This document shows, one piece after another, positions 1-64,000 of a stretch of DNA of 64,000 nucleotides (positions are counted from its first letter, which is position 1; every line of letters begins with the position of its first letter). The stretch covers positions 32,001-96,000 of the forward strand of contig JBDRPD010000054.1 in assembly GCA_043827405.1 (NCBI GenBank). The letters run 5' to 3'. The notes under the pieces are model-generated. The model was given only the letters and a program-made list of their open reading frames with translations. It was not told where the DNA came from and searched no databases. Both the position numbers and the translations under genes were made by a program. This DNA is from Elusimicrobiota bacterium (GTDB lineage Bacteria > Elusimicrobiota > Elusimicrobia > UBA1565).

Positions 1-1
1 C

Positions 2-313
2 GCGCCGATCTTCAAAGAGCTGGGGATCGATGAGCTGCAGGGACGGCGGCCGACCCAGCTCTCGGGCGGTCAGCAGCAGCGGGTGGCGGTGGCGCGTGCG
101 GTGGTGGGGACGCCGGCGATCGTGCTGGCCGACGAGCCGACCGCGAACCTTGATTCCGCGACCGCCCGCGGGCTGATGGACCTCATGAAGCGTCTCAACC
201 AGGAGCAGCGAGTGACTTTCCTGTTCAGCTCCCACGATCCCATGGTCCTCGGACGGGCGCGACGCGTGATCCGGATGCGGGACGGAAAGATCGTCGATGA
301 AGAGAGGCACTAG
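2..313 (+). CDS. ABC transporter ATP-binding protein, LolD/MacB-like (5' truncated by window edge)
   Basis: Frame open from base 2: LSGGQQQRVAVARA signature, Walker B IVLADEPTANLD, H-loop SSHD. Confidence 0.93.
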   Translation, partial: APIFKELGIDELQGRRPTQLSGGQQQRVAVARAVVGTPAIVLADEPTANLDSATARGLMDLMKRLNQEQRVTFLFSSHDPMVLGRARRVIRMRDGKIVDEERH

Positions 314-1478
314 TCTTCTTGTCCTGCTGCTGTCCGCCGCCTCGGCGCGGGCGGAAATCGTTCCCGGCATCGCCTTCCGGGAGAATTTGCTTTATTTGGC
401 CGCTCCGCGGCTGACGGCTCCGGGTCTCCCGAACAAAGCCTATTGGCTGTCGGCGACTTTCGTGCGGCCGACCCTCGAGGCGACCTATGCGGAGTGGAAT
501 GTCGACGCGGCGCTTGAGCTCGCGACGCTGGCCAACTCGGCGGGCGTGCGGGATATCGGACGGGCTCAGGCGGGCGGCAGCGCCTTCGCCCGGGGCGATA
601 TCCTGGAATGGTGGGAGCTGACCGCGGAGCCGGTCCGCGAGCCGGACAAGAATGTGCGCCTGCGGGCGGAGCGCTTGAAGGTCTCGCGCAGCTTCGGCGC
701 TTTCGACGTGGACCTCGGGCGCCAGCCGGTCTCGCTCGGCACATCGCATTTCGTCGGCGTGCTGGACGTGCTGGCGCCGTTTCCTCCCGGCGACTTGGAT
801 GCCACGTATAAGCCCGGAATCGACGCCGCCCGTATTCGCACCTCCATCGGCGAGGAAGGGGAGATCGAGGGTATCGGTGCGGGCGCCTATCGCGCGCGCG
901 ATGCGGCGGGCATCCTGCGTCTGCGCCATCCGGTGCGCAGCGTGGATGTCGAGCTCGTCGGCGGGCGCTTTCGCGGCCATCACTTCGGCGGCGCCGGCTG
1001 GGAGGGGGACATCGAGCCCTTCGCCGTGTGGGGCGAGGCGGCGCTTTTCGATCATCCCGGCAGCCCGAAGTTCTCGGGTGTCGGCGGTGCGGACTATAAG
1101 CTGGCCGAGAATACCACGCTCGGCCTCGGCTACCTATACCAGGCTTTCGGCGCGCGTCGGGCATCCGAGCTGGCCGCTGTCGCGCTGGACGCGCCCTACC
1201 GCGAGGGCTGGGCATTCCTGGGCGGGCGTCAATACGCGGTGCTGGCGGCGCATGCTGAGCCGCATCCTCTGATTCATATCAACCTGTCGGGAATAGTCAG
1301 CCTGACCGATGGCTCTACCTTGTGGCAGCCGCGCCTGACTTGGAATGCCGCCGACGAGGCGGACGTCAGTTTCTACGGCTGGATCGCGACCGGGCGGGCG
1401 CCGGAGGGACTGATCCTGCGCTCCGAGTTCGGCTCCATGGCCGACGGCGCCGGTATGTACTGCCGGGTGTTTTTCTAG
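297..1478 (+). CDS. Exported hypothetical protein, probable outer-membrane beta-barrel associated with the ABC operon
   Basis: Signal peptide ending ARA; alternating beta-strand pattern; C-terminal Phe (YCRVFF); overlaps the upstream ATPase stop. Confidence 0.7.
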   Translation: MKRGTSLLVLLLSAASARAEIVPGIAFRENLLYLAAPRLTAPGLPNKAYWLSATFVRPTLEATYAEWNVDAALELATLANSAGVRDIGRAQAGGSAFARGDILEWWELTAEPVREPDKNVRLRAERLKVSRSFGAFDVDLGRQPVSLGTSHFVGVLDVLAPFPPGDLDATYKPGIDAARIRTSIGEEGEIEGIGAGAYRARDAAGILRLRHPVRSVDVELVGGRFRGHHFGGAGWEGDIEPFAVWGEAALFDHPGSPKFSGVGGADYKLAENTTLGLGYLYQAFGARRASELAAVALDAPYREGWAFLGGRQYAVLAAHAEPHPLIHINLSGIVSLTDGSTLWQPRLTWNAADEADVSFYGWIATGRAPEGLILRSEFGSMADGAGMYCRVFF

Positions 1479-1484
1479 GCCGAC

Positions 1485-1519
1485 AAAAAGCCGCCCGTTC
1501 CGGGAACGGGCGGCTTATT
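1485..1519. terminator. Probable bidirectional intrinsic terminator
   Basis: AAGCCGCCCGTTCC-G-GGAACGGGCGGCTT inverted repeat with A/T flanks between convergent genes. Confidence 0.85.
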
Positions 1520-1540
1520 GATATCGTCTAAGGCGAATGC

Positions 1541-2539
1541 TTACTCGACGCTGGCGGTCAGCAGGGCCTTGATCTCCGCTCCTTCGTATGTGACCTTCTC
1601 CGTTTCGCGGTAGTCCTGCCACTTGTCGTTGGAGATTTGCCCCACCCGCTTGAAGCGCCACTTGACGTAGTACTCCTTGCCGGGCTTGAGGTCGCCGCTC
1701 AGTTCCTGCGCGTAATCCGCGAAGTTGACGCGGTGGACTTCGGCCGCCGGGATCGTGATCTCCGTTTTCAGCGCCGTCGAGTCGAACCAGTTCTTGTAGT
1801 AGCGTACGAGCCGGACCTCAACGGTCACTTTCTCGCCCTCATAGAACTCGATCCAGCGGTCTTTCAGCTGCAGCGAGAAGCTCCCGGTTTCCTGGTCGAA
1901 GCCGAAGGCGGCCTGAATCCCGTTCGGATCGGGGTTGGCGCGGTTCTTGCTGAGCGCGCGCGCGAGCACTGTGTCGCCGTTCCAGCCGGGAACGTCGAGC
2001 GAGTACTTGTGCGAGGCGTCGACCACGTGGGCGCTGAGCCATTGGCCCTGGAGACAGACCTGGAATATGTCGCGCTCCCAGGGGAGCATCTCGCCGCGTC
2101 CCGATACCTCGATGCGGGCCTGGCGGCGCTCGGTGCTGACCCAGCGCTCATGGCACTCGCGGCTCTTCGCGTTATAGCTGTGGTTCGGGCGGCGGTCGCC
2201 TATGCGGTCGCCTTTGCGCGGGTGCGGGCGGGGGTGCCGGGGTGCGTCCGGGATGTTGTAGCAGATCTCCTCGTAGATGCGGCTTTCCAGGCTGATGCGC
2301 TCCGAGGTCATCGGATCGCCCGGGCGGAAGGAGACGGTGGCGCAGTCACGCTCTTCGCGGCGGAAAAGCGGCCGTGCCTCGAACTTGCTATTGACGCCGG
2401 CGGCCTTAACTTCCTTCTTCGCTTCTTTGACTAGCCCCGAAACGTCGACCCCTTGGTCGAAATTGAGGTTATGCTCCAGCGCATCGGCGGCCGGCGCGCC
2501 GAGCATCGCTGCGGCGAGTATCATGCCTATTAGTTTCAT
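1541..2539 (-). CDS. Secreted hypothetical protein, paralog of 7637..8587
   Basis: Signal peptide, FDQGVD motif, long colinear similarity to 7637..8587 (MLPWExDIFxVCL, LKDRW, YYVKW). Confidence 0.85.
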   Translation of the reverse strand: MKLIGMILAAAMLGAPAADALEHNLNFDQGVDVSGLVKEAKKEVKAAGVNSKFEARPLFRREERDCATVSFRPGDPMTSERISLESRIYEEICYNIPDAPRHPRPHPRKGDRIGDRRPNHSYNAKSRECHERWVSTERRQARIEVSGRGEMLPWERDIFQVCLQGQWLSAHVVDASHKYSLDVPGWNGDTVLARALSKNRANPDPNGIQAAFGFDQETGSFSLQLKDRWIEFYEGEKVTVEVRLVRYYKNWFDSTALKTEITIPAAEVHRVNFADYAQELSGDLKPGKEYYVKWRFKRVGQISNDKWQDYRETEKVTYEGAEIKALLTASVE

Positions 2540-2749
2540 GTCTGCTATCCCCCTGGGTTTTCCGCAGCGGACTAAAGGTCCTAGTTGCGGCTGGGTCCTG
2601 CGGCCCTATTGTAACGGCACTCATGGGGCAAGACATAGAAGCGATAGGCCCACCCCGATATGGGATAAAGGACCCATAATCCTGCCTCTCGCTTTCGGCG
2701 GGACAATGAATCTGTAACACGGCTGCCCCATAATAATCGTGAGGACACC

Positions 2750-2926
2750 ATGAATGCGATGCTAGCTGGATTTGTAACCTACGGAGCGTCCGAACCCTTG
2801 GGGCTGCCGGATGAGTATGGTCTCTGCTGCGTTATCGCGGGGACCATCATCATTACCATCGCGGCCCGCCTGCTGCCGAAAACGGCAAGGGTAGAGGATG
2901 TCGCCCGGGTCGCGGCGCAGAAATAG
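2750..2926 (+). CDS. Small 58-aa putative membrane protein (absent from the ORF track)
   Basis: GAGG RBS before ATG, TAATAAT upstream; MNAMLAGFVTYGASEPLGLPDEYGLCCVIAGTIIITIAARLLPKTARVEDVARVAAQK has one hydrophobic helix. Confidence 0.55.
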   Translation: MNAMLAGFVTYGASEPLGLPDEYGLCCVIAGTIIITIAARLLPKTARVEDVARVAAQK

Positions 2927-2940
2927 CCGACAGCCCCGTC

Positions 2941-3663
2941 CTAACAGAACTCCTTAAGGAATTCCTTAAGGAGGTTAACTGGCGGGTCGAGGTCGAGGAA
3001 GCGCGCCGCCGTCGATTCGTAGCCTAATTTCCCTCCGCTTTTTTCGTGCATCCCCACGTAAAAGTCGTAGCGCTCCTTGTTGGTCCGGCTGTCGAGTTCG
3101 GGGTGGAACTGGGTGCAGTAGGCCGGACCGCCGCCGATGCGGAAAGCCTGGTGCTCTACGAGCTCGCTCTCCGCCAGGCGGACGGCGTTCCCCGGCGCGC
3201 GCGCGACGCGGTCGACGTGGCCGAGATGGGCATGGAAGGAGGGGGGCAGTTTGCCGAACAGCGGGTCCTGTGCCCCCTCCGGCGTCAGGCGAATCTCGAA
3301 TGTGCCGACCTCGCGGCAGGCCCGATCCTCGACCACTTCGCCGCCAAGTGCGGCGGCTACGATATGAAAGCCCATGCAGGAGCCGAAAAAAGGCACCTGC
3401 CGGTTGAGGACCTCCAGTACAAAATCCTGTGTTTTCCGGTGGTGGGCAAAGGGCTTGGTCGCCATGGAATAGTCCCCGGCTCCTCCGACCATGACGGCGT
3501 CAAAGTCCCGCCAGGCGCCTGGCGCGGGTGCGGCGAGAACCGCATTATGGGCGATGATCCGCTCCGGGGCAACACCGCACATCTTGGCGAAGCAGTCGTG
3601 CTCATGGCCGGCCATCGGGTCATCGGCATTGCGGATTTGCAGGAGAAGAATATGGGGAGCCAT
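2941..3663 (-). CDS. Class I glutamine amidotransferase (GMP-synthase GATase-like)
   Basis: Nucleophile elbow GSCMGFH and QFHPE catalytic His-Glu. Confidence 0.9.
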   Translation of the reverse strand: MAPHILLLQIRNADDPMAGHEHDCFAKMCGVAPERIIAHNAVLAAPAPGAWRDFDAVMVGGAGDYSMATKPFAHHRKTQDFVLEVLNRQVPFFGSCMGFHIVAAALGGEVVEDRACREVGTFEIRLTPEGAQDPLFGKLPPSFHAHLGHVDRVARAPGNAVRLAESELVEHQAFRIGGGPAYCTQFHPELDSRTNKERYDFYVGMHEKSGGKLGYESTAARFLDLDPPVNLLKEFLKEFC

Positions 3664-3870
3664 GGCCGATGTATACTTCTATTTCCGCTGCCGGGGCAAT
3701 AGAGGGCATTCATCTTCCTGGGCCCTCCGGGCATGTATTTAACATCGCGCGCGCGGCGCGTCCTTGGGTGCCGAATCGCGCGGAAAAAATATCGGCCCAG
3801 CAGGCCTATGGGCGATAGATGTTTTCTCGTCGAGGCGGTGGCTGCGCGCGCGGGCCCTAGTCGCGCCATG

Positions 3871-3912
3871 TGGGCCCAAGGGCCCAGGTAGTATACTGGG
3901 CCCAAGGGCCCA
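3871..3912. promoter_or_regulatory. Two identical palindromes TGGGCCCAAGGGCCCA, putative operator
   Basis: Exact 16-bp copies at 3871-3886 and 3897-3912 in the divergent promoter region; TATAAT at 3956-3961. Confidence 0.55.
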
Positions 3913-4024
3913 GCGGGCTGGGCCCTACGCTTCTTGTGGGTTTTCTGGAGCGGAGTATAATCATAGCGTACCCTGTAATCCTTAAAATTGGTTAAGGAGT
4001 ATCCACCCCCGGCCGGAACCGGGG

Positions 4025-4076
4025 TGACCAGGGGAAACAGATGAGTCGTTTCACTGTTTCCCCTGGTCATTTTTTT
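4025..4076 (+). terminator. Intrinsic terminator in the leader of the subtilase gene
   Basis: 16-bp perfect stem TGACCAGGGGAAACAG/CTGTTTCCCCTGGTCA followed by T7, 27 nt before the ATG at 4103. Confidence 0.8.
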
Positions 4077-4102
4077 AGGGACGAGACGGAGGACGAACGA
4101 GA

Positions 4103-6460
4103 ATGCGGAAAAACAAGCTCAAGCAGCCCCGCTGGACTCTCAAATTTCTCATCAAGCGCTACGGCATGCTGATCGCTCCGCTATGCATCTGGGCATATGT
4201 GATGCTGGCGATCCTAATGTCCGCGCCGACCATTAATGCCGCGGAACCCCCCGTCACCGGCACCTTTATCGAGCAGTACGGGCGCGCCTACGGGCTGTCG
4301 ACCGACGGCCGCGGCGGCATCTTCTATAAGAAAGAGGGAGTTCGCGAGGCTTTGGCTTTTCAGCCTAAGATGCTCAACGGCGCGGTTCTCGACCGGCTGC
4401 ACCTGCTCACGGCGAAGATCGCGGAGCAGAATCCGGACGAGGCTCTGGTCCCGGTGCTGCAGACCTTGCTGCGGCCGACCTTGGGTGAAGTGAACCGCCT
4501 TAACGGCAAGCTCCTTTATGTGAAGAAGGACGGCGTCCTCCAGCTGACGCAGTTCGGCCGCAATATGCTGATGGACCTGCTGACCGCGCAGGATGGGGTC
4601 AACTTTCAAGGGCCGGTGCCGGCGTCGCAGGATGGACTGCCCAAGGTCCGCCGGGAGTCGGTGCTGGAGCGCCTTAAGAAGGAAGGCCAGCTGCTGCATC
4701 TGGCCGAGCAGGCGCGGAGCGCCGGCGGCGAGGTGTTTGATGCGGGAAATGCCGCACCGCAGCAGCTTGTCTATCCTATGGAAGCCTACGGTAAGTGGCG
4801 TAAGCTCGAGAAGGGCAAGGCGGGCGACGTCTACATCGATCCCGAGACCGGAAATATGCGGCTTATCGTTTCCGCGAAGAATGCGGTAGTCTCTGATCGC
4901 TTCAAAGTGCTCGACGGCGAGGAGAACGGCATCTACGAAGAGACCGGTTTGGACGAGAAGCTGATCGCCGCGCATGGCGGGAAAATCGTTCGCGCCATCG
5001 ACAACCTCGTTGAGGTGGATATCTCGAAGGAGCAGGCGGCCGAGCTCGGCCGGGCTCTCGAGGAGCGCGGCGTCCACAGCCAGCCCAATCTGGCCGTGGC
5101 CATGGCGAATGCCGGCCGCGAGATCGCCAAGCAGCGCTTTCCGTTCGCCGGCCTCCTGCCTTTCGGCAAAAACCTGCTCAAGCGTCTGACGGGCGGCGAG
5201 TACAGGATCCAGTCGGACGTCGCCAAGAACCTGCTGCAGGTCGACAAGATGTGGGAAAAGGGCATGGAGGGCGAAGGGACCGTGGTCGGCATCATCGACA
5301 CCGGTCTCGATACCAAGCACCCCGACTTCAAGGACCGGGTGCTGACCTATGTCGACCTGGTCCAGGGCGGCGTCGATGCCGTGGGCCATGGGACGCACTG
5401 CGCCGGCGCGGTCGGCGGCGACGGCAAAGCCTCCGGCGGCAAGTACAAGGGCATGGCGCCGAAAACCAAGTTCGTGATCATCCAGGTGTTCAATTCCTGG
5501 GGCATGGGAGCCTCGGAGATGTCGCTCCTGGCGGCGATGAAGATCGCCAGTTCCCTGCCCAAGAACATCCGGCCCGACGTCCTCAGCATGAGCCTCGGCA
5601 TCGCCGGCCCGGGCGGCCATAACCTGCATTCCACCAGCCTGCTGTCGAACTACATGATGCTGCGCAATAAAGTGTTCCTCTCCATCGCGGCGGGCAACAG
5701 CGGCCCGGAGAAGTATACGGTCGGCGCGCCGGGCAACGCCAAGCATGCCTTGACCGTGACCGGTACGGACAAGCACAAGGAGATTCCCTTCTTCCCGTCG
5801 CGCGGCCCGATTACCAACTGGCCGTTCAAGGAGTACAACAAGCCCGACCTCGCCACCATCGCCGGCGGCGTTACGCGCGGCAATAAGTGCCCCTACGCCC
5901 CGGAAGGCTTGATCGCGGCCAAAAGCGGCGACGAGAAATTCCCGCAGTCAGGCGGGGATGCCTGCGACGCGCCGGGCAATCCCTACTACCGTTACATGTC
6001 CGGCACCTCGATGGCGACTCCTCTCGCCTCGGGGATCGCCGCCGACGTGATCGGCTACCTAAAAGCCAACGGTATCCCCTACACCGCGTCGGAGGTCAAA
6101 GCGCTCCTCATGGAGACCGCCGACGATCTCGGGCGTCCAGCCTATGAGCAGGGGGCCGGCTTCGTCAACGGCGAGCGGCTGGCCAAGGCTCTGGAAGAGC
6201 GGGTCAAGGCCGGTGCCGTCGCCGGCAACGTCGCGCTGATGGTAGCGCGCGACCTGACCGGGTTCCAGAAGTGGTACCTGGAAAAGCATAAAAGCATCGT
6301 AATGACCCAGGCGGGTCTGCTGGACACCAGAACCAACCACCTGGTCCATAACGACGCGGAAGTCGACGCGCTGCGTCAAACGGTAAAGGACGAGTACGCG
6401 AGCAAGCCGCTCCTGGAGCGCATCAAGATCAGGCTGGCGTTCGCGCGGAGGAGCAAGTAA
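4103..6460 (+). CDS. S8 family (subtilisin-like) serine peptidase with N-terminal signal/TM segment and long pro-region
   Basis: Catalytic motifs GIIDTG, GHGTHCAG, AAGNSG, SGTSMATP; GGAGG RBS. Confidence 0.95.
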   Translation: MRKNKLKQPRWTLKFLIKRYGMLIAPLCIWAYVMLAILMSAPTINAAEPPVTGTFIEQYGRAYGLSTDGRGGIFYKKEGVREALAFQPKMLNGAVLDRLHLLTAKIAEQNPDEALVPVLQTLLRPTLGEVNRLNGKLLYVKKDGVLQLTQFGRNMLMDLLTAQDGVNFQGPVPASQDGLPKVRRESVLERLKKEGQLLHLAEQARSAGGEVFDAGNAAPQQLVYPMEAYGKWRKLEKGKAGDVYIDPETGNMRLIVSAKNAVVSDRFKVLDGEENGIYEETGLDEKLIAAHGGKIVRAIDNLVEVDISKEQAAELGRALEERGVHSQPNLAVAMANAGREIAKQRFPFAGLLPFGKNLLKRLTGGEYRIQSDVAKNLLQVDKMWEKGMEGEGTVVGIIDTGLDTKHPDFKDRVLTYVDLVQGGVDAVGHGTHCAGAVGGDGKASGGKYKGMAPKTKFVIIQVFNSWGMGASEMSLLAAMKIASSLPKNIRPDVLSMSLGIAGPGGHNLHSTSLLSNYMMLRNKVFLSIAAGNSGPEKYTVGAPGNAKHALTVTGTDKHKEIPFFPSRGPITNWPFKEYNKPDLATIAGGVTRGNKCPYAPEGLIAAKSGDEKFPQSGGDACDAPGNPYYRYMSGTSMATPLASGIAADVIGYLKANGIPYTASEVKALLMETADDLGRPAYEQGAGFVNGERLAKALEERVKAGAVAGNVALMVARDLTGFQKWYLEKHKSIVMTQAGLLDTRTNHLVHNDAEVDALRQTVKDEYASKPLLERIKIRLAFARRSK

Positions 6461-7095
6461 TGCAAGTCAAAACGTGCGGAGAAAAGTACATGAGAGATGC
6501 CATGAAGCGGGCGGCGCTGCCGTTCTGTCTCGCCGTAATTATGCCGCATGGCGCATCCGCCGCAGCGATGCAGGCGATGCGCGGCAACGCCCATGAGGCG
6601 ATTGCCGCCTTGCAGGTTGGGCTTAAGGACGGCGCATCGCTTGAAGACTCCTCCGGTGCCGGATTCAAGGCGCAGCAGGCGCTTTTGGGCCGCGGTTCGG
6701 GCGGCGTTTCCGTATGCGGCGCGGCCTGCGTCGCGGCGGCGGAGAAGGCATCCGCCGAGAACGTCCCGGCGCTGACGGCCGAAGAGTATGCTCCGGAGCA
6801 CCTGCGGCCGGCGACGGCTGTTCCGCCGCCGGCGGTCCAGCCTGAGAAGCCCTCGGGCGCCGTGACGACGCTCTTGCGCAAGGCCGCCGGCTTTGCCGGC
6901 AAGACCGTGGACCGGATCTCCAAGATGAACAAGGCGGGGAAGGTCGCTTTGCTTGTCGGCTTGCTGGTGGTGGAGGCGGCGGTTATTATCTGGCCGACCC
7001 CGGCCATCACCGTCGCGGTGACCGGGCTGGGCGTGCTCGGGCTCTTCGGCACCGTCCGCGAACTTATCGGCATGTTTCGCCGGGGGCGCCTGTGA
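6460..7095 (+). CDS. Exported hypothetical protein with C-terminal hydrophobic hairpin (true start may be 6490 or 6502)
   Basis: Signal-like segment, GFKAQQ motif shared with the next gene, two C-terminal hydrophobic helices. Confidence 0.7.
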   Translation: MQVKTCGEKYMRDAMKRAALPFCLAVIMPHGASAAAMQAMRGNAHEAIAALQVGLKDGASLEDSSGAGFKAQQALLGRGSGGVSVCGAACVAAAEKASAENVPALTAEEYAPEHLRPATAVPPPAVQPEKPSGAVTTLLRKAAGFAGKTVDRISKMNKAGKVALLVGLLVVEAAVIIWPTPAITVAVTGLGVLGLFGTVRELIGMFRRGRL

Positions 7096-7631
7096 GCCTG
7101 AAAACGGTTCTATTTTTTCTGTTCGCGGTCCGCTTCGGCTTGAGCAGCGCCGCGCAGGCCGCGGTGCCGAACTCGCTGCACCACGGGCTCGCGGCCAAGG
7201 AAGTCCTGAGCATCGAGGCGCTCGCTCCGGCCGGCACGGCCGAGGGGATGTACCATTCGGGCTTTAAGGCGCAGCAGATCATGCAGGGCCTGCAGACCGG
7301 CGACCGGCCGGCGGTCCGTGCCGAGAGGGCGGCTGAGAGCGAGCAGGGCGTCCCTCCGGCGGAGATCGCCCAGAAGGTCAAGGGTTTGAAAACCGGCGAC
7401 GTCCCGCTGCCGGGGCGGGCCGACGGCAAGCCGCCGGCGGAGAAGGGCAAGCTGGACAAGGTCCTCAAGTTCGTGCAGAAGTGGCTGCCCATCGCCATGC
7501 TGGTCTACGGCTCGGTCAATATGATCATCAATCCGATCGGTGCCGCCTCCGGCGCGCTGCGGATGGCGGCGGTGATCGCCGCCGTCGGCACCGCCATGCT
7601 GCTCTATAAAACGATAAAGAAGAAGGGGTAG
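7092..7631 (+). CDS. Exported hypothetical protein, tandem paralog of the previous gene
   Basis: GTGA overlap; signal peptide ending AQA; SGFKAQQ motif; two C-terminal hydrophobic helices. Confidence 0.75.
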   Translation: MSLKTVLFFLFAVRFGLSSAAQAAVPNSLHHGLAAKEVLSIEALAPAGTAEGMYHSGFKAQQIMQGLQTGDRPAVRAERAAESEQGVPPAEIAQKVKGLKTGDVPLPGRADGKPPAEKGKLDKVLKFVQKWLPIAMLVYGSVNMIINPIGAASGALRMAAVIAAVGTAMLLYKTIKKKG

Positions 7632-7636
7632 TCGGG

Positions 7637-8587
7637 ATGGGAAATCGCGATCTGCATGTACATCTGGCGATCTGGGCCGTCGCGCTGGCGTTCTTGACGC
7701 GGCTGGCCGCCGCCGAGACGCCGAGCTTCGACCAGGGCGTGGACGCCGCCGCCGTTATTGAACAAGCGAAGCTCGAGGTCCGGTCGGGACACCGCCGCGG
7801 CGCTCCGGGGCTGGGCTACGGGCGCCCGGTCAGCACCGGCTGGGAGACCGACTGCCGCGTCATTTCCTTCCGTCCTCAGGACGCGCTGGTCGTGGATAAT
7901 ATCCTGCTCGAAAGCGTTCGTTATGAGGAAGTCTGCCGCCGCGGTCCTGACGGCCGTCGGCGTTGCCGCCGGGAGCGGACCGGCAGCGAGCGCCGCCGGG
8001 TGCGCTTTGAGATCAGCGGCCGCGGCGCGATGCTGCCGTGGGAGAAGGATATCTTCCGCGTCTGCCTCGACGGCTACCACTTATGGGCGCGGACGATCGA
8101 GGCCTCTTACGCCTACGAGATGCGGGCCGGCTGGGAGAATAAGGTCGTCGCGGTGGCGGGCGGCAAAGTTCCCACTGAGCCGGATCCCGACGGGCTCTAT
8201 CCGGGCGGCTTCCAGCTTGATCTGGAGAAGGAGAATTTCGAACTCTTCCTCAAAGATCGCTGGGCCCAGCACTATACCGGCGACGAGGTCGTGCTGCGGC
8301 TGGAGCTCAAGGAGCATGTCCCGCTGTGGATTGATCAGACCGTCATTAAGAAGAGTATCGCGCTGCCCGCAGCCGATATGTACACGATCCGCTTCGCGGA
8401 TTTCGCGGCCGAATTCGCGCGCGAGCTCCAACCGGGCAGGCAGTATTACGTGAAATGGGGCTTCCAGCGCATGGGCCACGTATCCCGGCCGACCTGGCAG
8501 GGGGACTGGAAGACGGCGAGGGTCAAGCATGCGCGCAAGCCCGCGCAGGAATCGGGGGCGCTTAGCTCCGGCTTCTTTCGCCGCTAG
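7637..8587 (+). CDS. Secreted hypothetical protein, paralog of 1541..2539
   Basis: Signal peptide, FDQGVD, shared Cys pattern and motifs with 1541..2539. Confidence 0.85.
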   Translation: MGNRDLHVHLAIWAVALAFLTRLAAAETPSFDQGVDAAAVIEQAKLEVRSGHRRGAPGLGYGRPVSTGWETDCRVISFRPQDALVVDNILLESVRYEEVCRRGPDGRRRCRRERTGSERRRVRFEISGRGAMLPWEKDIFRVCLDGYHLWARTIEASYAYEMRAGWENKVVAVAGGKVPTEPDPDGLYPGGFQLDLEKENFELFLKDRWAQHYTGDEVVLRLELKEHVPLWIDQTVIKKSIALPAADMYTIRFADFAAEFARELQPGRQYYVKWGFQRMGHVSRPTWQGDWKTARVKHARKPAQESGALSSGFFRR

Positions 8588-8612
8588 ATTTACCCAACCA
8601 CCACCACCTAAC

Positions 8613-8646
8613 AAGCGCACCCCTTTATGGGGTGCGCTTTGTTTTT
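8613..8646 (+). terminator. Intrinsic terminator of the subtilase operon
   Basis: AAGCGCACCCC-TTTAT-GGGGTGCGCTT followed by TGTTTTT. Confidence 0.85.
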
Positions 8647-8748
8647 AACGACCCGGTCTTTGGTCCTATAAATGAACGGGCCATATTTTTCCGTTTAGCG
8701 TGCTTTTTGGCCCAACCGCTTCCGCGGTATTCCGGCTAAGCTGAAGGT

Positions 8749-10803
8749 ATGAGACGCCTAATAGCTTCCACGCTCGCCGCCGCCGTAATTCTCGCCGCCC
8801 CGGGGCCGGCCGCCCATGCGGTCGTCGCCAAGGCCGTTGTTTCGGCTAACGCCGTATCCGGGGTGGGACAGGTCGGAGCCGGGGGTGCGGCGGTTGGGCT
8901 TAATGGCAAGGCCGGTCTTGATCTGACGCAAATCGGGACGTCATTTTCCTTAAAGAGTACCTTGCCCACCGCCTCGTTCAAGGGGCTGAACGTTCTAAAG
9001 ACCGCTGAGGGGGGGATTTCGGCCGTCAAGTCCGTCGGCATCGTGGCGCATGATTCTGTAGAGACTTCGGTTTCCCCCAGCGCTTCCGTATCCGTTGTCG
9101 CTCCCAAGCAGGATGCTGCCAAGAAGACCGCCATGGGCCGCCTTTCGGCCGCCGTCTCCGGCATACCGCACCTCCTGGGGCTCAAGGGTTCTTCACTCAA
9201 GGCCGCGTCCGGACAAACTTTCGATAATGCCGGCCGGCATTCCGGGACGGCCGTCGCCGCGTCCGCCGACAGTATCGGGCATGCCCGCTCGGGGCTTAAA
9301 GCCGCCGGCAAGTCTAATGTCGCCGCGGATGTTCCCGGCGTGGAAGATGTCGCCGGACGGGCGGAGACGCCCGCCCCGAAGCAGAAGGTTTGGCGCGCCA
9401 TCCGCATCGGGGCGCTGACGGCCATTATTATGCTCGCTGCGGACACCATTATCATGGGGGTCGCCACGCATTTCGGCTACGTCTTCCATCCGAGCTACGA
9501 GATGCCGGCGCTGACCGATCCCGCGGCCTTCGCTGCCCTGGGAGATACGGCGGCGATGATTCTGTCCAAGGTGCAGGAAGTTTTCATGGGGGCGTTCGTC
9601 GCACCGTTTAACGAAGAGGTATATTTCCGCGCCGGCGTCATGGGGCTGGCCGCCCTCGGCGCCACGAGGACGCTCAACGGAGCCGTCAAACTGCTGACCA
9701 AGATCAAACCGAGCCTCGCCAAGCTCCGGGCGTGGATCACTCCGGCGGCGTTCGGCATCGCCGCTACCGAAGCGGCGCTGTTTTTCGCCTTCCTGCATGA
9801 GATGTCGGATCCGATCCTTATCACCATTCGCATTATCCAGGCACTGCTGATGTCTTATCTGTACGTGCGCGAGGGTTTGGTCTCAGGCATGGTGCACCAC
9901 GGGGTGTTCAACGGCCTGGCGATCCTGACGCTGCCCTTTATCTACGCCACAGTCGGCGGGACGACGACGATCTTGACCGGCCCGGCGCTGCTGATCGGAG
10001 CGCTGCTGGCCGCCGCCGCCTATTTGATCTGGAAGTTCACGCGCAAGACGGCGCGCGCGGAAGCGCGCGAGCTGCGCGCCGGGACCCTCGCTCCTTACCG
10101 TCTGAGCGCGCGCAGCAGCACCTGGCTCGGCCGCGTCGGCTGGGGAGCGGTCGCGCTTCTTGCCGGGCTGGCGATGATCCAGCCGGCCGCCGCGGGCATG
10201 GTGATGCTGGGCTCGATGGCGGCGCAGATGGCGCCGGCGGCGCTGGCGCTCACCGCTTACGGCTTCCTGATGAAGAATCTGGAGCGGCGTCAAGGCGCCG
10301 CGGCGGTCGACGCAATCCGCAACCCGCAGGCCTGGTTCCCCATGGGCAACCGCGTTGGCGCCTGGGTCGGCGGAGCCTTCGGTGCGATATATCTCGGCGT
10401 CATCGCCGCATCGTTCCTGCTGCAGGGTGTGATGGCGGCTCTCGCCGGCGCCTCGCTGACGACGATCACCGTCGTCGCCGCCGCGATTCCGGGGGCGATC
10501 TTGGCGGGGATCCTCGCCTACCGCTGGTTCGCCCGCAAGCGCGGGATCTCTCCCTGGGTCTATCTTGCCCAGTACTTCTTTGCGACCATGGCGGCGATGA
10601 TGGCCGCCATGCCCTGGCTGGCCCCGATGCTGATGAAGGTGCAGGAAACGATCGCCGCTTCCGGCATCAACGGGACCATGATCATGCCCGCCGTCGCCTC
10701 GCTCGCCTGGATGATGCCGCTGTTCGTCATTCTCGCCGCCGGGATGACCTGGATCGCGCGCCGCATCATGCGCAGCGGCGTCCCGTCGAAGCCGGCTGAG
10801 TAG
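8749..10803 (+). CDS. CPBP (CAAX/Abi) family intramembrane protease with ~215-aa N-terminal leader and extra TM helices
   Basis: APFNEEVYFRAG, FAFLH and HHGVFN motifs; many TM helices; signal peptide. Confidence 0.85.
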   Translation: MRRLIASTLAAAVILAAPGPAAHAVVAKAVVSANAVSGVGQVGAGGAAVGLNGKAGLDLTQIGTSFSLKSTLPTASFKGLNVLKTAEGGISAVKSVGIVAHDSVETSVSPSASVSVVAPKQDAAKKTAMGRLSAAVSGIPHLLGLKGSSLKAASGQTFDNAGRHSGTAVAASADSIGHARSGLKAAGKSNVAADVPGVEDVAGRAETPAPKQKVWRAIRIGALTAIIMLAADTIIMGVATHFGYVFHPSYEMPALTDPAAFAALGDTAAMILSKVQEVFMGAFVAPFNEEVYFRAGVMGLAALGATRTLNGAVKLLTKIKPSLAKLRAWITPAAFGIAATEAALFFAFLHEMSDPILITIRIIQALLMSYLYVREGLVSGMVHHGVFNGLAILTLPFIYATVGGTTTILTGPALLIGALLAAAAYLIWKFTRKTARAEARELRAGTLAPYRLSARSSTWLGRVGWGAVALLAGLAMIQPAAAGMVMLGSMAAQMAPAALALTAYGFLMKNLERRQGAAAVDAIRNPQAWFPMGNRVGAWVGGAFGAIYLGVIAASFLLQGVMAALAGASLTTITVVAAAIPGAILAGILAYRWFARKRGISPWVYLAQYFFATMAAMMAAMPWLAPMLMKVQETIAASGINGTMIMPAVASLAWMMPLFVILAAGMTWIARRIMRSGVPSKPAE

Positions 10804-10884
10804 GCCGCTGCGTTCTGGACGTCCTGTTGAGCCGGAACGATGAGGGAAGCGGCTAGCGGAATTCCAAGAAAGGGAGAGGCGCGG

Positions 10885-11868
10885 CTACTTATGCCAAAAC
10901 CAAGTCTCGTAGACGAAGGCGCCTTCCGCCTGCAGCTTCTTCTTCACCTCGACGACATCGGTCTTCGCCGGCGGCTTGATCTTCCGGCTGTCCAGTTTCT
11001 TGCGCACTCCGGCCACGCCCATCTTCTTGAAGCCGATGGCGGAGTCGAGATCCTTGCGCGCCAGGCTGACCGCGCGCTCGCCCTCGAACTCCGCGATCTT
11101 ATTGGGCGCGGCTAGGATATAGAAGTATTCCTTGCCGGTGGTGTCGTCGAGAAACAGGACCTCCTCGTTGCTGGGGACCCATAGCGCGGTCCCCGCCGCC
11201 ACGGGGTTGGCGGCGGTGTTGAAATCCGCGTTGGGAAAGAGCCGGTAGGACTTATTGAGCGCATCCACCTGATAGATGTAAATGAAGCTGGTATCGCTGG
11301 GCTTTAAATAGACGGCGTAACCGTCGCCGGACTTTAGGACGCTGCCGTCGCTCAGCGCCTGCATCTTCTTGTCGGCGTCCTCATAGTAGAAGCCGATATC
11401 CACGGACAGTTTAATGTTCTTCTCGGCGGATATCCTTTCGTATTCCTCCTTGGGAATCTTCAGCAGCACCGACGCCTGGTAGCGGTTCTTTTTCCGCCGC
11501 ACGTACCAATTTTCTGCGATGGCGCCTTTTACGACGGCTTTGATCCGTATCTGGCTGCTGCTCTCGATATCGGTCTTCTCGCTGACCTTGCCCTCGGCAC
11601 TGGAGTAAGCCTCGTAGATTCTGTTGAGCGAATCGATGTCCGTTTTGCAGTAACGGACGAATTCCCGCGTCGCCTCGGCCATCGCCTCATCGCGGGCTGC
11701 CCGCTCGTCCTGTTGCGGGCGGGAATGACCCACGGAATAGATATGCTCCTTGTCCGGGATGATCGTCTTTTCGAGCCAGTCCGGTTCCGCCGCCTGCGCC
11801 GGCGACCACGCCGCAAGCATGGCGGGCAGGAGAAGGATCGATACGCAGCGTAAAATTTTAGAACCCAT
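10885..11868 (-). CDS. Exported protein with LPP20-like N-terminal domain and DUF4384-like C-terminal domain
   Basis: Signal peptide ending AQA; YSVGHS..ARDEAMAEATRE (LPP20-like); LKSGD..YIYQVD..RLFPN..LFLDDTTGKEYFYILA (DUF4384-like); GAGGAAGG RBS before ATG 11868. Confidence 0.75.
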   Translation of the reverse strand: MGSKILRCVSILLLPAMLAAWSPAQAAEPDWLEKTIIPDKEHIYSVGHSRPQQDERAARDEAMAEATREFVRYCKTDIDSLNRIYEAYSSAEGKVSEKTDIESSSQIRIKAVVKGAIAENWYVRRKKNRYQASVLLKIPKEEYERISAEKNIKLSVDIGFYYEDADKKMQALSDGSVLKSGDGYAVYLKPSDTSFIYIYQVDALNKSYRLFPNADFNTAANPVAAGTALWVPSNEEVLFLDDTTGKEYFYILAAPNKIAEFEGERAVSLARKDLDSAIGFKKMGVAGVRKKLDSRKIKPPAKTDVVEVKKKLQAEGAFVYETWFWHK

Positions 11869-11893
11869 TTCAGCCTTCCTCAATACGCGAGAT

Positions 11894-14800
11894 TCAGCGC
11901 CCCATTAACACGAATGCCGACCAATAAAACGGATGCTCGTAGCCGTCGCGCCGGATGGCGCTGCGCGCCAGGCGCAGCGCCTCGGCAGGCTCCTTGCCGT
12001 CCTTCAGCCGTGCGAAAAACTCCCCGGCCAAGGCCACTGTCGCGTCCTCCGACACCGACCATAGGCTGATGAGGACATTGGCGGCCCCGGCGTACTGGAA
12101 CGCCCGCCCCATTCCCATCACCCCTTCGCCCGACACGTTCTTTCCCATTCCGGTATCGCATGCCGTCAGCGCGGTCAGTTCCGCGCGCATCTTGAGCCCC
12201 ATCACCGAGCCCATGGTGAGGAAGCCGTCGACTCCTTCGGCGTTGCCCACTTGATTGAGAACCAGCGCCGGCTGGCGCACATACGGCACGGCCCCGTCCA
12301 ATATGCCGTGGGTACCGAAGACAATGTAACGGTAGCTCTCCAGCGGCATCTTAAGCACGGCGTCTTCCCGTGCCTCCTCGCCCGCGATCACGGCGGCCTC
12401 GTCTCCGAACAGCTCCTTGAGTCGACGCCCGATCTCGGCGGTCTTTTCCAGTCGAGGGAACATCGCGTCGACGGCGTCGCCAGGCGCCGCGGCGCGCTGT
12501 GCGCCCCGGCGCCGAGTCCCGCCGACGCCCATCTTCTTCCACTGCGCGATCGCGTTCAGCTGTTGTTTCGCGACGGCGCTCGGCGTGCGCTGCGCGAGAG
12601 CCGCGGCACGGCTATCGGCGGGAGAGAAAACCGGATCAACTACCGCGAGCGCGGCATGGGACTGCGCCCAGCCCTTATTGAGCGTGCGCAGCAGGCTCAG
12701 CGAGGTGGCAGACTGAGCGTAGCTCACGGCAAAACGGTCGCCGAGATACTTCACCCCGATGGGGAAGGGGCCGTGCTTCCCTTCGCCGATCTTTTCGACT
12801 TTGGGAAGCGAGATCGGCAGCGACTCGAAAGGAAGGACGCTAAGCGCCTCATCCGGCACGATGATCAGCCGCGCTCCGGCGGGCAGCTTTTGCAGCTCGT
12901 CCGCAAACAGCAGATCGTGAAGTTTTTTGCCGGCCGCGGCGTCGTATTTCGCCAGATCCATTGCCGAACCCGCTTCCACGAAGGCTTGGCGATATTGGTC
13001 GACCGCCTGCGCTAGCTGCCGGCGCGAAACCTTAATCCGGCGCACCTGCAAAGACTTGTCCTTGCCGCTGAGGATGAAAAGCAGCGTTTCAGTCTCCGTC
13101 ACCTCGAACTCCGCCAGCGTCTCGTCGGCCGCCAGCGCGACATCCGCTATCGCGACGGGTTCTGGATATTTGACGGCAGCGTATTCCGGATGATCGGCGC
13201 GCAGCTGCTCGATGAGTTTGGCGCGCGACCGCATCAAGCCCTGCAGCTCTCGCTCAAGCTCCTGGTATCGGTCGGTTTCCTTCTTCTCATATGCCGCGTC
13301 CATTTGCGTGTAGACGAACGCGAGCTTGTTCTCCAATTCCACCTCCCGCTTGCCGACGGCGGGCGGGATGCTGGGCGCAGCCTCGCCGTGCCGGCTGGAG
13401 ATCGACTCCGCCAGCAGCCGCCCGCGGGTGAACTCGGCGTAGTAGAATGCGCCCCTGTTCTCTGCCGATGTGCGCGGTGCCGTGCGGACCAGTCCTTCAT
13501 AGGCTTCCAGGCGGCGGAAACCCAGATCGCTGGCGCCGAAAAAACCCGCGCGCTGCGGCCCGGTCAGCGTCGAGCGCATTCGCTCGATCAGCTCGCTCGC
13601 CTTAAGAAAATATTTGAATGCTGAGGCTCGATCATCGAGCCCTTCAAAGGCCAGCCCTAAACCCGTATAGTTGGCGAACAGCTCGACGCTTCTCCGGCGG
13701 GTTTCGGTAGTGGCAAGCGTCTCCATGAAGCTCTTTTTCGCCTGGGCAAAATCCTCCTTCGCTAGGTAGTAGCGCCCCAAACGCAGCGGCGACTGCGCGC
13801 GGGAGTAGATCGCGAAGGCTTCCTCCAGCTCTCCGCGCGCGAAATGTACGTCGCCGACCATTAGCTCCGCGTGCCAGGTGGGCGCGTCGCTCTCTTTCTG
13901 CAGCGCTATCATTTTATTGTAGTGCTCCAAAGCCTGCGCGTATTCGCCCGTATCCAAGAGGATGTTCCCAAGATTGCCAAGCGCCATGGCCTGACTGTCC
14001 TTATCGCCTATTTCCCGTGCGATTTGCAGCGCCTGCCGTTGCTGCTTTAAGGCCGCGGGATAGTCGCCGATTTTGTGATAGACGTTTCCCATGTTGATAT
14101 GGACGGCTGCGACGCTGCGTTTATCACCCCGGTCGCTGTGGATCTCGAGCGCCTGCCGGAGATGCTGCAACGCCTTGGGAACGTTGCCGATGCTGACATA
14201 GGTGGTTCCGATATTGCTGAGGACCGCCCCTTTACCTTTTTTGTCGTTCATTTCGTTGTGAATGGCCAGTGCCTTCTGATACTGCTCCAGCGCAAAAGGA
14301 TACTCGCCCATCGCCGATAGAACGTTCCCCATATTCATAAGCGCTATGCCCTGGCCGTGCTTATCGCCAAGGTCGCGCGCGATCCACATTGCCCGCATAT
14401 GGTGGTCGAAGGCCTTCCGATATTGACCTAGTTGACGATAAACGAGTCCAAGGTTGTCTAGAGAAACTCCTTCAGCCTCCTTATCCTTCGTCTTCTGCGC
14501 GATCTCCAGCGCTTGCTTGCCGTTCTCCAGCGCCTGCTGATTGTCTCCCATGCGCTGCCGGACAAGCCCGATATTGTTGAGCGCGACGCCCTCGCCTTCC
14601 TTATCGCCCAGGGCGCGATGGCTTTCCAGCGCCTGGCGGTGATATTTGAGCGCTTGATCGAACTCGCTGCGGTCATTATGGACATTCCCTAAGTCGGTGA
14701 GAGCGGCTGCCTCCCCCTTTTTGTCGCCCTGGCCGCGGTGAATCTCCAGCGCTTGCCGGTAGAGTCCCAGTGCCGCGGGATAATCGCCGAGACGCTTTTG

Positions 14801-15265
14801 TGCGTAGCCGGCGGCACGAAGGCTATTCGCTTCTTTTTTCTTCTTACCGAGCTCGTGGTAAATTTGTGCCGCCTGTTTGCGGGACTCAAGCATCTTGGGG
14901 AAATCGGATTGACGCTTATAGATGGCCGCGCAGTTTTCGAGAGCGACCGCTTCGGTGCCCTTGTCGCCGCGGTCGCGCGCATTTTCCAGCGCCTGATAGT
15001 GGCTTTTCAGCGCTCGGGGATAGTCGCCCATGTCCTGATAGGCGACGCCGATGGCGCCGAGAAAAAAGCCCATGGCCTGGAGGTCCTGTTTGTCTTTGGC
15101 TTTCTGCAGGCCGGTCTCCCAGAGCTCAAGGGCGCCCTTGACGTCAGAAGCTTTGTGTCTCGCCTGACCCCGCAGATAAAGAGCCCTTAGGTCTTGACCA
15201 TACGCGGATACGGAAAGACCGACCGCGACAAGCAATAGCGCCGTCATGCGAAGTGATTTTATCAT
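11894..15265 (-). CDS. Exported TPR-repeat plus CHAT (caspase/HetF-like) protease
   Basis: Signal peptide from ATG 15265; about ten 40-aa TPR-like repeats; CHAT motifs LIIVPD, FGTHG (His), LTACDTG (Cys), SLWSV, HPFYWSAF. Confidence 0.93.
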   Translation of the reverse strand: MIKSLRMTALLLVAVGLSVSAYGQDLRALYLRGQARHKASDVKGALELWETGLQKAKDKQDLQAMGFFLGAIGVAYQDMGDYPRALKSHYQALENARDRGDKGTEAVALENCAAIYKRQSDFPKMLESRKQAAQIYHELGKKKKEANSLRAAGYAQKRLGDYPAALGLYRQALEIHRGQGDKKGEAAALTDLGNVHNDRSEFDQALKYHRQALESHRALGDKEGEGVALNNIGLVRQRMGDNQQALENGKQALEIAQKTKDKEAEGVSLDNLGLVYRQLGQYRKAFDHHMRAMWIARDLGDKHGQGIALMNMGNVLSAMGEYPFALEQYQKALAIHNEMNDKKGKGAVLSNIGTTYVSIGNVPKALQHLRQALEIHSDRGDKRSVAAVHINMGNVYHKIGDYPAALKQQRQALQIAREIGDKDSQAMALGNLGNILLDTGEYAQALEHYNKMIALQKESDAPTWHAELMVGDVHFARGELEEAFAIYSRAQSPLRLGRYYLAKEDFAQAKKSFMETLATTETRRRSVELFANYTGLGLAFEGLDDRASAFKYFLKASELIERMRSTLTGPQRAGFFGASDLGFRRLEAYEGLVRTAPRTSAENRGAFYYAEFTRGRLLAESISSRHGEAAPSIPPAVGKREVELENKLAFVYTQMDAAYEKKETDRYQELERELQGLMRSRAKLIEQLRADHPEYAAVKYPEPVAIADVALAADETLAEFEVTETETLLFILSGKDKSLQVRRIKVSRRQLAQAVDQYRQAFVEAGSAMDLAKYDAAAGKKLHDLLFADELQKLPAGARLIIVPDEALSVLPFESLPISLPKVEKIGEGKHGPFPIGVKYLGDRFAVSYAQSATSLSLLRTLNKGWAQSHAALAVVDPVFSPADSRAAALAQRTPSAVAKQQLNAIAQWKKMGVGGTRRRGAQRAAAPGDAVDAMFPRLEKTAEIGRRLKELFGDEAAVIAGEEAREDAVLKMPLESYRYIVFGTHGILDGAVPYVRQPALVLNQVGNAEGVDGFLTMGSVMGLKMRAELTALTACDTGMGKNVSGEGVMGMGRAFQYAGAANVLISLWSVSEDATVALAGEFFARLKDGKEPAEALRLARSAIRRDGYEHPFYWSAFVLMGR

Positions 15266-15561
15266 AGGGTTCTTCCGCCCTCGGGGGCAACTCCAAATAC
15301 CAACCATATTGTACTGTACGCGATGTTATCTTAGAGCGCAATGACCTTCGGGTCCAACGGTCCGTCTGGGCAGGGGTCAAATGCGGAGCGCGTTATAGAC
15401 CGTCGCACCAGAACGAATAGCGCGGCCTGCGAAGTACAATTCTGCAACCGGCTGCGAGCCGGCCCGTAAGGGCGTCTATTACCGCCTTTGGAGCGCCGCC
15501 GCCAAGCAGCAATAGCGCGCCGCTGTTCGCCATTCGCCGGCAGGAATGGTAGGATAGTGTT

Positions 15562-16257
15562 ATGCCACTCATGCTCCCCGCTATCAAGGTCTACGATCTC
15601 ATCAAGAACGAAGCCAACGGCGCGATCTACGCCGTCAAAGAGATTAGATCCGACGGCTTGTTTCTCGTTAACGAGGTGGGCGCCGATGTGAAGTTCCGCT
15701 TCATCGGACAATTTGTCGCCTGCACCGAGGAGGAAGCCCGGAAGTCCGCCTATTTGGTCGACATTGCCCGCTCGCGGCTGATGCCGAAGAATACCGGCGC
15801 TAGGAAGCTCACCGGCAGGAAGGTCGGCATCGACGAGAGCAAGATTCGCGCGCAGTTCGAGCAGTACGAAGAGGGTCTCAAGCAGCAGAACACCTCCGAC
15901 CATGAGAACTTCATGGAGTTCTGGGCGAAGCTTATCAAGTTGGTCGGCGATTTCCCCGGGCGGTCATGGGGGATGCGCACTTCGGCCAAGTTCGGCCTCA
16001 ACCCTTGTCTTTACACCGCTAATGAGACCGGTAAGCGCACGGTATTGGCGCATCTGTGGGGAAGCGGTTCGATGGAGGAGGGGCTTCACATCCTTATGGT
16101 CGGCAAGTACATGAAAAGCGAGTTCAAGCCCTTGTTCCCCAAGTCGACGTTCTTCTACGGCAAGGGCCCGTCTGTGGACGTTCCGTATCCGGCCTTGAAG
16201 GAAGGCCAAGGCGAGGAATACCTGAACTGCTTCAAAGGGCTCTTGGGCTTGAGCTAA
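15562..16257 (+). CDS. Hypothetical protein
   Basis: 231-aa ORF with protein-like composition and AGGA RBS; no motif recognised. Confidence 0.7.
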
Positions 16258-18065
16258 GCTCGGCTCTGCAGCTCCTCCCAGCGCGCCATCAGACGATCCA
16301 CCTCGGCCTGCGCCGCCTCAGCAGCGCGATGGCGTTTCTGCAGCTCGGCCACATCCGTCGCCACCTTAGGGTCCATCAGCGCATTTCGGGCCGCGGCGAG
16401 GAGGGCTTCTGCCTTTTCAATTCGCCCCTCCATTTTATTGAGCTCTTTGCGCTCGGCATGGGTTAGCGTTGAGGCCGGCTTCTTTGACTCCGCGGAGTCA
16501 TTTCCCGCTCTTTGCCGGGCGCGCTGCGCAGCGGCGCGTTCGGCTGTTTGGAGTTCCCATTGGTATAAATCGGCATAATAGCTGTAGCCGCCTGCGCCGT
16601 CTAGGGCTAGGATTCGATTCGATACTCGGTCCAGCAGGAACCGGTCATGCGTCACCAATATTAAGGCGCCCGGGAAATCCAAGAGCGAAGCCTCCAGAAC
16701 CTCCAGCGAAGGGATATCGAGATCATTGGTCGGTTCGTCGAGCAGCAGGATGTCCGCCGGGCGCAGCATCAGGCGGGCGATAAGCACACGCGACTGCTCG
16801 CCGCCGGATAAGCGCTTGAGGGGAAAATTCAGCTTCGACTTGTCGAACAAGAAGCGCGACGCCCAGCCGGCGACGTGGATTTTGCTGTCGCGGTAATAAA
16901 CATGCTCTCCGTTTTCGCACAAGGCCTTGCGCAGCGGCAGTTCCAGATCCAGCTGCTCCCGATGCTGGTCGAATGTCTGCAGCCTGAGTTGGTCGGCATG
17001 CTTTACCGTGCCGGAATCGGGTTCGAGCTTTCCGGACAGGACCTTGAGGAGGGTGCTTTTGCCGCTGCCGTTGGCGCCCAGCAAGCCGAGCTTGTCGCCC
17101 GGCCCGAGCTCCAGGTCGAGCCCGGTGAATAGCGGTCGTCCCCCGAGGCTCTTGCTGACGCTTTTGAACTGCGCGAAGCGCTTGGTCTTTCGCTCGGAGC
17201 CCGAGAAATCGATGGTCGTGCGCCGATCCTGATCATTACGGTACTTGAGTTCACCGAGTTCGTTTATCATTTCGCCGGCGCGCTGGATGCGCGCTTGCTG
17301 TTTGGTGCTCCGGGCCTTGGCCCCGCGCTTAAGCCATTCAATCTCACGCCGCACCAGGTTGCGCATTGAGGCTTCCTTGGCGGATTGATGCGACAGGTGC
17401 TGCGCGCGCTTTTGCAAAAAGGTGCTGTAGTTTCCGTCAATGCTGAAGTGTCCTTCTTTGTAGCGCGGACTCAGCTCGATGATGCGGTTGCTTACGAGCT
17501 CAAGGAAGCGGCGGTCATGCGTGACGACCAGAAAGGAGAAGCTTAGGCCGCGCAGCAGCGTTTCGAGCCAGAGAACGCCTTCGAGATCGAGGTGGTTCGT
17601 CGGTTCGTCCAGCAGCAGCAGCTCGGGCTGTTTGACGATCTGGGCCAGGATGGCGAGTCGTTTGCGCCAGCCGCCCGACAGCTTTGAGACGAGCTGGTCG
17701 GGCTGGGTGAAGCCGGCGTCGGCGAGACCGGCGTCGGCCCGGGTTTCCCGTTCATAGCCGGCGAGGTCTTCGTTCTTCAGGGAGTGCAGGAGCTCTTCTC
17801 TCACCGTCCGGTCGTTGTGCGCGTCCTCGGTTCGGTCCTGCTGGGCCAGGTAGGCGACTTTAAGCCCTCGGCGGCGGACGATTTCGCCTTCGTCGGGCTG
17901 CTCGGACTGCGCGAGGATGCGCAGGAGGGTGGACTTGCCGGTGCCGTTGGGGCCGATGAGTCCGGTCCTCTCGCCTGCGAATAAGCCGAAAGAGAGGTCC
18001 TGGAAAAGGGGCCGCATCGAGAGGGACTTCGCGATGCCTTGAATCGAGATGAGGATGTTGGCCAT
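16254..18065 (-). CDS. uup: ABC-F family ATPase, Uup-like
   Basis: Two ABC domains ([26 protein letters not shown] twice), linker [14 protein letters not shown]-terminal coiled coil ending RWEEL. Confidence 0.85.
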
Positions 18066-18147
18066 GGCGCTGTTGGGTTTAAAGTTATACAAGTTCGCCG
18101 GCCATTGTGATACGCTTTTCCTACCGGGAGAAGCAGGGGGGTAGCTG

Positions 18148-19716
18148 ATGACGCCGACCGCCGAGAAGCCAAAAGAAATCATCTCCATCAATCCCGCGAC
18201 CGGCGAGGAGGTCGGCCGCATCCAGGGTCTTGGCGCCGATGAGGTCCGCGCCCGCGTCGCTTCCGCCCGCCAGGCCTTCGTTCTTTGGTCGCGAACCTCC
18301 TTCGCCGAGCGCGCCGAGATGGTCCTTAAGATGCGCCGCTACCTGCTCGATCATATCGATGAGATCGCGGAGATTATCTCCAAGGACAACGGCAAGCCGC
18401 GCCTCGAGGCCTTGAGCTCCGAGATCTATCCGATCTGCGACCTCATGAGCTGGTTCGCCGATAACACCGCGCGGCTGCTTAAGCCGAAGCCCGTCGGCAT
18501 CGGGGTGTGGAACCTTTTCCTGCGGCGCTCGGTGATCCATTATGATCCGATGGGCGTCGTCGGCGTGATCTCGCCATGGAACTACCCGTTCTCGATTCCG
18601 CTGGGCGAGATCGTGATGGCGCTCATGGCCGGCAACTGCGTCGTGCACAAGGCCTCGTCGTCTACCCCGTTTGTCGGGAAGGCGATCGCCGACGTCGTTA
18701 ACGCGGGGGGGCTGCCCGACGGGGTCTTTCATGACCTGCCGGGATCGTCGGCGGTCGGTACGGCGATGATCGACGCCAAGGTCGATAAGATCCTCTTTAC
18801 CGGCTCGGTGGGCGTCGGCAGGAAGATCATGGAGATGGCGGCCAAGCATCTTACCCCGGTCTCGCTCGAGCTCGGCGGCAAGGATCCGATGATCGTTTTG
18901 GCCGACGCCGACCTCGACGTCGCCTCGAGCGGCGCGGTGTGGGGCGCTTTCTGCAACTCCGGCCAGACCTGCGCCTCGGTCGAGCGCGTCTACGTGCAAG
19001 AGCCGATCGCCGAGGAGTTCATCCGCCTCGTGGTTGAGAAAACAAAGGCCTTGCGCCAGGGATGCGGGCCGGGCGACGACTGCGACGTCGGCTCGATGAC
19101 GACCGAGGGCCAGCTCAAGGAGGTCGAGGAGCAGATGGAAGACGCCAGGAAGCGCGGCGCCAAGATCCTGACCGGCGGCGAGCGCGACGGGTCCCGTCCC
19201 GGCTGGTTTTACAAGCCGACGGTGCTGACCCATGTCGATCATGGTTTCCGCTGCGTCATGGAGGAGACCTTCGGCCCGACCATGCCGATCATGACCTTTA
19301 AGGACGAAGATGAAGCGGTGCGCCTGGCCAATGATTCGCCTTTCGGGTTGACGGCGAGCGTATGGACGCGCATGACCTCGCGCGGCTTCGCTTTGGCGCG
19401 CCGCATCCGCGCCGGCACGGTGACCATAAACGACTGCGTGTTCACGCATGGGGTGTGTCAGACTCCTTGGGGCGGACCGGGCGACAGCGGCATCGGGCGC
19501 ACGCATTCCTATATGGGGCTCATGGAGGTCGTCGAGCCGCACCATATTCACGTAAACCCGCTCACCTTCCAGAAGAATTTCTGGTGGTATCCCTATGGCG
19601 GTGAGCTCTACGGGCTTCTGAAAAGCCTGACGCGGACGCTGACCAAGGGCGGCTGGTGGGGAATTTTACAGTCGGTGCCGAACCTGATACGCATCGCGTT
19701 GATCAAGAAGCGCTGA
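18148..19716 (+). CDS. NAD(P)-dependent aldehyde dehydrogenase
   Basis: [29 protein letters not shown] motifs. Confidence 0.95.
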
Positions 19717-19775
19717 AGCGGAAATAAGTCAATAAGTATAATAAGTTGAAGGCCGGTACCAAGAGGGGGAGAGCA

Positions 19776-20408
19776 ATGGCGAAGAATATGGTTTTTTTGG
19801 GACCGCAAGGATCGGGCAAGGGCACGGTGATTGCGAAGATTAAGGACAGCCTCGGCGTCCCGCATATTTCGACCGGCGATATGTTTCGCGCCGCCCTTAA
19901 AGAGGGGACGGAGTTCGGCAACAAGGCCAAGGAGTACATGAACAAGGGAGAGCTCGTTCCGGACGAGGTAACCTGCGGCATGGTCAAGGAGCGGATCGCC
20001 AAGCCCGACTGCGGTGAAGGTTTCGTCCTCGACGGCTTCCCGCGCAACCTGTCCCAGGCCGAGGCGCTTTCCAGGATTACCAGCATCGACAAGGCCGTTC
20101 TCCTGGATGTGCCGGAGGAAGTTTCCCTGAAGCGGCTGACCGGCCGCCGGCAATGCCGCGAGTGCGGAACGATCTTCAACCTCGAGTTTGTCCCGCCCAA
20201 AACCGAGGGCGTTTGCGACAAGTGCCGGGGCGAGCTCTACCAGCGCGACGACGACAAGCCGGAGGCCATCAAGGAGCGGCTGGCCATTTACCAGCGCGAG
20301 ACTTCTCCGATCGTCGACTACTACAAGAACGACGGCGTGCTCGCTTCGGTCGACGGCACGGCCGCCATCAGCGACGTGGTCAAGCAGGTGCTGGCCAAGA
20401 TCGGCTGA
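19776..20408 (+). CDS. adk: Adenylate kinase with zinc-binding lid
   Basis: GPQGSGKGT, HISTGDMFR, LDGFPR, lid CRECG...CDKC, QRDDD. Confidence 0.97.
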   Translation: MAKNMVFLGPQGSGKGTVIAKIKDSLGVPHISTGDMFRAALKEGTEFGNKAKEYMNKGELVPDEVTCGMVKERIAKPDCGEGFVLDGFPRNLSQAEALSRITSIDKAVLLDVPEEVSLKRLTGRRQCRECGTIFNLEFVPPKTEGVCDKCRGELYQRDDDKPEAIKERLAIYQRETSPIVDYYKNDGVLASVDGTAAISDVVKQVLAKIG

Positions 20409-20410
20409 GC

Positions 20411-21064
20411 GTGACGACGTCCACGCAGGACGCTCTCGAATACTTCGCGGGGCTGCTGCAAAAAAACGAGGCGCACGCGCGCGAACACGGCCACCTCTAC
20501 GCCGTGATGAAGGACGGTCAGCGCCCCAAGATCGTCATCGCGCTGTGCGCCGACTCGCGGATTCAGACCTGCATCTTCGGCAGCGGCCTCGAACTCATCA
20601 ACAACATCTTCGTCGGACGCGACATCGGCAACTGCTACACCGACAGCGAGGGCGCGGTCGATTACGCGGTGCGCAGCCTGGGGGTCCCGGTTCTGTTTAT
20701 TATGGGGCATACCGGGTGCGGCGCGGCGGCGGCGGCCCGCAGCGATTATTCCGCCGCGACTGCGGCCGTGAAGTCGCGTCTTGATAACTTCAAGACCTGC
20801 GGCGATGCCGCCCGCGATCCGCAGGCGAACGTGGACGCCCAGGTGGCGCTGGCGCTCAAGAGGTATGCGCCAGAGGTGGCGGCGGGTGAACTGACCGTTA
20901 TCGGCGGAGTATTCGACCTGCTGGGCCAATACGATGCCCTTCCCGGCAAGGTCTATCTGACCAACTTCAACGGCAGCGCCGATCCCGCCGAAATCCTGCG
21001 CGGGCTGGGCAGGTCCGGCGCCTTCCGGGAGGAACTCCTGGAAGGCTGCGTCAAGCGGCTCTAA
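20411..21064 (+). CDS. Beta-class carbonic anhydrase
   Basis: CADSR and GHTGCG zinc ligands; GTG start just after adk. Confidence 0.9.
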   Translation: MTTSTQDALEYFAGLLQKNEAHAREHGHLYAVMKDGQRPKIVIALCADSRIQTCIFGSGLELINNIFVGRDIGNCYTDSEGAVDYAVRSLGVPVLFIMGHTGCGAAAAARSDYSAATAAVKSRLDNFKTCGDAARDPQANVDAQVALALKRYAPEVAAGELTVIGGVFDLLGQYDALPGKVYLTNFNGSADPAEILRGLGRSGAFREELLEGCVKRL

Positions 21065-21945
21065 ATACTGCGCGGCAGCAGCTTTTGCAGCTCGTCGCAG
21101 AGGCTGTCGAGCAGCTTCTTGCGGATGCTCGACTTGCGCCAGTACAGGGCGATTCGGCGTGCCGGTTTGGGCTTGGAGAACGGCGTATAGGTGATCCCGT
21201 CGTTTTTGCGCATGGCCAGCTTGGGGATCAGAGTCATCCCCACGTTCGCCGCCACCATCTGGCGCAAAGTCTCCATGCTGCTGGCGCGGAAATCGGGGAA
21301 CTCGCTGACGTTGACATGCGAGCAGAACTCCAGCGCCTGGTCGCGCAGGCAGTGGCCTTCCTCGAGCAGCAGCAGCTGCTTGCCCTTGATGTCGGAGCGC
21401 TTAAGCGTCTTCTTGTCCGGCCAGCGGTTCGACTTCGCGGTGGCGAGAAAGAACTCCTCCTCAAACAGCAGGCGGTGCTCCAGGAAATCCTCTTTGACCG
21501 GGAGGGCGAGAAATGCCGCGTCGATCTCGCCGTCTTCAAGCCGGCGGATCAGGATGTCGGTCTTCTCTTCCCGGAGGATGAGCTTCAGGGACGGATATTT
21601 TTTCATCAGGCCGGGGACGATGTGAGGAAGGAGGTAGGGGGCCAGGGTCGGGAACAGCCCCAACTTAAGCTTGCCCGAATAGGGGTCCTTGGCGTCGCGC
21701 GTCATGGTTCTTATTTCGTTAGCGCCGCGTAGAACCACCTGCGCGTGGGCGGCGACTTTCTGGCCCAGCTCCGTGATCAGCACGCGCCGGTTGGTGCGCT
21801 CCAGAAGCTTGACGCCTAATTCTTGTTCCAATTTCTTGATCTGCATGCTTAGGGTGGGCTGGGTGGCGAACACCGCCTGCGCGGCCTTGCCGAAATGTTT
21901 ATGCTCGGCTACGGCGACCAGATATTCAAGATCCCTGAGATTCAT
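21061..21945 (-). CDS. oxyR: Hydrogen peroxide-sensing LysR regulator OxyR
   Basis: LysR HTH MNLRDLEYLVAV..QPTLS; LEEGHCLRDQALEFC with both redox cysteines; SSMETLRQMV. Confidence 0.92.
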   Translation of the reverse strand: MNLRDLEYLVAVAEHKHFGKAAQAVFATQPTLSMQIKKLEQELGVKLLERTNRRVLITELGQKVAAHAQVVLRGANEIRTMTRDAKDPYSGKLKLGLFPTLAPYLLPHIVPGLMKKYPSLKLILREEKTDILIRRLEDGEIDAAFLALPVKEDFLEHRLLFEEEFFLATAKSNRWPDKKTLKRSDIKGKQLLLLEEGHCLRDQALEFCSHVNVSEFPDFRASSMETLRQMVAANVGMTLIPKLAMRKNDGITYTPFSKPKPARRIALYWRKSSIRKKLLDSLCDELQKLLPRSI

Positions 21946-21957
21946 GCCCCGTCTCCT

Positions 21958-21994
21958 ATAGACTAAATGTATTAATTAAATAGTATCAATTGAT
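21958..21994. promoter_or_regulatory. OxyR-binding site
   Basis: ATAG-N7-GTAT-N7-ATAG-N7-TGAT matches the four-tetramer OxyR consensus ATAG-N7-CTAT-N7-ATAG-N7-CTAT; lies between oxyR and the divergent gene. Confidence 0.8.
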
Positions 21995-22073
21995 TGGACG
22001 AATAATCAAACTCCGGGTATCATAAAGATGCGGGCGCAGCGAGCGCCGCGACGGATAATCTACGGAGGAACGA

Positions 22074-22514
22074 ATGACCAAAACCAAGGAGCTTCAGGAA
22101 GAGATCGTCGAGAATATGCGGCATTGGCAGAAGATCGAGAGTGGCTCGGTCGCCATGACGGGCACCATTATGAGCAAGACCGATAGTCCGGTTATTAAGC
22201 TGATCATGGAGATCATCCAGCACGACTCGAAGATGCATCACCGCATCCAGCAGCTGATTATCGACAGCCTGCAGAAGGAATCCATTTCCCTGACTCCGGA
22301 AGAGTTGGGCAAGGTTTGGGACTTGATTGAGCAGCATATTAAGATGGAAGAAGAGACTGTCCGGCTTGCTAAAGAGAGCAAGGATGCGCTCAAGGGCCGC
22401 AAAATGATGGTGCAGGAATATCTGCTGGACTACCTGATCATGGACGAAGAGAAGCACGACAAAACGCTGGAGACCCTGGCCACCATCAAGAAGGGGATGT
22501 ATCCCTACGGTTGA
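22074..22514 (+). CDS. Ferritin-like (four-helix di-iron) domain protein
   Basis: Repeated acidic/His ligands (HDSKMHH, HIKMEEE, DEEKH); GGAGG RBS. Confidence 0.75.
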   Translation: MTKTKELQEEIVENMRHWQKIESGSVAMTGTIMSKTDSPVIKLIMEIIQHDSKMHHRIQQLIIDSLQKESISLTPEELGKVWDLIEQHIKMEEETVRLAKESKDALKGRKMMVQEYLLDYLIMDEEKHDKTLETLATIKKGMYPYG

Positions 22515-22531
22515 TATTGTAGTCTTCTAAG

Positions 22532-23197
22532 ATGACGGCTTCGTTGGGACGCAAGGACTTAGACGATCTTATTATGCAGGGCACCGCGGAAGAGCTCCGT
22601 GGTGCCCTGCTTGATTCCAAGATGCGGGGGAAGCTGCGCCGGCGCATCGTCTCGCTGCTCAACTCCCCCGATCCGGATACCAAGTGGCGGGCCGCTTTGG
22701 CGATGGGCATAGCCGCCGCCGAGGGGGTTCTGCCGGCGGCGAAGGTGGAGCAGCATGTACAGCGCTTCCTGTGGGCGATGAACGATGAGTCGGGCGCCGT
22801 TCCTTTCGGCGTTCCCGAAGCCTTGGGCGAGCTCTTGGCGGCGCGGCCGGAGTTCCAGCGGCGGATTTTGCCGATTCTCGTCTCCTATCTGGTTTCCGAA
22901 GAGATATACCAAACCGGATCGATTCTGGCGGGCGCGATTTGGGCTCTGGGGCGAGTGGGGCTCGAGAGCGAAGACGGCCGCAAGCGGGCGCTTCCCGGGC
23001 TGCGAGCGGCGCTGGGCAGTGCTGCGCCGGAAGTCCGCGGGGCGGCATTATGGACGCTGAAGCGTCTCGGTCTGGGCGCCGAAGTCGGCCCCGAGATTCT
23101 GCCGCTGCGCGAAGACAAGGCGGTGATCCGCCTGCTTGTCGACGGCGAGATTATGAGCTGCGAACTCGGACAGCTTGCGCGCGAGGCGGTTGGATGA
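22532..23197 (+). CDS. HEAT-repeat protein, DVU0298-like
   Basis: RFLWAMNDESGAVPFGVPEALGE motif; HEAT-like repeats (AIWALGR, VRGAALWTL). Confidence 0.75.
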   Translation: MTASLGRKDLDDLIMQGTAEELRGALLDSKMRGKLRRRIVSLLNSPDPDTKWRAALAMGIAAAEGVLPAAKVEQHVQRFLWAMNDESGAVPFGVPEALGELLAARPEFQRRILPILVSYLVSEEIYQTGSILAGAIWALGRVGLESEDGRKRALPGLRAALGSAAPEVRGAALWTLKRLGLGAEVGPEILPLREDKAVIRLLVDGEIMSCELGQLAREAVG

Positions 23198-23880
23198 CGC
23201 GCGCGCAAAGCGAGGCGATGCGGCGGGCGATGAAGGCGACGCCGATGTTTTCGGCGCTGGATAATAAATCCCTGGACCGCTTCATTAAGCGGAGCATGTC
23301 CCATTGTTTCCCCGCGGGCGAGGTTATCGTTGAGCCGGGCGAGCGCGCCGACCGTTTTTTTGTCGTCCTCTCCGGGAGCGTCAAGGTCTATAAGATTTCA
23401 CCGCGCGGAGACGAGCAGGTCCTGCATGTCTTCGGCGCCGGAAATACGTTCGGCGAGGCGGCGATGTGGATGGGGGGGAAGTTCCCGGCTTTTGCCGAAG
23501 CCGTGGAAGAAAGCCTGCTGCTGACCGTTCCTCAGACCGTGCTGCGCCAAGCAGTGGCCGATGATCCTGATCTAGCGCTTGGTATTATGGCGGGGCTGTC
23601 GTCCAAGCTGCGGGAGTTTGTACGGCTTATTGAAGACCTTTCACTCAAGGAGGTCCCCGCCCGCCTGGCCGGCGTACTGCTGCAGGAAGCGGAGTCCGCC
23701 GGCGCGAAGAAATTTAGGATGCGTCAGACCAAGCGGCAGCTTGCCGCCCGCATCGGCACCATCGCCGAGACCCTGAGCCGCGCGCTCAAGAAGCTTAAGG
23801 CCGCCGGCCTCATCGATGTGCAGGGGGCCGAGTTTACGATTCGCGACGCCGCGGCGCTCAAGAAGCTCTCCGAGTCCTAG
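23194..23880 (+). CDS. Crp/Fnr family transcriptional regulator, HcpR-like
   Basis: cNMP-binding domain (GSVKVYK, FGEAA), HTH IGTIAETLSR; ATGA overlap with the previous gene. Confidence 0.88.
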   Translation: MTRAQSEAMRRAMKATPMFSALDNKSLDRFIKRSMSHCFPAGEVIVEPGERADRFFVVLSGSVKVYKISPRGDEQVLHVFGAGNTFGEAAMWMGGKFPAFAEAVEESLLLTVPQTVLRQAVADDPDLALGIMAGLSSKLREFVRLIEDLSLKEVPARLAGVLLQEAESAGAKKFRMRQTKRQLAARIGTIAETLSRALKKLKAAGLIDVQGAEFTIRDAAALKKLSES

Positions 23881-25184
23881 CGGCCGCGGAGCACGACGTC
23901 CGATGCACTGTGGTAGGTCGGGGTCTGCTCGCGGTTCTGCAGACGGGCCTCGTCCTGGACCTTGGGCTTGAGATAGTCGTAGAGGCTCTTGGTCGTCACG
24001 CTTCCCCTGCTGTCTTTGGCCTCGCCGTTAAGTCCCTTGAGGAGGAAATAGGTGAAGATGCCGTGGCCTTCTTCCTTGAGCGTGGTCGTGATCTCATTGC
24101 CGGAAGCCGCCGTCAGCAATGTAAGCTTGCCGCTTGGAGCCTGCCCCATATCGATCTGCGTTACCAATGGACGCGCTCCTGCGGCGAGGACCGAACGGCC
24201 TCCGGCGCCGGAAAAACAGGCGTCGAGGGCGACGACGATTTGCTTGGCTTTGAGCCCGTTTAAAGAGGCATAGAGATGTTCTACGGAATAGGCGGTCGTC
24301 TTGAGAAATTGAGCGTCCCCGTCCCATGGGACGAGGTAGGCTTTCCCCGTGGCGGGATCGGGCGCGCCGTGCCCCGAAAAATAGAAGAACACGTTTGAGT
24401 TCGGCTTGACGTTGAGCGGCAGCCACTCTTCCAGATACTTCCGAAGCCCCGTGCGGGTCGCGTTCTCGCCCGTCAGCAGCACCACGTGACGCTGGGGATA
24501 GCCCATCGCGGACAAGTGTCTCGCCATGGCCGCGGCGTCGCGTTCGGCGAACTGCGCAGCGGGAAGGTCTTTGTAGTCGTCGATGCCCACGACAAGAGCG
24601 AAGTCATCCGGACGCTCCGCCAGCTTGAATTTGGGATGGTCCATGTCGGACGTGAATTGCTTCGGGGGCGCGGGATCGGCAGCGACGGGCGCGGGCGTCT
24701 TTCGGGCCAGCCGGGCGGATCTTTTTGCCGCGAGTTCCGAGTAGGCCGGTGTCCCCGGTCCCAGGGCCCGCGCCAGGTCGGCCGCGATGAAGTCTCCGTT
24801 AACGCAGTATTTGTCGAATCCCTTACAGCGCGACTTGCCCGAATAAAGCCTTTTTCTGGTGTAGGCCGAGGTCGCCGTCACGTCCGGAAACATCGCGCTG
24901 GGGCTGAGGGTGAACTTGCCCATATTGTTTGTGATGGAAACGAAGACGTCGACGTCTTGCGCCTGGAAAGATCGGACGGCTTCCACGGAAGCGAAGATGT
25001 TGGCCATCCGCATCTTCTCCGCGGCTTCCTCGTTGAACCCTTCCTCCGGGCGGATGGGAAGAATACCCAGGGATAGATCCACCGGCTCGGGCGGCGGTAA
25101 GCCCGGCTGATGCGGTCCTCCCCCGGCGGCGCAGCCGCATAGGGCCGCGGCAAGCAATACTAGGAAAAACGGGGGGATGTTCAT
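23877..25184 (-). CDS. Caspase-like (peptidase C14) lipoprotein
   Basis: Lipobox-like LCGC; ALVVGID, FYFSGHG (His), LDACFSG (Cys), HGIFT, EQTP; AGGAG RBS. Confidence 0.9.
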   Translation of the reverse strand: MNIPPFFLVLLAAALCGCAAGGGPHQPGLPPPEPVDLSLGILPIRPEEGFNEEAAEKMRMANIFASVEAVRSFQAQDVDVFVSITNNMGKFTLSPSAMFPDVTATSAYTRKRLYSGKSRCKGFDKYCVNGDFIAADLARALGPGTPAYSELAAKRSARLARKTPAPVAADPAPPKQFTSDMDHPKFKLAERPDDFALVVGIDDYKDLPAAQFAERDAAAMARHLSAMGYPQRHVVLLTGENATRTGLRKYLEEWLPLNVKPNSNVFFYFSGHGAPDPATGKAYLVPWDGDAQFLKTTAYSVEHLYASLNGLKAKQIVVALDACFSGAGGRSVLAAGARPLVTQIDMGQAPSGKLTLLTAASGNEITTTLKEEGHGIFTYFLLKGLNGEAKDSRGSVTTKSLYDYLKPKVQDEARLQNREQTPTYHSASDVVLRGR

Positions 25185-25250
25185 CGCTCCTTGCGCAAAG
25201 ACCACGAACGGATTCGTGACTAGCTTATCAAATGAGATGCCCGTCAGGGC

Positions 25251-27230
25251 TCAACGCCCCGCTTCAGCTTCAGCGCGCTTGCGGCGGAGCTCCCGGATGC
25301 GCTTCACGCGGACATAACGCAGGCGCTTGCGGTCCTGTTCCACGGCGGGCAGCATGTCGCCCAGGACGTTGAGGGCCGTCTGCGCCATGTCCAGGATGCG
25401 GTCGCCGGGGAGGATCATGGTGTAGACCTTGGTGATCTGGCCGGACTCAAGGCCCGTCTGGCGCAGGACCGGTTCGAGCAAGGTGATGTTGGAGGCGGGG
25501 ATGCCGGGCGCGCCCATGGCGATGACGAGGACCGCGAGGGCGGTGTTGAAATACTGCAGCAAGGTCGGCGCCGCGCCGAACATCGATAGGGCGTAAAACG
25601 CCGTCAGGCCCATGTAGAGCGCGGTGCCGTACATATTGAACACCCCGCCCAGCGGCACCACGGTGTTGCGGGTCTTCTTCGAGACGCCCATGGCCTTGAG
25701 GGCTTCCTTCTCGGTCGGCATCGTCGCGCTGCTCGAGGAGAGGCTGAAGCCGACGAGCGCGGCCTTGAGAATCTCCTTGAAGTCCTTGGCGCGCGCGCCG
25801 AAGCCGAAATAGGCGGCCAACAGCACGAGCATGCCGACGGCCATGCCGACGAAGGCGGTGATGTAGTAGCCGCCGAAAGAGCTCAACAGGCCCAGCCCGC
25901 CCGTGGCCATGGACATCGAGAGCAAGGTCGCGATGGCCGGCATGCCCACGATGTCGATGAATCGCGGGAAGACCTTATTGATGAGGTCGGTCGCCTTCTC
26001 TCCCAGCTTGCCGGCTTTCTCGATGAAGGGCGCGGTATGGCTGTTGATCGCAAGCCCGACTGCCCGGTCATAGATGCGGCGCAGCGCTCCCTTCCAGCCG
26101 GGCTTGTATTCGCGATTTACCGAGCCGTCGTTGACGCCGCGCGCGCGCTTGTAGATGAGCGCGGCGGCGGTGAACAGGCCGATGATCGGCAGCATGAACT
26201 GCATGGGGCTAAAGCCCCCGTCCGCCAGGCCGGGGATGGCCGCGGCCGCGAAGCTGGCCGGGTCGACGACCGGCAGCAAGGCCGTCATCGCCATGGTGAC
26301 GCCCGCCGAGATCGCCAGGCCCGCGGCGGTGATAACGAGAAAGCCCAGCAAGGTGCGCGATTCCTTGATGACGCTGTAATGCGCGAAGGACCGGTACACA
26401 TTGAGTCCGATGAAGGGCGCGGCCAGCCAGGGTAAAACGCCGAAAAACAGCCCGGGCATGAAGCTGAGGACCGGAAGCGTGCCGAGGTTGATGCCCGCCA
26501 AGCCCAGGGCGGCGCCTCCGGCGGCCGCGATCAGGAAGCGGTTCTCCTTGAGCATGCGCCAGCGCGAGGAGGGCGTCTTCCCCGGAGCCGGCGTCTTGAG
26601 TTCCGGCGCACTCCCCTTCTTGGCCGGGCCGCGCAGGCGCGAGAGACGGCTCGGCCGTTTATTTCCCGAATCAGCCGGCACCGGAGCGGCAGCGAAGCGC
26701 CGGCCGCTCTTCTCTGTGCCGCCGTCGAACATCGCGGCGAAGCGCTCGGTCTCTTCCCCGCTCACGGAGTCCGCCGCGGCGAGGGCCGATCGCGCCGGGA
26801 CGGCGAGAGCCTTAAGAACCGCGAGCGAAGTGCGCGGCCTTTCACGCGCGGCTTGCTTCCCCGGCGCCGGAATAATCGTTTTCGCTGCGGCACGCGGCAC
26901 GGCAATGCCGGTCCGGAGCGCCGGGGATACGGGAAGGCCCACCCCGATGACGGCCGCGCGCAGCGAAGAAGCCGGTGCGTTGGTCTTCAACTCCAGCGGG
27001 ATGTCAACGGTAGGAAGAACGCTCTTGAGGGACGGGGAGAGGCTCAGCGAAGAGCCGGGAGTCCCGACGAAACTGAGTCCGGCGACACCGCCCACCGCGG
27101 CCGCCGAAACCGCCGCTCCACCCGTCTTGACTGGAACAGTCGCGCGAATCGCCGCGAAGGCTTCCTGACCCTGCGCCAGGATGAGGGAAAAGGAAAGAGA
27201 AGCGGCGAGCAGCCGGCGAAGAATGGGCAT
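25251..27230 (-). CDS. Dicarboxylate/amino acid:cation symporter (DAACS) with long N-terminal leader
   Basis: SLSSSSATMP, PLGGVFNMYGT, GAPGIP, DRILDMAQTALNVLGD motifs. Confidence 0.85.
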   Translation of the reverse strand: MPILRRLLAASLSFSLILAQGQEAFAAIRATVPVKTGGAAVSAAAVGGVAGLSFVGTPGSSLSLSPSLKSVLPTVDIPLELKTNAPASSLRAAVIGVGLPVSPALRTGIAVPRAAAKTIIPAPGKQAARERPRTSLAVLKALAVPARSALAAADSVSGEETERFAAMFDGGTEKSGRRFAAAPVPADSGNKRPSRLSRLRGPAKKGSAPELKTPAPGKTPSSRWRMLKENRFLIAAAGGAALGLAGINLGTLPVLSFMPGLFFGVLPWLAAPFIGLNVYRSFAHYSVIKESRTLLGFLVITAAGLAISAGVTMAMTALLPVVDPASFAAAAIPGLADGGFSPMQFMLPIIGLFTAAALIYKRARGVNDGSVNREYKPGWKGALRRIYDRAVGLAINSHTAPFIEKAGKLGEKATDLINKVFPRFIDIVGMPAIATLLSMSMATGGLGLLSSFGGYYITAFVGMAVGMLVLLAAYFGFGARAKDFKEILKAALVGFSLSSSSATMPTEKEALKAMGVSKKTRNTVVPLGGVFNMYGTALYMGLTAFYALSMFGAAPTLLQYFNTALAVLVIAMGAPGIPASNITLLEPVLRQTGLESGQITKVYTMILPGDRILDMAQTALNVLGDMLPAVEQDRKRLRYVRVKRIRELRRKRAEAEAGR

Positions 27231-27435
27231 CACGGCATTATAGTCCGATGCCCCGCCTACCATTACCGGCCGAAATGCCGTATCGTTCGCCGCTATCGGG
27301 CCTAGGCCGGATTGGGCCGGTGTGCCTATGACGCTGACCTCGAAAGGGTTCGGTAGGGGCCGATTAAAGATGTTGCTCGTCGTTGATGATTATCGAACTC
27401 CGTGGCTTTGAGTACTCGGCGACAGGCGGTAGATA

Positions 27436-27909
27436 TCAGTGCATAATTGGCTTTGACATCAGCGTGACTTCATTGCCTACGAGCGGACCATGAGCGCAAC
27501 GCTTTCGATTGACCACTTCCATGCCCAGGGACCTGTAGAAGGGAACACCATGACCGGTAGTCCCCAGGGTCACCTCTTGATGGCCCGAAGCTGAGATTAT
27601 TCGCTCCGCCTCGTAAAATAGAAGTTTGCCAATCCCTTGGCGATGGGTGGTCGGGTCAACATAGAGCTTGGTAATCTCGTTCTCTTTTACCGCCACTGCA
27701 CCAGCAACTTGGTCATCACATGCTACAAGCCATCGGTATTCCTTAAACTGGTGCCGAACGGCTTCTACCGAGCCCCGTTCTTTTAAGATTGCCGCAAGCT
27801 GTTCTGGGGAAAACCCATCTGGACCGGCAATAAAGCGATAGCAGGCGCATAGGATTTCGCTCACGCGAGGAATATCATTTTCCTGCATTGGGCGCACCGT
27901 GTAGCGCAT
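27436..27909 (-). CDS. GNAT family N-acetyltransferase
   Basis: LYVDP..HRQGIGKLL acetyl-CoA motif, FYRSLG; lower GC than the flanking genes. Confidence 0.88.
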   Translation of the reverse strand: MRYTVRPMQENDIPRVSEILCACYRFIAGPDGFSPEQLAAILKERGSVEAVRHQFKEYRWLVACDDQVAGAVAVKENEITKLYVDPTTHRQGIGKLLFYEAERIISASGHQEVTLGTTGHGVPFYRSLGMEVVNRKRCAHGPLVGNEVTLMSKPIMH

Positions 27910-27977
27910 AAGATAATGGTAGCAAAGTGAAAATCCTCCAGAGGGGGGGCTCTGTTCGGTTATAACCTGTTATAACT

Positions 27978-28093
27978 GCTGCCTGTCGTTGGCAGTATTA
28001 GAACTTGGGTCGAGGCCCAAAATAGCCTAGAAGTGCAGAATGTCGCGGTTTCGGCCGGTTATCCACAACCCGAATAGGACGTAATCAGAACCG
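27978..28093. repeat. ~115-bp imperfect direct repeat, copy 1
   Basis: Aligns colinearly with 28899-29014 (GTCGTTGGC.GTATTAGAACTTGGG...GAAGTGCA...GCCGGTTATCCACAACCCGAATAGGAC). Confidence 0.92.
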
Positions 28094-28146
28094 GCCGAGG
28101 ACCGAAGCCCGCAAAGAGAGATGCCGCGATCAACCCTTGAACGAAA

Positions 28147-28175
28147 GGCCAGGCTCGGGAATCCCGAGCCTGGCC
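28147..28175. terminator. Strong hairpin, probable terminator
   Basis: GGCCAGGCTCGGGA-A-TCCCGAGCCTGGCC perfect inverted repeat downstream of the ORF6N gene. Confidence 0.7.
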
Positions 28176-28252
28176 CTCGTCGCAGCGCAGAAAATCCCTG
28201 AGCTTTTCATGGGTTCCGCAGGATCCGAATAGGACGGTGCTCGAACCGGGGA

Positions 28253-28771
28253 TTAGCCGGGCTTAAACCCGATCCTGCGCGGCGGCTCATCACCGGGTTC
28301 CATCAGGTCTCTGATTGCGTTGAAAAGAAGTCCGATTTTCTCATCGTGGTTTCCGACCCGCTTTTCCAGGTCCTTCAGTTTCCGCGCAAGTTCCTTGTGG
28401 GCGCCGATCAGTCGCCTGAGCCGGACGAAGGCTCGGGCTATCTGGACACTTGCCCGGACGGCCATGGGAGTATTCAGCACGCTTGCGAGCATCACGGCGC
28501 CGTGCTCAGTGAAGGCGTAGGGACGGTAGCGGCGTCCGCCTCGTCCTGTTTTTGAGGTCACAGATTGTGACCTCAAAGATTGGGTTTCCTTTTCGTTTAG
28601 CTGGAACATGAAATCCAGCGGGAAACGTCCTTCGTTTCTACGAACAGCTTGGTTTAGATGCCGCGTCAGAACGCCGTAGATTTGAGCGAGGTCCGCGTCC
28701 AGCATGACGCGATGGCCCCGGATCAGCAGGATACGCGGAGCAATCGTCTCCGGCCCGACGGGCAGTCCCAT
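28253..28771 (-). CDS. ORF6N domain DNA-binding protein
   Basis: IRGHRVMLDADLAQIYGV, VRRNEGRFPLDFMFQL, PYAFTEHGAVMLASVLN, C-terminal RRIGF. Confidence 0.92.
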   Translation of the reverse strand: MGLPVGPETIAPRILLIRGHRVMLDADLAQIYGVLTRHLNQAVRRNEGRFPLDFMFQLNEKETQSLRSQSVTSKTGRGGRRYRPYAFTEHGAVMLASVLNTPMAVRASVQIARAFVRLRRLIGAHKELARKLKDLEKRVGNHDEKIGLLFNAIRDLMEPGDEPPRRIGFKPG

Positions 28772-28898
28772 ACTACTTATACGAATGAGACTAGAAAATC
28801 GTTCCCGAAAATTTCGTAACGGACGAATAAGGCCCCCCACAGGGAGGGCCTTCGTGCTGTTCCCGTTTTCTAAGTGTTATTAGAACTTCTGAAAGATG

Positions 28899-29014
28899 GC
28901 TGCCCGTCGTTGGCGGTATTAGAACTTGGGCGGGGGCCGAAAATGGCCTGGAAGTGCAAAATATCGCAGTTTTAGCCGGTTATCCACAACCCGAATAGGA
29001 CAGTAATAGAACCG
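28899..29014. repeat. ~115-bp imperfect direct repeat, copy 2
   Basis: Aligns with 27978-28093 at an offset of 921 bp. Confidence 0.92.
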
Positions 29015-29015
29015 A

Positions 29016-29573
29016 TCAGGTTCGATCCGGTTCATGCCGTGGCTGGAATCCGATTCGTTTCCGGGGCTTCTCGGGTATAGACATGAGTTGGCGTATCGAT
29101 TCGAATACAGCTCTGATCTCTTTCGCAATCTCCCCCAATTTGACGTCATGTCCGCCCAAACGGTGTTCGATTTTTGCCAGCCGTCTGGCAAGGTGTTTGT
29201 TTGCGGTCAGAACCTCCCTCAGCTCTACGAATACACGGATGATCGTGATGTTTACCTGGATAGCTTGAGGGCTGTTGAGGACGCTTGATAGCATGGCGAC
29301 CCCTTGCTCCGTGAATACAAAGGGCGGGTATTTCGCGTGAGCGCCGCGGCTCTTTAAGGTGCCAATCTGGCACCATAAAGCATCGGACTCCGTCTTGGTT
29401 AACTCGAACATGAAGTCGGGCGGAAACCGGGTGATGTTTCTTCGGACTTGCCGTTTGAGTTGCCTTACCTCGACTCCATAAAGTCGGGCAAGGTCGCTAT
29501 CCAACATGACTTTTCTCCCACGGATGAAATAGATCAACTCGGCGATCTGGGCAGCGGAGATGATAAGTGTCAT
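29016..29573 (-). CDS. ORF6N domain DNA-binding protein, second copy
   Basis: IRGRKVMLDSDLARLYGV, RFPPDFMFEL, FTEQGVAMLSSVLNS, KRIGF. Confidence 0.92.
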   Translation of the reverse strand: MTLIISAAQIAELIYFIRGRKVMLDSDLARLYGVEVRQLKRQVRRNITRFPPDFMFELTKTESDALWCQIGTLKSRGAHAKYPPFVFTEQGVAMLSSVLNSPQAIQVNITIIRVFVELREVLTANKHLARRLAKIEHRLGGHDVKLGEIAKEIRAVFESIRQLMSIPEKPRKRIGFQPRHEPDRT

Positions 29574-29690
29574 GTGTTGCCCGGTGTCTGTGTAGCGCCT
29601 CGGTCCGACGCGGACGGTGCAGGTTTTGGATGGCAGCGCCCCATACCCATATATACGAATGAGAGAGCGGTTTGGTTCCCAAGAAAGAGA

Positions 29691-29710
29691 AGCCCTCCAG
29701 TAGGAGGGCT
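29691..29710 (-). terminator. Intrinsic terminator following the tRNA-like fragment
   Basis: AGCCCTCC-AGTA-GGAGGGCT stem followed on the minus strand by TCTCTTTCTT. Confidence 0.6.
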
Positions 29711-29740
29711 GGACCAATAAGCTCCGGTTCGTTTGGGAAG

Positions 29741-29764
29741 TGGCTGGCCGACTGGGATTCGAAC
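29741..29764 (-). other. 3' fragment of a tRNA (Gln-like), probable att-site remnant
   Basis: Minus strand GTTCGAATCCCAGTCGGCCAGCCA = T-loop, T-stem 3' arm, acceptor 3' arm and CCA; no 5' half present. Confidence 0.75.
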
Positions 29765-29802
29765 TCGTTACCCGGCGTCCGCCTCGCCCATGGTCCCCGC
29801 CT

Positions 29803-29818
29803 CTTGACTTGAGTCAAG
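29803..29818. promoter_or_regulatory. Crp/Fnr (HcpR-type) binding palindrome
   Basis: CTTGAC-TTGA-GTCAAG, about 60 bp upstream of the ferredoxin-like gene. Confidence 0.7.
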
Positions 29819-29875
29819 GCGAATCTCCCGTCCACAAGTGATAATAATGGTAGAACCGATTTACCGGAGGGCGTC

Positions 29876-30622
29876 ATGGCGAAACTAGCGAGCAGAAAGA
29901 TCGTCCATATCGATGCGGAGAAGTGCGACGGCTGCGGCGCCTGCATTCCCAACTGCGCCGAGGGCGCAATCGAGATCATCAACGGTAAAGCGAAGCTGCT
30001 GGCTGAGAATTTGTGCGACGGCCTCGGCGCCTGCCTCGGTACCTGCCCGCAGGATGCGATCAGGGTCGAAGAGCGTCCGGCCGAGGACTTCAACGAAGAA
30101 GCGGTTGAGAAGCGGCTTAAGGAGATCGAGCGGAAGAAAGTTGCCAAGAAGAAGCCCGCCGCGTCGCCCTGCGGCTGTCCCGGCTCGGCGATGAAGATGT
30201 TCAACAAGGGACCAAACCCCTTCGCATCTTCCGCCAAGCCCGCGTCCGGCGGCCAGTCGCAGCTGCGGCATTGGCCGGTCCAGCTCATGCTGCTGCCCGA
30301 GGGCGGCCCGATCTGGGACGGCGCCGACGTTCTGCTCGCCGCCGACTGCGTGCCGTTCGCCCTGCCGGACTTCCAGAGCCGCCTGTTGGCCGGGAAATCC
30401 TTGGCCGTGGCCTGCCCCAAGCTCGACAATACGGAGTTCTACGTGGAGAAGCTGGCCCGCATCTTCGAGGCCAACGACATAAAGTCTTGGACCATTGCCC
30501 GCATGATGGTGCCCTGCTGCGGCGGCCTCGAGCAGATCACCCAGCTGGCTATGGAAAAGGCGGGCAAGGAGATACCCGTTAAGGTCGTGGTCGTCAGCCC
30601 GGACGGGCAGATACTGCAGTAG
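29876..30622 (+). CDS. 4Fe-4S dicluster ferredoxin-like protein of the type often linked to hcp
   Basis: CDGCGACIPNC, CDGLGACLGTCP, GCPGS, WPVQL, ADC, CPKLD, VPCC; GGAGG RBS. Confidence 0.88.
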   Translation: MAKLASRKIVHIDAEKCDGCGACIPNCAEGAIEIINGKAKLLAENLCDGLGACLGTCPQDAIRVEERPAEDFNEEAVEKRLKEIERKKVAKKKPAASPCGCPGSAMKMFNKGPNPFASSAKPASGGQSQLRHWPVQLMLLPEGGPIWDGADVLLAADCVPFALPDFQSRLLAGKSLAVACPKLDNTEFYVEKLARIFEANDIKSWTIARMMVPCCGGLEQITQLAMEKAGKEIPVKVVVVSPDGQILQ

Positions 30623-30666
30623 ATGTCGTTGACAGCCTAGGCGCAGTGCGCTTTAATCTTATACAG

Positions 30667-30927
30667 ATGAAGCGTATCCTTTCCGCGCTGCTTTGCGTAC
30701 TGTTTCTCTCCACGCTGGCAACCCATGCTTGGGCGCACTCCAGTGACGAAGCCCCGGCGTGCAGGGTCTGCCACGTTCTCGACTCCGCTCAGCTCAACGG
30801 CGACGGCAATGTTGATCTCCTGCAGCAGGTCGTAGAGCCTGCTTTATTTCAGGTTACCGACGCGGCGGAGACGGACGCCGCCGGCCGGCGCCGCTCCATT
30901 CGCGCCCCTCCTTCCCCGCAGTCCTAG
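30667..30927 (+). CDS. DUF2946-like exported leader peptide with CxxCH and RAPP motifs
   Basis: Signal-like N-terminus, HAWAH, CRVCH, C-terminal SIRAPP; TTGACA and TAATCT promoter-like hexamers upstream. Confidence 0.75.
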   Translation: MKRILSALLCVLFLSTLATHAWAHSSDEAPACRVCHVLDSAQLNGDGNVDLLQQVVEPALFQVTDAAETDAAGRRRSIRAPPSPQS

Positions 30928-31004
30928 TCCTTCGCGCCCACCGAGTTATTTGCCGCCGAGCTTGCGGCGGCCGGCAGTTCGATAGAGACCTTTAGGGTAT
31001 TGAT

Positions 31005-32120
31005 ATGAGAACAATACGACCATTTGTGATATGCGCGCTGTTGTCGGCGGCATATACTTTCGCGCAAGCGCAGACGGAATTAAGCGTTCCGGGAGCGCTG
31101 CAAGCGTCCAACCGCATGAACCCTAATGTCAGCGTCATCGGCTGGCTGCAAGGGGAGACCGGCCGCCGCGCCCCAAATTTCGCCGGCGCGGATACGGCCG
31201 CTTTCCAGTTCAAGGAAGCGGAGCTGACTTTTCAGTCCGTCGTCGATCCCTACGGCAAGGCGGACATATTCATCGGCCTTCACGGAGAGGGGGGGATCGA
31301 GCTCGAAGAGGGCGTGCTCGAATGGTTCCGCATGCCCTTCGACCTGGCGTTGAAGGCGGGAAAGTTCCGGCCCGATATCGGACGGTTCAACCGCATTCAT
31401 CCCCCCGAGACCGCGTTCGCGGACCGGCCGCTGGTGCATGAGCAGTTTTTCGGAGAGGAGGGGCTTTCCAGCCCGGGCGCCGGTCTGTCTTGGCAAATCC
31501 CCAATCCCTGGCTGTTTCTGGACCTCAGCGCCCAGGCCGTCAATATCCCGGAGGCGGCGGAGGTCCCGGCGTTCGATAAGGCGCGCAAAGGCGACATCCT
31601 TTATGTCTCCCGGCTGAGCGGCTACTACGACCTGACGGACGCCGCCAACGTCGCTTTGGGCGGCAGTTTCGCGCATGGCGCGGCGGGGCAGGAGTTCATG
31701 GCCGTGACGAACTCCAGCCGGACGCTGCGCAGCGATATGGGCGGTCTCGACCTCCTCCTGCGTTGGAAGAACCCGCGGCGGGCGGTCTACCGTTCCGCTT
31801 TGTGGCAGACGGAAGTCTTCTGGTCCAAGCGCGACGCGGTAAGCGACAGTTCGCTGGGGAGCTGGGGGATGTTCACCCACCTGGAATATCAGTTCGCACG
31901 CCGCTGGCGGGCCGGGGCGCGCTACGACTATGCTCAGGTGCCGACCGACGGCTCACTGCATGAGGCGGGCGGGCTGGCTTACCTCACCTTCACCCCGAGC
32001 GAGTACAGCCGGATCAGCATACAGGGGCGCCGGGCACGGCGCACTGACGGAGTCAAGGAGACCTTGGGCTGGCTGAAGGTCACTTTCAATATCGGCCCGC
32101 ACGGCGCCCATCCTTTCTGA
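31005..32120 (+). CDS. Putative metal-uptake outer-membrane beta-barrel protein
   Basis: Signal peptide, NPNVSVIG, EAEL...VDPY, GRFNRIH, C-terminal GPHGAHPF; precedes a metal-binding protein. Confidence 0.75.
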   Translation: MRTIRPFVICALLSAAYTFAQAQTELSVPGALQASNRMNPNVSVIGWLQGETGRRAPNFAGADTAAFQFKEAELTFQSVVDPYGKADIFIGLHGEGGIELEEGVLEWFRMPFDLALKAGKFRPDIGRFNRIHPPETAFADRPLVHEQFFGEEGLSSPGAGLSWQIPNPWLFLDLSAQAVNIPEAAEVPAFDKARKGDILYVSRLSGYYDLTDAANVALGGSFAHGAAGQEFMAVTNSSRTLRSDMGGLDLLLRWKNPRRAVYRSALWQTEVFWSKRDAVSDSSLGSWGMFTHLEYQFARRWRAGARYDYAQVPTDGSLHEAGGLAYLTFTPSEYSRISIQGRRARRTDGVKETLGWLKVTFNIGPHGAHPF

Positions 32121-32133
32121 ACGTAAGGAGATT

Positions 32134-33051
32134 ATGATGAAAACCATTACCGCAGCTGTTCTGTTGAGTTTACTGGCGTCGCCAGCATCCGCGAAGCTTC
32201 GGGTCGTCGCTACCACCCAGGACCTGGCCGCGATCGCCCGCGAGATCGGCGGCGAGCACGTCGAGGTCGAAGCCATCGCCAAAGGCTATCAGGATCCCCA
32301 TTTCGTGGCGGCGAAGCCCAGCTACCTGCTCAAGCTCAAGCGCGCCGACCTGTTTATTCAGGTCGGACGGGAACTGGAGGTCTCCTGGGCGCCGCCGCTG
32401 CTGCTGAGCGCGCGCAACCGGAAAATACTGCCGGGAGGCGCCGGCTACCTCGACGCGTCGGCCGGCTGTGATGTGCTGGAAGCGGGCGCCGCCGCGGACC
32501 GCTCACAGGGCGACGTGCATCCATCGGGCAATCCGCATTACTGGCTTGATCCTGCGAATGGGCGGATTATCGCCGGGAATATCGCCGAGAAACTGTCCCT
32601 GCTGGCGCCGGAGAGCGCCGGCGATTTTAGGCGAAATCTCAAAAGTTTTGAGGCGGCTCTCGCGAGCAAAGAAAAATCCTGGGAGGCGTTGACGGCGGGA
32701 TTTGTGGGAACCAAGGTGGTTACGTATCACAACTCTTGGCCGAACTTCATGCGGCGCTTCAAATTTAAGGTCATCAACTATGTGGAGCCGAAACCGGGAA
32801 TTCCGGCTTCTCCCGCGCATGTGCGGGCGCTGATCGAGCAGATTCGCCGCGAACAGGTGCCGTTGCTGATCATGGAGCCGTATTTCGACGACAAGTTGGC
32901 GCGGAAGATCGCCGCGGAGACCGGCATCCGCATTGTGGTGCTGCCGCCTTCCGTCGGGGCGGTACCGGAGGTTCGCACGTACTTTGATCTGTTCGATCAT
33001 GACTTGAAGCTATTGGCCGAAGCGCTCAAGCCCGGCGGGAGACGTCCATGA
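32134..33051 (+). CDS. Zn/Mn ABC transporter substrate-binding protein (ZnuA/TroA family)
   Basis: VVATT, QDPHF, GNPHYWLDP, VTYH motifs. Confidence 0.93.
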   Translation: MMKTITAAVLLSLLASPASAKLRVVATTQDLAAIAREIGGEHVEVEAIAKGYQDPHFVAAKPSYLLKLKRADLFIQVGRELEVSWAPPLLLSARNRKILPGGAGYLDASAGCDVLEAGAAADRSQGDVHPSGNPHYWLDPANGRIIAGNIAEKLSLLAPESAGDFRRNLKSFEAALASKEKSWEALTAGFVGTKVVTYHNSWPNFMRRFKFKVINYVEPKPGIPASPAHVRALIEQIRREQVPLLIMEPYFDDKLARKIAAETGIRIVVLPPSVGAVPEVRTYFDLFDHDLKLLAEALKPGGRRP

Positions 33052-33866
33052 TGGAGATCGCATCGCTTTTCTTGTGGCCGTTTTTGGCCGTATTGGCCAT
33101 CACCGCTATTCATGCCTATCTGGGGCTGCATGTGGTGGAGCGGGATGTGATCTTCGTTGATCTCTCGCTGGCGCAGGTCGCCGCTCTGGGCGCCGCGGTA
33201 GCCGTCCTTATGGGGATGGACCTGCACGGGGGCGGAGCCTATATGTTCTCTTTAGGCTTCGCGCTTTTGGGCGCCGTATTTTTTTCGCTGACCCGGACGC
33301 AGGAGGGCAAGGTGCCGCAGGAGGCGGTTATCGGGATCGTCTACGCGGTGAGCGCCGCGGCCGCCGTGATGATAATGGACCGCCTGCCGGAAGGGGCGGA
33401 GCACCTTAAGCACATCATGGTGGGCAATCTCCTCGCGGTCTCCCCCGCGGACGTGGTCAAGATGGCTCTGCTCTACATCGCGATCGGAGCGGTCCATTGG
33501 ATATGGAGAAGGCCGCTGCTGCTGATATCGACCGATCCGGCGGAAGCGAGACGACGGGGACTGAAAATATGGTTGTGGGATTTTTTGTTCTACGGGACGT
33601 TCGGTGTGGTCGTGACCGTCTCGGTGCCGATCGCCGGCGTATTGCTGGTTTTCAGCTACTTGATAGTGCCGTCGGTGGCCGCGCTGCTGTTTACGGACAA
33701 AGTCGGCGGACGGCTGGCGATCGGCTGGGGAATGAGCGCCGGAGTCAGCCTGCTGGGATTGGCCGCTTCGTATTGGCTGGATGCTCCCACCGGCGCTACC
33801 ATTGTCTGCGTGTTCGGGGCGATGCTCGCTTGCGCCGCCGCGGCCAGACGGATATTCGCCGGCTAG
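33048..33866 (+). CDS. Zn/Mn ABC transporter permease (ZnuB/ABC-3 family)
   Basis: DLSLAQVAALG, EAVIGIVY, GVLLVFSYLIVP, PTGATIV; multiple TM helices. Confidence 0.92.
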   Translation: MMEIASLFLWPFLAVLAITAIHAYLGLHVVERDVIFVDLSLAQVAALGAAVAVLMGMDLHGGGAYMFSLGFALLGAVFFSLTRTQEGKVPQEAVIGIVYAVSAAAAVMIMDRLPEGAEHLKHIMVGNLLAVSPADVVKMALLYIAIGAVHWIWRRPLLLISTDPAEARRRGLKIWLWDFLFYGTFGVVVTVSVPIAGVLLVFSYLIVPSVAALLFTDKVGGRLAIGWGMSAGVSLLGLAASYWLDAPTGATIVCVFGAMLACAAAARRIFAG

Positions 33867-33869
33867 TCT

Positions 33870-34370
33870 CTAGACGATTTTCTTGTACTTCTCCGGCGGC
33901 AGCTTGCAGATCGGGCAGCGGTCTTCCGGCTGGCCGATATGGATATGGCCGCAGACCGGGCACAGGTAGACCTCGTCGCCCGTCATATCCTTGCCGCCTT
34001 CCAGGGCGTCCGCCGCCTGCTGATAAAGATCGGCGTGGACCTCTTCCGCCTGCAGCGCCAGGTTAAACATGCGCATGGCGCGGTGGCCGTCCTTGTCCGC
34101 CTGCTCGAGCATCGGGGGATACATCTCCTTGTACTCGTAGGTCTCGCCCTGGACCGCGTCCTTGAGGTTGTCGAGGGTCGAGCCGACGCCTCCCATGGCG
34201 TCGAAATGGCCGAGGGCATGAATGGTTTCCGCTTCCGCCGCGGCGCGAAACAGCCGCGCGATCTGCGGGTGCCCGTCCTTGTCCGCTTTGCGGGCATAGG
34301 CGGTGTACTTGCGGTTGGCCTGGCTCTCACCGGCAAAAGCGGTCTTAAGGTTCTCTTCGGTCGTCGACAT
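33870..34370 (-). CDS. rbr: Rubrerythrin
   Basis: AFAGESQANRKY, AETIHA, GETYEY, EEVH, rubredoxin-like CPVCG...CPIC. Confidence 0.95.
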   Translation of the reverse strand: MSTTEENLKTAFAGESQANRKYTAYARKADKDGHPQIARLFRAAAEAETIHALGHFDAMGGVGSTLDNLKDAVQGETYEYKEMYPPMLEQADKDGHRAMRMFNLALQAEEVHADLYQQAADALEGGKDMTGDEVYLCPVCGHIHIGQPEDRCPICKLPPEKYKKIV

Positions 34371-34381
34371 GAATGTTTCTC

Positions 34382-36097
34382 CTAATTCTTCTTCTTTTTC
34401 GGCGGCGGCTCCGGCTTTTTCCAGGCGCCCTTGAGTTGGACGGTGCGGTTGAAAACCAGCTTATCGGGGCCGCTGTCCGGATCGACGCAGAAATAGCCCA
34501 TGCGCTCGAACTGACAGCGGTAGCCGGGCTCGGCGTCTTTGAGGCTCGGCTCAACGTAGCCGTCGCTTACCGTGAGCGACGCCGGATTGATGTGTTTCTG
34601 CCAGTCGGCGGCGGCTTCCGGATCTTCCTCAAGAAACAGGTGATCGTAGAGGCGCACCTCGCACTTTAGGGCGTGCCGGATCGAGACCCAATGCAGCGTG
34701 CCTTTAACCCGGCGCCCATCCGGGGAGCCGCCGCCGCGCGATTGCGGGTCGTAGGTGCAGCGGAGCTCCGTCACCTCACCCTTGCCGTCCTTGATGACTT
34801 CAGTGCAGGTGATGAAGTAGGCGCAGCGCAGGCGTACCTCGCGCCCGGGCGCCAGGCGGAAAAACTTGCGCGGCGGGTCCTCCATGAAATCGTCGCGCTC
34901 GATATAGAGCTCGCGCGAGAAGGGGACTTCGCGTTTGCCGGCGCTCTCGTCCTCGGGGTTGTTGGCCGCCGCGAACTCCTCGGTTTTGTCCTCGGGGTAG
35001 TTGGTGATCACGACCTTGAGCGGCTTGAGCACGCCCATAACCCGGGGCGCGGTCTTGTTGAGGTGCTCCCGCAGGTGATGTTCGAGGAGCGTATGCTCTA
35101 CCGTGCGGTCGCGCTTGGTGATGCCGATATCCTTCATGAAGGCGCGGATGCCTTCAGGCGAGTAGCCGCGGCGGCGCAGGCCGCGCACCGTCGGCATGCG
35201 GGGGTCGTCCCAGCCCTGGACGCCGCCGCTTTCCACCAGCTCGCGCAGCTTGCGCTTGCTCATTACCACATGCGTCATGTCCATGCGTCCGTATTCGAGC
35301 TGCCGGGGGTGGTAGGCTTCCAGCTGGTCGAGGAACCAGTCGTAGAGCGGACGGTGGTTCTCGAAGCCGACGTCGCACAGGGAGTGGGTGATCTTTTCGA
35401 TCGAGTCGCTCTGCCCATGCGCCCAGTCGTAAGAGGGGTAGATGCACCACGTATCTCCGGTGCGGTGATGCTGCGCCCGCAGTATGCGATACATCACCGG
35501 ATCGCGCATGTTCAGGTTGGGATGGGCCATGTCGATCTTGGCCCGCAAAGTGCGGCTGCCGTCCGGAAACTCCCCGGCGCGCATGCGCTTGAAAAGATCC
35601 AGGTTCTCTTCGCCGCTCCGGCCGCGCGACGGCGAGTCCTTTCCGGGCGGGGTTACGCGCCGGCCGTCCTCTTCCACGACCGCGGTGCCGCGGTACTCGC
35701 GGATGGCTTGCTCGTCGAGGTCGCAGACGTAGGCCTTGCCCTGCCGGATAAGCTCGACCGCCCAGTCATGCAGCTGCTCGAAGTAGTCGGAGGCGTAGAA
35801 TAGACGGTCTTCCCAGTCGAAGCCCAGCCAGCGGATGTCCTCCCGGATCGCCTCGACAAACTCCGTTTTTTCCTTGGCCGGATTGGTGTCGTCGAAGCGC
35901 AGGTTGCACTTGCCGTCGTAGTCCGCCGCGGTGCCGAAGTTGATGCCCATCACCATGGCGTGGCCGATGTGCATGTAGCCGTTGGGCTCCGGAGGGAAGC
36001 GCGTATGCACGCGCCCATCGAACCGACCGGAATCGTTGTCGGCGTCGATATGCTCGTGGATGAAGTCCGTCGGCTTTTCTTTAGCGCTGTCGGGCAT
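34382..36097 (-). CDS. glnS: Glutamine--tRNA ligase
   Basis: [49 protein letters not shown]. Confidence 0.96.
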
Positions 36098-36111
36098 TAA
36101 AGCGGGAAGGA

Positions 36112-36627
36112 TCAGGCGCCTCCCTTGCTCGCCATGAAGCCCTTGGGCGGAGCGCCGGCTTCCGCCGCGCCGCCGGCGATCTTGGCCAGATACGAGTTGC
36201 CCAGCTCCTTAATGTGGTTGAGCACGTCGTCGAAGTAGTTGAGGTGCTCCTGCTCTTCTTTGATGATCTGCTCGAAGAGCTTGGCGCTGATGCTGTCGTT
36301 GTTCTTTAGGCAGATATTCATGTACTTGTTGTAGCTGACGAGGGCGCCCTGCTCCTCTTTGGAGTCGTGGGCGAGGGCCTGACGGATATCCTGGCCTTTC
36401 TTCGCCGGCTTGTCGGGCGTGGTGGTGGGCATGCCGCCCAGCTCATAGATGCGCTCGGCGAACATTTCGGCATGGCGCATCTCGTCGATGGCGATCAGCT
36501 TGATATTGGCCGCGACCTCGCCGTAGTCGTTGTCGGCCAGCCTGTAGTGCTGGGCCATGTACTGCAAAATCGCGCCGAGCTCGTCCGCGCGAGCCTTGTT
36601 GAGAACGTCGATGACTGCTTTATTCAT
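36112..36627 (-). CDS. bfr: Bacterioferritin
   Basis: [17 protein letters not shown] with heme-ligand Met, EEQEH ferroxidase ligands; AGGAGG RBS. Confidence 0.88.
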
Positions 36628-36737
36628 AATGTCCCTCCTGGCGGGGAATCCTGCTGCCCGGTGATTCTAGCGTTTTCCGGCGTCAATGCGAAAGCCCTCC
36701 GGGATTGCTATTATGGGGCCGATATAGGGGGGTATTT

Positions 36738-38366
36738 ATGGCGACCAAGACCAAGCAGGCGGCTTTTCATTATCAGGATCCCTTTCCGCTGGGGCCCGAC
36801 AAGACCAAGTACCGGCTTTTAAGCAAGCGCCATGTGCGCACCGCGAAATTTCAGGGCAAGGACGTCCTGGTCGTCGAGCCCGAGGCCCTGACTATGCTGG
36901 CCCGCGAGGCGATGAAGGATATTTCATTCTTCCTGCGGCCCGCCCATCAGCAGAAGGTGGCGGCGATACTCAAGGATCCTAAAGCATCCAAGAACGACAA
37001 GTCCATCGCCCTGGCCATGCTGCGCAATTCGGTAATCGCGGCCAAGGGCGTGCTCCCGACTTGCCAGGATACCGGGACCGCTACCGTCGTGGCCAAGAAG
37101 GGCCAGCAGGTCTGGACCGGCGCCGACGATGCCGAGAGCCTGTCGAAGGGCATCTGGAAGACCTATACCGGCGAGAACCTGCGCTATTCCCAGGTTGCGC
37201 CGCTGACCCTTTATGAGGAAAAAAACACCGGCTGCAACCTGCCGGCGCAGATCGATATTTATGCGACCAAGGGCATGGAGTACAAGCTGCTGTTCGTGGC
37301 CAAAGGGGGCGGCTCCGGCAACAAGACGACGCTGTTCCAGCAAACCAAGGCCCTGCTCAACCCGGCGTCCTTGAAGAAGTTCCTGACCGAGAAAATGAAA
37401 ACCTTGGGCACGGCCGCCTGTCCGCCCTATCACCTGGCCTTCGTGGTCGGCGGTACCTCGGCCGAGACCTGCCTTAAGGTCGTCAAGCTGGCTTCGGCCG
37501 GCTACCTGGACAATCTGCCGACCAAGGGCAATCAGCACGGCCAGGCCTTCCGCGACCTTAAGCTTGAAAAGGAGCTTCTTGAGGCAGCGTACAATATCGG
37601 CTACGGCGCGCAGTTCGGCGGCAAGTATTTCGCGCATGATGTGCGCGTCATCCGCCTGCCGCGTCACGGCGCCTCCTGCCCGGTCGGCATGGGCGTCTCC
37701 TGCTCGGCGGACCGGAATATCCTGGCCAAGATCAACAAGAAGGGAATCTGGCTCGAAGAGATGGAGCGCCATCCGGAGAAACTCATTCCCAAGGAGTTCC
37801 TGAATGCGGTCGAGGAGGGCGTGATCAGAGTGGACCTCAACCGGCCGATGAAGGAGGTCTTGGCCGTGCTGAGCAAGCATAAGGTCACGACGCGCCTCGC
37901 GCTGACCGGCCGGCTGGTGGTGGCGCGCGACATCGCGCATGCCAAGCTCAAGGAGCGTCTGGACGCGGGCCAGGGGCTGCCGCGGTACTTTAAAGATCAT
38001 CCGGTCTACTATGCGGGTCCGGCCAAGAAGCCCGCGGACAAGCCGTCGGGTTCCTTCGGTCCCACCACCTCGGGCCGCATGGATACCTATGTGGACCTGT
38101 TCCAGTCGAAGGGAGCGTCCATGGTTATGCTGGGGAAGGGCAACCGCACCCAGCAGGTGACCGATGCCTGTAAAAAGCATGGCGGGTTCTATCTCGGATC
38201 CGCCGGCGGCGTGGCGGCGCTGTTCGCCGAGAACTGCATCAAGAACGTCGAGGTTATTGATTACCCGGAGCTCGGCATGGAGGCGGTATGGGCGATCGAC
38301 GTCGTCGATTTCCCGGCCGCGATCCTGGTCGACGACAAGGGCAACGACTTCTTCCAGCAGATCTAG
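36738..38366 (+). CDS. Fumarate hydratase class I (Fe-S)
   Basis: [46 protein letters not shown]. Confidence 0.96.
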
Positions 38367-38371
38367 CGGTG

Positions 38372-41300
38372 GTGAGGGGTAGAGCCGTACGACTTGTCGC
38401 GGCCGTCTGCTGGGCAGTACTTCTCGCTGCGGGAGCCGCGGCGGCGGAACGGCCTCAGCTCGTGGTACAGAGCGGGCATACGCGGCAGGTTCGCGGGCTC
38501 GTCTTCACTCCCGACGGCCGGCATCTCGTCACGGCGGGCTACGACCAGGTGGCGCGGCTGTGGGACGTCGAATCGCGGACCGAGCTCCGGACCTACGCCG
38601 GCCATTCCGGCCTGCTGAACACGCTCGGCATCGGCGACGGCGGCCGCATGATAGTTACCGGGAGCGGCGATGGTACGGCCCGGTTGTGGGACCTGGCCAG
38701 CGGCGAGCAGCGGCGGCGGTTTACGACCGGCGAGCTGACCGACCAGGTCTTTGCCGCCGCGCTCGGCCCGGACGGAAAGTACGTCGCCACCGGACATTGG
38801 ATCACCGGCGCCAGTATTTGGGATGCGCAGAGCGGCAAGCGGCTGCATCATCTGCAAGGCCACGCCCGCAGCGATACCATCGCCGCGGAGGTCCATGTCT
38901 ATGGCATCGCGATAACGCCGGACGGCAAGCATGTGCTGACTGCCGGTGATGACGCGACGGCGAGGCTATGGGATATCCGCAGCGGCGAGCAGCGTCGCGT
39001 CTATGAAGGGCATAAGCAGCGGATTTTTGCGCTCGCGGTTTCCGCCGACGGCAAGTACTTCGTGACGGGCGGCTATGATCGCACCGTCCAGTTATGGGAT
39101 CTTGAAAAGAATCGTTCGATCAGTTCTTTTGCCGAGAGCGCCCCCGTTTATTCGCTGGCGTTCAGCCCCGATGGACGCTATGTCGCGGCCGGATTGGAGA
39201 ACGGCAGCGTCAGCGTCTGGGACCTGCAGACGGGAGTCCGGGCGCATACGCTGACGGCCCATGCCAAAATAGCGGGCGCCGTCGCTTTCAGCCCGGACGG
39301 GCGGACGCTCGCCACCGGCGGCGACGATGCCAAGGTCGTGCTGTGGAACGCCGTTGACGGCAAGCGGATCGCGGGGCTGGAAGGCAATGCCCGGCCGATC
39401 GATCAAGCGGCATTCAGCCCGGACGGCAAGCATATCCTTGCCTTGCGCAGCGATCGATCTGCTCGGCTGTGGGATACCCGCTCCGGCAAGGAGCTGCGCA
39501 GCTACCGGGTTCACTGGCTTCAGTTCGACGAGATGTACGAACCGCTGGCCTTTGCTCCCGACGGACGCAGCTTCTTTGTGAACAGTGTAAAACACACTCC
39601 GCGGCGATGGAGCGTGGACTCTCTGGACTTTATTAGTGCTTACCGAGGACATACCACCTACGTAACGACGCTGGCGGTCTCCCCGGACAACCGTCTCCTG
39701 CTTAGCGGCGGACAGGACAGCACTTTGCGGCTATGGGAAGTGGACAGCGGCAAAGAGCTGAAAACTTTGTGGCGACGGGACAGCGGCATCATTAAAGCCG
39801 CCGCCTTCAGCCCCGACGGCAAGCTCGCCGCCGCGGTCAGCCATTACGAACTGCGAATCTGGGATGTCGCGGACGGACGGTTGCTGCATGAGCGCAAGCA
39901 CTCCGAGCAGATGGCTCATGTCTGGTTCAGCCCGGACGGGCGCAATGTCGTGACAGCAGGCGGGCAGTATAAGGTCTCTAAAGTGGTTAAGTGGGACGCG
40001 GTCAGCGGGCAGAAGGTGCGGGAGTATCGAGCCGAGTATCCCGCAGGCGTCTACCGAGCCGCTTTGGCGCCGGACGGCCGGAATTTACTGACCGTCAGCG
40101 GCGACCAGAAGCTGCGGGTTCTGGATCTGGAAACCGGTAATTGGGATCGAGTTCTGTTCGAACTCAGCGTGGATTTCAACTCGGTTTCCATCAGCCCGGA
40201 CGGCAAGTTCGTCCTCACCGGCAGCGCCGACGGCACCGCACGCATCTGGGACTTTAAATCCGGACGCGAACTGTGCCGCTTGGTCTCGGGAAAGCCCGGC
40301 GAATGGGTGGTCGCAACTCCGGAGGGCCTGTTCGATGGTTCGCCCGAGGGGCTCAAGACCCTCTATTGGACGACCGGCGACAAAGCCTACCCGCTGGAGG
40401 CCTTCTCCGAGAACCATTATTCTCCCGGTCTGCTGGCGCGCATCCTCGCCGGCATGGAGATCAAGACCGCGGCGGCACCGGACCTTTCGCAAGGCTTTAA
40501 GGCGCCGCCCAGCATCGAGTTCGTCTCCCCGCGCGCCGGCGCGGCCTTCAGCAAAACCAGCGTCGAGGTCGAGGTGCTGGCACGCGACATGGGCGGGGGG
40601 ATTGATGAGATCCGCCTCTACCACAACGGCAAGGCGCTCGGAGGTTCGGCCCGCGATATCAAGGTCGTCGAGAAGGCCGGGGAGCTGCGGCGTAAATTTC
40701 ACGTCGCGCTGCTGGACGGCGAGAACCGGCTGCGCGCGGTGGCGCTGAGCGGCGAGCGGATAGAAAGCGCGCCCGCCGAGATCGCAGTGACGCTCAAGGC
40801 GCCGCAGAAAGAGGCGGCTTTGCATCTGCTGGCGGTCGGGATCAACAAGTACCGCAACCCGGCGCTGAACCTCAACTACGCCGTGCCCGACGCCAAGGGG
40901 CTGGCCGGCTTCTTCGCCCAGGGCGCGAGCGGATTGTTCCGCTCCGTGCGCGAGCATACGCTCTACGACCAGGACGCCACCAAGGCCGCCATCCTCGCCA
41001 AGCTCAAGGAGCTGGAGAATACGGCGCCCCAGGATGTGGTCGTTGTTTACCTCGCCGGACACGGCGAGAGCTTGGGAAACACCTGGTACTTCCTGCCGCA
41101 CGAGCTGATCTATCCCGAGCGCGAGGACAAGATCAAGGAGGGCGGGCTGTCATCGGCGGAGCTGCAGGAGCGCATCCGCGCCATCGGCGCCCGCAAGGTC
41201 CTGCTGCTGATGGATGCCTGCAAGTCCGGCGGAGCGCTATTGGCCTTTGCTGCCCGCGGCTTCGAGGAGCGCAAGGCTTTGGCCCAGCTGGCGCGCGCCG

Positions 41301-41572
41301 CCGGCGTGCACGTCGTGGCGGCCAGCTCGCAGGACCAGATCGCGGCCGAGGTCAAAGAGCTCGGCCATGGCGTCTTCACCCATACTTTGCTCGGCGGGCT
41401 GGGGGGCAAGGCCGACGGCAGTCCCAAGGACGGTACCGTGACCGTGCGCGAACTGCTGAGCTACGTCGAGAACGTCCTGCCGGAGATATCGCAGAAGTAC
41501 AAGGCTCAGCCGCAGTTTCCGGTGGTGGACAGCCGGGGCATGGACTTTCCGCTGACGCGGCCGAAGAACTAG
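38372..41572 (+). CDS. Exported WD40-repeat plus caspase (peptidase C14) protein (start approximate)
   Basis: Signal peptide; about 14 GH...FSPDG...WD repeats; Ig-like linker; LAVGIN, YLAGHG (His), MDACKSG (Cys), HGVFT. Confidence 0.92.
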   Translation: MRGRAVRLVAAVCWAVLLAAGAAAAERPQLVVQSGHTRQVRGLVFTPDGRHLVTAGYDQVARLWDVESRTELRTYAGHSGLLNTLGIGDGGRMIVTGSGDGTARLWDLASGEQRRRFTTGELTDQVFAAALGPDGKYVATGHWITGASIWDAQSGKRLHHLQGHARSDTIAAEVHVYGIAITPDGKHVLTAGDDATARLWDIRSGEQRRVYEGHKQRIFALAVSADGKYFVTGGYDRTVQLWDLEKNRSISSFAESAPVYSLAFSPDGRYVAAGLENGSVSVWDLQTGVRAHTLTAHAKIAGAVAFSPDGRTLATGGDDAKVVLWNAVDGKRIAGLEGNARPIDQAAFSPDGKHILALRSDRSARLWDTRSGKELRSYRVHWLQFDEMYEPLAFAPDGRSFFVNSVKHTPRRWSVDSLDFISAYRGHTTYVTTLAVSPDNRLLLSGGQDSTLRLWEVDSGKELKTLWRRDSGIIKAAAFSPDGKLAAAVSHYELRIWDVADGRLLHERKHSEQMAHVWFSPDGRNVVTAGGQYKVSKVVKWDAVSGQKVREYRAEYPAGVYRAALAPDGRNLLTVSGDQKLRVLDLETGNWDRVLFELSVDFNSVSISPDGKFVLTGSADGTARIWDFKSGRELCRLVSGKPGEWVVATPEGLFDGSPEGLKTLYWTTGDKAYPLEAFSENHYSPGLLARILAGMEIKTAAAPDLSQGFKAPPSIEFVSPRAGAAFSKTSVEVEVLARDMGGGIDEIRLYHNGKALGGSARDIKVVEKAGELRRKFHVALLDGENRLRAVALSGERIESAPAEIAVTLKAPQKEAALHLLAVGINKYRNPALNLNYAVPDAKGLAGFFAQGASGLFRSVREHTLYDQDATKAAILAKLKELENTAPQDVVVVYLAGHGESLGNTWYFLPHELIYPEREDKIKEGGLSSAELQERIRAIGARKVLLLMDACKSGGALLAFAARGFEERKALAQLARAAGVHVVAASSQDQIAAEVKELGHGVFTHTLLGGLGGKADGSPKDGTVTVRELLSYVENVLPEISQKYKAQPQFPVVDSRGMDFPLTRPKN

Positions 41573-42132
41573 CGGCAGACCGGCGCGCCGTCGGGGATGG
41601 CGTCGCGCATGTAGGTCCCGCGGAACCAGGTCTGGATATCGACGGCTTCCCACTCTTCGGCATCGCCCATTTCGGTGACGTCCTTGTACTTGACCTGGAG
41701 GAAGTGCACCAGCTCATGGGCCAGGGAGTCGTCGATAAAGCGCCCCATCTTCATATAGTAGGCGGCGTCATCGAGCAGGTATATCCTGTTGAACCGGAAG
41801 ACGTAAACGTTGAGGACGATGTCCGGGCGCATACCCCACTGAGGCTCGACGGCGTCGTTGAACTCCTCCGCCGGGGTTTCGCTGCCGTAGCGGACGGAGG
41901 GCAGAGGAATGTCCTCCCGCAGGGTCACCTTCTTCTTCCACGCCACGGCCCGCACGATGCATTCCCTGGAGTAGCGCGGGCGTGCGGTCCCGATCTTCTT
42001 GGCGGTCTTTTTCACTGCCGTCTGGGCAAAAGTCTGCGCCTCGCCTAGCGAGAAGCCGGCGGTAAATCCCTGGGCCGGGACGCAGGCCGCCAGGACGAGG
42101 GCGCGGATCAGCATGAAGCAGAGGAATCTCAT
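41569..42132 (-). CDS. Exported hypothetical protein with HExxH zincin motif
   Basis: Signal peptide, SLAHELVHFLQ, downstream EEWEA. Confidence 0.7.
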   Translation of the reverse strand: MRFLCFMLIRALVLAACVPAQGFTAGFSLGEAQTFAQTAVKKTAKKIGTARPRYSRECIVRAVAWKKKVTLREDIPLPSVRYGSETPAEEFNDAVEPQWGMRPDIVLNVYVFRFNRIYLLDDAAYYMKMGRFIDDSLAHELVHFLQVKYKDVTEMGDAEEWEAVDIQTWFRGTYMRDAIPDGAPVCR

Positions 42133-42278
42133 ACTGGCAATAGGATAGCGGGATTACCGGATTTGACCTGAGCACGGGGGCCCTCTCTTTTCTGGGCCCT
42201 TGGGCCTATGCGGGCCGTGGCGAACGCGCCAATTGAAATTGTAGAGTGAGGGCAGATTTTCGCTCCACTGGAGGATAT

Positions 42279-43577
42279 ATGGCACTTTTCTCGCAGCGCA
42301 CATCCAAGATCGACACGGAGAACGCCTTCAAGATCGGCCCCCATATCGTCAAGGTGGAGGGTTCCGGCAAGAAGGTCGTGAAGTTCAACCTTGGAGAACC
42401 GGACTTCGACCTGCCGAAGTATATCGGCGACGAGATCAAGCGGCAGATTGATCTGGGCAATACCCACTACTGCGACCCCCAGGGCATCCCGACCCTGCGC
42501 AAGACGCTGGCCGCGCACCTGACCAAGAGCCGCGGCATCACCGTTACCCCGGACCGGATCGTCGTCTTCCCCGGCGGCAAGCCGCCTATCGGGCTGTGCC
42601 AGCAGGCATACTGCGATCCGGGCGACGAGGTCATCTATCCCAGCCCGGGCTTCCCGATCTATGAGTCGTTCATCCGCTACGTGGATGCGGTCCCGGTGCC
42701 CCTGCACCTTAAGGAAGAGCTCGGCTTTTCCTTCACCGGCGATGACCTGGCTCCGCTGATCACGCCCAAGACCAAGCTCATCATCCTGAACTTCCCGTCC
42801 AATCCGACCGGCGGCGTGGCGACCCGGGAGCAGCTGGAGGGGATCGCCAAGGTGATCGAGGAGAAGTGCAGCCCCGACGTCCGCGTCTACTCGGACGAGA
42901 TCTATGAGCACATTCTGTTCGACGGCTCCAAGCACATCTCGATCGCCGCCATCGGCGGCATGGCCAAGCGCACGGTGATCGCCAGCGGCCATTCCAAGTC
43001 CTTCGCCTGGACCGGCGGCCGCGTCGGCTATGCGGCGTTTCCGACCGTGGAGGAGGCGCAGGTCTTCAAGAACCTCAACATCAACTACTTCTCCTGCATC
43101 CCGCCCTACAACCAGGAGGCGGCCCGCGTCGCGCTGGAGTCCCCGGAGTGCGATGTCGAGGTCGGCAAGATGGTGCGGGCCTTCGAGGAGCGGCGCGACT
43201 ACGTGGTGCCGGCGCTCAACGCCATCGAAGGCATCAAGTGCCAGAATCCCAAGGGGGCGTTCTATGTCTTCCCCAACATCTCCGGCATCTGCGAGCAGCT
43301 CGGAGCCTTCGAGCTCTTCAAGGGACTGCCCGACGACCTGCGCAAGAAGCTGAGCCCGTCGACGCTGTTCCAGATGTTCCTGCTCTACGAGTACGGCGTC
43401 GCCACCATGGACCGCAAGTCCTTCGGTAAAATCGGCGCGGAGAATTGTCATTATCTGCGCCTGTCGATCGCCAATAAGCTCGAGGAGCTCAAGGAAGGAA
43501 TCGCGCTCATCGAGAAGGCCTCGCAGGACGAAGACGGCTTCGCCGCCTTCGTCAAAAAAGGCGAGAACCTGATCTAG
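42279..43577 (+). CDS. PLP-dependent aminotransferase class I/II
   Basis: LGEPDF, NFPSNPTG, SDEIY, SKSFAWTGGRVG, PKGAFY; GGAGG RBS. Confidence 0.93.
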   Translation: MALFSQRTSKIDTENAFKIGPHIVKVEGSGKKVVKFNLGEPDFDLPKYIGDEIKRQIDLGNTHYCDPQGIPTLRKTLAAHLTKSRGITVTPDRIVVFPGGKPPIGLCQQAYCDPGDEVIYPSPGFPIYESFIRYVDAVPVPLHLKEELGFSFTGDDLAPLITPKTKLIILNFPSNPTGGVATREQLEGIAKVIEEKCSPDVRVYSDEIYEHILFDGSKHISIAAIGGMAKRTVIASGHSKSFAWTGGRVGYAAFPTVEEAQVFKNLNINYFSCIPPYNQEAARVALESPECDVEVGKMVRAFEERRDYVVPALNAIEGIKCQNPKGAFYVFPNISGICEQLGAFELFKGLPDDLRKKLSPSTLFQMFLLYEYGVATMDRKSFGKIGAENCHYLRLSIANKLEELKEGIALIEKASQDEDGFAAFVKKGENLI

Positions 43578-43718
43578 GGCGCGGGCGCACAGCGTTCATC
43601 CATAGATAAAAACTATGCGTTGAGTGTTGTTAGGTGGTGTCTTTTCGCATAGAAGGGTCTTCCTCCGTATCTTTCGATTACTGTAACCGCAGGTGTGCGC
43701 TCCGCGCGCTTTTCCCGC

Positions 43719-43747
43719 TTGACGGGAAATCAAGGCGGGCGTATACT
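43719..43747 (+). promoter_or_regulatory. Sigma70-type promoter
   Basis: TTGACG-N17-TATACT upstream of 43771, overlapped by the inverted repeat CCCGCTTGA...TCAAGGCGGG. Confidence 0.7.
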
Positions 43748-43770
43748 GCTCAATCGTTACAGGGGGAAGC

Positions 43771-44439
43771 ATGGACCAAGGCAGGAAACCCTTCAAGCTC
43801 GCACTCATCTCAACGCACGGAACCGGAAAGACCACGCTGTCGTTTGATGTCGCGGCCCAGCTCAAGAAGCGGGGTCTGAAGGTTAAGGTTTTTTCCGAGA
43901 TCGCCGCGCGCGCCTGTGAGATGGGCATTCCGATTAACGAAGGGACGACCCTGCCCGCCCAGCTCTACATCCTCTTGCAGCATATGTGCGAAGAACTGCG
44001 CGGCGCGATCCGCGGCTACGAAGTCGTGATCTGCGACCGCAGCGTGTTCGACAACTGGATTTACCTTGAGCGGCGGTGCGGGCGCGATGACAACGGCTAC
44101 ATCATCGATTTTATCCGCATGTATGCCGACCAGTTTCCGTACGACGCCATCTATAAGCTTCCCTTGGTCGGCGATCTCGTGGACGACGGCATCCGCGAAG
44201 TATTCAGCAAGGACTTCCAGGAGGACGTATACTCCCGGCTCAATAACCTGCTGACCGATCTGCGCGTCCAGCATAAAACCCTGCCGATGCCGACCTCTGT
44301 GCTCAGGAGCGAATGGTGCGACCTCATCGTCGAAGAGACCATGGCCAGCCTGCAGCAGCGAGGGGCCGGCGCAATTAACGGCCGGCGCTTCACCCTGGAG
44401 AAGACCAGCGGGAAGGCCGTTCCCGTCTCTCACGTCTAA
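43771..44439 (+). CDS. P-loop NTPase, AAA_28/NadR-like nucleotide kinase fold
   Basis: STHGTGKTT Walker A, EIAAR, VICDRSVFD, DDGIR. Confidence 0.8.
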   Translation: MDQGRKPFKLALISTHGTGKTTLSFDVAAQLKKRGLKVKVFSEIAARACEMGIPINEGTTLPAQLYILLQHMCEELRGAIRGYEVVICDRSVFDNWIYLERRCGRDDNGYIIDFIRMYADQFPYDAIYKLPLVGDLVDDGIREVFSKDFQEDVYSRLNNLLTDLRVQHKTLPMPTSVLRSEWCDLIVEETMASLQQRGAGAINGRRFTLEKTSGKAVPVSHV

Positions 44440-44502
44440 GCGGCCGCCCAATTTTGCAGAATATCCTACCGGGGCGCCGGTTCGCCCTAGGAGGGCGGCT
44501 AT

Positions 44503-45528
44503 ATGAAGGCGCTGGTAAAGAAGCATGCGAAGGAAGGGCTATGGCTCGATGATGTCCCCGAGCCCGAGGTTTCCGAAAACGACGTTCTGATCCGCATCAA
44601 GAAAACCGCCATTTGCGGGACCGATGTCCATATCTACGAGTGGGATGCCTGGGCGCAGAAGAATATTCCCGTAGGGCTGCATGTCGGCCACGAGTTCGTG
44701 GGCGAGGTGATCGAGATCGGCAAGGCCGTCAAAGGCGTGGAGGTCGGCCAGCGGGTTTCCGGCGAGGGGCATGTGGTTTGCGGCCACTGCCGCAATTGCC
44801 GCGCCGGGAAGCGGCACCTATGCCGCAATACGCAGGGCGTGGGCGTCAACCGCGCGGGGGCTTTCGCCGAGCGGCTGTCGATTCCCGCGAGCAATGTGTT
44901 TCCTATTCCCGACGGGATATCGGATGAGGAAGCCTCTATTCTGGATCCGCTCGGCAATGCCGTGCATACGGCTTTGTCCTTCGATCTGGTGGGCGAAGAT
45001 GTGCTGGTAACGGGCGCGGGTCCGATCGGCATTATGGGCGCCGTGGTCGCTCGTCACGCCGGCGCCCGCCACGTGGTTATTACCGATATCAACGATTACC
45101 GTTTGCAGCTGGCGAAGAAGCTCGGCGTCCAGCGCGTCGTGGACTCGCGCAGCGAAAAGCTCGCCGCGGTGATGCGGGAGCTCGGTATGACCGAGGGGTT
45201 TGACATCGGCCTCGAGATGTCGGGCGCGGCGCCGGCATTCCGCGATATGATCGCGGCGCTTAAGCATGGCAGCAAGATCGCGCTGCTCGGCATTCTCCCC
45301 GATGAAACGGGCGTCTCGTGGAGCCAGGTCATCTTCAAAGGGCTTATTATCAAAGGCATCTACGGCCGCGAGATGTACGAGACCTGGTATAAGATGTGCG
45401 CCATGCTGCAGAGCGGTCTTAATATCAAGCCGATCATCACCCATCGTTTTTCTTACGAGCAGTACGAGGAAGGCTTCGCGGTGATGCGCGCCGGCAAGTC
45501 CGGCAAGGTCATCCTGGATTGGGAGTAA
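44503..45528 (+). CDS. tdh: L-threonine 3-dehydrogenase
   Basis: [58 protein letters not shown]. Confidence 0.96.
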
Positions 45529-45682
45529 ATGCAAAAAACATAAATTTCCCTAAGGTACTAGAGGCCGCCGTCAGGCGACCCAAAGACGATAGGACTATTT
45601 TCTTTAGTGTTTTTAGGGCCTTTTCCTTTGTTAGCGGTCTCTGAGCTCCCTATAATTCCCTTATGAAAGGAAAGGGGGAATT

Positions 45683-46231
45683 ATGAATAGAATCATCATT
45701 TTAACGGCACTTTGCGCTATTTTTGCAGCTCCAGCAGGAGCTGAAGAGCCGGCCGGACCGGTAGGCGAGCCCTTTTCGGTCGCTGCCGTTGAGTCGTTTA
45801 AGCACCCCACCTGCGAGATCATGCCTTGGGGCGTGCTTACCGCAGTGCAGGTCAAAAAAACCGTCAACTACTCCTGGGACGAGGAGCTCGACATCAAGGC
45901 GCTGTTTGCGGCCAAGGGCTACCGCTCAAGCGGGAAGCTGGTGTCTACCGACAAGCTGCCGGAGGGAGCGCTCTTTACCTATATGGTGACTTCGGTCGGC
46001 AAGGAGACGAGGTTCTTCCGCACGCAGTATCTCGGCTTCACCATCATCCATATCCGCGTGAAGGACAGCTCCACCGAGGGGGGCTCGCGCATTCTCTTCC
46101 AATATAAGCCGCCGACCAGCATGATGCAGAGCGATCCCCATGACATAACGGGGGCGCAGGTGAACTCGATTCGAGTCGCGCTGCGCGGCATCCCGAACTG
46201 CGAAGCGGAGAAGACCCCGCCGCAGGACTAG
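45683..46231 (+). CDS. Exported hypothetical protein
   Basis: Signal peptide ending AGA; purine-rich RBS; TATAAT upstream. Confidence 0.75.
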   Translation: MNRIIILTALCAIFAAPAGAEEPAGPVGEPFSVAAVESFKHPTCEIMPWGVLTAVQVKKTVNYSWDEELDIKALFAAKGYRSSGKLVSTDKLPEGALFTYMVTSVGKETRFFRTQYLGFTIIHIRVKDSSTEGGSRILFQYKPPTSMMQSDPHDITGAQVNSIRVALRGIPNCEAEKTPPQD

Positions 46232-46235
46232 CAGG

Positions 46236-47123
46236 CTACCTCTTGGGGCAGGGGCAATTCCCGCCGAATGTTTTCTGCGTCTGCAGGCAGATCGAGGCGG
46301 TTATAACCGCTCCGCAGCGGCAGCCGTCGGCCAGAAATGACTGCTGCCGGCTCCGGCATTCCATTACCTCGTCCCGCTTGGCTTGAATCGCCGCCCGCTC
46401 CGCTTCTTTTTTCTCCTCCAGCTCTCTTAGGGCCGCGTTGCGCATGGACGCATCGACGCGGTCCCGCGCCAGCTTCACGTCCGCCTCATGCTTGGCTTCG
46501 GCGTAGCCGAGAATTTTATTGACCCGCGCTTTGTCGGCGCCCAGCGCTCCGACCACTTCCTTGAAGTCGGCCGGCGCTTTGCCCTCTTTCATCGCGGGGA
46601 CATGGTCCGCGAGGTAGTTGACGGTCGCTTTTTCATATGCGTCGGTCAGCGCCGCCTTGTCTTTGGCGGGCAGGTCGAGGCGCATCGCCGCCTGGTAGCG
46701 CTGCGGGTAGCTCTTCGGATCGAAGCGGAAGGTCTGCAGATCGCGCCGGAGGTCGTAGGCGTCAGCCTCCCTCTTCTGCGCGTTGGCCGCGGCGGATTTC
46801 TCGCGCAGGCGGCAGGCGGCCTCCAACCCTTTCTTGATGAAGCGCGGCTGACAGGCCATCTGCGCCGTTCCTCCGCCCATGCGCATGGTGTAGGTGCATG
46901 TCCCGTCCTTCTCGACCGTCAGGCCGGCATTTTCCACCGCTATCCATTCCTGTTTCGTGAGATCGAGTTTATGGAATATGCCGCCGGTTAGGTCGGCGTC
47001 CTGCTGCGCAGCCTGACACGGGTCTTTGGGCGGGGCCTTGCCCGCATGCGCCGGGCGCACGGCGAGGGAGAACAGAACGGACGCGCTCAAAATCCAGACA
47101 GCGAAGCATTTGCTGCGGGCCAT
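46236..47123 (-). CDS. Exported hypothetical protein with Cys-rich ends
   Basis: GGAGG RBS, signal peptide ending AHA, helical middle region, six Cys in the last 40 aa. Confidence 0.75.
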   Translation of the reverse strand: MARSKCFAVWILSASVLFSLAVRPAHAGKAPPKDPCQAAQQDADLTGGIFHKLDLTKQEWIAVENAGLTVEKDGTCTYTMRMGGGTAQMACQPRFIKKGLEAACRLREKSAAANAQKREADAYDLRRDLQTFRFDPKSYPQRYQAAMRLDLPAKDKAALTDAYEKATVNYLADHVPAMKEGKAPADFKEVVGALGADKARVNKILGYAEAKHEADVKLARDRVDASMRNAALRELEEKKEAERAAIQAKRDEVMECRSRQQSFLADGCRCGAVITASICLQTQKTFGGNCPCPKR

Positions 47124-47186
47124 GGCGGCCTCCACAATACGGCGGATTGTGCTCCGGTATTTAGTTTAGCAGAAGAACTTGACGTG

Positions 47187-47567
47187 TCAAGAGGCGGGGG
47201 CGGCGCAGTGGGGGTGCTCGTCGCAGACGGAGGCGTCGTGCAGGCGTTCAAGCTTGCCGGCGTGCAGGAGGCGCAGGTTCTCCTTTACCGTATCCGTTTC
47301 GGCGGCATAGACGGGGATGCCCGCGGTTCCCAGGCGCTGCAGCCCTTTGCGGCCGATCTCCTTGGTGATCAGGCAGCCCGCGCCGCATTCGATCAGCGTA
47401 CTGGCCGGGCCGCAGAGGCCTTGCGCCTGCCTCCGGTCGGAGTTCAATACCTGGGTGACCTTGCTCTGCTCCCAGTTGATCACCAGAAACATTTCCGCCG
47501 CGCCGAAATGCTCGCATAGCCGGCTGCTTAAGCCCTTGTCATGTTCTACAGGGAAAAATACACGCAT
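47187..47567 (-). CDS. NifB/NifX (dinitrogenase FeMo-cofactor biosynthesis domain) family protein
   Basis: EHFGAAEMF, LITKEIG, AGIPVY; GGAGG RBS. Confidence 0.85.
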   Translation of the reverse strand: MRVFFPVEHDKGLSSRLCEHFGAAEMFLVINWEQSKVTQVLNSDRRQAQGLCGPASTLIECGAGCLITKEIGRKGLQRLGTAGIPVYAAETDTVKENLRLLHAGKLERLHDASVCDEHPHCAAPAS

Positions 47568-47682
47568 AGTTCCTCCGCCGGGGTGAGGGGGAGAATTCTC
47601 CGAATACGTTAAGGTCTTGGGCTTGCGCTGTCTATGGCATATGTCAATAAACCGGTTCGTGAATTAACTACACTAGGGATGC

Positions 47683-49485
47683 ATGACCGAGCGCTGGTTC
47701 GCCTATATCGATAAAAAGCTGCAGGGGCCGTATACGGCGCAAGAGCTTAAAGCGCTTCCCGGATTCGGCCCGGATACCGAGGTCACTTTATCCGACCACG
47801 AGGAATTTTGGCTGCCCGCCAAAAAGGATAAGGTCCTTAGTAAGCTGTTCGCGGCGCCGGCCGCCAGGAAGGAATGCCGAACCGCCGGGGCGGACAAGCG
47901 ATACGTCGTCTGCCCGCAATGCGGCGCCGGGATGGAGCTGGAGGCGGGTCGGCACCGGACGCATTGCGCCTACTGCGAGTCGCCGCTTACTTTCGAGAAA
48001 GGCAAGGGGACGGGGGGAGTGCTCGTCGCCGCCGACTGTCCTTCCTGCGGCGGCATGGTGCAGTATCCCGAAGACTCGCGCACCGCGCACTGCGCCTACT
48101 GCGACGCCTATCTCGTCATTCTGGGCAGCAACCGTCTTTACCGCTTCTACGCGCCGGCCCGCATTACGCGGGACCAGGCAGCGGCCGAAGCGCGCGCAGG
48201 ACTGCGCGGTTGGACGCCGGAGGATGTCGACAGCGCGCTGCAATTGAACTATGTCCCGTATTGGCGTTATCACGCCATGGTCTTCTACTGGAACATCGGC
48301 CTCAAGACCCAGGATATCCCGGGCTTCCGTGCCGAGGACCTCAGCGGCGAGGAGATCCAGAGTATGGGCGGCCTGGTCCCCGGCAGCGGCAAGATCAAGG
48401 AGCGGATGCGCGATTTTCGTTCGCGGCGGCTGGACCGCAGCATGCGCGCCGCGAGTGAGCCGCTGGGCTATCCTGGCGCGGGTGACCGCGTGAGCCGCCT
48501 GCCGCTGCGGCCTTACAGCCGCGATGAGATGCTCCGAGACGGCGAGATCCTGCACGTCGTGGTCACGCGCGAAGAGGCCGAGAAGGCGATCGGCGTGACC
48601 GCCTATGAGGGGTTCAAGGACGATACGCTTATTCAGGAGTTGGAGCATGGAGCAATTCTTAATGGAAGGCTGTCGGTCGTCTACCTGCCGTTCTGGACGG
48701 TGGATGACGAGAAGGGCCGGCACCTGGTGCTGGATGGGATAGAAGGGCATGCGGTGAAGCCTTACGGCGCGTCCGCCGAACTGGCCGGGCGGCCGCCGGT
48801 GGAAGACGGCGCCGCGCCTCCCAAGTGCGTGCTGGCTCAGTGCGCCCGCTGCGGCGGCGAGCTGAAGATCCAGAACTTCCAAGTCTTGTTTCTCTGCCCC
48901 GACTGTCAGCGGGTATGGCGCATCGCGGGTGACCGTCTGGTCGAGCAGAGCTTCCGCCTGGTCGAGCCCGCCGCCAAGTATCGTGCTGGACTAGCCGCGG
49001 GGCTCTACATGCCCGTATGGCGGCTGCGCGTCACGCTGAAATCCGGCGCGCGCGCGATCGCCGACCAGCAGGCGCTGCGCGAGCTGGTCCCGGACACCGT
49101 TTATACCCGGATAGCCAAGGACCCGGGCAAGCCCGTATATCTCTACATTCAGGGCTGGGGCAATATGGTCTACCCGCGGCTGAGCAAGGTGCCGCAGCGC
49201 TACACCCGCCGGCAGCCGGAACTGGAGTTCGCGGAGAAGGGCTCTTTCGGCGCGGTCGTGCGCGCGGTCTACGGGCCGGAAGGCGTGCGGCGCATGCCCA
49301 TGCTGATGCTGCTCGGCGTCGCCCACCTGCGCAAAAGCGTCATCGAGACGCTGCGCGGCATGGAGATCGAGATAGCGGAGACGGAACTGCTCTTGATCCC
49401 CTGCGTCGAAAAGCACGGCCAGTACATCGAGAGCCTGCTGGGCATCGCCGTGGGCAAGCCGGAGTTCAGCGAAGCGCGGCGCTGA
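47683..49485 (+). CDS. GYF_2/DUF4339-like domain plus multiple zinc-ribbon protein
   Basis: WFAY...GPYTAQEL N-terminus; CPQCG, CAYC, CPSCG, CAYC, CARCG, CPDC; repeated Y[VL]P[YF]W. Confidence 0.75.
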   Translation: MTERWFAYIDKKLQGPYTAQELKALPGFGPDTEVTLSDHEEFWLPAKKDKVLSKLFAAPAARKECRTAGADKRYVVCPQCGAGMELEAGRHRTHCAYCESPLTFEKGKGTGGVLVAADCPSCGGMVQYPEDSRTAHCAYCDAYLVILGSNRLYRFYAPARITRDQAAAEARAGLRGWTPEDVDSALQLNYVPYWRYHAMVFYWNIGLKTQDIPGFRAEDLSGEEIQSMGGLVPGSGKIKERMRDFRSRRLDRSMRAASEPLGYPGAGDRVSRLPLRPYSRDEMLRDGEILHVVVTREEAEKAIGVTAYEGFKDDTLIQELEHGAILNGRLSVVYLPFWTVDDEKGRHLVLDGIEGHAVKPYGASAELAGRPPVEDGAAPPKCVLAQCARCGGELKIQNFQVLFLCPDCQRVWRIAGDRLVEQSFRLVEPAAKYRAGLAAGLYMPVWRLRVTLKSGARAIADQQALRELVPDTVYTRIAKDPGKPVYLYIQGWGNMVYPRLSKVPQRYTRRQPELEFAEKGSFGAVVRAVYGPEGVRRMPMLMLLGVAHLRKSVIETLRGMEIEIAETELLLIPCVEKHGQYIESLLGIAVGKPEFSEARR

Positions 49486-49555
49486 CCGCTCGCGGGTAAT
49501 TTTTTGGTATAGAGCCCTTGCCAAGAGGCCGCGCATCCCGCATGCTATTGATGTA

Positions 49556-51022
49556 ATGCGACCACCGAGAAGCATGCTCGTGAGCGCCGTTCTGCTTATC
49601 GCCGGTCCGGCATGCGCCGGCGGTTCCGATGTCGCTCTTATCACCGCGGCGCTGCATTTACGGCAAAGAACATACAACGCCGATCAGGTGGTCGAGGATA
49701 TCGACAAGCAGGTGCTGCAGGACCTGTACACCGCACAGTCGGCCCAGGGCGTGCTGACCGATATTCACGTCGCGCTCAGCGGGATATCTCCCGACAGCAC
49801 CCGCTATTTCGGGGGGCTGGGGCCGGAGCTGTTCGCCGCGCGGCAGAAAATCGAAGGGGGCGTCGGTGCTCTGGCCGGCGCGCCGGGCGACTGCAAAACC
49901 GGCTCGCTCGCGCAATGGCAGCTCGCCGTCGACGGGCGCCGCCGCATACAGGATGCCGTGGCGCTCGCCGCCCGGGCGCGAACGCGGGTCCGGCGCTTGC
50001 AGGAGCTGGAGGAACGACTCGCGTCGCAGGTCAGCGAGCAGCGCCGCCGCGGCGATTCCCAGTTCGTCCGCCTGGAGCGTCTGCGGCAGGACTATAAGCG
50101 GGCGATAGAGCGTATCGCCGCGCATCTCGACTCCGGGCTGGGTGCGGCGGCTCTGCGCGCGATAAATGTCGCCGGCAAGCCTGACTGCGCGGAGGCGAAA
50201 GAGCTTTATCGGATGTCCACAACCGCGGGCATCGGCGCCGGCCGCGGCGGGGCGCAAAACGGCGAAAGCGCCGCGGCGGGAACCGTCCCGGTATCCGCGG
50301 GCGGGGGCGTCTCCTCCGCTCTTTTGCCGCGCGCACCGACCGAGAGTTCCTGGGTCGACAATCGGGTGACGGGCGCGGTGAGTACGGGGAAGACGCTTTC
50401 GGCCCTGGAGGCCTACGAGAAAAACACCTACGGCTCCTCTTACCCCATCTTAAGCCGTGAGGATTGGGGCGCGCGGACGATGAAGCGGGCGCCGAAGAAG
50501 CATAACCCCAACCGCATGACCGTGCATCATACCGTGGGGCATCAGGCGATCAGCCGGGCGGACGCCGTGCGGAGCATAAAAGGCGCCCAGAACTTCCATA
50601 TGGATACGCGCGGCTGGAACGATATCGGCTACCACTTCCTCGTCGACGGAGCCGGCCGCGTTTTTGAGGGCGTGCCGGTCGATGTCGTCGGCACCCATGT
50701 CGGCAACAATAATACCGGCAATATCGGCATGTCGCTGATGGGAAACTTCGAAGTGCAGAAGCCGACGACCGATCAGCTGGGCAGCCTCGAACGCCTGGCG
50801 TCGTTTTTAACCGTTCGCTATCACATCGACGCCGCCAATAAGCTGCTGCCGCATCGGCACTATAATGCCACGGCATGTCCCGGACGCAACGTGGTCGCCG
50901 TTCTCTCCTGGTTCCGGATGCAGGTGGCGCGGCGGGCCGGCGTCCTGTCCGGCCAGCTCCTGGCGCAGAGCGGTGCGGACGAGGGGTTTATTCCCCTCGT
51001 TGTCGTCCAGCCCCGGACCTAG
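49556..51022 (+). CDS. Exported N-acetylmuramoyl-L-alanine amidase (Amidase_2/PGRP-like) with coiled-coil N-terminal region
   Basis: SREDWGA, TVHHT, GWNDIGYHFLVD..GRVFEG, HR...TACPG zinc ligands. Confidence 0.88.
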   Translation: MRPPRSMLVSAVLLIAGPACAGGSDVALITAALHLRQRTYNADQVVEDIDKQVLQDLYTAQSAQGVLTDIHVALSGISPDSTRYFGGLGPELFAARQKIEGGVGALAGAPGDCKTGSLAQWQLAVDGRRRIQDAVALAARARTRVRRLQELEERLASQVSEQRRRGDSQFVRLERLRQDYKRAIERIAAHLDSGLGAAALRAINVAGKPDCAEAKELYRMSTTAGIGAGRGGAQNGESAAAGTVPVSAGGGVSSALLPRAPTESSWVDNRVTGAVSTGKTLSALEAYEKNTYGSSYPILSREDWGARTMKRAPKKHNPNRMTVHHTVGHQAISRADAVRSIKGAQNFHMDTRGWNDIGYHFLVDGAGRVFEGVPVDVVGTHVGNNNTGNIGMSLMGNFEVQKPTTDQLGSLERLASFLTVRYHIDAANKLLPHRHYNATACPGRNVVAVLSWFRMQVARRAGVLSGQLLAQSGADEGFIPLVVVQPRT

Positions 51023-51537
51023 CGCTCGATCGCCAGAATCTCGACTTCGAAGGTCAGGTCCTTCCCGGCATAGGGATGGTTGAAGTCGAGCGTCGCGCTG
51101 GCGCTCCCGACCGCGACCACCGCGGCCGACTCCAGGCGTCCGCCCTGCATGCCGTGGACCTTGCCGCCCGGCTTTAGGTGCTGCGCCTGTTCGCCGAAGC
51201 GCGCGAGCGGGACGCTGCGGACCGCGTCGGGATCGCGGAGGCCATAGCCGCTTAGCGCGGGGACCTGAACCGTCTTTTTCTCTCCGGGCCGCAGTCCGAG
51301 CAGGGCTTCGTCCAGTCCCGGCACCAAATCTCCCGCTCCCTGCACTACCGTCATCGGCTCGCGGCCGTGGGTTGTATCAACGGGCTTCCCGTCCGCCGCG
51401 GCCGAGAAGTGCAAGCGGACGGTCGAGCCCGGGTGAACCGCCCGTCTCGTTTGTCCGTACTTGATCAGAAACGCGGATGCCGCGGCGAAAAGGATCGCGC
51501 CGATGATCCAGGGCCATAGTGAGCGGCGAGTGGACAT
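51019..51537 (-). CDS. FKBP-type peptidyl-prolyl isomerase (SlyD/FkpB-like) with N-terminal TM anchor
   Basis: VPGLDEALLG, GYG, DFNHPYAGKDLTFEVEI; hydrophobic N-terminus. Confidence 0.88.
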   Translation of the reverse strand: MSTRRSLWPWIIGAILFAAASAFLIKYGQTRRAVHPGSTVRLHFSAAADGKPVDTTHGREPMTVVQGAGDLVPGLDEALLGLRPGEKKTVQVPALSGYGLRDPDAVRSVPLARFGEQAQHLKPGGKVHGMQGGRLESAAVVAVGSASATLDFNHPYAGKDLTFEVEILAIER

Positions 51538-51539
51538 GG

Positions 51540-52694
51540 CTACTTCAGCTTCTCGACCGCGCCGAACTTCCGGTCGGGAGAGAAGATAGCGAAGATCTCG
51601 CGGTCCTCGGCGGTGAGTTCGCCCTTGACCAGCTTGACGAGATAGACTCCGAGGCCGGGGCCGAGCATGAGCCCCTGCCCGCACATACCGACGGCCTGCA
51701 GGAAGCCTTCGGCTTCCCGCGACCAGCCGACGAGAGGTGAGCCGTCGGGCGACATCGGATAGAGTCCCCGCCAAGTGCGCCGGACCTTGAGGTTGGCGAG
51801 CTTGGGCATCAGGTCCACCATGCGCCGCGTGATCAGGGGCAGGAAGTCGGATGTTTCGCGGCGGTCGGTCCCCACCATGGGCGGGTCCGGGGTGACGCAG
51901 AAGATTACCTGGCCGGTGGTATGCTGGTAGAAGTAGTAGTTGGCGGAGCCGGGCGCCGGCCGGATGTCGACGACCATCGGTTGCAGGAAGCGCGCTACCG
52001 GTTCGGTCACGCCGGCTTCGTGAGAATCAGGGTTTACCGGGACGTCGACTCCCGCGAGCCGGGCGACCTCGCGGGCCGCGCCGCCGGCGGCGTTGATGAC
52101 TATGGGCGCGCTGTAGGCGCCGGCGTCGGTCTTGACGCCGCGGACCTTGCCGCCCGCGACAAGAATTTCCGTTACTTTTTCACTGAAGCGGAATACCGCG
52201 CCCCGCTCCCCGGCGTGCCGGTAGAAGGCATGATTGAGCAGCAGCGGGGAGACATTGCCGTCGTCGGGAGAAAGCGTGCCGCCAAGGAGGCCGTCGGGGT
52301 TGAGACCCGGCACCGCGCGCAGGAGATCGTCGCGGTTGAGCCAGCGGATATTTAGGCCATGCTCGGTCTGCACCCTGAGGAGGTCCTTGAGGATGCGCTC
52401 CTCGCGTTCGCGGTAGGCGACGAAGGAGTAGCCTCCTTGGTACCATTCGATTTCGTCGCCGTAGGTTTCTTTCCAGGTCGACAAAATCTCCAGGCTCTTG
52501 AGACCGACGCGGATTTTGGCGATATCGGAATGGGTCGCACGGATGCCGCCGATGGCCGCCTTATTGGCGCCCTGGCCGACGCTGGGATAGGCGTCAAGCA
52601 CTAAAGTCTTCAGGCCGGCCTCCGCCAGGTAGAAGGCGGCGGGGGTGCCGATGCTGCCGGCGCCGATAATGATAACGTCGAAAGTCTTAGCCAT
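51540..52694 (-). CDS. FAD-dependent oxidoreductase (sarcosine oxidase/proline dehydrogenase beta-like)
   Basis: IIGAGSIG, VINAAG, WRGLYPMSPDGSP, GMCGQGLMLGP. Confidence 0.88.
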   Translation of the reverse strand: MAKTFDVIIIGAGSIGTPAAFYLAEAGLKTLVLDAYPSVGQGANKAAIGGIRATHSDIAKIRVGLKSLEILSTWKETYGDEIEWYQGGYSFVAYREREERILKDLLRVQTEHGLNIRWLNRDDLLRAVPGLNPDGLLGGTLSPDDGNVSPLLLNHAFYRHAGERGAVFRFSEKVTEILVAGGKVRGVKTDAGAYSAPIVINAAGGAAREVARLAGVDVPVNPDSHEAGVTEPVARFLQPMVVDIRPAPGSANYYFYQHTTGQVIFCVTPDPPMVGTDRRETSDFLPLITRRMVDLMPKLANLKVRRTWRGLYPMSPDGSPLVGWSREAEGFLQAVGMCGQGLMLGPGLGVYLVKLVKGELTAEDREIFAIFSPDRKFGAVEKLK

Positions 52695-54784
52695 CAGCCT
52701 TCCTCAATCTTCGCTCCCGCAAGCACGCCCATGGGCACTTCGATGAACATCGGCCGGCCGACGTCCAAAGTTACCTCGTCGAGCGGGACGCCCTCCTGCC
52801 GGAACAGAAATTTGATTAGGCTGGCGCAGGTCTTGGCGCCGCAGGCCCCCATGCCGGCCCGGGTGATGGTCTTGATCTCGTTCATGTCGCGCACGCCGTC
52901 TTTGATCAGCTTGCGGATGTCGCCTGCCAGAACCCGTTCGCAGCGGCAGATGACGGTGTCATCGGTCAGGCGATTAACATAGGCTTCCATCGGCACAGAC
53001 ACTTCCTGGCCTTGTACGCGGAGGCCGGCGATGCGCGCGGCGATGTCTTTGGGCGCCAGGAGCTTGACGAGCAGCGTGCGGTTGAGCTTTTTGGCGGCGA
53101 TGACCTTAAGAACTTCGACTTCCCCGAGGTCCTTGCCGTCGATGTCGAGCACCTTGACCCGGTCTCCCTTCTCGATGCGGTCCTTGGGGAACTCATGGGC
53201 TAAAGTAACGACGGGATGCTCGGGATCCTTTTTCGAGTCGACGAGCGTGATGGCGAGGCCGGGGCAGATCGTCACGCACTGGCAGCAGCCGGAGCAGCCT
53301 TTCTCGCTCTTGCCGCGCGCGAAGAGCGGCGTTCGGCGCAGGTCGCCCTCCATCTCGATAAGATGCTCCGGACAGACCGAGGTGCATGGATTACAGGGAA
53401 TCTCCTGCCGGCAGTGGAATATCGGCCGTACGCCTTCCGTTTTCTGCGGCAGCAGCTCCTCGGCGACGGGCCCCGGCTTGGACTTCAGAATCTTCTCGGT
53501 CTCTACCCAGTCGGCGAGAATCTCGGTCGCGCTGCGCCCGAGGGCGCGGGCGATTTCCAGCCCTTTGATCTTGCCCGAGAACATCGCCGCCGAGGCCTCG
53601 GCGATTTCGTGGGCGTCTCCGGCGGAGTAGGCCTTGAGCCCGAACTTTACCGCTTTGCGGTAAAACTCGTCGACCGGGTCGAGGCCGACGGCGACTAAAA
53701 TGGTATCGCAGGCGAAGGAGCGTTCGGTGCCGGGGACCGGCCGCCACTGGTCGTCGATTTTGGCGATCGTCACCGATTCCACGGAGTCTTCGCCGTTGGC
53801 GCTGAGCACGGTATGCGAGGTGTGGATCGGCACGCCGAAGCGGAGCAGCTTGTCTTCGTGGACTTTGTAGCCGCCGCAGCGAGGGAGCGCCTCGATCAGG
53901 CCGACTACCGCGAGCCCCGCCTGCAGGGCATGATAGCCGGCGATCAGGCCGACATTGCCGCCCCCGACGATGAACAGCTTCTCGGCCGGGCGCACCAGAT
54001 CGCGATTCACCAAAGTCTGGAAGGCTCCCGCGCCGTAGACGCCGGGCAGGGTATTGCCTTTGAAGGCCAGGGACTTCTCGCGCGCTCCGGCAGCGACCAG
54101 CAGCGTCCGGGGAGCGACCAGCACGTATTCGGTGCCGCCGCGCAGCAGGCCGACTTTGCCGTCGCTGAAGACCGCGATAGCGGTGGTATTGAGCCAGCGT
54201 TCGACGCTCGGATGCGCCGCGACCTGCTTTTCGAGCAAGGTCGCGATATCGATGCCCCGCGTTCCCGCGTAGCAGGCGTCGATCGAGCCGAAAAACTTGT
54301 GCGTCTGCAGGACAAGCTTGCCGCCCAGGCGGTCCTTATCGTCGACGAGGAGCACTCCGGCCCCGGTCTTGCCGAGCTCGACCGCGGCGGAAAGCCCCGC
54401 CGGGCCGGCGCCGATGATCAGGCATTCTACCTCCAGTTTCCGGGTCGCATGAAATCCGTTCGGCGCTTTCATTTCCGGCAGTACGGGGTTGCCCTCCGCC
54501 GGTTCCACGCGCAGCCCTTCGCGGACGGGGAACATGCAGGACTTGACCGGCAGGTCGTCGGCCAGCACCATGCACTGCGAGCATTGGCCGTTGGCGCAGA
54601 AGATGCCCTGAGGCGAGCCGTCCTTGTGATGATGCCCGAAGATGCGGATGCCGTTGGCGAACAGCGCGGTGGACAGCATCTCGCCGTTTTTTGCGGAAAG
54701 CCGATCGCCGCGCCAGGTGAAGGTGACTTTTTCGCCTTCGGCAACGGCGAGTATGGGATGGGATTTAATCCGATGGTCGCTCAT
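52694..54784 (-). CDS. Sarcosine oxidase/proline dehydrogenase alpha-like fusion (2Fe-2S, FAD/NAD, 4Fe-4S and BFD-like domains)
   Basis: IFCANGQCSQC, IGAGPAG, VGGGNVG, CNPC..CP, CSGCCQC..CP, CRCE...GMGAC. Confidence 0.88.
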   Translation of the reverse strand: MSDHRIKSHPILAVAEGEKVTFTWRGDRLSAKNGEMLSTALFANGIRIFGHHHKDGSPQGIFCANGQCSQCMVLADDLPVKSCMFPVREGLRVEPAEGNPVLPEMKAPNGFHATRKLEVECLIIGAGPAGLSAAVELGKTGAGVLLVDDKDRLGGKLVLQTHKFFGSIDACYAGTRGIDIATLLEKQVAAHPSVERWLNTTAIAVFSDGKVGLLRGGTEYVLVAPRTLLVAAGAREKSLAFKGNTLPGVYGAGAFQTLVNRDLVRPAEKLFIVGGGNVGLIAGYHALQAGLAVVGLIEALPRCGGYKVHEDKLLRFGVPIHTSHTVLSANGEDSVESVTIAKIDDQWRPVPGTERSFACDTILVAVGLDPVDEFYRKAVKFGLKAYSAGDAHEIAEASAAMFSGKIKGLEIARALGRSATEILADWVETEKILKSKPGPVAEELLPQKTEGVRPIFHCRQEIPCNPCTSVCPEHLIEMEGDLRRTPLFARGKSEKGCSGCCQCVTICPGLAITLVDSKKDPEHPVVTLAHEFPKDRIEKGDRVKVLDIDGKDLGEVEVLKVIAAKKLNRTLLVKLLAPKDIAARIAGLRVQGQEVSVPMEAYVNRLTDDTVICRCERVLAGDIRKLIKDGVRDMNEIKTITRAGMGACGAKTCASLIKFLFRQEGVPLDEVTLDVGRPMFIEVPMGVLAGAKIEEG

Positions 54785-54843
54785 GCTGTAAACGTCGACA
54801 CGCAAAGGGTTCAGCCAGGAATTTTTACCATTTTTGCCGCGCG

Positions 54844-55686
54844 TCAGGCGCCCGGCTTGAAAAAGCCGAAACGCAGCGCCCGCTTGGGGCATTTCGCGAC
54901 GCAGATGCCGCAGGAGGTGCAGTCGGCGAGCCACGAGCTCTTTCCTTCGAGCAGGCCGTGGATCGACGGGCAGGGCGAGAGCTTAAGGCAGGCGGAGCAG
55001 TCCCGGCAGAGGCCTCTTTCCAGCCGCACACCGAGCAGGGCGAAGCGCTCCAGCACCCAGGACAGCAGGCCCACCGGGCAGATCAGGTAGCAGTAGGGAC
55101 GGTAGTAGAACAGGCTGGCCCCCAGTATGCTCAAGAACAGCGCCACCAGGTGCGTCGTCGGCTTCCAATGGAACATCTCGAAGCCGTTGAAGTAGTCGTA
55201 GGTTATGGTGCCGAAGAAGAACAGGCCGATAAGGAATATCGCGAAGAGCGCGGTGCGTACGGCGTTGGTGATTCGGAAGGGGAGGTTTTTTAGTTTCTTG
55301 ACACCCGGGATCATGAAGACCAGCTCCTGCAGGGCGCCCAGCGGACAGGCCCAGCCGCAGAAGAGCTTCTTGCCGATAAGGCTGAGCACGATGATAACGC
55401 CGATCCCGGCGATCAGGGGAGGGGGATACTTCCCCTGCAGCCAGCCGAAGGCCATCAGCTTGGTGAGGGTGCACATTGGACTGGGGTGCATGCCCAGCAG
55501 GCGGCCAAGCTCAGGGATGACCAGGCCGCCGAGTCCGCCAAGCAGTAATACAGAGCCGATCAGCGCGGTGATGCGTGCGGGTTTTTTGCTGCGGCGTGTG
55601 AGCAGGAGCGCTATTCCGAGCGCGGCGAGCAGAAAGAAGACGAGATGCTTGACCGAGAAGATCAGCGAGGCCCCGCTATGGTGCAT
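54844..55686 (-). CDS. Membrane 4Fe-4S binding protein (NapH/YccM-like)
   Basis: FCGWACPLGALQE, RPYCYLICPVG, two C-terminal CxxCxxC clusters, TM helices. Confidence 0.85.
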   Translation of the reverse strand: MHHSGASLIFSVKHLVFFLLAALGIALLLTRRSKKPARITALIGSVLLLGGLGGLVIPELGRLLGMHPSPMCTLTKLMAFGWLQGKYPPPLIAGIGVIIVLSLIGKKLFCGWACPLGALQELVFMIPGVKKLKNLPFRITNAVRTALFAIFLIGLFFFGTITYDYFNGFEMFHWKPTTHLVALFLSILGASLFYYRPYCYLICPVGLLSWVLERFALLGVRLERGLCRDCSACLKLSPCPSIHGLLEGKSSWLADCTSCGICVAKCPKRALRFGFFKPGA

Positions 55687-55756
55687 ATTCCCTCTATTTT
55701 TAGGATAGCATATCGCGGCGGCTAAGAATTTGTATCCTCAATACCGGTATTCGCTG

Positions 55757-56575
55757 ATGAAATACACCGTTCTTATACGCGCGGACGAAGATTTCGACCG
55801 CAAGGTCCTCGCCCAGGCCTTGGCCGCCAGCCGCGGGGTGCCGGTAATCGATACTTTGCCGGCCGCCATGCGATGCTGGGGAATCGTCGAGGAGGATATC
55901 GAGCGCGCGGCCGCTGAAAAGCTCGCAGCGGAGCTGCGCGCGGCCGGCCTGGAGGCGTATGCCGCCGAGAGCGGCGCGCTCGTGAAGCTCCCCGCGGCGC
56001 TGCCGGTTAAATCTTTGGCGTTCACGGATGCGGGGCTCGATGCGGTATGCGAGCCGAGAGAAAAGTTCACTATTCTGCCGGACGAGGTCTCGCTGATCGC
56101 GGCGGCGATCATCCCGCATACGACGATACGGGAGACGGCGCAAGAGCAGAAGCCGGGCATGGCGCAGAAGCTGCAGAAAACCGCCCTCAATCTCGCCGTT
56201 CCCGGACTCGGGCATGTGCTGGAGGCGGTCCGGCCCGGCGCGCAGGCGACGGTACGGAAGACCGGCGATGCGGGCCACCTCCTGTTTTTGGATATTTTCG
56301 TCGGCTCGCCGGGGAGGCGGCTCCGTTTCGACGGCAACCGGCTCCAGTACGGCTTTCTCGGCGATAAAATGGTGCACAGCACCCTGATCAATTTTAACCT
56401 GTTCGTTAAGGGGCTGGTTAGGATGGCCGTTCGAGCCAAAAGCAATAAAGGCGCGCGCATTATTCAAAGCGGCCGGCCGGTGAGAGAGATGGGATACGCG
56501 TCGATAGACGATATGGACCGTGAATCACGGTGTATCCTGACCGGCATCAAACAAACGAGTTCGGGTGAACCATGA
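55757..56575 (+). CDS. Hypothetical protein
   Basis: Long ORF overlapping the gpmI start (ATGA); no motif recognised. Confidence 0.7.
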   Translation: MKYTVLIRADEDFDRKVLAQALAASRGVPVIDTLPAAMRCWGIVEEDIERAAAEKLAAELRAAGLEAYAAESGALVKLPAALPVKSLAFTDAGLDAVCEPREKFTILPDEVSLIAAAIIPHTTIRETAQEQKPGMAQKLQKTALNLAVPGLGHVLEAVRPGAQATVRKTGDAGHLLFLDIFVGSPGRRLRFDGNRLQYGFLGDKMVHSTLINFNLFVKGLVRMAVRAKSNKGARIIQSGRPVREMGYASIDDMDRESRCILTGIKQTSSGEP

Positions 56576-58188
56576 AACTTGAGAAACTGTCCGGCTACAA
56601 TAAATTCCCCGGGCCCCTGGTAACGGTGATCATGGACGGCATGGGCATCGGCAGGCCCGACGCCTCCAACGGCCTCCACGTCGCGAAGATGCCGCACCTC
56701 AACGCCCTGCTGCGCGAGCCCCTCTACGTCCAGCTTAAGGCGCACGGCAAAGCCGTAGGCCTGCCGTCGGATAATGATATGGGCAACTCCGAGGTCGGCC
56801 ATAACGCGCTGGGCGCGGGCCGGGTCTTCGCCCAAGGGGCGCAGCTCGTCAATAAGGCGATCTCTTCGGGACGCATCTTTACCGGCAAGGCCTGGAGCGA
56901 GCTCGGCCGGCGTGCCGCCGGCGGCGGCACGCTGCATCTGATCGGCATGGTTTCGGACGGCAACGTCCACAGCCATGTGGACCATCTCAATGCCCTTATC
57001 GACCGCTGTGCCGGCGACGGCGTCAAGCGTCTGCGCGTGCACTGCCTGCTCGACGGCCGCGATGTCGGCGAGAAGAGCGCGCTCGACTACCTGGAGCCGC
57101 TGGAGAAGAAGCTCGCCGCGGTCTCCGGTTCCGGCAGGGATTACCGCATCGCTTCGGGCGGCGGCCGCATGGTCACTACCATGGACCGCTATGCGGCGGA
57201 CTGGAGCGTGGTGGAGCGGGGCTGGAAAGCGCATGTCCTCGGCGAAGGCCGGCAGTTCGCTGCGGCGTCCGCGGCCGTCAAGACGTATTACGACGAGAAT
57301 CCCAAGATCACCGATCAGTATATGGACAGCTTCGTGATCGCCGAGGCCGGCCGGCCGGTGGGGACGATCGAGGACGGCGATGCCGTGGTTCTTTTTAACT
57401 TCCGGGGCGACCGGGCCATCGAAATTTCACGCGCTTTCGAAGACGCGGATTTCACCGCGTTCGACCGCCGGCGCCGCCCCGACGTCTTCTATGCGGGGAT
57501 GATGCAGTATGACGGCGATGCGCAGATTCCAAAAAACTACCTCGTTGAGCCGCCGGCCATCGGCCGCACTCTCGGCGAATATCTCTGCGCCGCGGGCCTG
57601 ACCTCTTACGCCATTTCCGAGACTCAGAAGTTCGGCCATGTGACCTACTTCTGGAACGGCAACAACTCCGGCTATCTCGACGAGAAGCTCGAGCGGTATG
57701 TGGAAATCCCGTCGGATAGGGTGAACTTCGATCAGAAGCCGAAGATGAAGGCGGCGGAAATCACCGACGCTGTATTGCCGGCGATCGCCGGCGGCGAATA
57801 CAAGTTTATCCGCCTGAACTACGCCAACGGGGATATGGTGGGCCATACCGGGATCGAATCCGCGATCATCACCGCGGTGGAAGCGGTGGACGAGTCGCTC
57901 GGACGGCTGCTGCGGGCGGTCGAAAAAGCGCAGGGCGTCCTGCTGGTGACGGCCGATCACGGCAATGCCGACCAGATGTGGACGGAAAAAAACGGCAAGC
58001 GCTCGCCGTTTGTCGCGCATACCTTGAACCCCGTGCCCTTCATCGTTAAGGACTTCTCCGGCGCCGACCAGTGGAAAATGACGGCGGTTGAGAACCCCGG
58101 GCTGAGCAATGTCGCGGCGACGATATGCCGCCTGCTGGGCTATGCGCCGCCGGAAGACTATGATCCCGCGCTCATGGCGCTGAGGTAG
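56572..58188 (+). CDS. gpmI: 2,3-bisphosphoglycerate-independent phosphoglycerate mutase
   Basis: MGNSEVGH, SDGNVHSH, DGRD, NFRGDRA, NGDMVGHTG, TADHGN. Confidence 0.97.
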   Translation: MKLEKLSGYNKFPGPLVTVIMDGMGIGRPDASNGLHVAKMPHLNALLREPLYVQLKAHGKAVGLPSDNDMGNSEVGHNALGAGRVFAQGAQLVNKAISSGRIFTGKAWSELGRRAAGGGTLHLIGMVSDGNVHSHVDHLNALIDRCAGDGVKRLRVHCLLDGRDVGEKSALDYLEPLEKKLAAVSGSGRDYRIASGGGRMVTTMDRYAADWSVVERGWKAHVLGEGRQFAAASAAVKTYYDENPKITDQYMDSFVIAEAGRPVGTIEDGDAVVLFNFRGDRAIEISRAFEDADFTAFDRRRRPDVFYAGMMQYDGDAQIPKNYLVEPPAIGRTLGEYLCAAGLTSYAISETQKFGHVTYFWNGNNSGYLDEKLERYVEIPSDRVNFDQKPKMKAAEITDAVLPAIAGGEYKFIRLNYANGDMVGHTGIESAIITAVEAVDESLGRLLRAVEKAQGVLLVTADHGNADQMWTEKNGKRSPFVAHTLNPVPFIVKDFSGADQWKMTAVENPGLSNVAATICRLLGYAPPEDYDPALMALR

Positions 58189-58192
58189 GGCT

Positions 58193-59086
58193 TTGCTGCA
58201 CTTCGCCGTCTCGGGCGTCGACGCGCCGCTGTGGCTGCCGCCGCTGTTCGCTTTTGTCGTCTCCTTTTTCACCTCGATGGGCGGTGTGAGCGGGGCTTTC
58301 CTGCTGCTGCCTTTCCAGGTAAGCGTGCTGGGCTACACCTCGCCGTCCGTCAGCGCCACCAATCAGGTCTACAATATCGCGGCTATCCCCAGCGGCGTCT
58401 ACCGCTATGTGCGCGAAGGACGCATGCTGTGGCCCCTGACCTGGACGGTGATCGTGGGGACTCTGCCGGGAGTCTTTATCGGCTCCTGGGTGCGGGTCGC
58501 CTATCTCCCCGATCCGCAGAACTTCAAGCTCTTCGCCGGTCTGGTGCTGCTCTATATCGGCGGGCGGATGGCGGCGGATGTCCTGCAGAAGAAGACCAAG
58601 GCGGCGGCCGACGTCCAGCCGCGATCATTGGACGCGGTCAGGGTTTTGCGGTTTACCGCCCGCCGTTTGGAGTTCGACTTCGGCGGCGGGACCTACGCCT
58701 TTTCGCCGGCGGGAGTCTTTATTATGTGCCTGTTTGTCGGCATGGCGGGGGGGATCTACGGGATCGGCGGCGGGGCGATACTCGCGCCGGTCTTTGTGTC
58801 GGTGTTCGGCCTGCCGGTCTACGCGGTGGCCGGAGCCACCTTGATGAGCACCTTCGTCACCTCGATAGCCGGCGTCATCTTTTATCACGTCCTCGCCTTG
58901 TACTATACGGGGTTGACCGTGGCTCCCGACTGGCTGCTGGGGCTGCTGTTTGGGGCCGGGGGGGTATGCGGGATGTACTTGGGCGCGCGTTGCCAGCGTT
59001 TTGTTCCGGCGCGGCTGATCAAAGGCGTCCTCTGCTTCTGCATCCTGTTTGTCGCCCTCAAATACGTTATTGGATTTTTTGTCTAA
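58193..59086 (+). CDS. TSUP (TauE/SafE) family transporter
   Basis: GGVSGAFLLLP and GIYGIGGGAILAP repeats; multiple TM helices. Confidence 0.9.
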   Translation: MLHFAVSGVDAPLWLPPLFAFVVSFFTSMGGVSGAFLLLPFQVSVLGYTSPSVSATNQVYNIAAIPSGVYRYVREGRMLWPLTWTVIVGTLPGVFIGSWVRVAYLPDPQNFKLFAGLVLLYIGGRMAADVLQKKTKAAADVQPRSLDAVRVLRFTARRLEFDFGGGTYAFSPAGVFIMCLFVGMAGGIYGIGGGAILAPVFVSVFGLPVYAVAGATLMSTFVTSIAGVIFYHVLALYYTGLTVAPDWLLGLLFGAGGVCGMYLGARCQRFVPARLIKGVLCFCILFVALKYVIGFFV

Positions 59087-59170
59087 TTCGCATAGGACGT
59101 AAGGCCCAACGGCGCACGGGCCTTCGGACCCGACGTCTCCCGCCTGGTTCGTCTATACTTAATAGATCTC

Positions 59171-60112
59171 ATGCGTGTATTTATTTTCCTGCTTTCAGCG
59201 CTTCTTGCCTCGCCGCTTCATGCCGAGCGGCTGGAGTCCGCTGCCCTCTCCGGCGCCGCCGGCTTCGGCGCGCTGCCGCGCATCCAGCCCGCCCCCGTCG
59301 CCGCCCCCGCCGGCATTTCGGTCGTCGATCCGTCGTGGATCGTCGTCGAAGGCCGCGGCGCCGAGCTGGAGCAGGCCAAGCGGCTGTTGATCGCTGCGGC
59401 CGCCATCATCGGCCGCACGCCCACCGGCCAAATTCTCGCCCGCACCTTGACCCAGGGCGGCGGCCGCGTCATCGTCAATAAGGACGGCAGCTTCTACGTT
59501 TCCGACGACGACAACGCCGTCGTCGCCGGTCCCGATTTCGTCAATCCCCGGACGCCGGCCGTGCTCTCGCCCTTGTTTGCGCACGAGCTCGAGCATCTGG
59601 TGCAGGGACAGGGCGGCGTCAAAGGCAAGTCTGCGCGCGGCGCGCGCGAGCTGGGAGCTTTTCTTGTTCAATGCCGCCTTTGGATCGAGGCCGGCGCGCC
59701 CACCAATGACGCCGACTGGGAGCGCAACGGCAGCAACTCGCAGGACATGTGGGCCTGGATCGAATATCCGCACTCCGCCATGGCGGCGCTCAAGCTGCGC
59801 GGAAGGCTGGACTTCAGTTTGGCCGAGCGCAAGGTTCGGCGCTACTGGCGGGATGTCCTAGGCGAAGAGGCGTCCTGGCGCGGGAAGTGGTCGGCGAAAT
59901 TCCCTAAAGATCGCGACAGCCGCGAGGCGGCGCTGTTTATTCTGGAGCAGGCTTCGCGGTTCGCTGAGGGCCGTTTGGGCGGCAAGGTCTCGCCGTGGCT
60001 GCCGGATTATCTTGAAGACCTGGCGGCGGGCCGTTCGCCCAAGCTTCCCGAAGACGCTTCCGCCAAAGACCGCGCCTTTATTGAGACCATGAGTTCCGTA
60101 TTCGGCCGTTAA
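59171..60112 (+). CDS. Exported hypothetical protein with HExxH motif
   Basis: Signal peptide ending LHA; FAHELEHLVQ and downstream RELGAF. Confidence 0.7.
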   Translation: MRVFIFLLSALLASPLHAERLESAALSGAAGFGALPRIQPAPVAAPAGISVVDPSWIVVEGRGAELEQAKRLLIAAAAIIGRTPTGQILARTLTQGGGRVIVNKDGSFYVSDDDNAVVAGPDFVNPRTPAVLSPLFAHELEHLVQGQGGVKGKSARGARELGAFLVQCRLWIEAGAPTNDADWERNGSNSQDMWAWIEYPHSAMAALKLRGRLDFSLAERKVRRYWRDVLGEEASWRGKWSAKFPKDRDSREAALFILEQASRFAEGRLGGKVSPWLPDYLEDLAAGRSPKLPEDASAKDRAFIETMSSVFGR

Positions 60113-60828
60113 GCGGTCTCCCAGATTAGAACCTCGGCGCCGTTTTCAGCTTCGGCGCGCAGCTCCAGAGAGCCCGCTTCGGTAAGCCGCGCGGCGTCGC
60201 CCTGTGCCAACATCCCCGAGCCCGCCAGTTCGGCCGCGCCCTTGGCGATGAAAACGTGAACGTGCTTGGCGCTCGGGATCGGGACCTTTTCGCCGGGCTT
60301 GAGCCGTCCGGCCCACAGCGCCGCGTCCTTCTGGTGGATCATGATCGCCGCGTCCCCGGCTTTGCCGGAGGCGACGCAGACGAGGCCCCCACGGTCGAGC
60401 TGGTCGTTGACGTCGAGCTGCTCATAGCCGGGCCGCACGCCGGCGGTGTCCGGCCGCACCCACATCTGTATCAGCCGTACCGGCGCGGCGGCGCTGGGGT
60501 TCATCTCCGAATGCCAAATGCCGAAGCCCGCGCTCATGCGCTGAATGAGGCCGGGGTATATGACTCCGCGGTTTCCCGTGGAGTCTTTGTGCGCTAGCTT
60601 GCCGTCGAGAACCCAGGTCACGATTTCCATGTCATGGTGCTGGTGCGTCGTAAAGCCGGTGCTCGGCAGGATGATATCGTCATTGAGGACGATCAGCAGG
60701 CCGTGTCCGGTATTGCCCGGCTCGTGATGCGGTCCGAAGTTGAAGGAATGATGCGACTCCAGCCATGGCAGGTCGGTGCGGGCGCGCTCGGCGGCCCGCC
60801 GGATGTCGACGCGCTCGGCGGTCTTCAT
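60109..60828 (-). CDS. Pirin family protein
   Basis: SHHSFNF, LNDD, HQHHDMEIVT, HKDS, MSAG.GIWHSE, IQMW. Confidence 0.93.
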   Translation of the reverse strand: MKTAERVDIRRAAERARTDLPWLESHHSFNFGPHHEPGNTGHGLLIVLNDDIILPSTGFTTHQHHDMEIVTWVLDGKLAHKDSTGNRGVIYPGLIQRMSAGFGIWHSEMNPSAAAPVRLIQMWVRPDTAGVRPGYEQLDVNDQLDRGGLVCVASGKAGDAAIMIHQKDAALWAGRLKPGEKVPIPSAKHVHVFIAKGAAELAGSGMLAQGDAARLTEAGSLELRAEAENGAEVLIWETA

Positions 60829-61412
60829 GCGATGAACTTCCCGGCAAAGGCGATCTCAGCAAGCCGCTTGCGCCCGGAAGGCGCCTCCTGCGCGCGCAAT
60901 TCTTCGGGCAGCTTGATCTTGTCCGCGGGCACGCCGACCGCCGCCATGGCCTGCACCTCGTAGCCTTCGGGTACGTCAAGGTCGGCGCGGGCTCTTTCGT
61001 GATCGAAGCCGCCCATGCCGTGCGCCGCCAATCCCATGGCGGCCGCCTGCAGGGCGAGGCTCATCCAGGCCGCGCCGGTGTCGTAGGCATGCGCGGCGTT
61101 CGGCTGATCATTGTGCTCAAAGTGCGTGCGCGACAGGAAAACGAAGAGGGCGCCGCTCTCTTTGGCCCAGCTTTGGTTGAAGGGAACGAGCAGGTTGAAG
61201 AGCTTGTTCCAGGAGCCGGTCCCCTTGCGGGCATAGACGATGCGCCAGGGCTGGCTGTTGTAGCATGAGGGGGCCCATTTGGCCGCTTCGATAAGCGAGC
61301 GCACCTGTTTTTCCGACAGGGGTTCTCCGCTGAAGGCGCGGGGGGACCAGCGATTGATGAAGAGCTCGTTCACGTCGGCTTCGGGGGTTCGTGTTTTAGC
61401 TGCTGTGCTCAT
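60825..61412 (-). CDS. Nitroreductase family protein
   Basis: RWSPRAF, APSCYNSQPW, YDTGAA, HGMGGF; AGGAG RBS. Confidence 0.93.
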   Translation of the reverse strand: MSTAAKTRTPEADVNELFINRWSPRAFSGEPLSEKQVRSLIEAAKWAPSCYNSQPWRIVYARKGTGSWNKLFNLLVPFNQSWAKESGALFVFLSRTHFEHNDQPNAAHAYDTGAAWMSLALQAAAMGLAAHGMGGFDHERARADLDVPEGYEVQAMAAVGVPADKIKLPEELRAQEAPSGRKRLAEIAFAGKFIA

Positions 61413-61551
61413 ATGGTTTTCTCCTTAGGTCGTCCGCCCATAGTATAGGCGATCAACTATTATTAATCAAATAAATTGATTTAATATAATAAATAGATTC
61501 TATCTATGATGGTATCGCGCCGGTTCCGCGCCGAAAGCTATACTTTCCAGG

Positions 61552-62784
61552 ATGCCGACGCAAAAGAAGCGGGAGATCGAACGCAACCTTCCTCTCTATA
61601 AAATCCTGTCTCTCCTGAAATTCACGCCCTTCATGCTGCCGGTGATCGTGCTGTTCTGGCAGGAGAACGGCATGGATATGTTCGACGTCTATCTCCTGCA
61701 GGGCATTTACGCGGTTTTCGTGGTGCTGCTCGAGGTGCCGACCGGCATGGTGGCCGACCGCATCGGCAAAAAGACGAGCCTGCTCATGGGTCTGTTCGCC
61801 TTCATATTCGCGGTGGCGGTTTACGGCTCGGGTCACTGCTTTCTCACCTTTCTCTGGGCGGAACTCGTGCTGGCTGTAGGGAGCTGCCTGATGTCGGGTG
61901 CCGACAGCGCCCTGCTCTACGATTCGCTCCAGTACCTCGACCGCGAATCCGAGTACCAGCAGCTGGAAGGCGAGGCGCGCTCGCTGGCCATGGTCGGCTT
62001 CGCGGTCTCCAACCTGCTGGGCGGCGTCATCGCCCATATCCTGTCGTTTCGCGCCACGGTGTGGATTACCGGTATCGGACCGATTTTGGCGCTGTTCGCC
62101 GTCTGCGGTCTGCGCGAGGTGCAGATCGTGCGCCGCTCCGCGACGTATAAGGCCGAGGCCGCCGCCTACCTGCGGCTGATCGGGGATGCGCTCAGGTTCG
62201 TGCGCAAGCAGCAGCTTGTGCGCTGGCATATCCTGCTCTTCGCCGTGCTCGGCGCGAGCAGCACCTGGCTGCTGTGGCTGTATCAGCCCTATATGACCTT
62301 ATGCGGCCTGCCGGTTTGGTCGTTCGGCGTAATCTTCGCCCTCTTCAACTTTTTCGCCGCTTTTATGAGCGCCATCGCGCATCGCGTATCCAAGCGCTTC
62401 GGGGACCAGAATACTCTGACGCTGCTGATGAGCCTGCAGATCCTGCCGCCGCTGTTAATGAGCCTGTTCGTGACGCCTCTCAGCTTCCTCTTCATCCTCG
62501 GCCACCAAGCGGTGCGCGCCTTCATGTTCCCGTTCGTGCAGGATCTGGTCCTGCGCCATACTTACGAGGACAAGCGCGCCACCATGCTGTCGCTGTGCGC
62601 CATGTCGAGCCGGCTGTTCTTCGCGCTGACCTGCCCGTTCATCGGGCTGATGGGAAAGCACCTCGCCATACCGACGAACATGGCGGGACAGGTGGTCATG
62701 CTGGTCGTCATTTTCGCTGTGCTGTCGGCGATGTATCTCCGCATTCCAGCCAAATACTTCACCGTGAAGACCAGAGAGGCATGA
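61552..62784 (+). CDS. MFS transporter
   Basis: [14 protein letters not shown] motif [17 protein letters not shown]; about 12 TM helices. Confidence 0.92.
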
Positions 62785-62785
62785 T

Positions 62786-64000
<1,215 letters not shown>

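Follow-up and report, generated by a model that had tools for sequence, protein, structure and literature searches.

Two adjacent genes, P0001 and P0002, encode proteins with a common short motif that may mark a proteolytic site in each. We see about an even chance that P0001 is a CHAT protease that is exported, is specific for Met and acts on its partner P0002 at M283|G284 and probably also on itself at M912|G913. For the majority of caspase-like proteases in bacteria, neither substrate nor specificity is known, and the pair supplies an exact predicted bond both in a candidate substrate and in the enzyme. Coordinates refer to the window, that is, the whole stretch of 64,000 nucleotides analysed (Elusimicrobiota bacterium, GCA_043827405.1, contig JBDRPD010000054.1, positions 32,001 to 96,000 of the forward strand), and the features are collected in Table 1.

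Table 1. Features of the P0001-P0002 pair in window coordinates.
Feature	Position	Strand	Basis
P0001, TPR-CHAT protease gene, predicted exported, 1123 aa	11894..15265	-	sequence, Pfam, model
P0001 predicted signal peptide, aa 1-23	15197..15265	-	by eye and crude hydrophobicity rule
P0001 TPR array, about aa 25-560, boundaries approximate	13586..15193	-	Pfam TPR_12, E 6.7e-69, 7 stretches
P0001 CHAT (caspase-fold) domain, aa 778-1123	11897..12934	-	PF12770, E 6.5e-52
P0001 loop inserted between strand β1 and helix α1, aa 877-937	12455..12637	-	model
P0001 motif WKKMGVGGTR, aa 909-918	12512..12541	-	sequence; 74 residues ahead of catalytic His
P0001 predicted scissile bond M912/G913, Met codon	12530-12532	-	conservation, model
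P0001 Ile945, helix α1, base of S1 pocket	12431..12433	-	profile alignment chain
P0001 catalytic His986, THG motif	12308..12310	-	at least 90% conserved, alignment A2
P0001 catalytic Cys1036	12158..12160	-	invariant, 91/91 rows of alignment A2
Intergenic spacer, 25 nt	11869..11893	-	sequence
Shine-Dalgarno-like GAGGAAGG inside spacer	11881-11874	-	sequence
P0002, partner gene, predicted exported, 327 aa	10885..11868	-	sequence, Pfam
P0002 predicted signal peptide, aa 1-26	11791..11868	-	by eye and crude rule
P0002 Lpp20-like domain, aa 27-152	11413..11790	-	VIA-align to 5OK8, borderline Z 8.6
P0002 full DUF4384 Ig-like β-sandwich, aa 153-327	10888..11412	-	Pfam and model
P0002 motif FKKMGVAGVR, aa 280-289	11002..11031	-	sequence
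P0002 predicted scissile bond M283/G284, Met codon	11020-11022	-	conservation, model
P0002 last Ig β-strand, aa 318-326	10891..10917	-	model secondary structure

By sequence and model, P0001 reads as a CHAT protein (PF12770, clan CD): its Pfam match scored 177 bits against a curated cut-off of 24, and the H986/C1036 dyad was complete both in the alignment and on the modelled caspase fold. TPR and CHAT were the only Pfam domains found, with no anti-sigma domain, and a hydrophobicity check showed no internal membrane helix. The TPR array is presumed to act as a sensor or regulator. The model of the last 498 residues resembled Csx29, DdvA and separase (best E 4e-13), and in the β1-α1 loop it placed a helix up to M912, followed by a low-confidence stretch. 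A second possible start, an ATG, lies further upstream at 15307. The genome held a third CHAT match, which was weak and belonged to a WD40 and caspase-like protein that is no paralogue. Signal peptides were called by inspection and with a crude hydrophobicity rule, which was satisfied by 89 of the 97 full-length P0001 homologues and by 58/61 P0002 homologues; the proposal of an earlier note on this DNA that both proteins carry signal peptides is borne out as a prediction. Linkage of the two genes was confirmed as well, with a spacer of 25 nt and not the 26 bp first reported.

The partner P0002 matched DUF4384 (PF14326) with an E of 2.2e-8 and 34.5 bits, against a cut-off of 27, over aa 178-255 only. 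Its modelled N-terminal domain was a borderline match to Helicobacter pylori Lpp20 (5OK8; Z 8.6, rmsd 3.7, 96 aligned residues), and Pfam LPP20 gave no match at E 0.01. DUF4384 sequence profiles matched no solved structure, no Csx30 chain included, and Foldseek with P0002 returned nothing at E≤0.001. P0002 contained no effector domain suggesting an output. A lipobox, present in 16/61 of its homologues, was absent from P0002 itself. In the model, the P0002 motif sat in a low-confidence loop directly behind a short helix, ahead of the last Ig strand, so that a cut at M283 would leave this strand attached non-covalently only.

Both copies of KKMGVxG announced by the earlier note are present in the sequence. 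Its placement of the protease copy at 12518-12541 was right, but covers only the first 8 residues of the stretch listed in Table 1. Among the 37,251 six-frame ORFs of the genome, KKMGV occurred in P0001 and P0002 only. As a matter of caution, some 5+1+1 pattern was common to 41 of the 684 adjacent same-strand gene pairs of the genome (~6%), many of them resembling paralogues or low-complexity sequence, and the single KKMGV match is therefore indecisive. This background rate, together with weak within-clade co-variation (see below), is what could be said for two independently conserved motifs that look alike by accident. Conservation points elsewhere. The M-G-x-x-G core was intact in 65 of 67 P0002 homologues, with M283 and G284 kept and the flanks variable, and the loop Met was found in 121/124 proteases of the P0001 clade, 86 of them as M-G. 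Among these 86, G916 was kept in 90% and R918 in 73%, with the flanks far lower. The core consensus was M-G-[VAILMP]-x-G-x-[RK]. The exceptions were the three clade proteases lacking the loop Met and seven Glu-type proteases with a Met somewhere in the loop. Moreover, several loci showed private matches, alike in protease and partner: TMAP in L139, LMGVKG in L091, MGA in L010 and L022, and TRG in L148. Judged by its conservation within otherwise variable loops of both families, the shared motif is real; the residue class also switches in both families together, and the coincidence reading, which we rate as highly improbable, is largely refuted.

The lysines did not hold up as part of a recognition code, since positions P3/P2 were variable (KK, KT, KQ, RT, ER, NL); what stands of the proposed KKM-G site is the M-G core. 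A genome scan for further sites gave next best scores of 15, against 31-34 for the P0001 and P0002 sites, which were themselves in the scan's training set. By these scores a wider substrate set in this genome was ruled out, and the enrichment of the motif in other exported proteins that had been anticipated did not appear.

Both copies lie in low-pLDDT loops immediately downstream of a helix that is amphipathic in each model, in agreement with the expectation that the motif is exposed rather than buried. In many proteases of the clade, the loop helix contains two Met-Gly units. Helical peptides are common TPR ligands. These features would suit an uncut docking peptide lying in the TPR groove or at an exosite, with P0002 displacing the protease's own copy and so activating P0001 against another target. 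Such docking leaves unexplained both the Gly at P1' and the Arg/Met toggle that follows the protease's S1 residue (see below), and we consider it unlikely.

A residue at the base of the S1 pocket offers a reading of specificity. Ile945 aligned with MALT1 Asp365 through a chain from CHAT to C14 (hhalign probability 92%) and from C14 to MALT1, in which Asp365 was placed by counting from Gly416. MALT1 Asp365 contacts the P1 Arg, and the Leu-specific MARTX protease has Ala at that position (PMC4357240). The acidic α1 residue of Arg-specific clan CD proteases of the MALT1, metacaspase and gingipain type is thus absent from P0001, which has Ile945 instead; the adjoining Glu944 was poorly conserved (38%). 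Indeed, this position was Glu in all 37 sampled CHATs outside the clade and Ile, Leu, Met or Val in all 124 within it. HMM alignments to Csx29 did not include the α1 position, and the pocket rule was read without Csx29. Met as the P1 residue is independently backed by an S1 pocket that lacks the Arg-binding acid, and given this hydrophobic S1 the clade proteases would be expected to cut after Met. The pocket substitution maps to one change, on a single branch of the CHAT tree; therefore, pocket and loop agree once, not repeatedly. Ten further alignment columns also distinguish the clade from other CHATs.

On the partner side, the P1 column of 148 DUF4384 rows held R in 58, M in 52 and K in 10, followed by G in 118, and Arg-Met switches on the DUF4384 tree amounted to six changes, at least three of them forced. 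In linked pairs, a Met partner went with a hydrophobic pocket in 23/23 readable cases and an Arg partner with Glu in 8/8, four rows of the table missed by the regular expression having been corrected by eye. Co-variation between orthologous pairs, a check put forward in the earlier note, was seen in this way for residue class among the readable pairs, but was only modest within the clade (p 0.012-0.016): flank identities across 20 locus pairs numbered 59 observed against 51.8 shuffled (p 0.016, kin not being independent), P2' alone stood out individually, and several pairs mismatched. Among the eight Arg-type pairs, the protease carried the motif in this same loop in only two; four of the other proteases were nearly loopless and two had R-G in a different loop. 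The protease self-copy is therefore optional. A complex prediction with the last 498 residues of P0001 and mature P0002 gave a score of 0.00 (mark 0.32) and bears neither way on binding.

The main rival to cutting is that P0002 is a dedicated substrate-like inhibitor, of a reactive-loop or securin-like kind, whose M-G loop holds or traps P0001 through S1, the protease's own copy being auto-inhibitory. A possible analogy is p35 of baculoviruses, whose β-sandwich bears a reactive loop. The matching of pocket and motif fits this reading equally well. The module consists mostly of two genes: across 44 loci and the window region, no third gene family turned up at more than 3 loci, and the proteome holds no other site. 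P1-inserting loops block gingipain and the MARTX protease (PMC4357240). Nevertheless, Met- or Arg-type DUF4384 is also joined to caspase, kinase, TIR, OmpA and lytic transglycosylase domains and, according to the preprint cited below, to one group of Csx30 proteins, which suits a portable control handle better. Partners also survive without a CHAT next door: of the Met-type partners whose flanks spanned at least 4 kb, five had none close by, and in two genomes holding Met-type partners (G298, G223) none was found anywhere. We regard inhibition as somewhat unlikely.

A further reading makes both loops bait for a foreign protease from a phage, predator or competitor, the cut bait triggering an envelope alarm. 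Both proteins seem exported and bear the same exposed site; the P0002 Ig domain resembles the Pycsar AGS-C domain at a borderline Z of 8.6, and DdvA, a periplasmic TPR-CHAT, governs a defence island (PMC11506125). However, an outside enzyme offers no reason for a matching change in the CHAT pocket, and the motif is conserved rather than diversified. Neither the proteins nor their surroundings showed a link to defence: P0001 matched generic TPR models of PADLOC 2023 and nothing system-specific, P0002 matched no model, and no conserved defence gene was found beside loci of this type. We hold bait to be quite improbable. P0002 relatives were not found in viral contigs, and an Arg-type DUF4384 query against plasmids returned nothing. 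Among the gene families compared across the loci, Cas7-11, Csx31 and RpoE were not recognised next to P0001 and P0002. A promoter scan was uninformative (3 sites, 1.5 expected).

Returning to cleavage, we propose that P0001 and P0002 form a two-gene export module, in which an exposed loop of the P0002 DUF4384 domain would display the site cognate to P0001, helix-M|G-x-x-G. The protease would bear a copy of the site in the loop running into its own S1-forming helix, and at rest this loop may occupy or cover the active site. Ligand binding at the TPR array might turn P0001 on, and the activated enzyme would then cleave two bonds, M912|G913 in its own loop and M283|G284 in the partner. Cleavage of P0002 would release a latch of 44 C-terminal residues, last Ig strand included, and unlatching could alter the state of the domain fused in front, which in P0002 is the Lpp20-like envelope domain. 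In relatives, the domains so switched may be FlgO/CsgG, OmpA, caspase, kinase and TIR. The profile search placed Met- or Arg-type DUF4384 behind the fused domains listed above, FlgO/CsgG being another domain ahead of it; a word search yielded none of the longer fused forms. At somewhat less than an even chance, DUF4384 may be more generally a portable "cut-here" module for exported CHATs in many bacteria: its P1 Arg or Met would suit the cognate S1, the site would often be copied into the regulatory loop of the enzyme, and the cut would unlatch the last Ig strand and switch fused caspase, kinase, TIR, envelope and anti-sigma domains. The DUF4384-type Csx30 of type III-E CRISPR would then probably derive from such a module.

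In the literature covered, mostly open to access, we found no description of a motif common to a CHAT loop and DUF4384, nor of such a pocket rule. The proposed rule, in which a single residue sets Arg or Met specificity, is open to mutational test, and DUF4384, a widespread domain of unknown function, gains a candidate function. If true, CHAT signalling would extend beyond the cytoplasm, for which DdvA was the sole example found in literature searches, and the DUF4384 module would amount to an extracytoplasmic proteolytic signalling code legible from sequence.

The closest comparison is with Craspase. According to the preprint, the CHAT protease Csx29 of Desulfonema cleaves the neighbour-encoded Csx30 after Met, at M|K close to the start of the Csx30 C-terminal domain, and one group of such domains is DUF4384 (10.1101/2022.08.17.504292). 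Craspase sites differ between orthologues, structure being read more than sequence (PMC11106740). The Csx29/Csx30 analogy drawn at the outset holds for a TPR array and CHAT fold (Csx29 being among the best structural matches of P0001), a candidate substrate next door, a predicted P1 Met and, going by the preprint, possibly DUF4384 in the partner. It fails for the site: the predicted M|G cut lies near the DUF4384 C-terminus, not at the domain start, and the sequence of the P0002 site is conserved, with a copy in the protease. Moreover, both P0001 and P0002 have predicted signal peptides, and the N-terminus of P0001 is signal-peptide-like, unlike the Cas7-11-binding domain of the cytoplasmic enzyme.

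DdvA of Myxococcus xanthus is a membrane anti-sigma factor with a periplasmic TPR-CHAT, for which self-cleavage on a signal was proposed, not demonstrated (PMC11506125). P0001 likewise is a predicted extracytoplasmic TPR-CHAT with a complete dyad (structural match to DdvA, E 3e-10). In contrast to DdvA, which has a zinc anti-sigma domain in the cytoplasm, a membrane helix and a cognate ECF sigma, P0001 has no membrane helix, anti-sigma domain or adjacent sigma, and it has a separate DUF4384 partner bearing the common motif. The Runella gasdermin is cut by a CHAT at Leu-Gly, which frees a short C-terminal peptide (10.1101/2021.06.07.447441). The predicted P0002 cut similarly falls between a non-polar residue and Gly, in a neighbour, and would free a short C-terminal piece; yet P0002 is Lpp20-like plus Ig-like and no pore former, and the pair is predicted to be exported. 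Finally, clan CD zymogens carry their own P1 loop, as with Arg126 of the gingipain RgpB prodomain and Leu0 of the MARTX protease (PMC4357240). P0001 too presents its own residue, suited to its S1 specificity, on a loop possibly occupying the pocket, but this loop sits inside the chain, linking β1 to α1, and has a second copy in a separate partner.

P0001, a TPR-CHAT protease, and its DUF4384 partner P0002 are encoded by genes separated by a 25-nt spacer. In the tree of CHAT domains, the sister row of P0001 is labelled Elusimicrobiota. The earlier note had claimed a motif shared by the two chains, and copies of it indeed occur at residues 909-918 of P0001 and 280-289 of P0002. A six-frame scan of the genome (37,251 ORFs) showed KKMGV in these two proteins alone; the wider use that had been proposed was dropped, as no other protein of this genome is marked by the motif. 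As for chance, 41/684 adjacent gene pairs had some 5+1+1 pattern in common, and 217 an exact 5-mer. A lone motif match between neighbours is unremarkable, and the case therefore rests on conservation.

Positions of the features discussed
Feature	Position	Strand	Length
TPR-CHAT protein P0001	15265-11894	minus	1123 aa
DUF4384 protein P0002	11868-10885	minus	327 aa
DUF4384 domain of P0002	10888-11412	minus	
Flanks: subtilase, CAAX-type membrane protease, ORFs without Pfam hits	4103-10803; 15562-16257	plus	
Exported-looking WD40 and C14 caspase protein	38288-41572	plus	
Peptidase_C14 match	about 23880-25250	minus	

In the partner alignment (67 rows, that is, the query and 66 homologues, one seemingly frameshifted), M283 and G284 were each kept in 65/67 and G287 in 58/67, while K282 was kept in only 45 and the surrounding loop was mostly variable. 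In a wider set of 148 DUF4384 domains obtained by profile search, the M283 column held Arg in 58, Met in 52 and Lys in 10; the next residue was Gly in 118, followed by V/P/I/L, A/G and G. A fast tree of 106 domains, built with the motif masked, needed 6 Arg-Met changes, at least 3 of them forced. In the P0002 model, a signal helix precedes an Lpp20-like domain (27-152; borderline, Z 8.6) and an Ig-like sandwich (153-327) exceeding the extent of the Pfam DUF4384 model; the motif is modelled in a low-confidence stretch (276-285), preceded by a short helix and followed by the last strand. In fold, the DUF4384 domain best matched AGS-C, an Ig-like domain in a Pycsar cyclase (9ARD; Z 8.6, rmsd 2.6, 106 aligned), a match that ranked barely above generic Ig folds. 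The motif was decayed in homologues P0194, P0195, P0200, P0204, P0107, P0110 and that of locus L082, where no CHAT was found in the fetched region or the genome.

On the protease side, 161 CHAT domains (best search hits and loci proteins, a few near-duplicates among them) were aligned, of which 124 form the clade of P0001. The loop between β1 and α1 carried Met in 121/124, as M-G in 86; in these 86, G916 was kept in 90% and R918 in 73%, most adjacent positions reaching at most 50%. In the P0001 model, whose fold resembles Csx29, DdvA and separase with H986/C1036 as dyad, M912 ends a helix and a disordered stretch follows. This loop helix (897-912 in P0001) bears two Met-Gly units in many clade proteases; in P0001 the first of these has been lost, and a single Met-small unit is all that one subclade keeps. 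Collectively, the shared-motif feature is real, and coincidence seems to us very improbable.

A possible basis for Met recognition lies at the start of α1. The CHAT consensus L-P-x-T-x-x-E aligned to L-x-x-A-x-x-D of bacterial C14 caspases (probability 92%), whose Asp aligned to the MALT1 Asp counting to 365 from Gly416. In Arg-cutting enzymes, the S1 pocket is formed by this α1 residue (MALT1 Asp365, metacaspase Asp95, gingipain Asp163); in the MARTX protease, which is Leu-specific, the equivalent residue is Ala47 (PMC4357240). P0001 has Ile945; the position was Leu/Ile/Met/Val in 124/124 CHATs of the clade and Glu in 37/37 outside it. The change lies on one branch of the CHAT tree, and ten further columns likewise distinguish the clade. 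Alignments to Csx29 did not extend over the α1 position. R-G or R-S was present in 18/25 Glu-type loops of at least 24 residues, as counted by eye and without a chance control.

Pocket and partner class went together in every readable case among the 36 linked pairs, the entries for loci L088, L138, L101 and L120 being corrected by eye: Met partners had a hydrophobic pocket in 23/23 readable cases (one further gene was broken), Arg partners a Glu pocket in 8/8 and loopless partners Glu in 4/4. The location of the motif in the 8 Arg-type proteases speaks against a simple picture: it lay in the β1-α1 loop in only 2, the loop was nearly missing in 4, and R-G lay in a loop past the catalytic His in 2 (L101 and L102, beside Arg-type DUF4384). 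At the flanks (P3, P2, P2', P3', P4'; 20 locus pairs, omitting the Met pairs L137, L138, L141 and the broken L076), 59 identities were counted, where shuffling gave 44.4 across all pairs and 51.8 within subfamilies (p 0.016). With 14 more pairs, inferred from contigs of equal length, the count was 94 versus 85.3 (p 0.012); kin are not independent. Private matches occurred in L139 (TMAP), L091 (LMGVKG), L010 and L022 (MGA); other pairs differ. The claim that the motif had co-evolved holds for the P1 class and is weak for the flanks. At L076 (G295:C1), the CHAT gene is in pieces, with two stops within the domain match, and the nearby Met-type partner is intact.

Of 48 Met-type loci, 32 had a TPR-CHAT gene no more than 6 kb from the partner, a count in which L105 is misclassed and to which L074 and L088 add a protease once longer regions are fetched; where both flanks reached 4 kb or more, 10/14 did. 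In five well-covered Met-type loci, no protease was found nearby. Genomes G006, G297 and G299, with unlinked partners, carry an M-G-loop CHAT elsewhere; none was found genome-wide in G298 and G223. No third gene family recurred in more than three pair loci, and none of the genes flanking P0001/P0002 recurs beside the pair at other loci. Signal-like N-termini were seen in 89/97 proteases and 58/61 partners by a crude hydrophobicity rule, and both P0001 and P0002 look exported.

The simplest account is that the CHAT active site reads the M-G loop, which we consider quite probable when substrate and inhibitor are counted together. We favour the partner loop as a predicted cut substrate, an even call, because DUF4384 occurs fused to caspase, kinase, TIR, OmpA, transglycosylase and FlgO/CsgG domains, and because it is one of the Csx30 C-terminal domain types (10.1101/2022.08.17.504292). 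Cleavage at Leu-Gly by a CHAT, freeing a C-terminal peptide, is a known precedent (10.1101/2021.06.07.447441). That the partner is instead a substrate-like inhibitor is possible, though doubtful; a docking peptide left uncut is unlikely. The motif as bait for a foreign protease is a little less likely still, and the defence role put forward in the earlier note drew no support from the viral-contig search, the recurring-neighbour survey or the PADLOC comparison. The copy within the protease would most likely serve, like the loops of gingipain and the MARTX protease, in self-inhibition or self-processing, and the TPRs may gate the protease by analogy with Craspase (PMC9729208).

Other caspase-like proteins were noticed. 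The genome has 18 Peptidase_C14 matches, a large repertoire. The WD40-C14 protein has a stretch, S-A-R-D-I-x-V, resembling a loop, T-R-D-I-x-V, in the other DUF4384 protein encoded by the genome (G000:C39:155014-156006); these two possibly form a second, Arg-type, unlinked pair. C14 caspases adjoining DUF4384 genes (L147, L151, L105, L135) carry x-R-G-[IL] near the N-terminus, ahead of the catalytic domain, matching the R-G loop of the adjoining DUF4384 in L147 and L151. C14 caspases are fused to Met-type DUF4384 in L137, L138, L139, P0069, P0199 and P0227; in the three loci the fusion gene adjoins a Met-clade CHAT gene, a candidate two-protease cascade.

In an incomplete literature search, we found no description of a motif common to a CHAT loop and DUF4384, nor of the pocket rule; in the passages retrieved from PMC8283722, DUF4384 is merely listed as an accessory domain of orthocaspases. 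A periplasmic TPR-CHAT protein, DdvA, is known; unlike P0001, it is a membrane anti-sigma, and its self-cleavage is a proposal (PMC11506125). In its predicted mode of action, the pair resembles Csx29/Csx30 and the gasdermin CHAT pair and is a member of neither. In contrast to Csx29/Csx30, no CRISPR-type neighbour recurs at pair loci and both chains look exported; Craspase sites vary between orthologues (PMC11106740), whereas here the site is conserved, and the enzyme has a copy of it. The pair would fall within the known theme of a CHAT with a neighbour-encoded substrate, to which it adds a precise and cheaply testable predicted cut.
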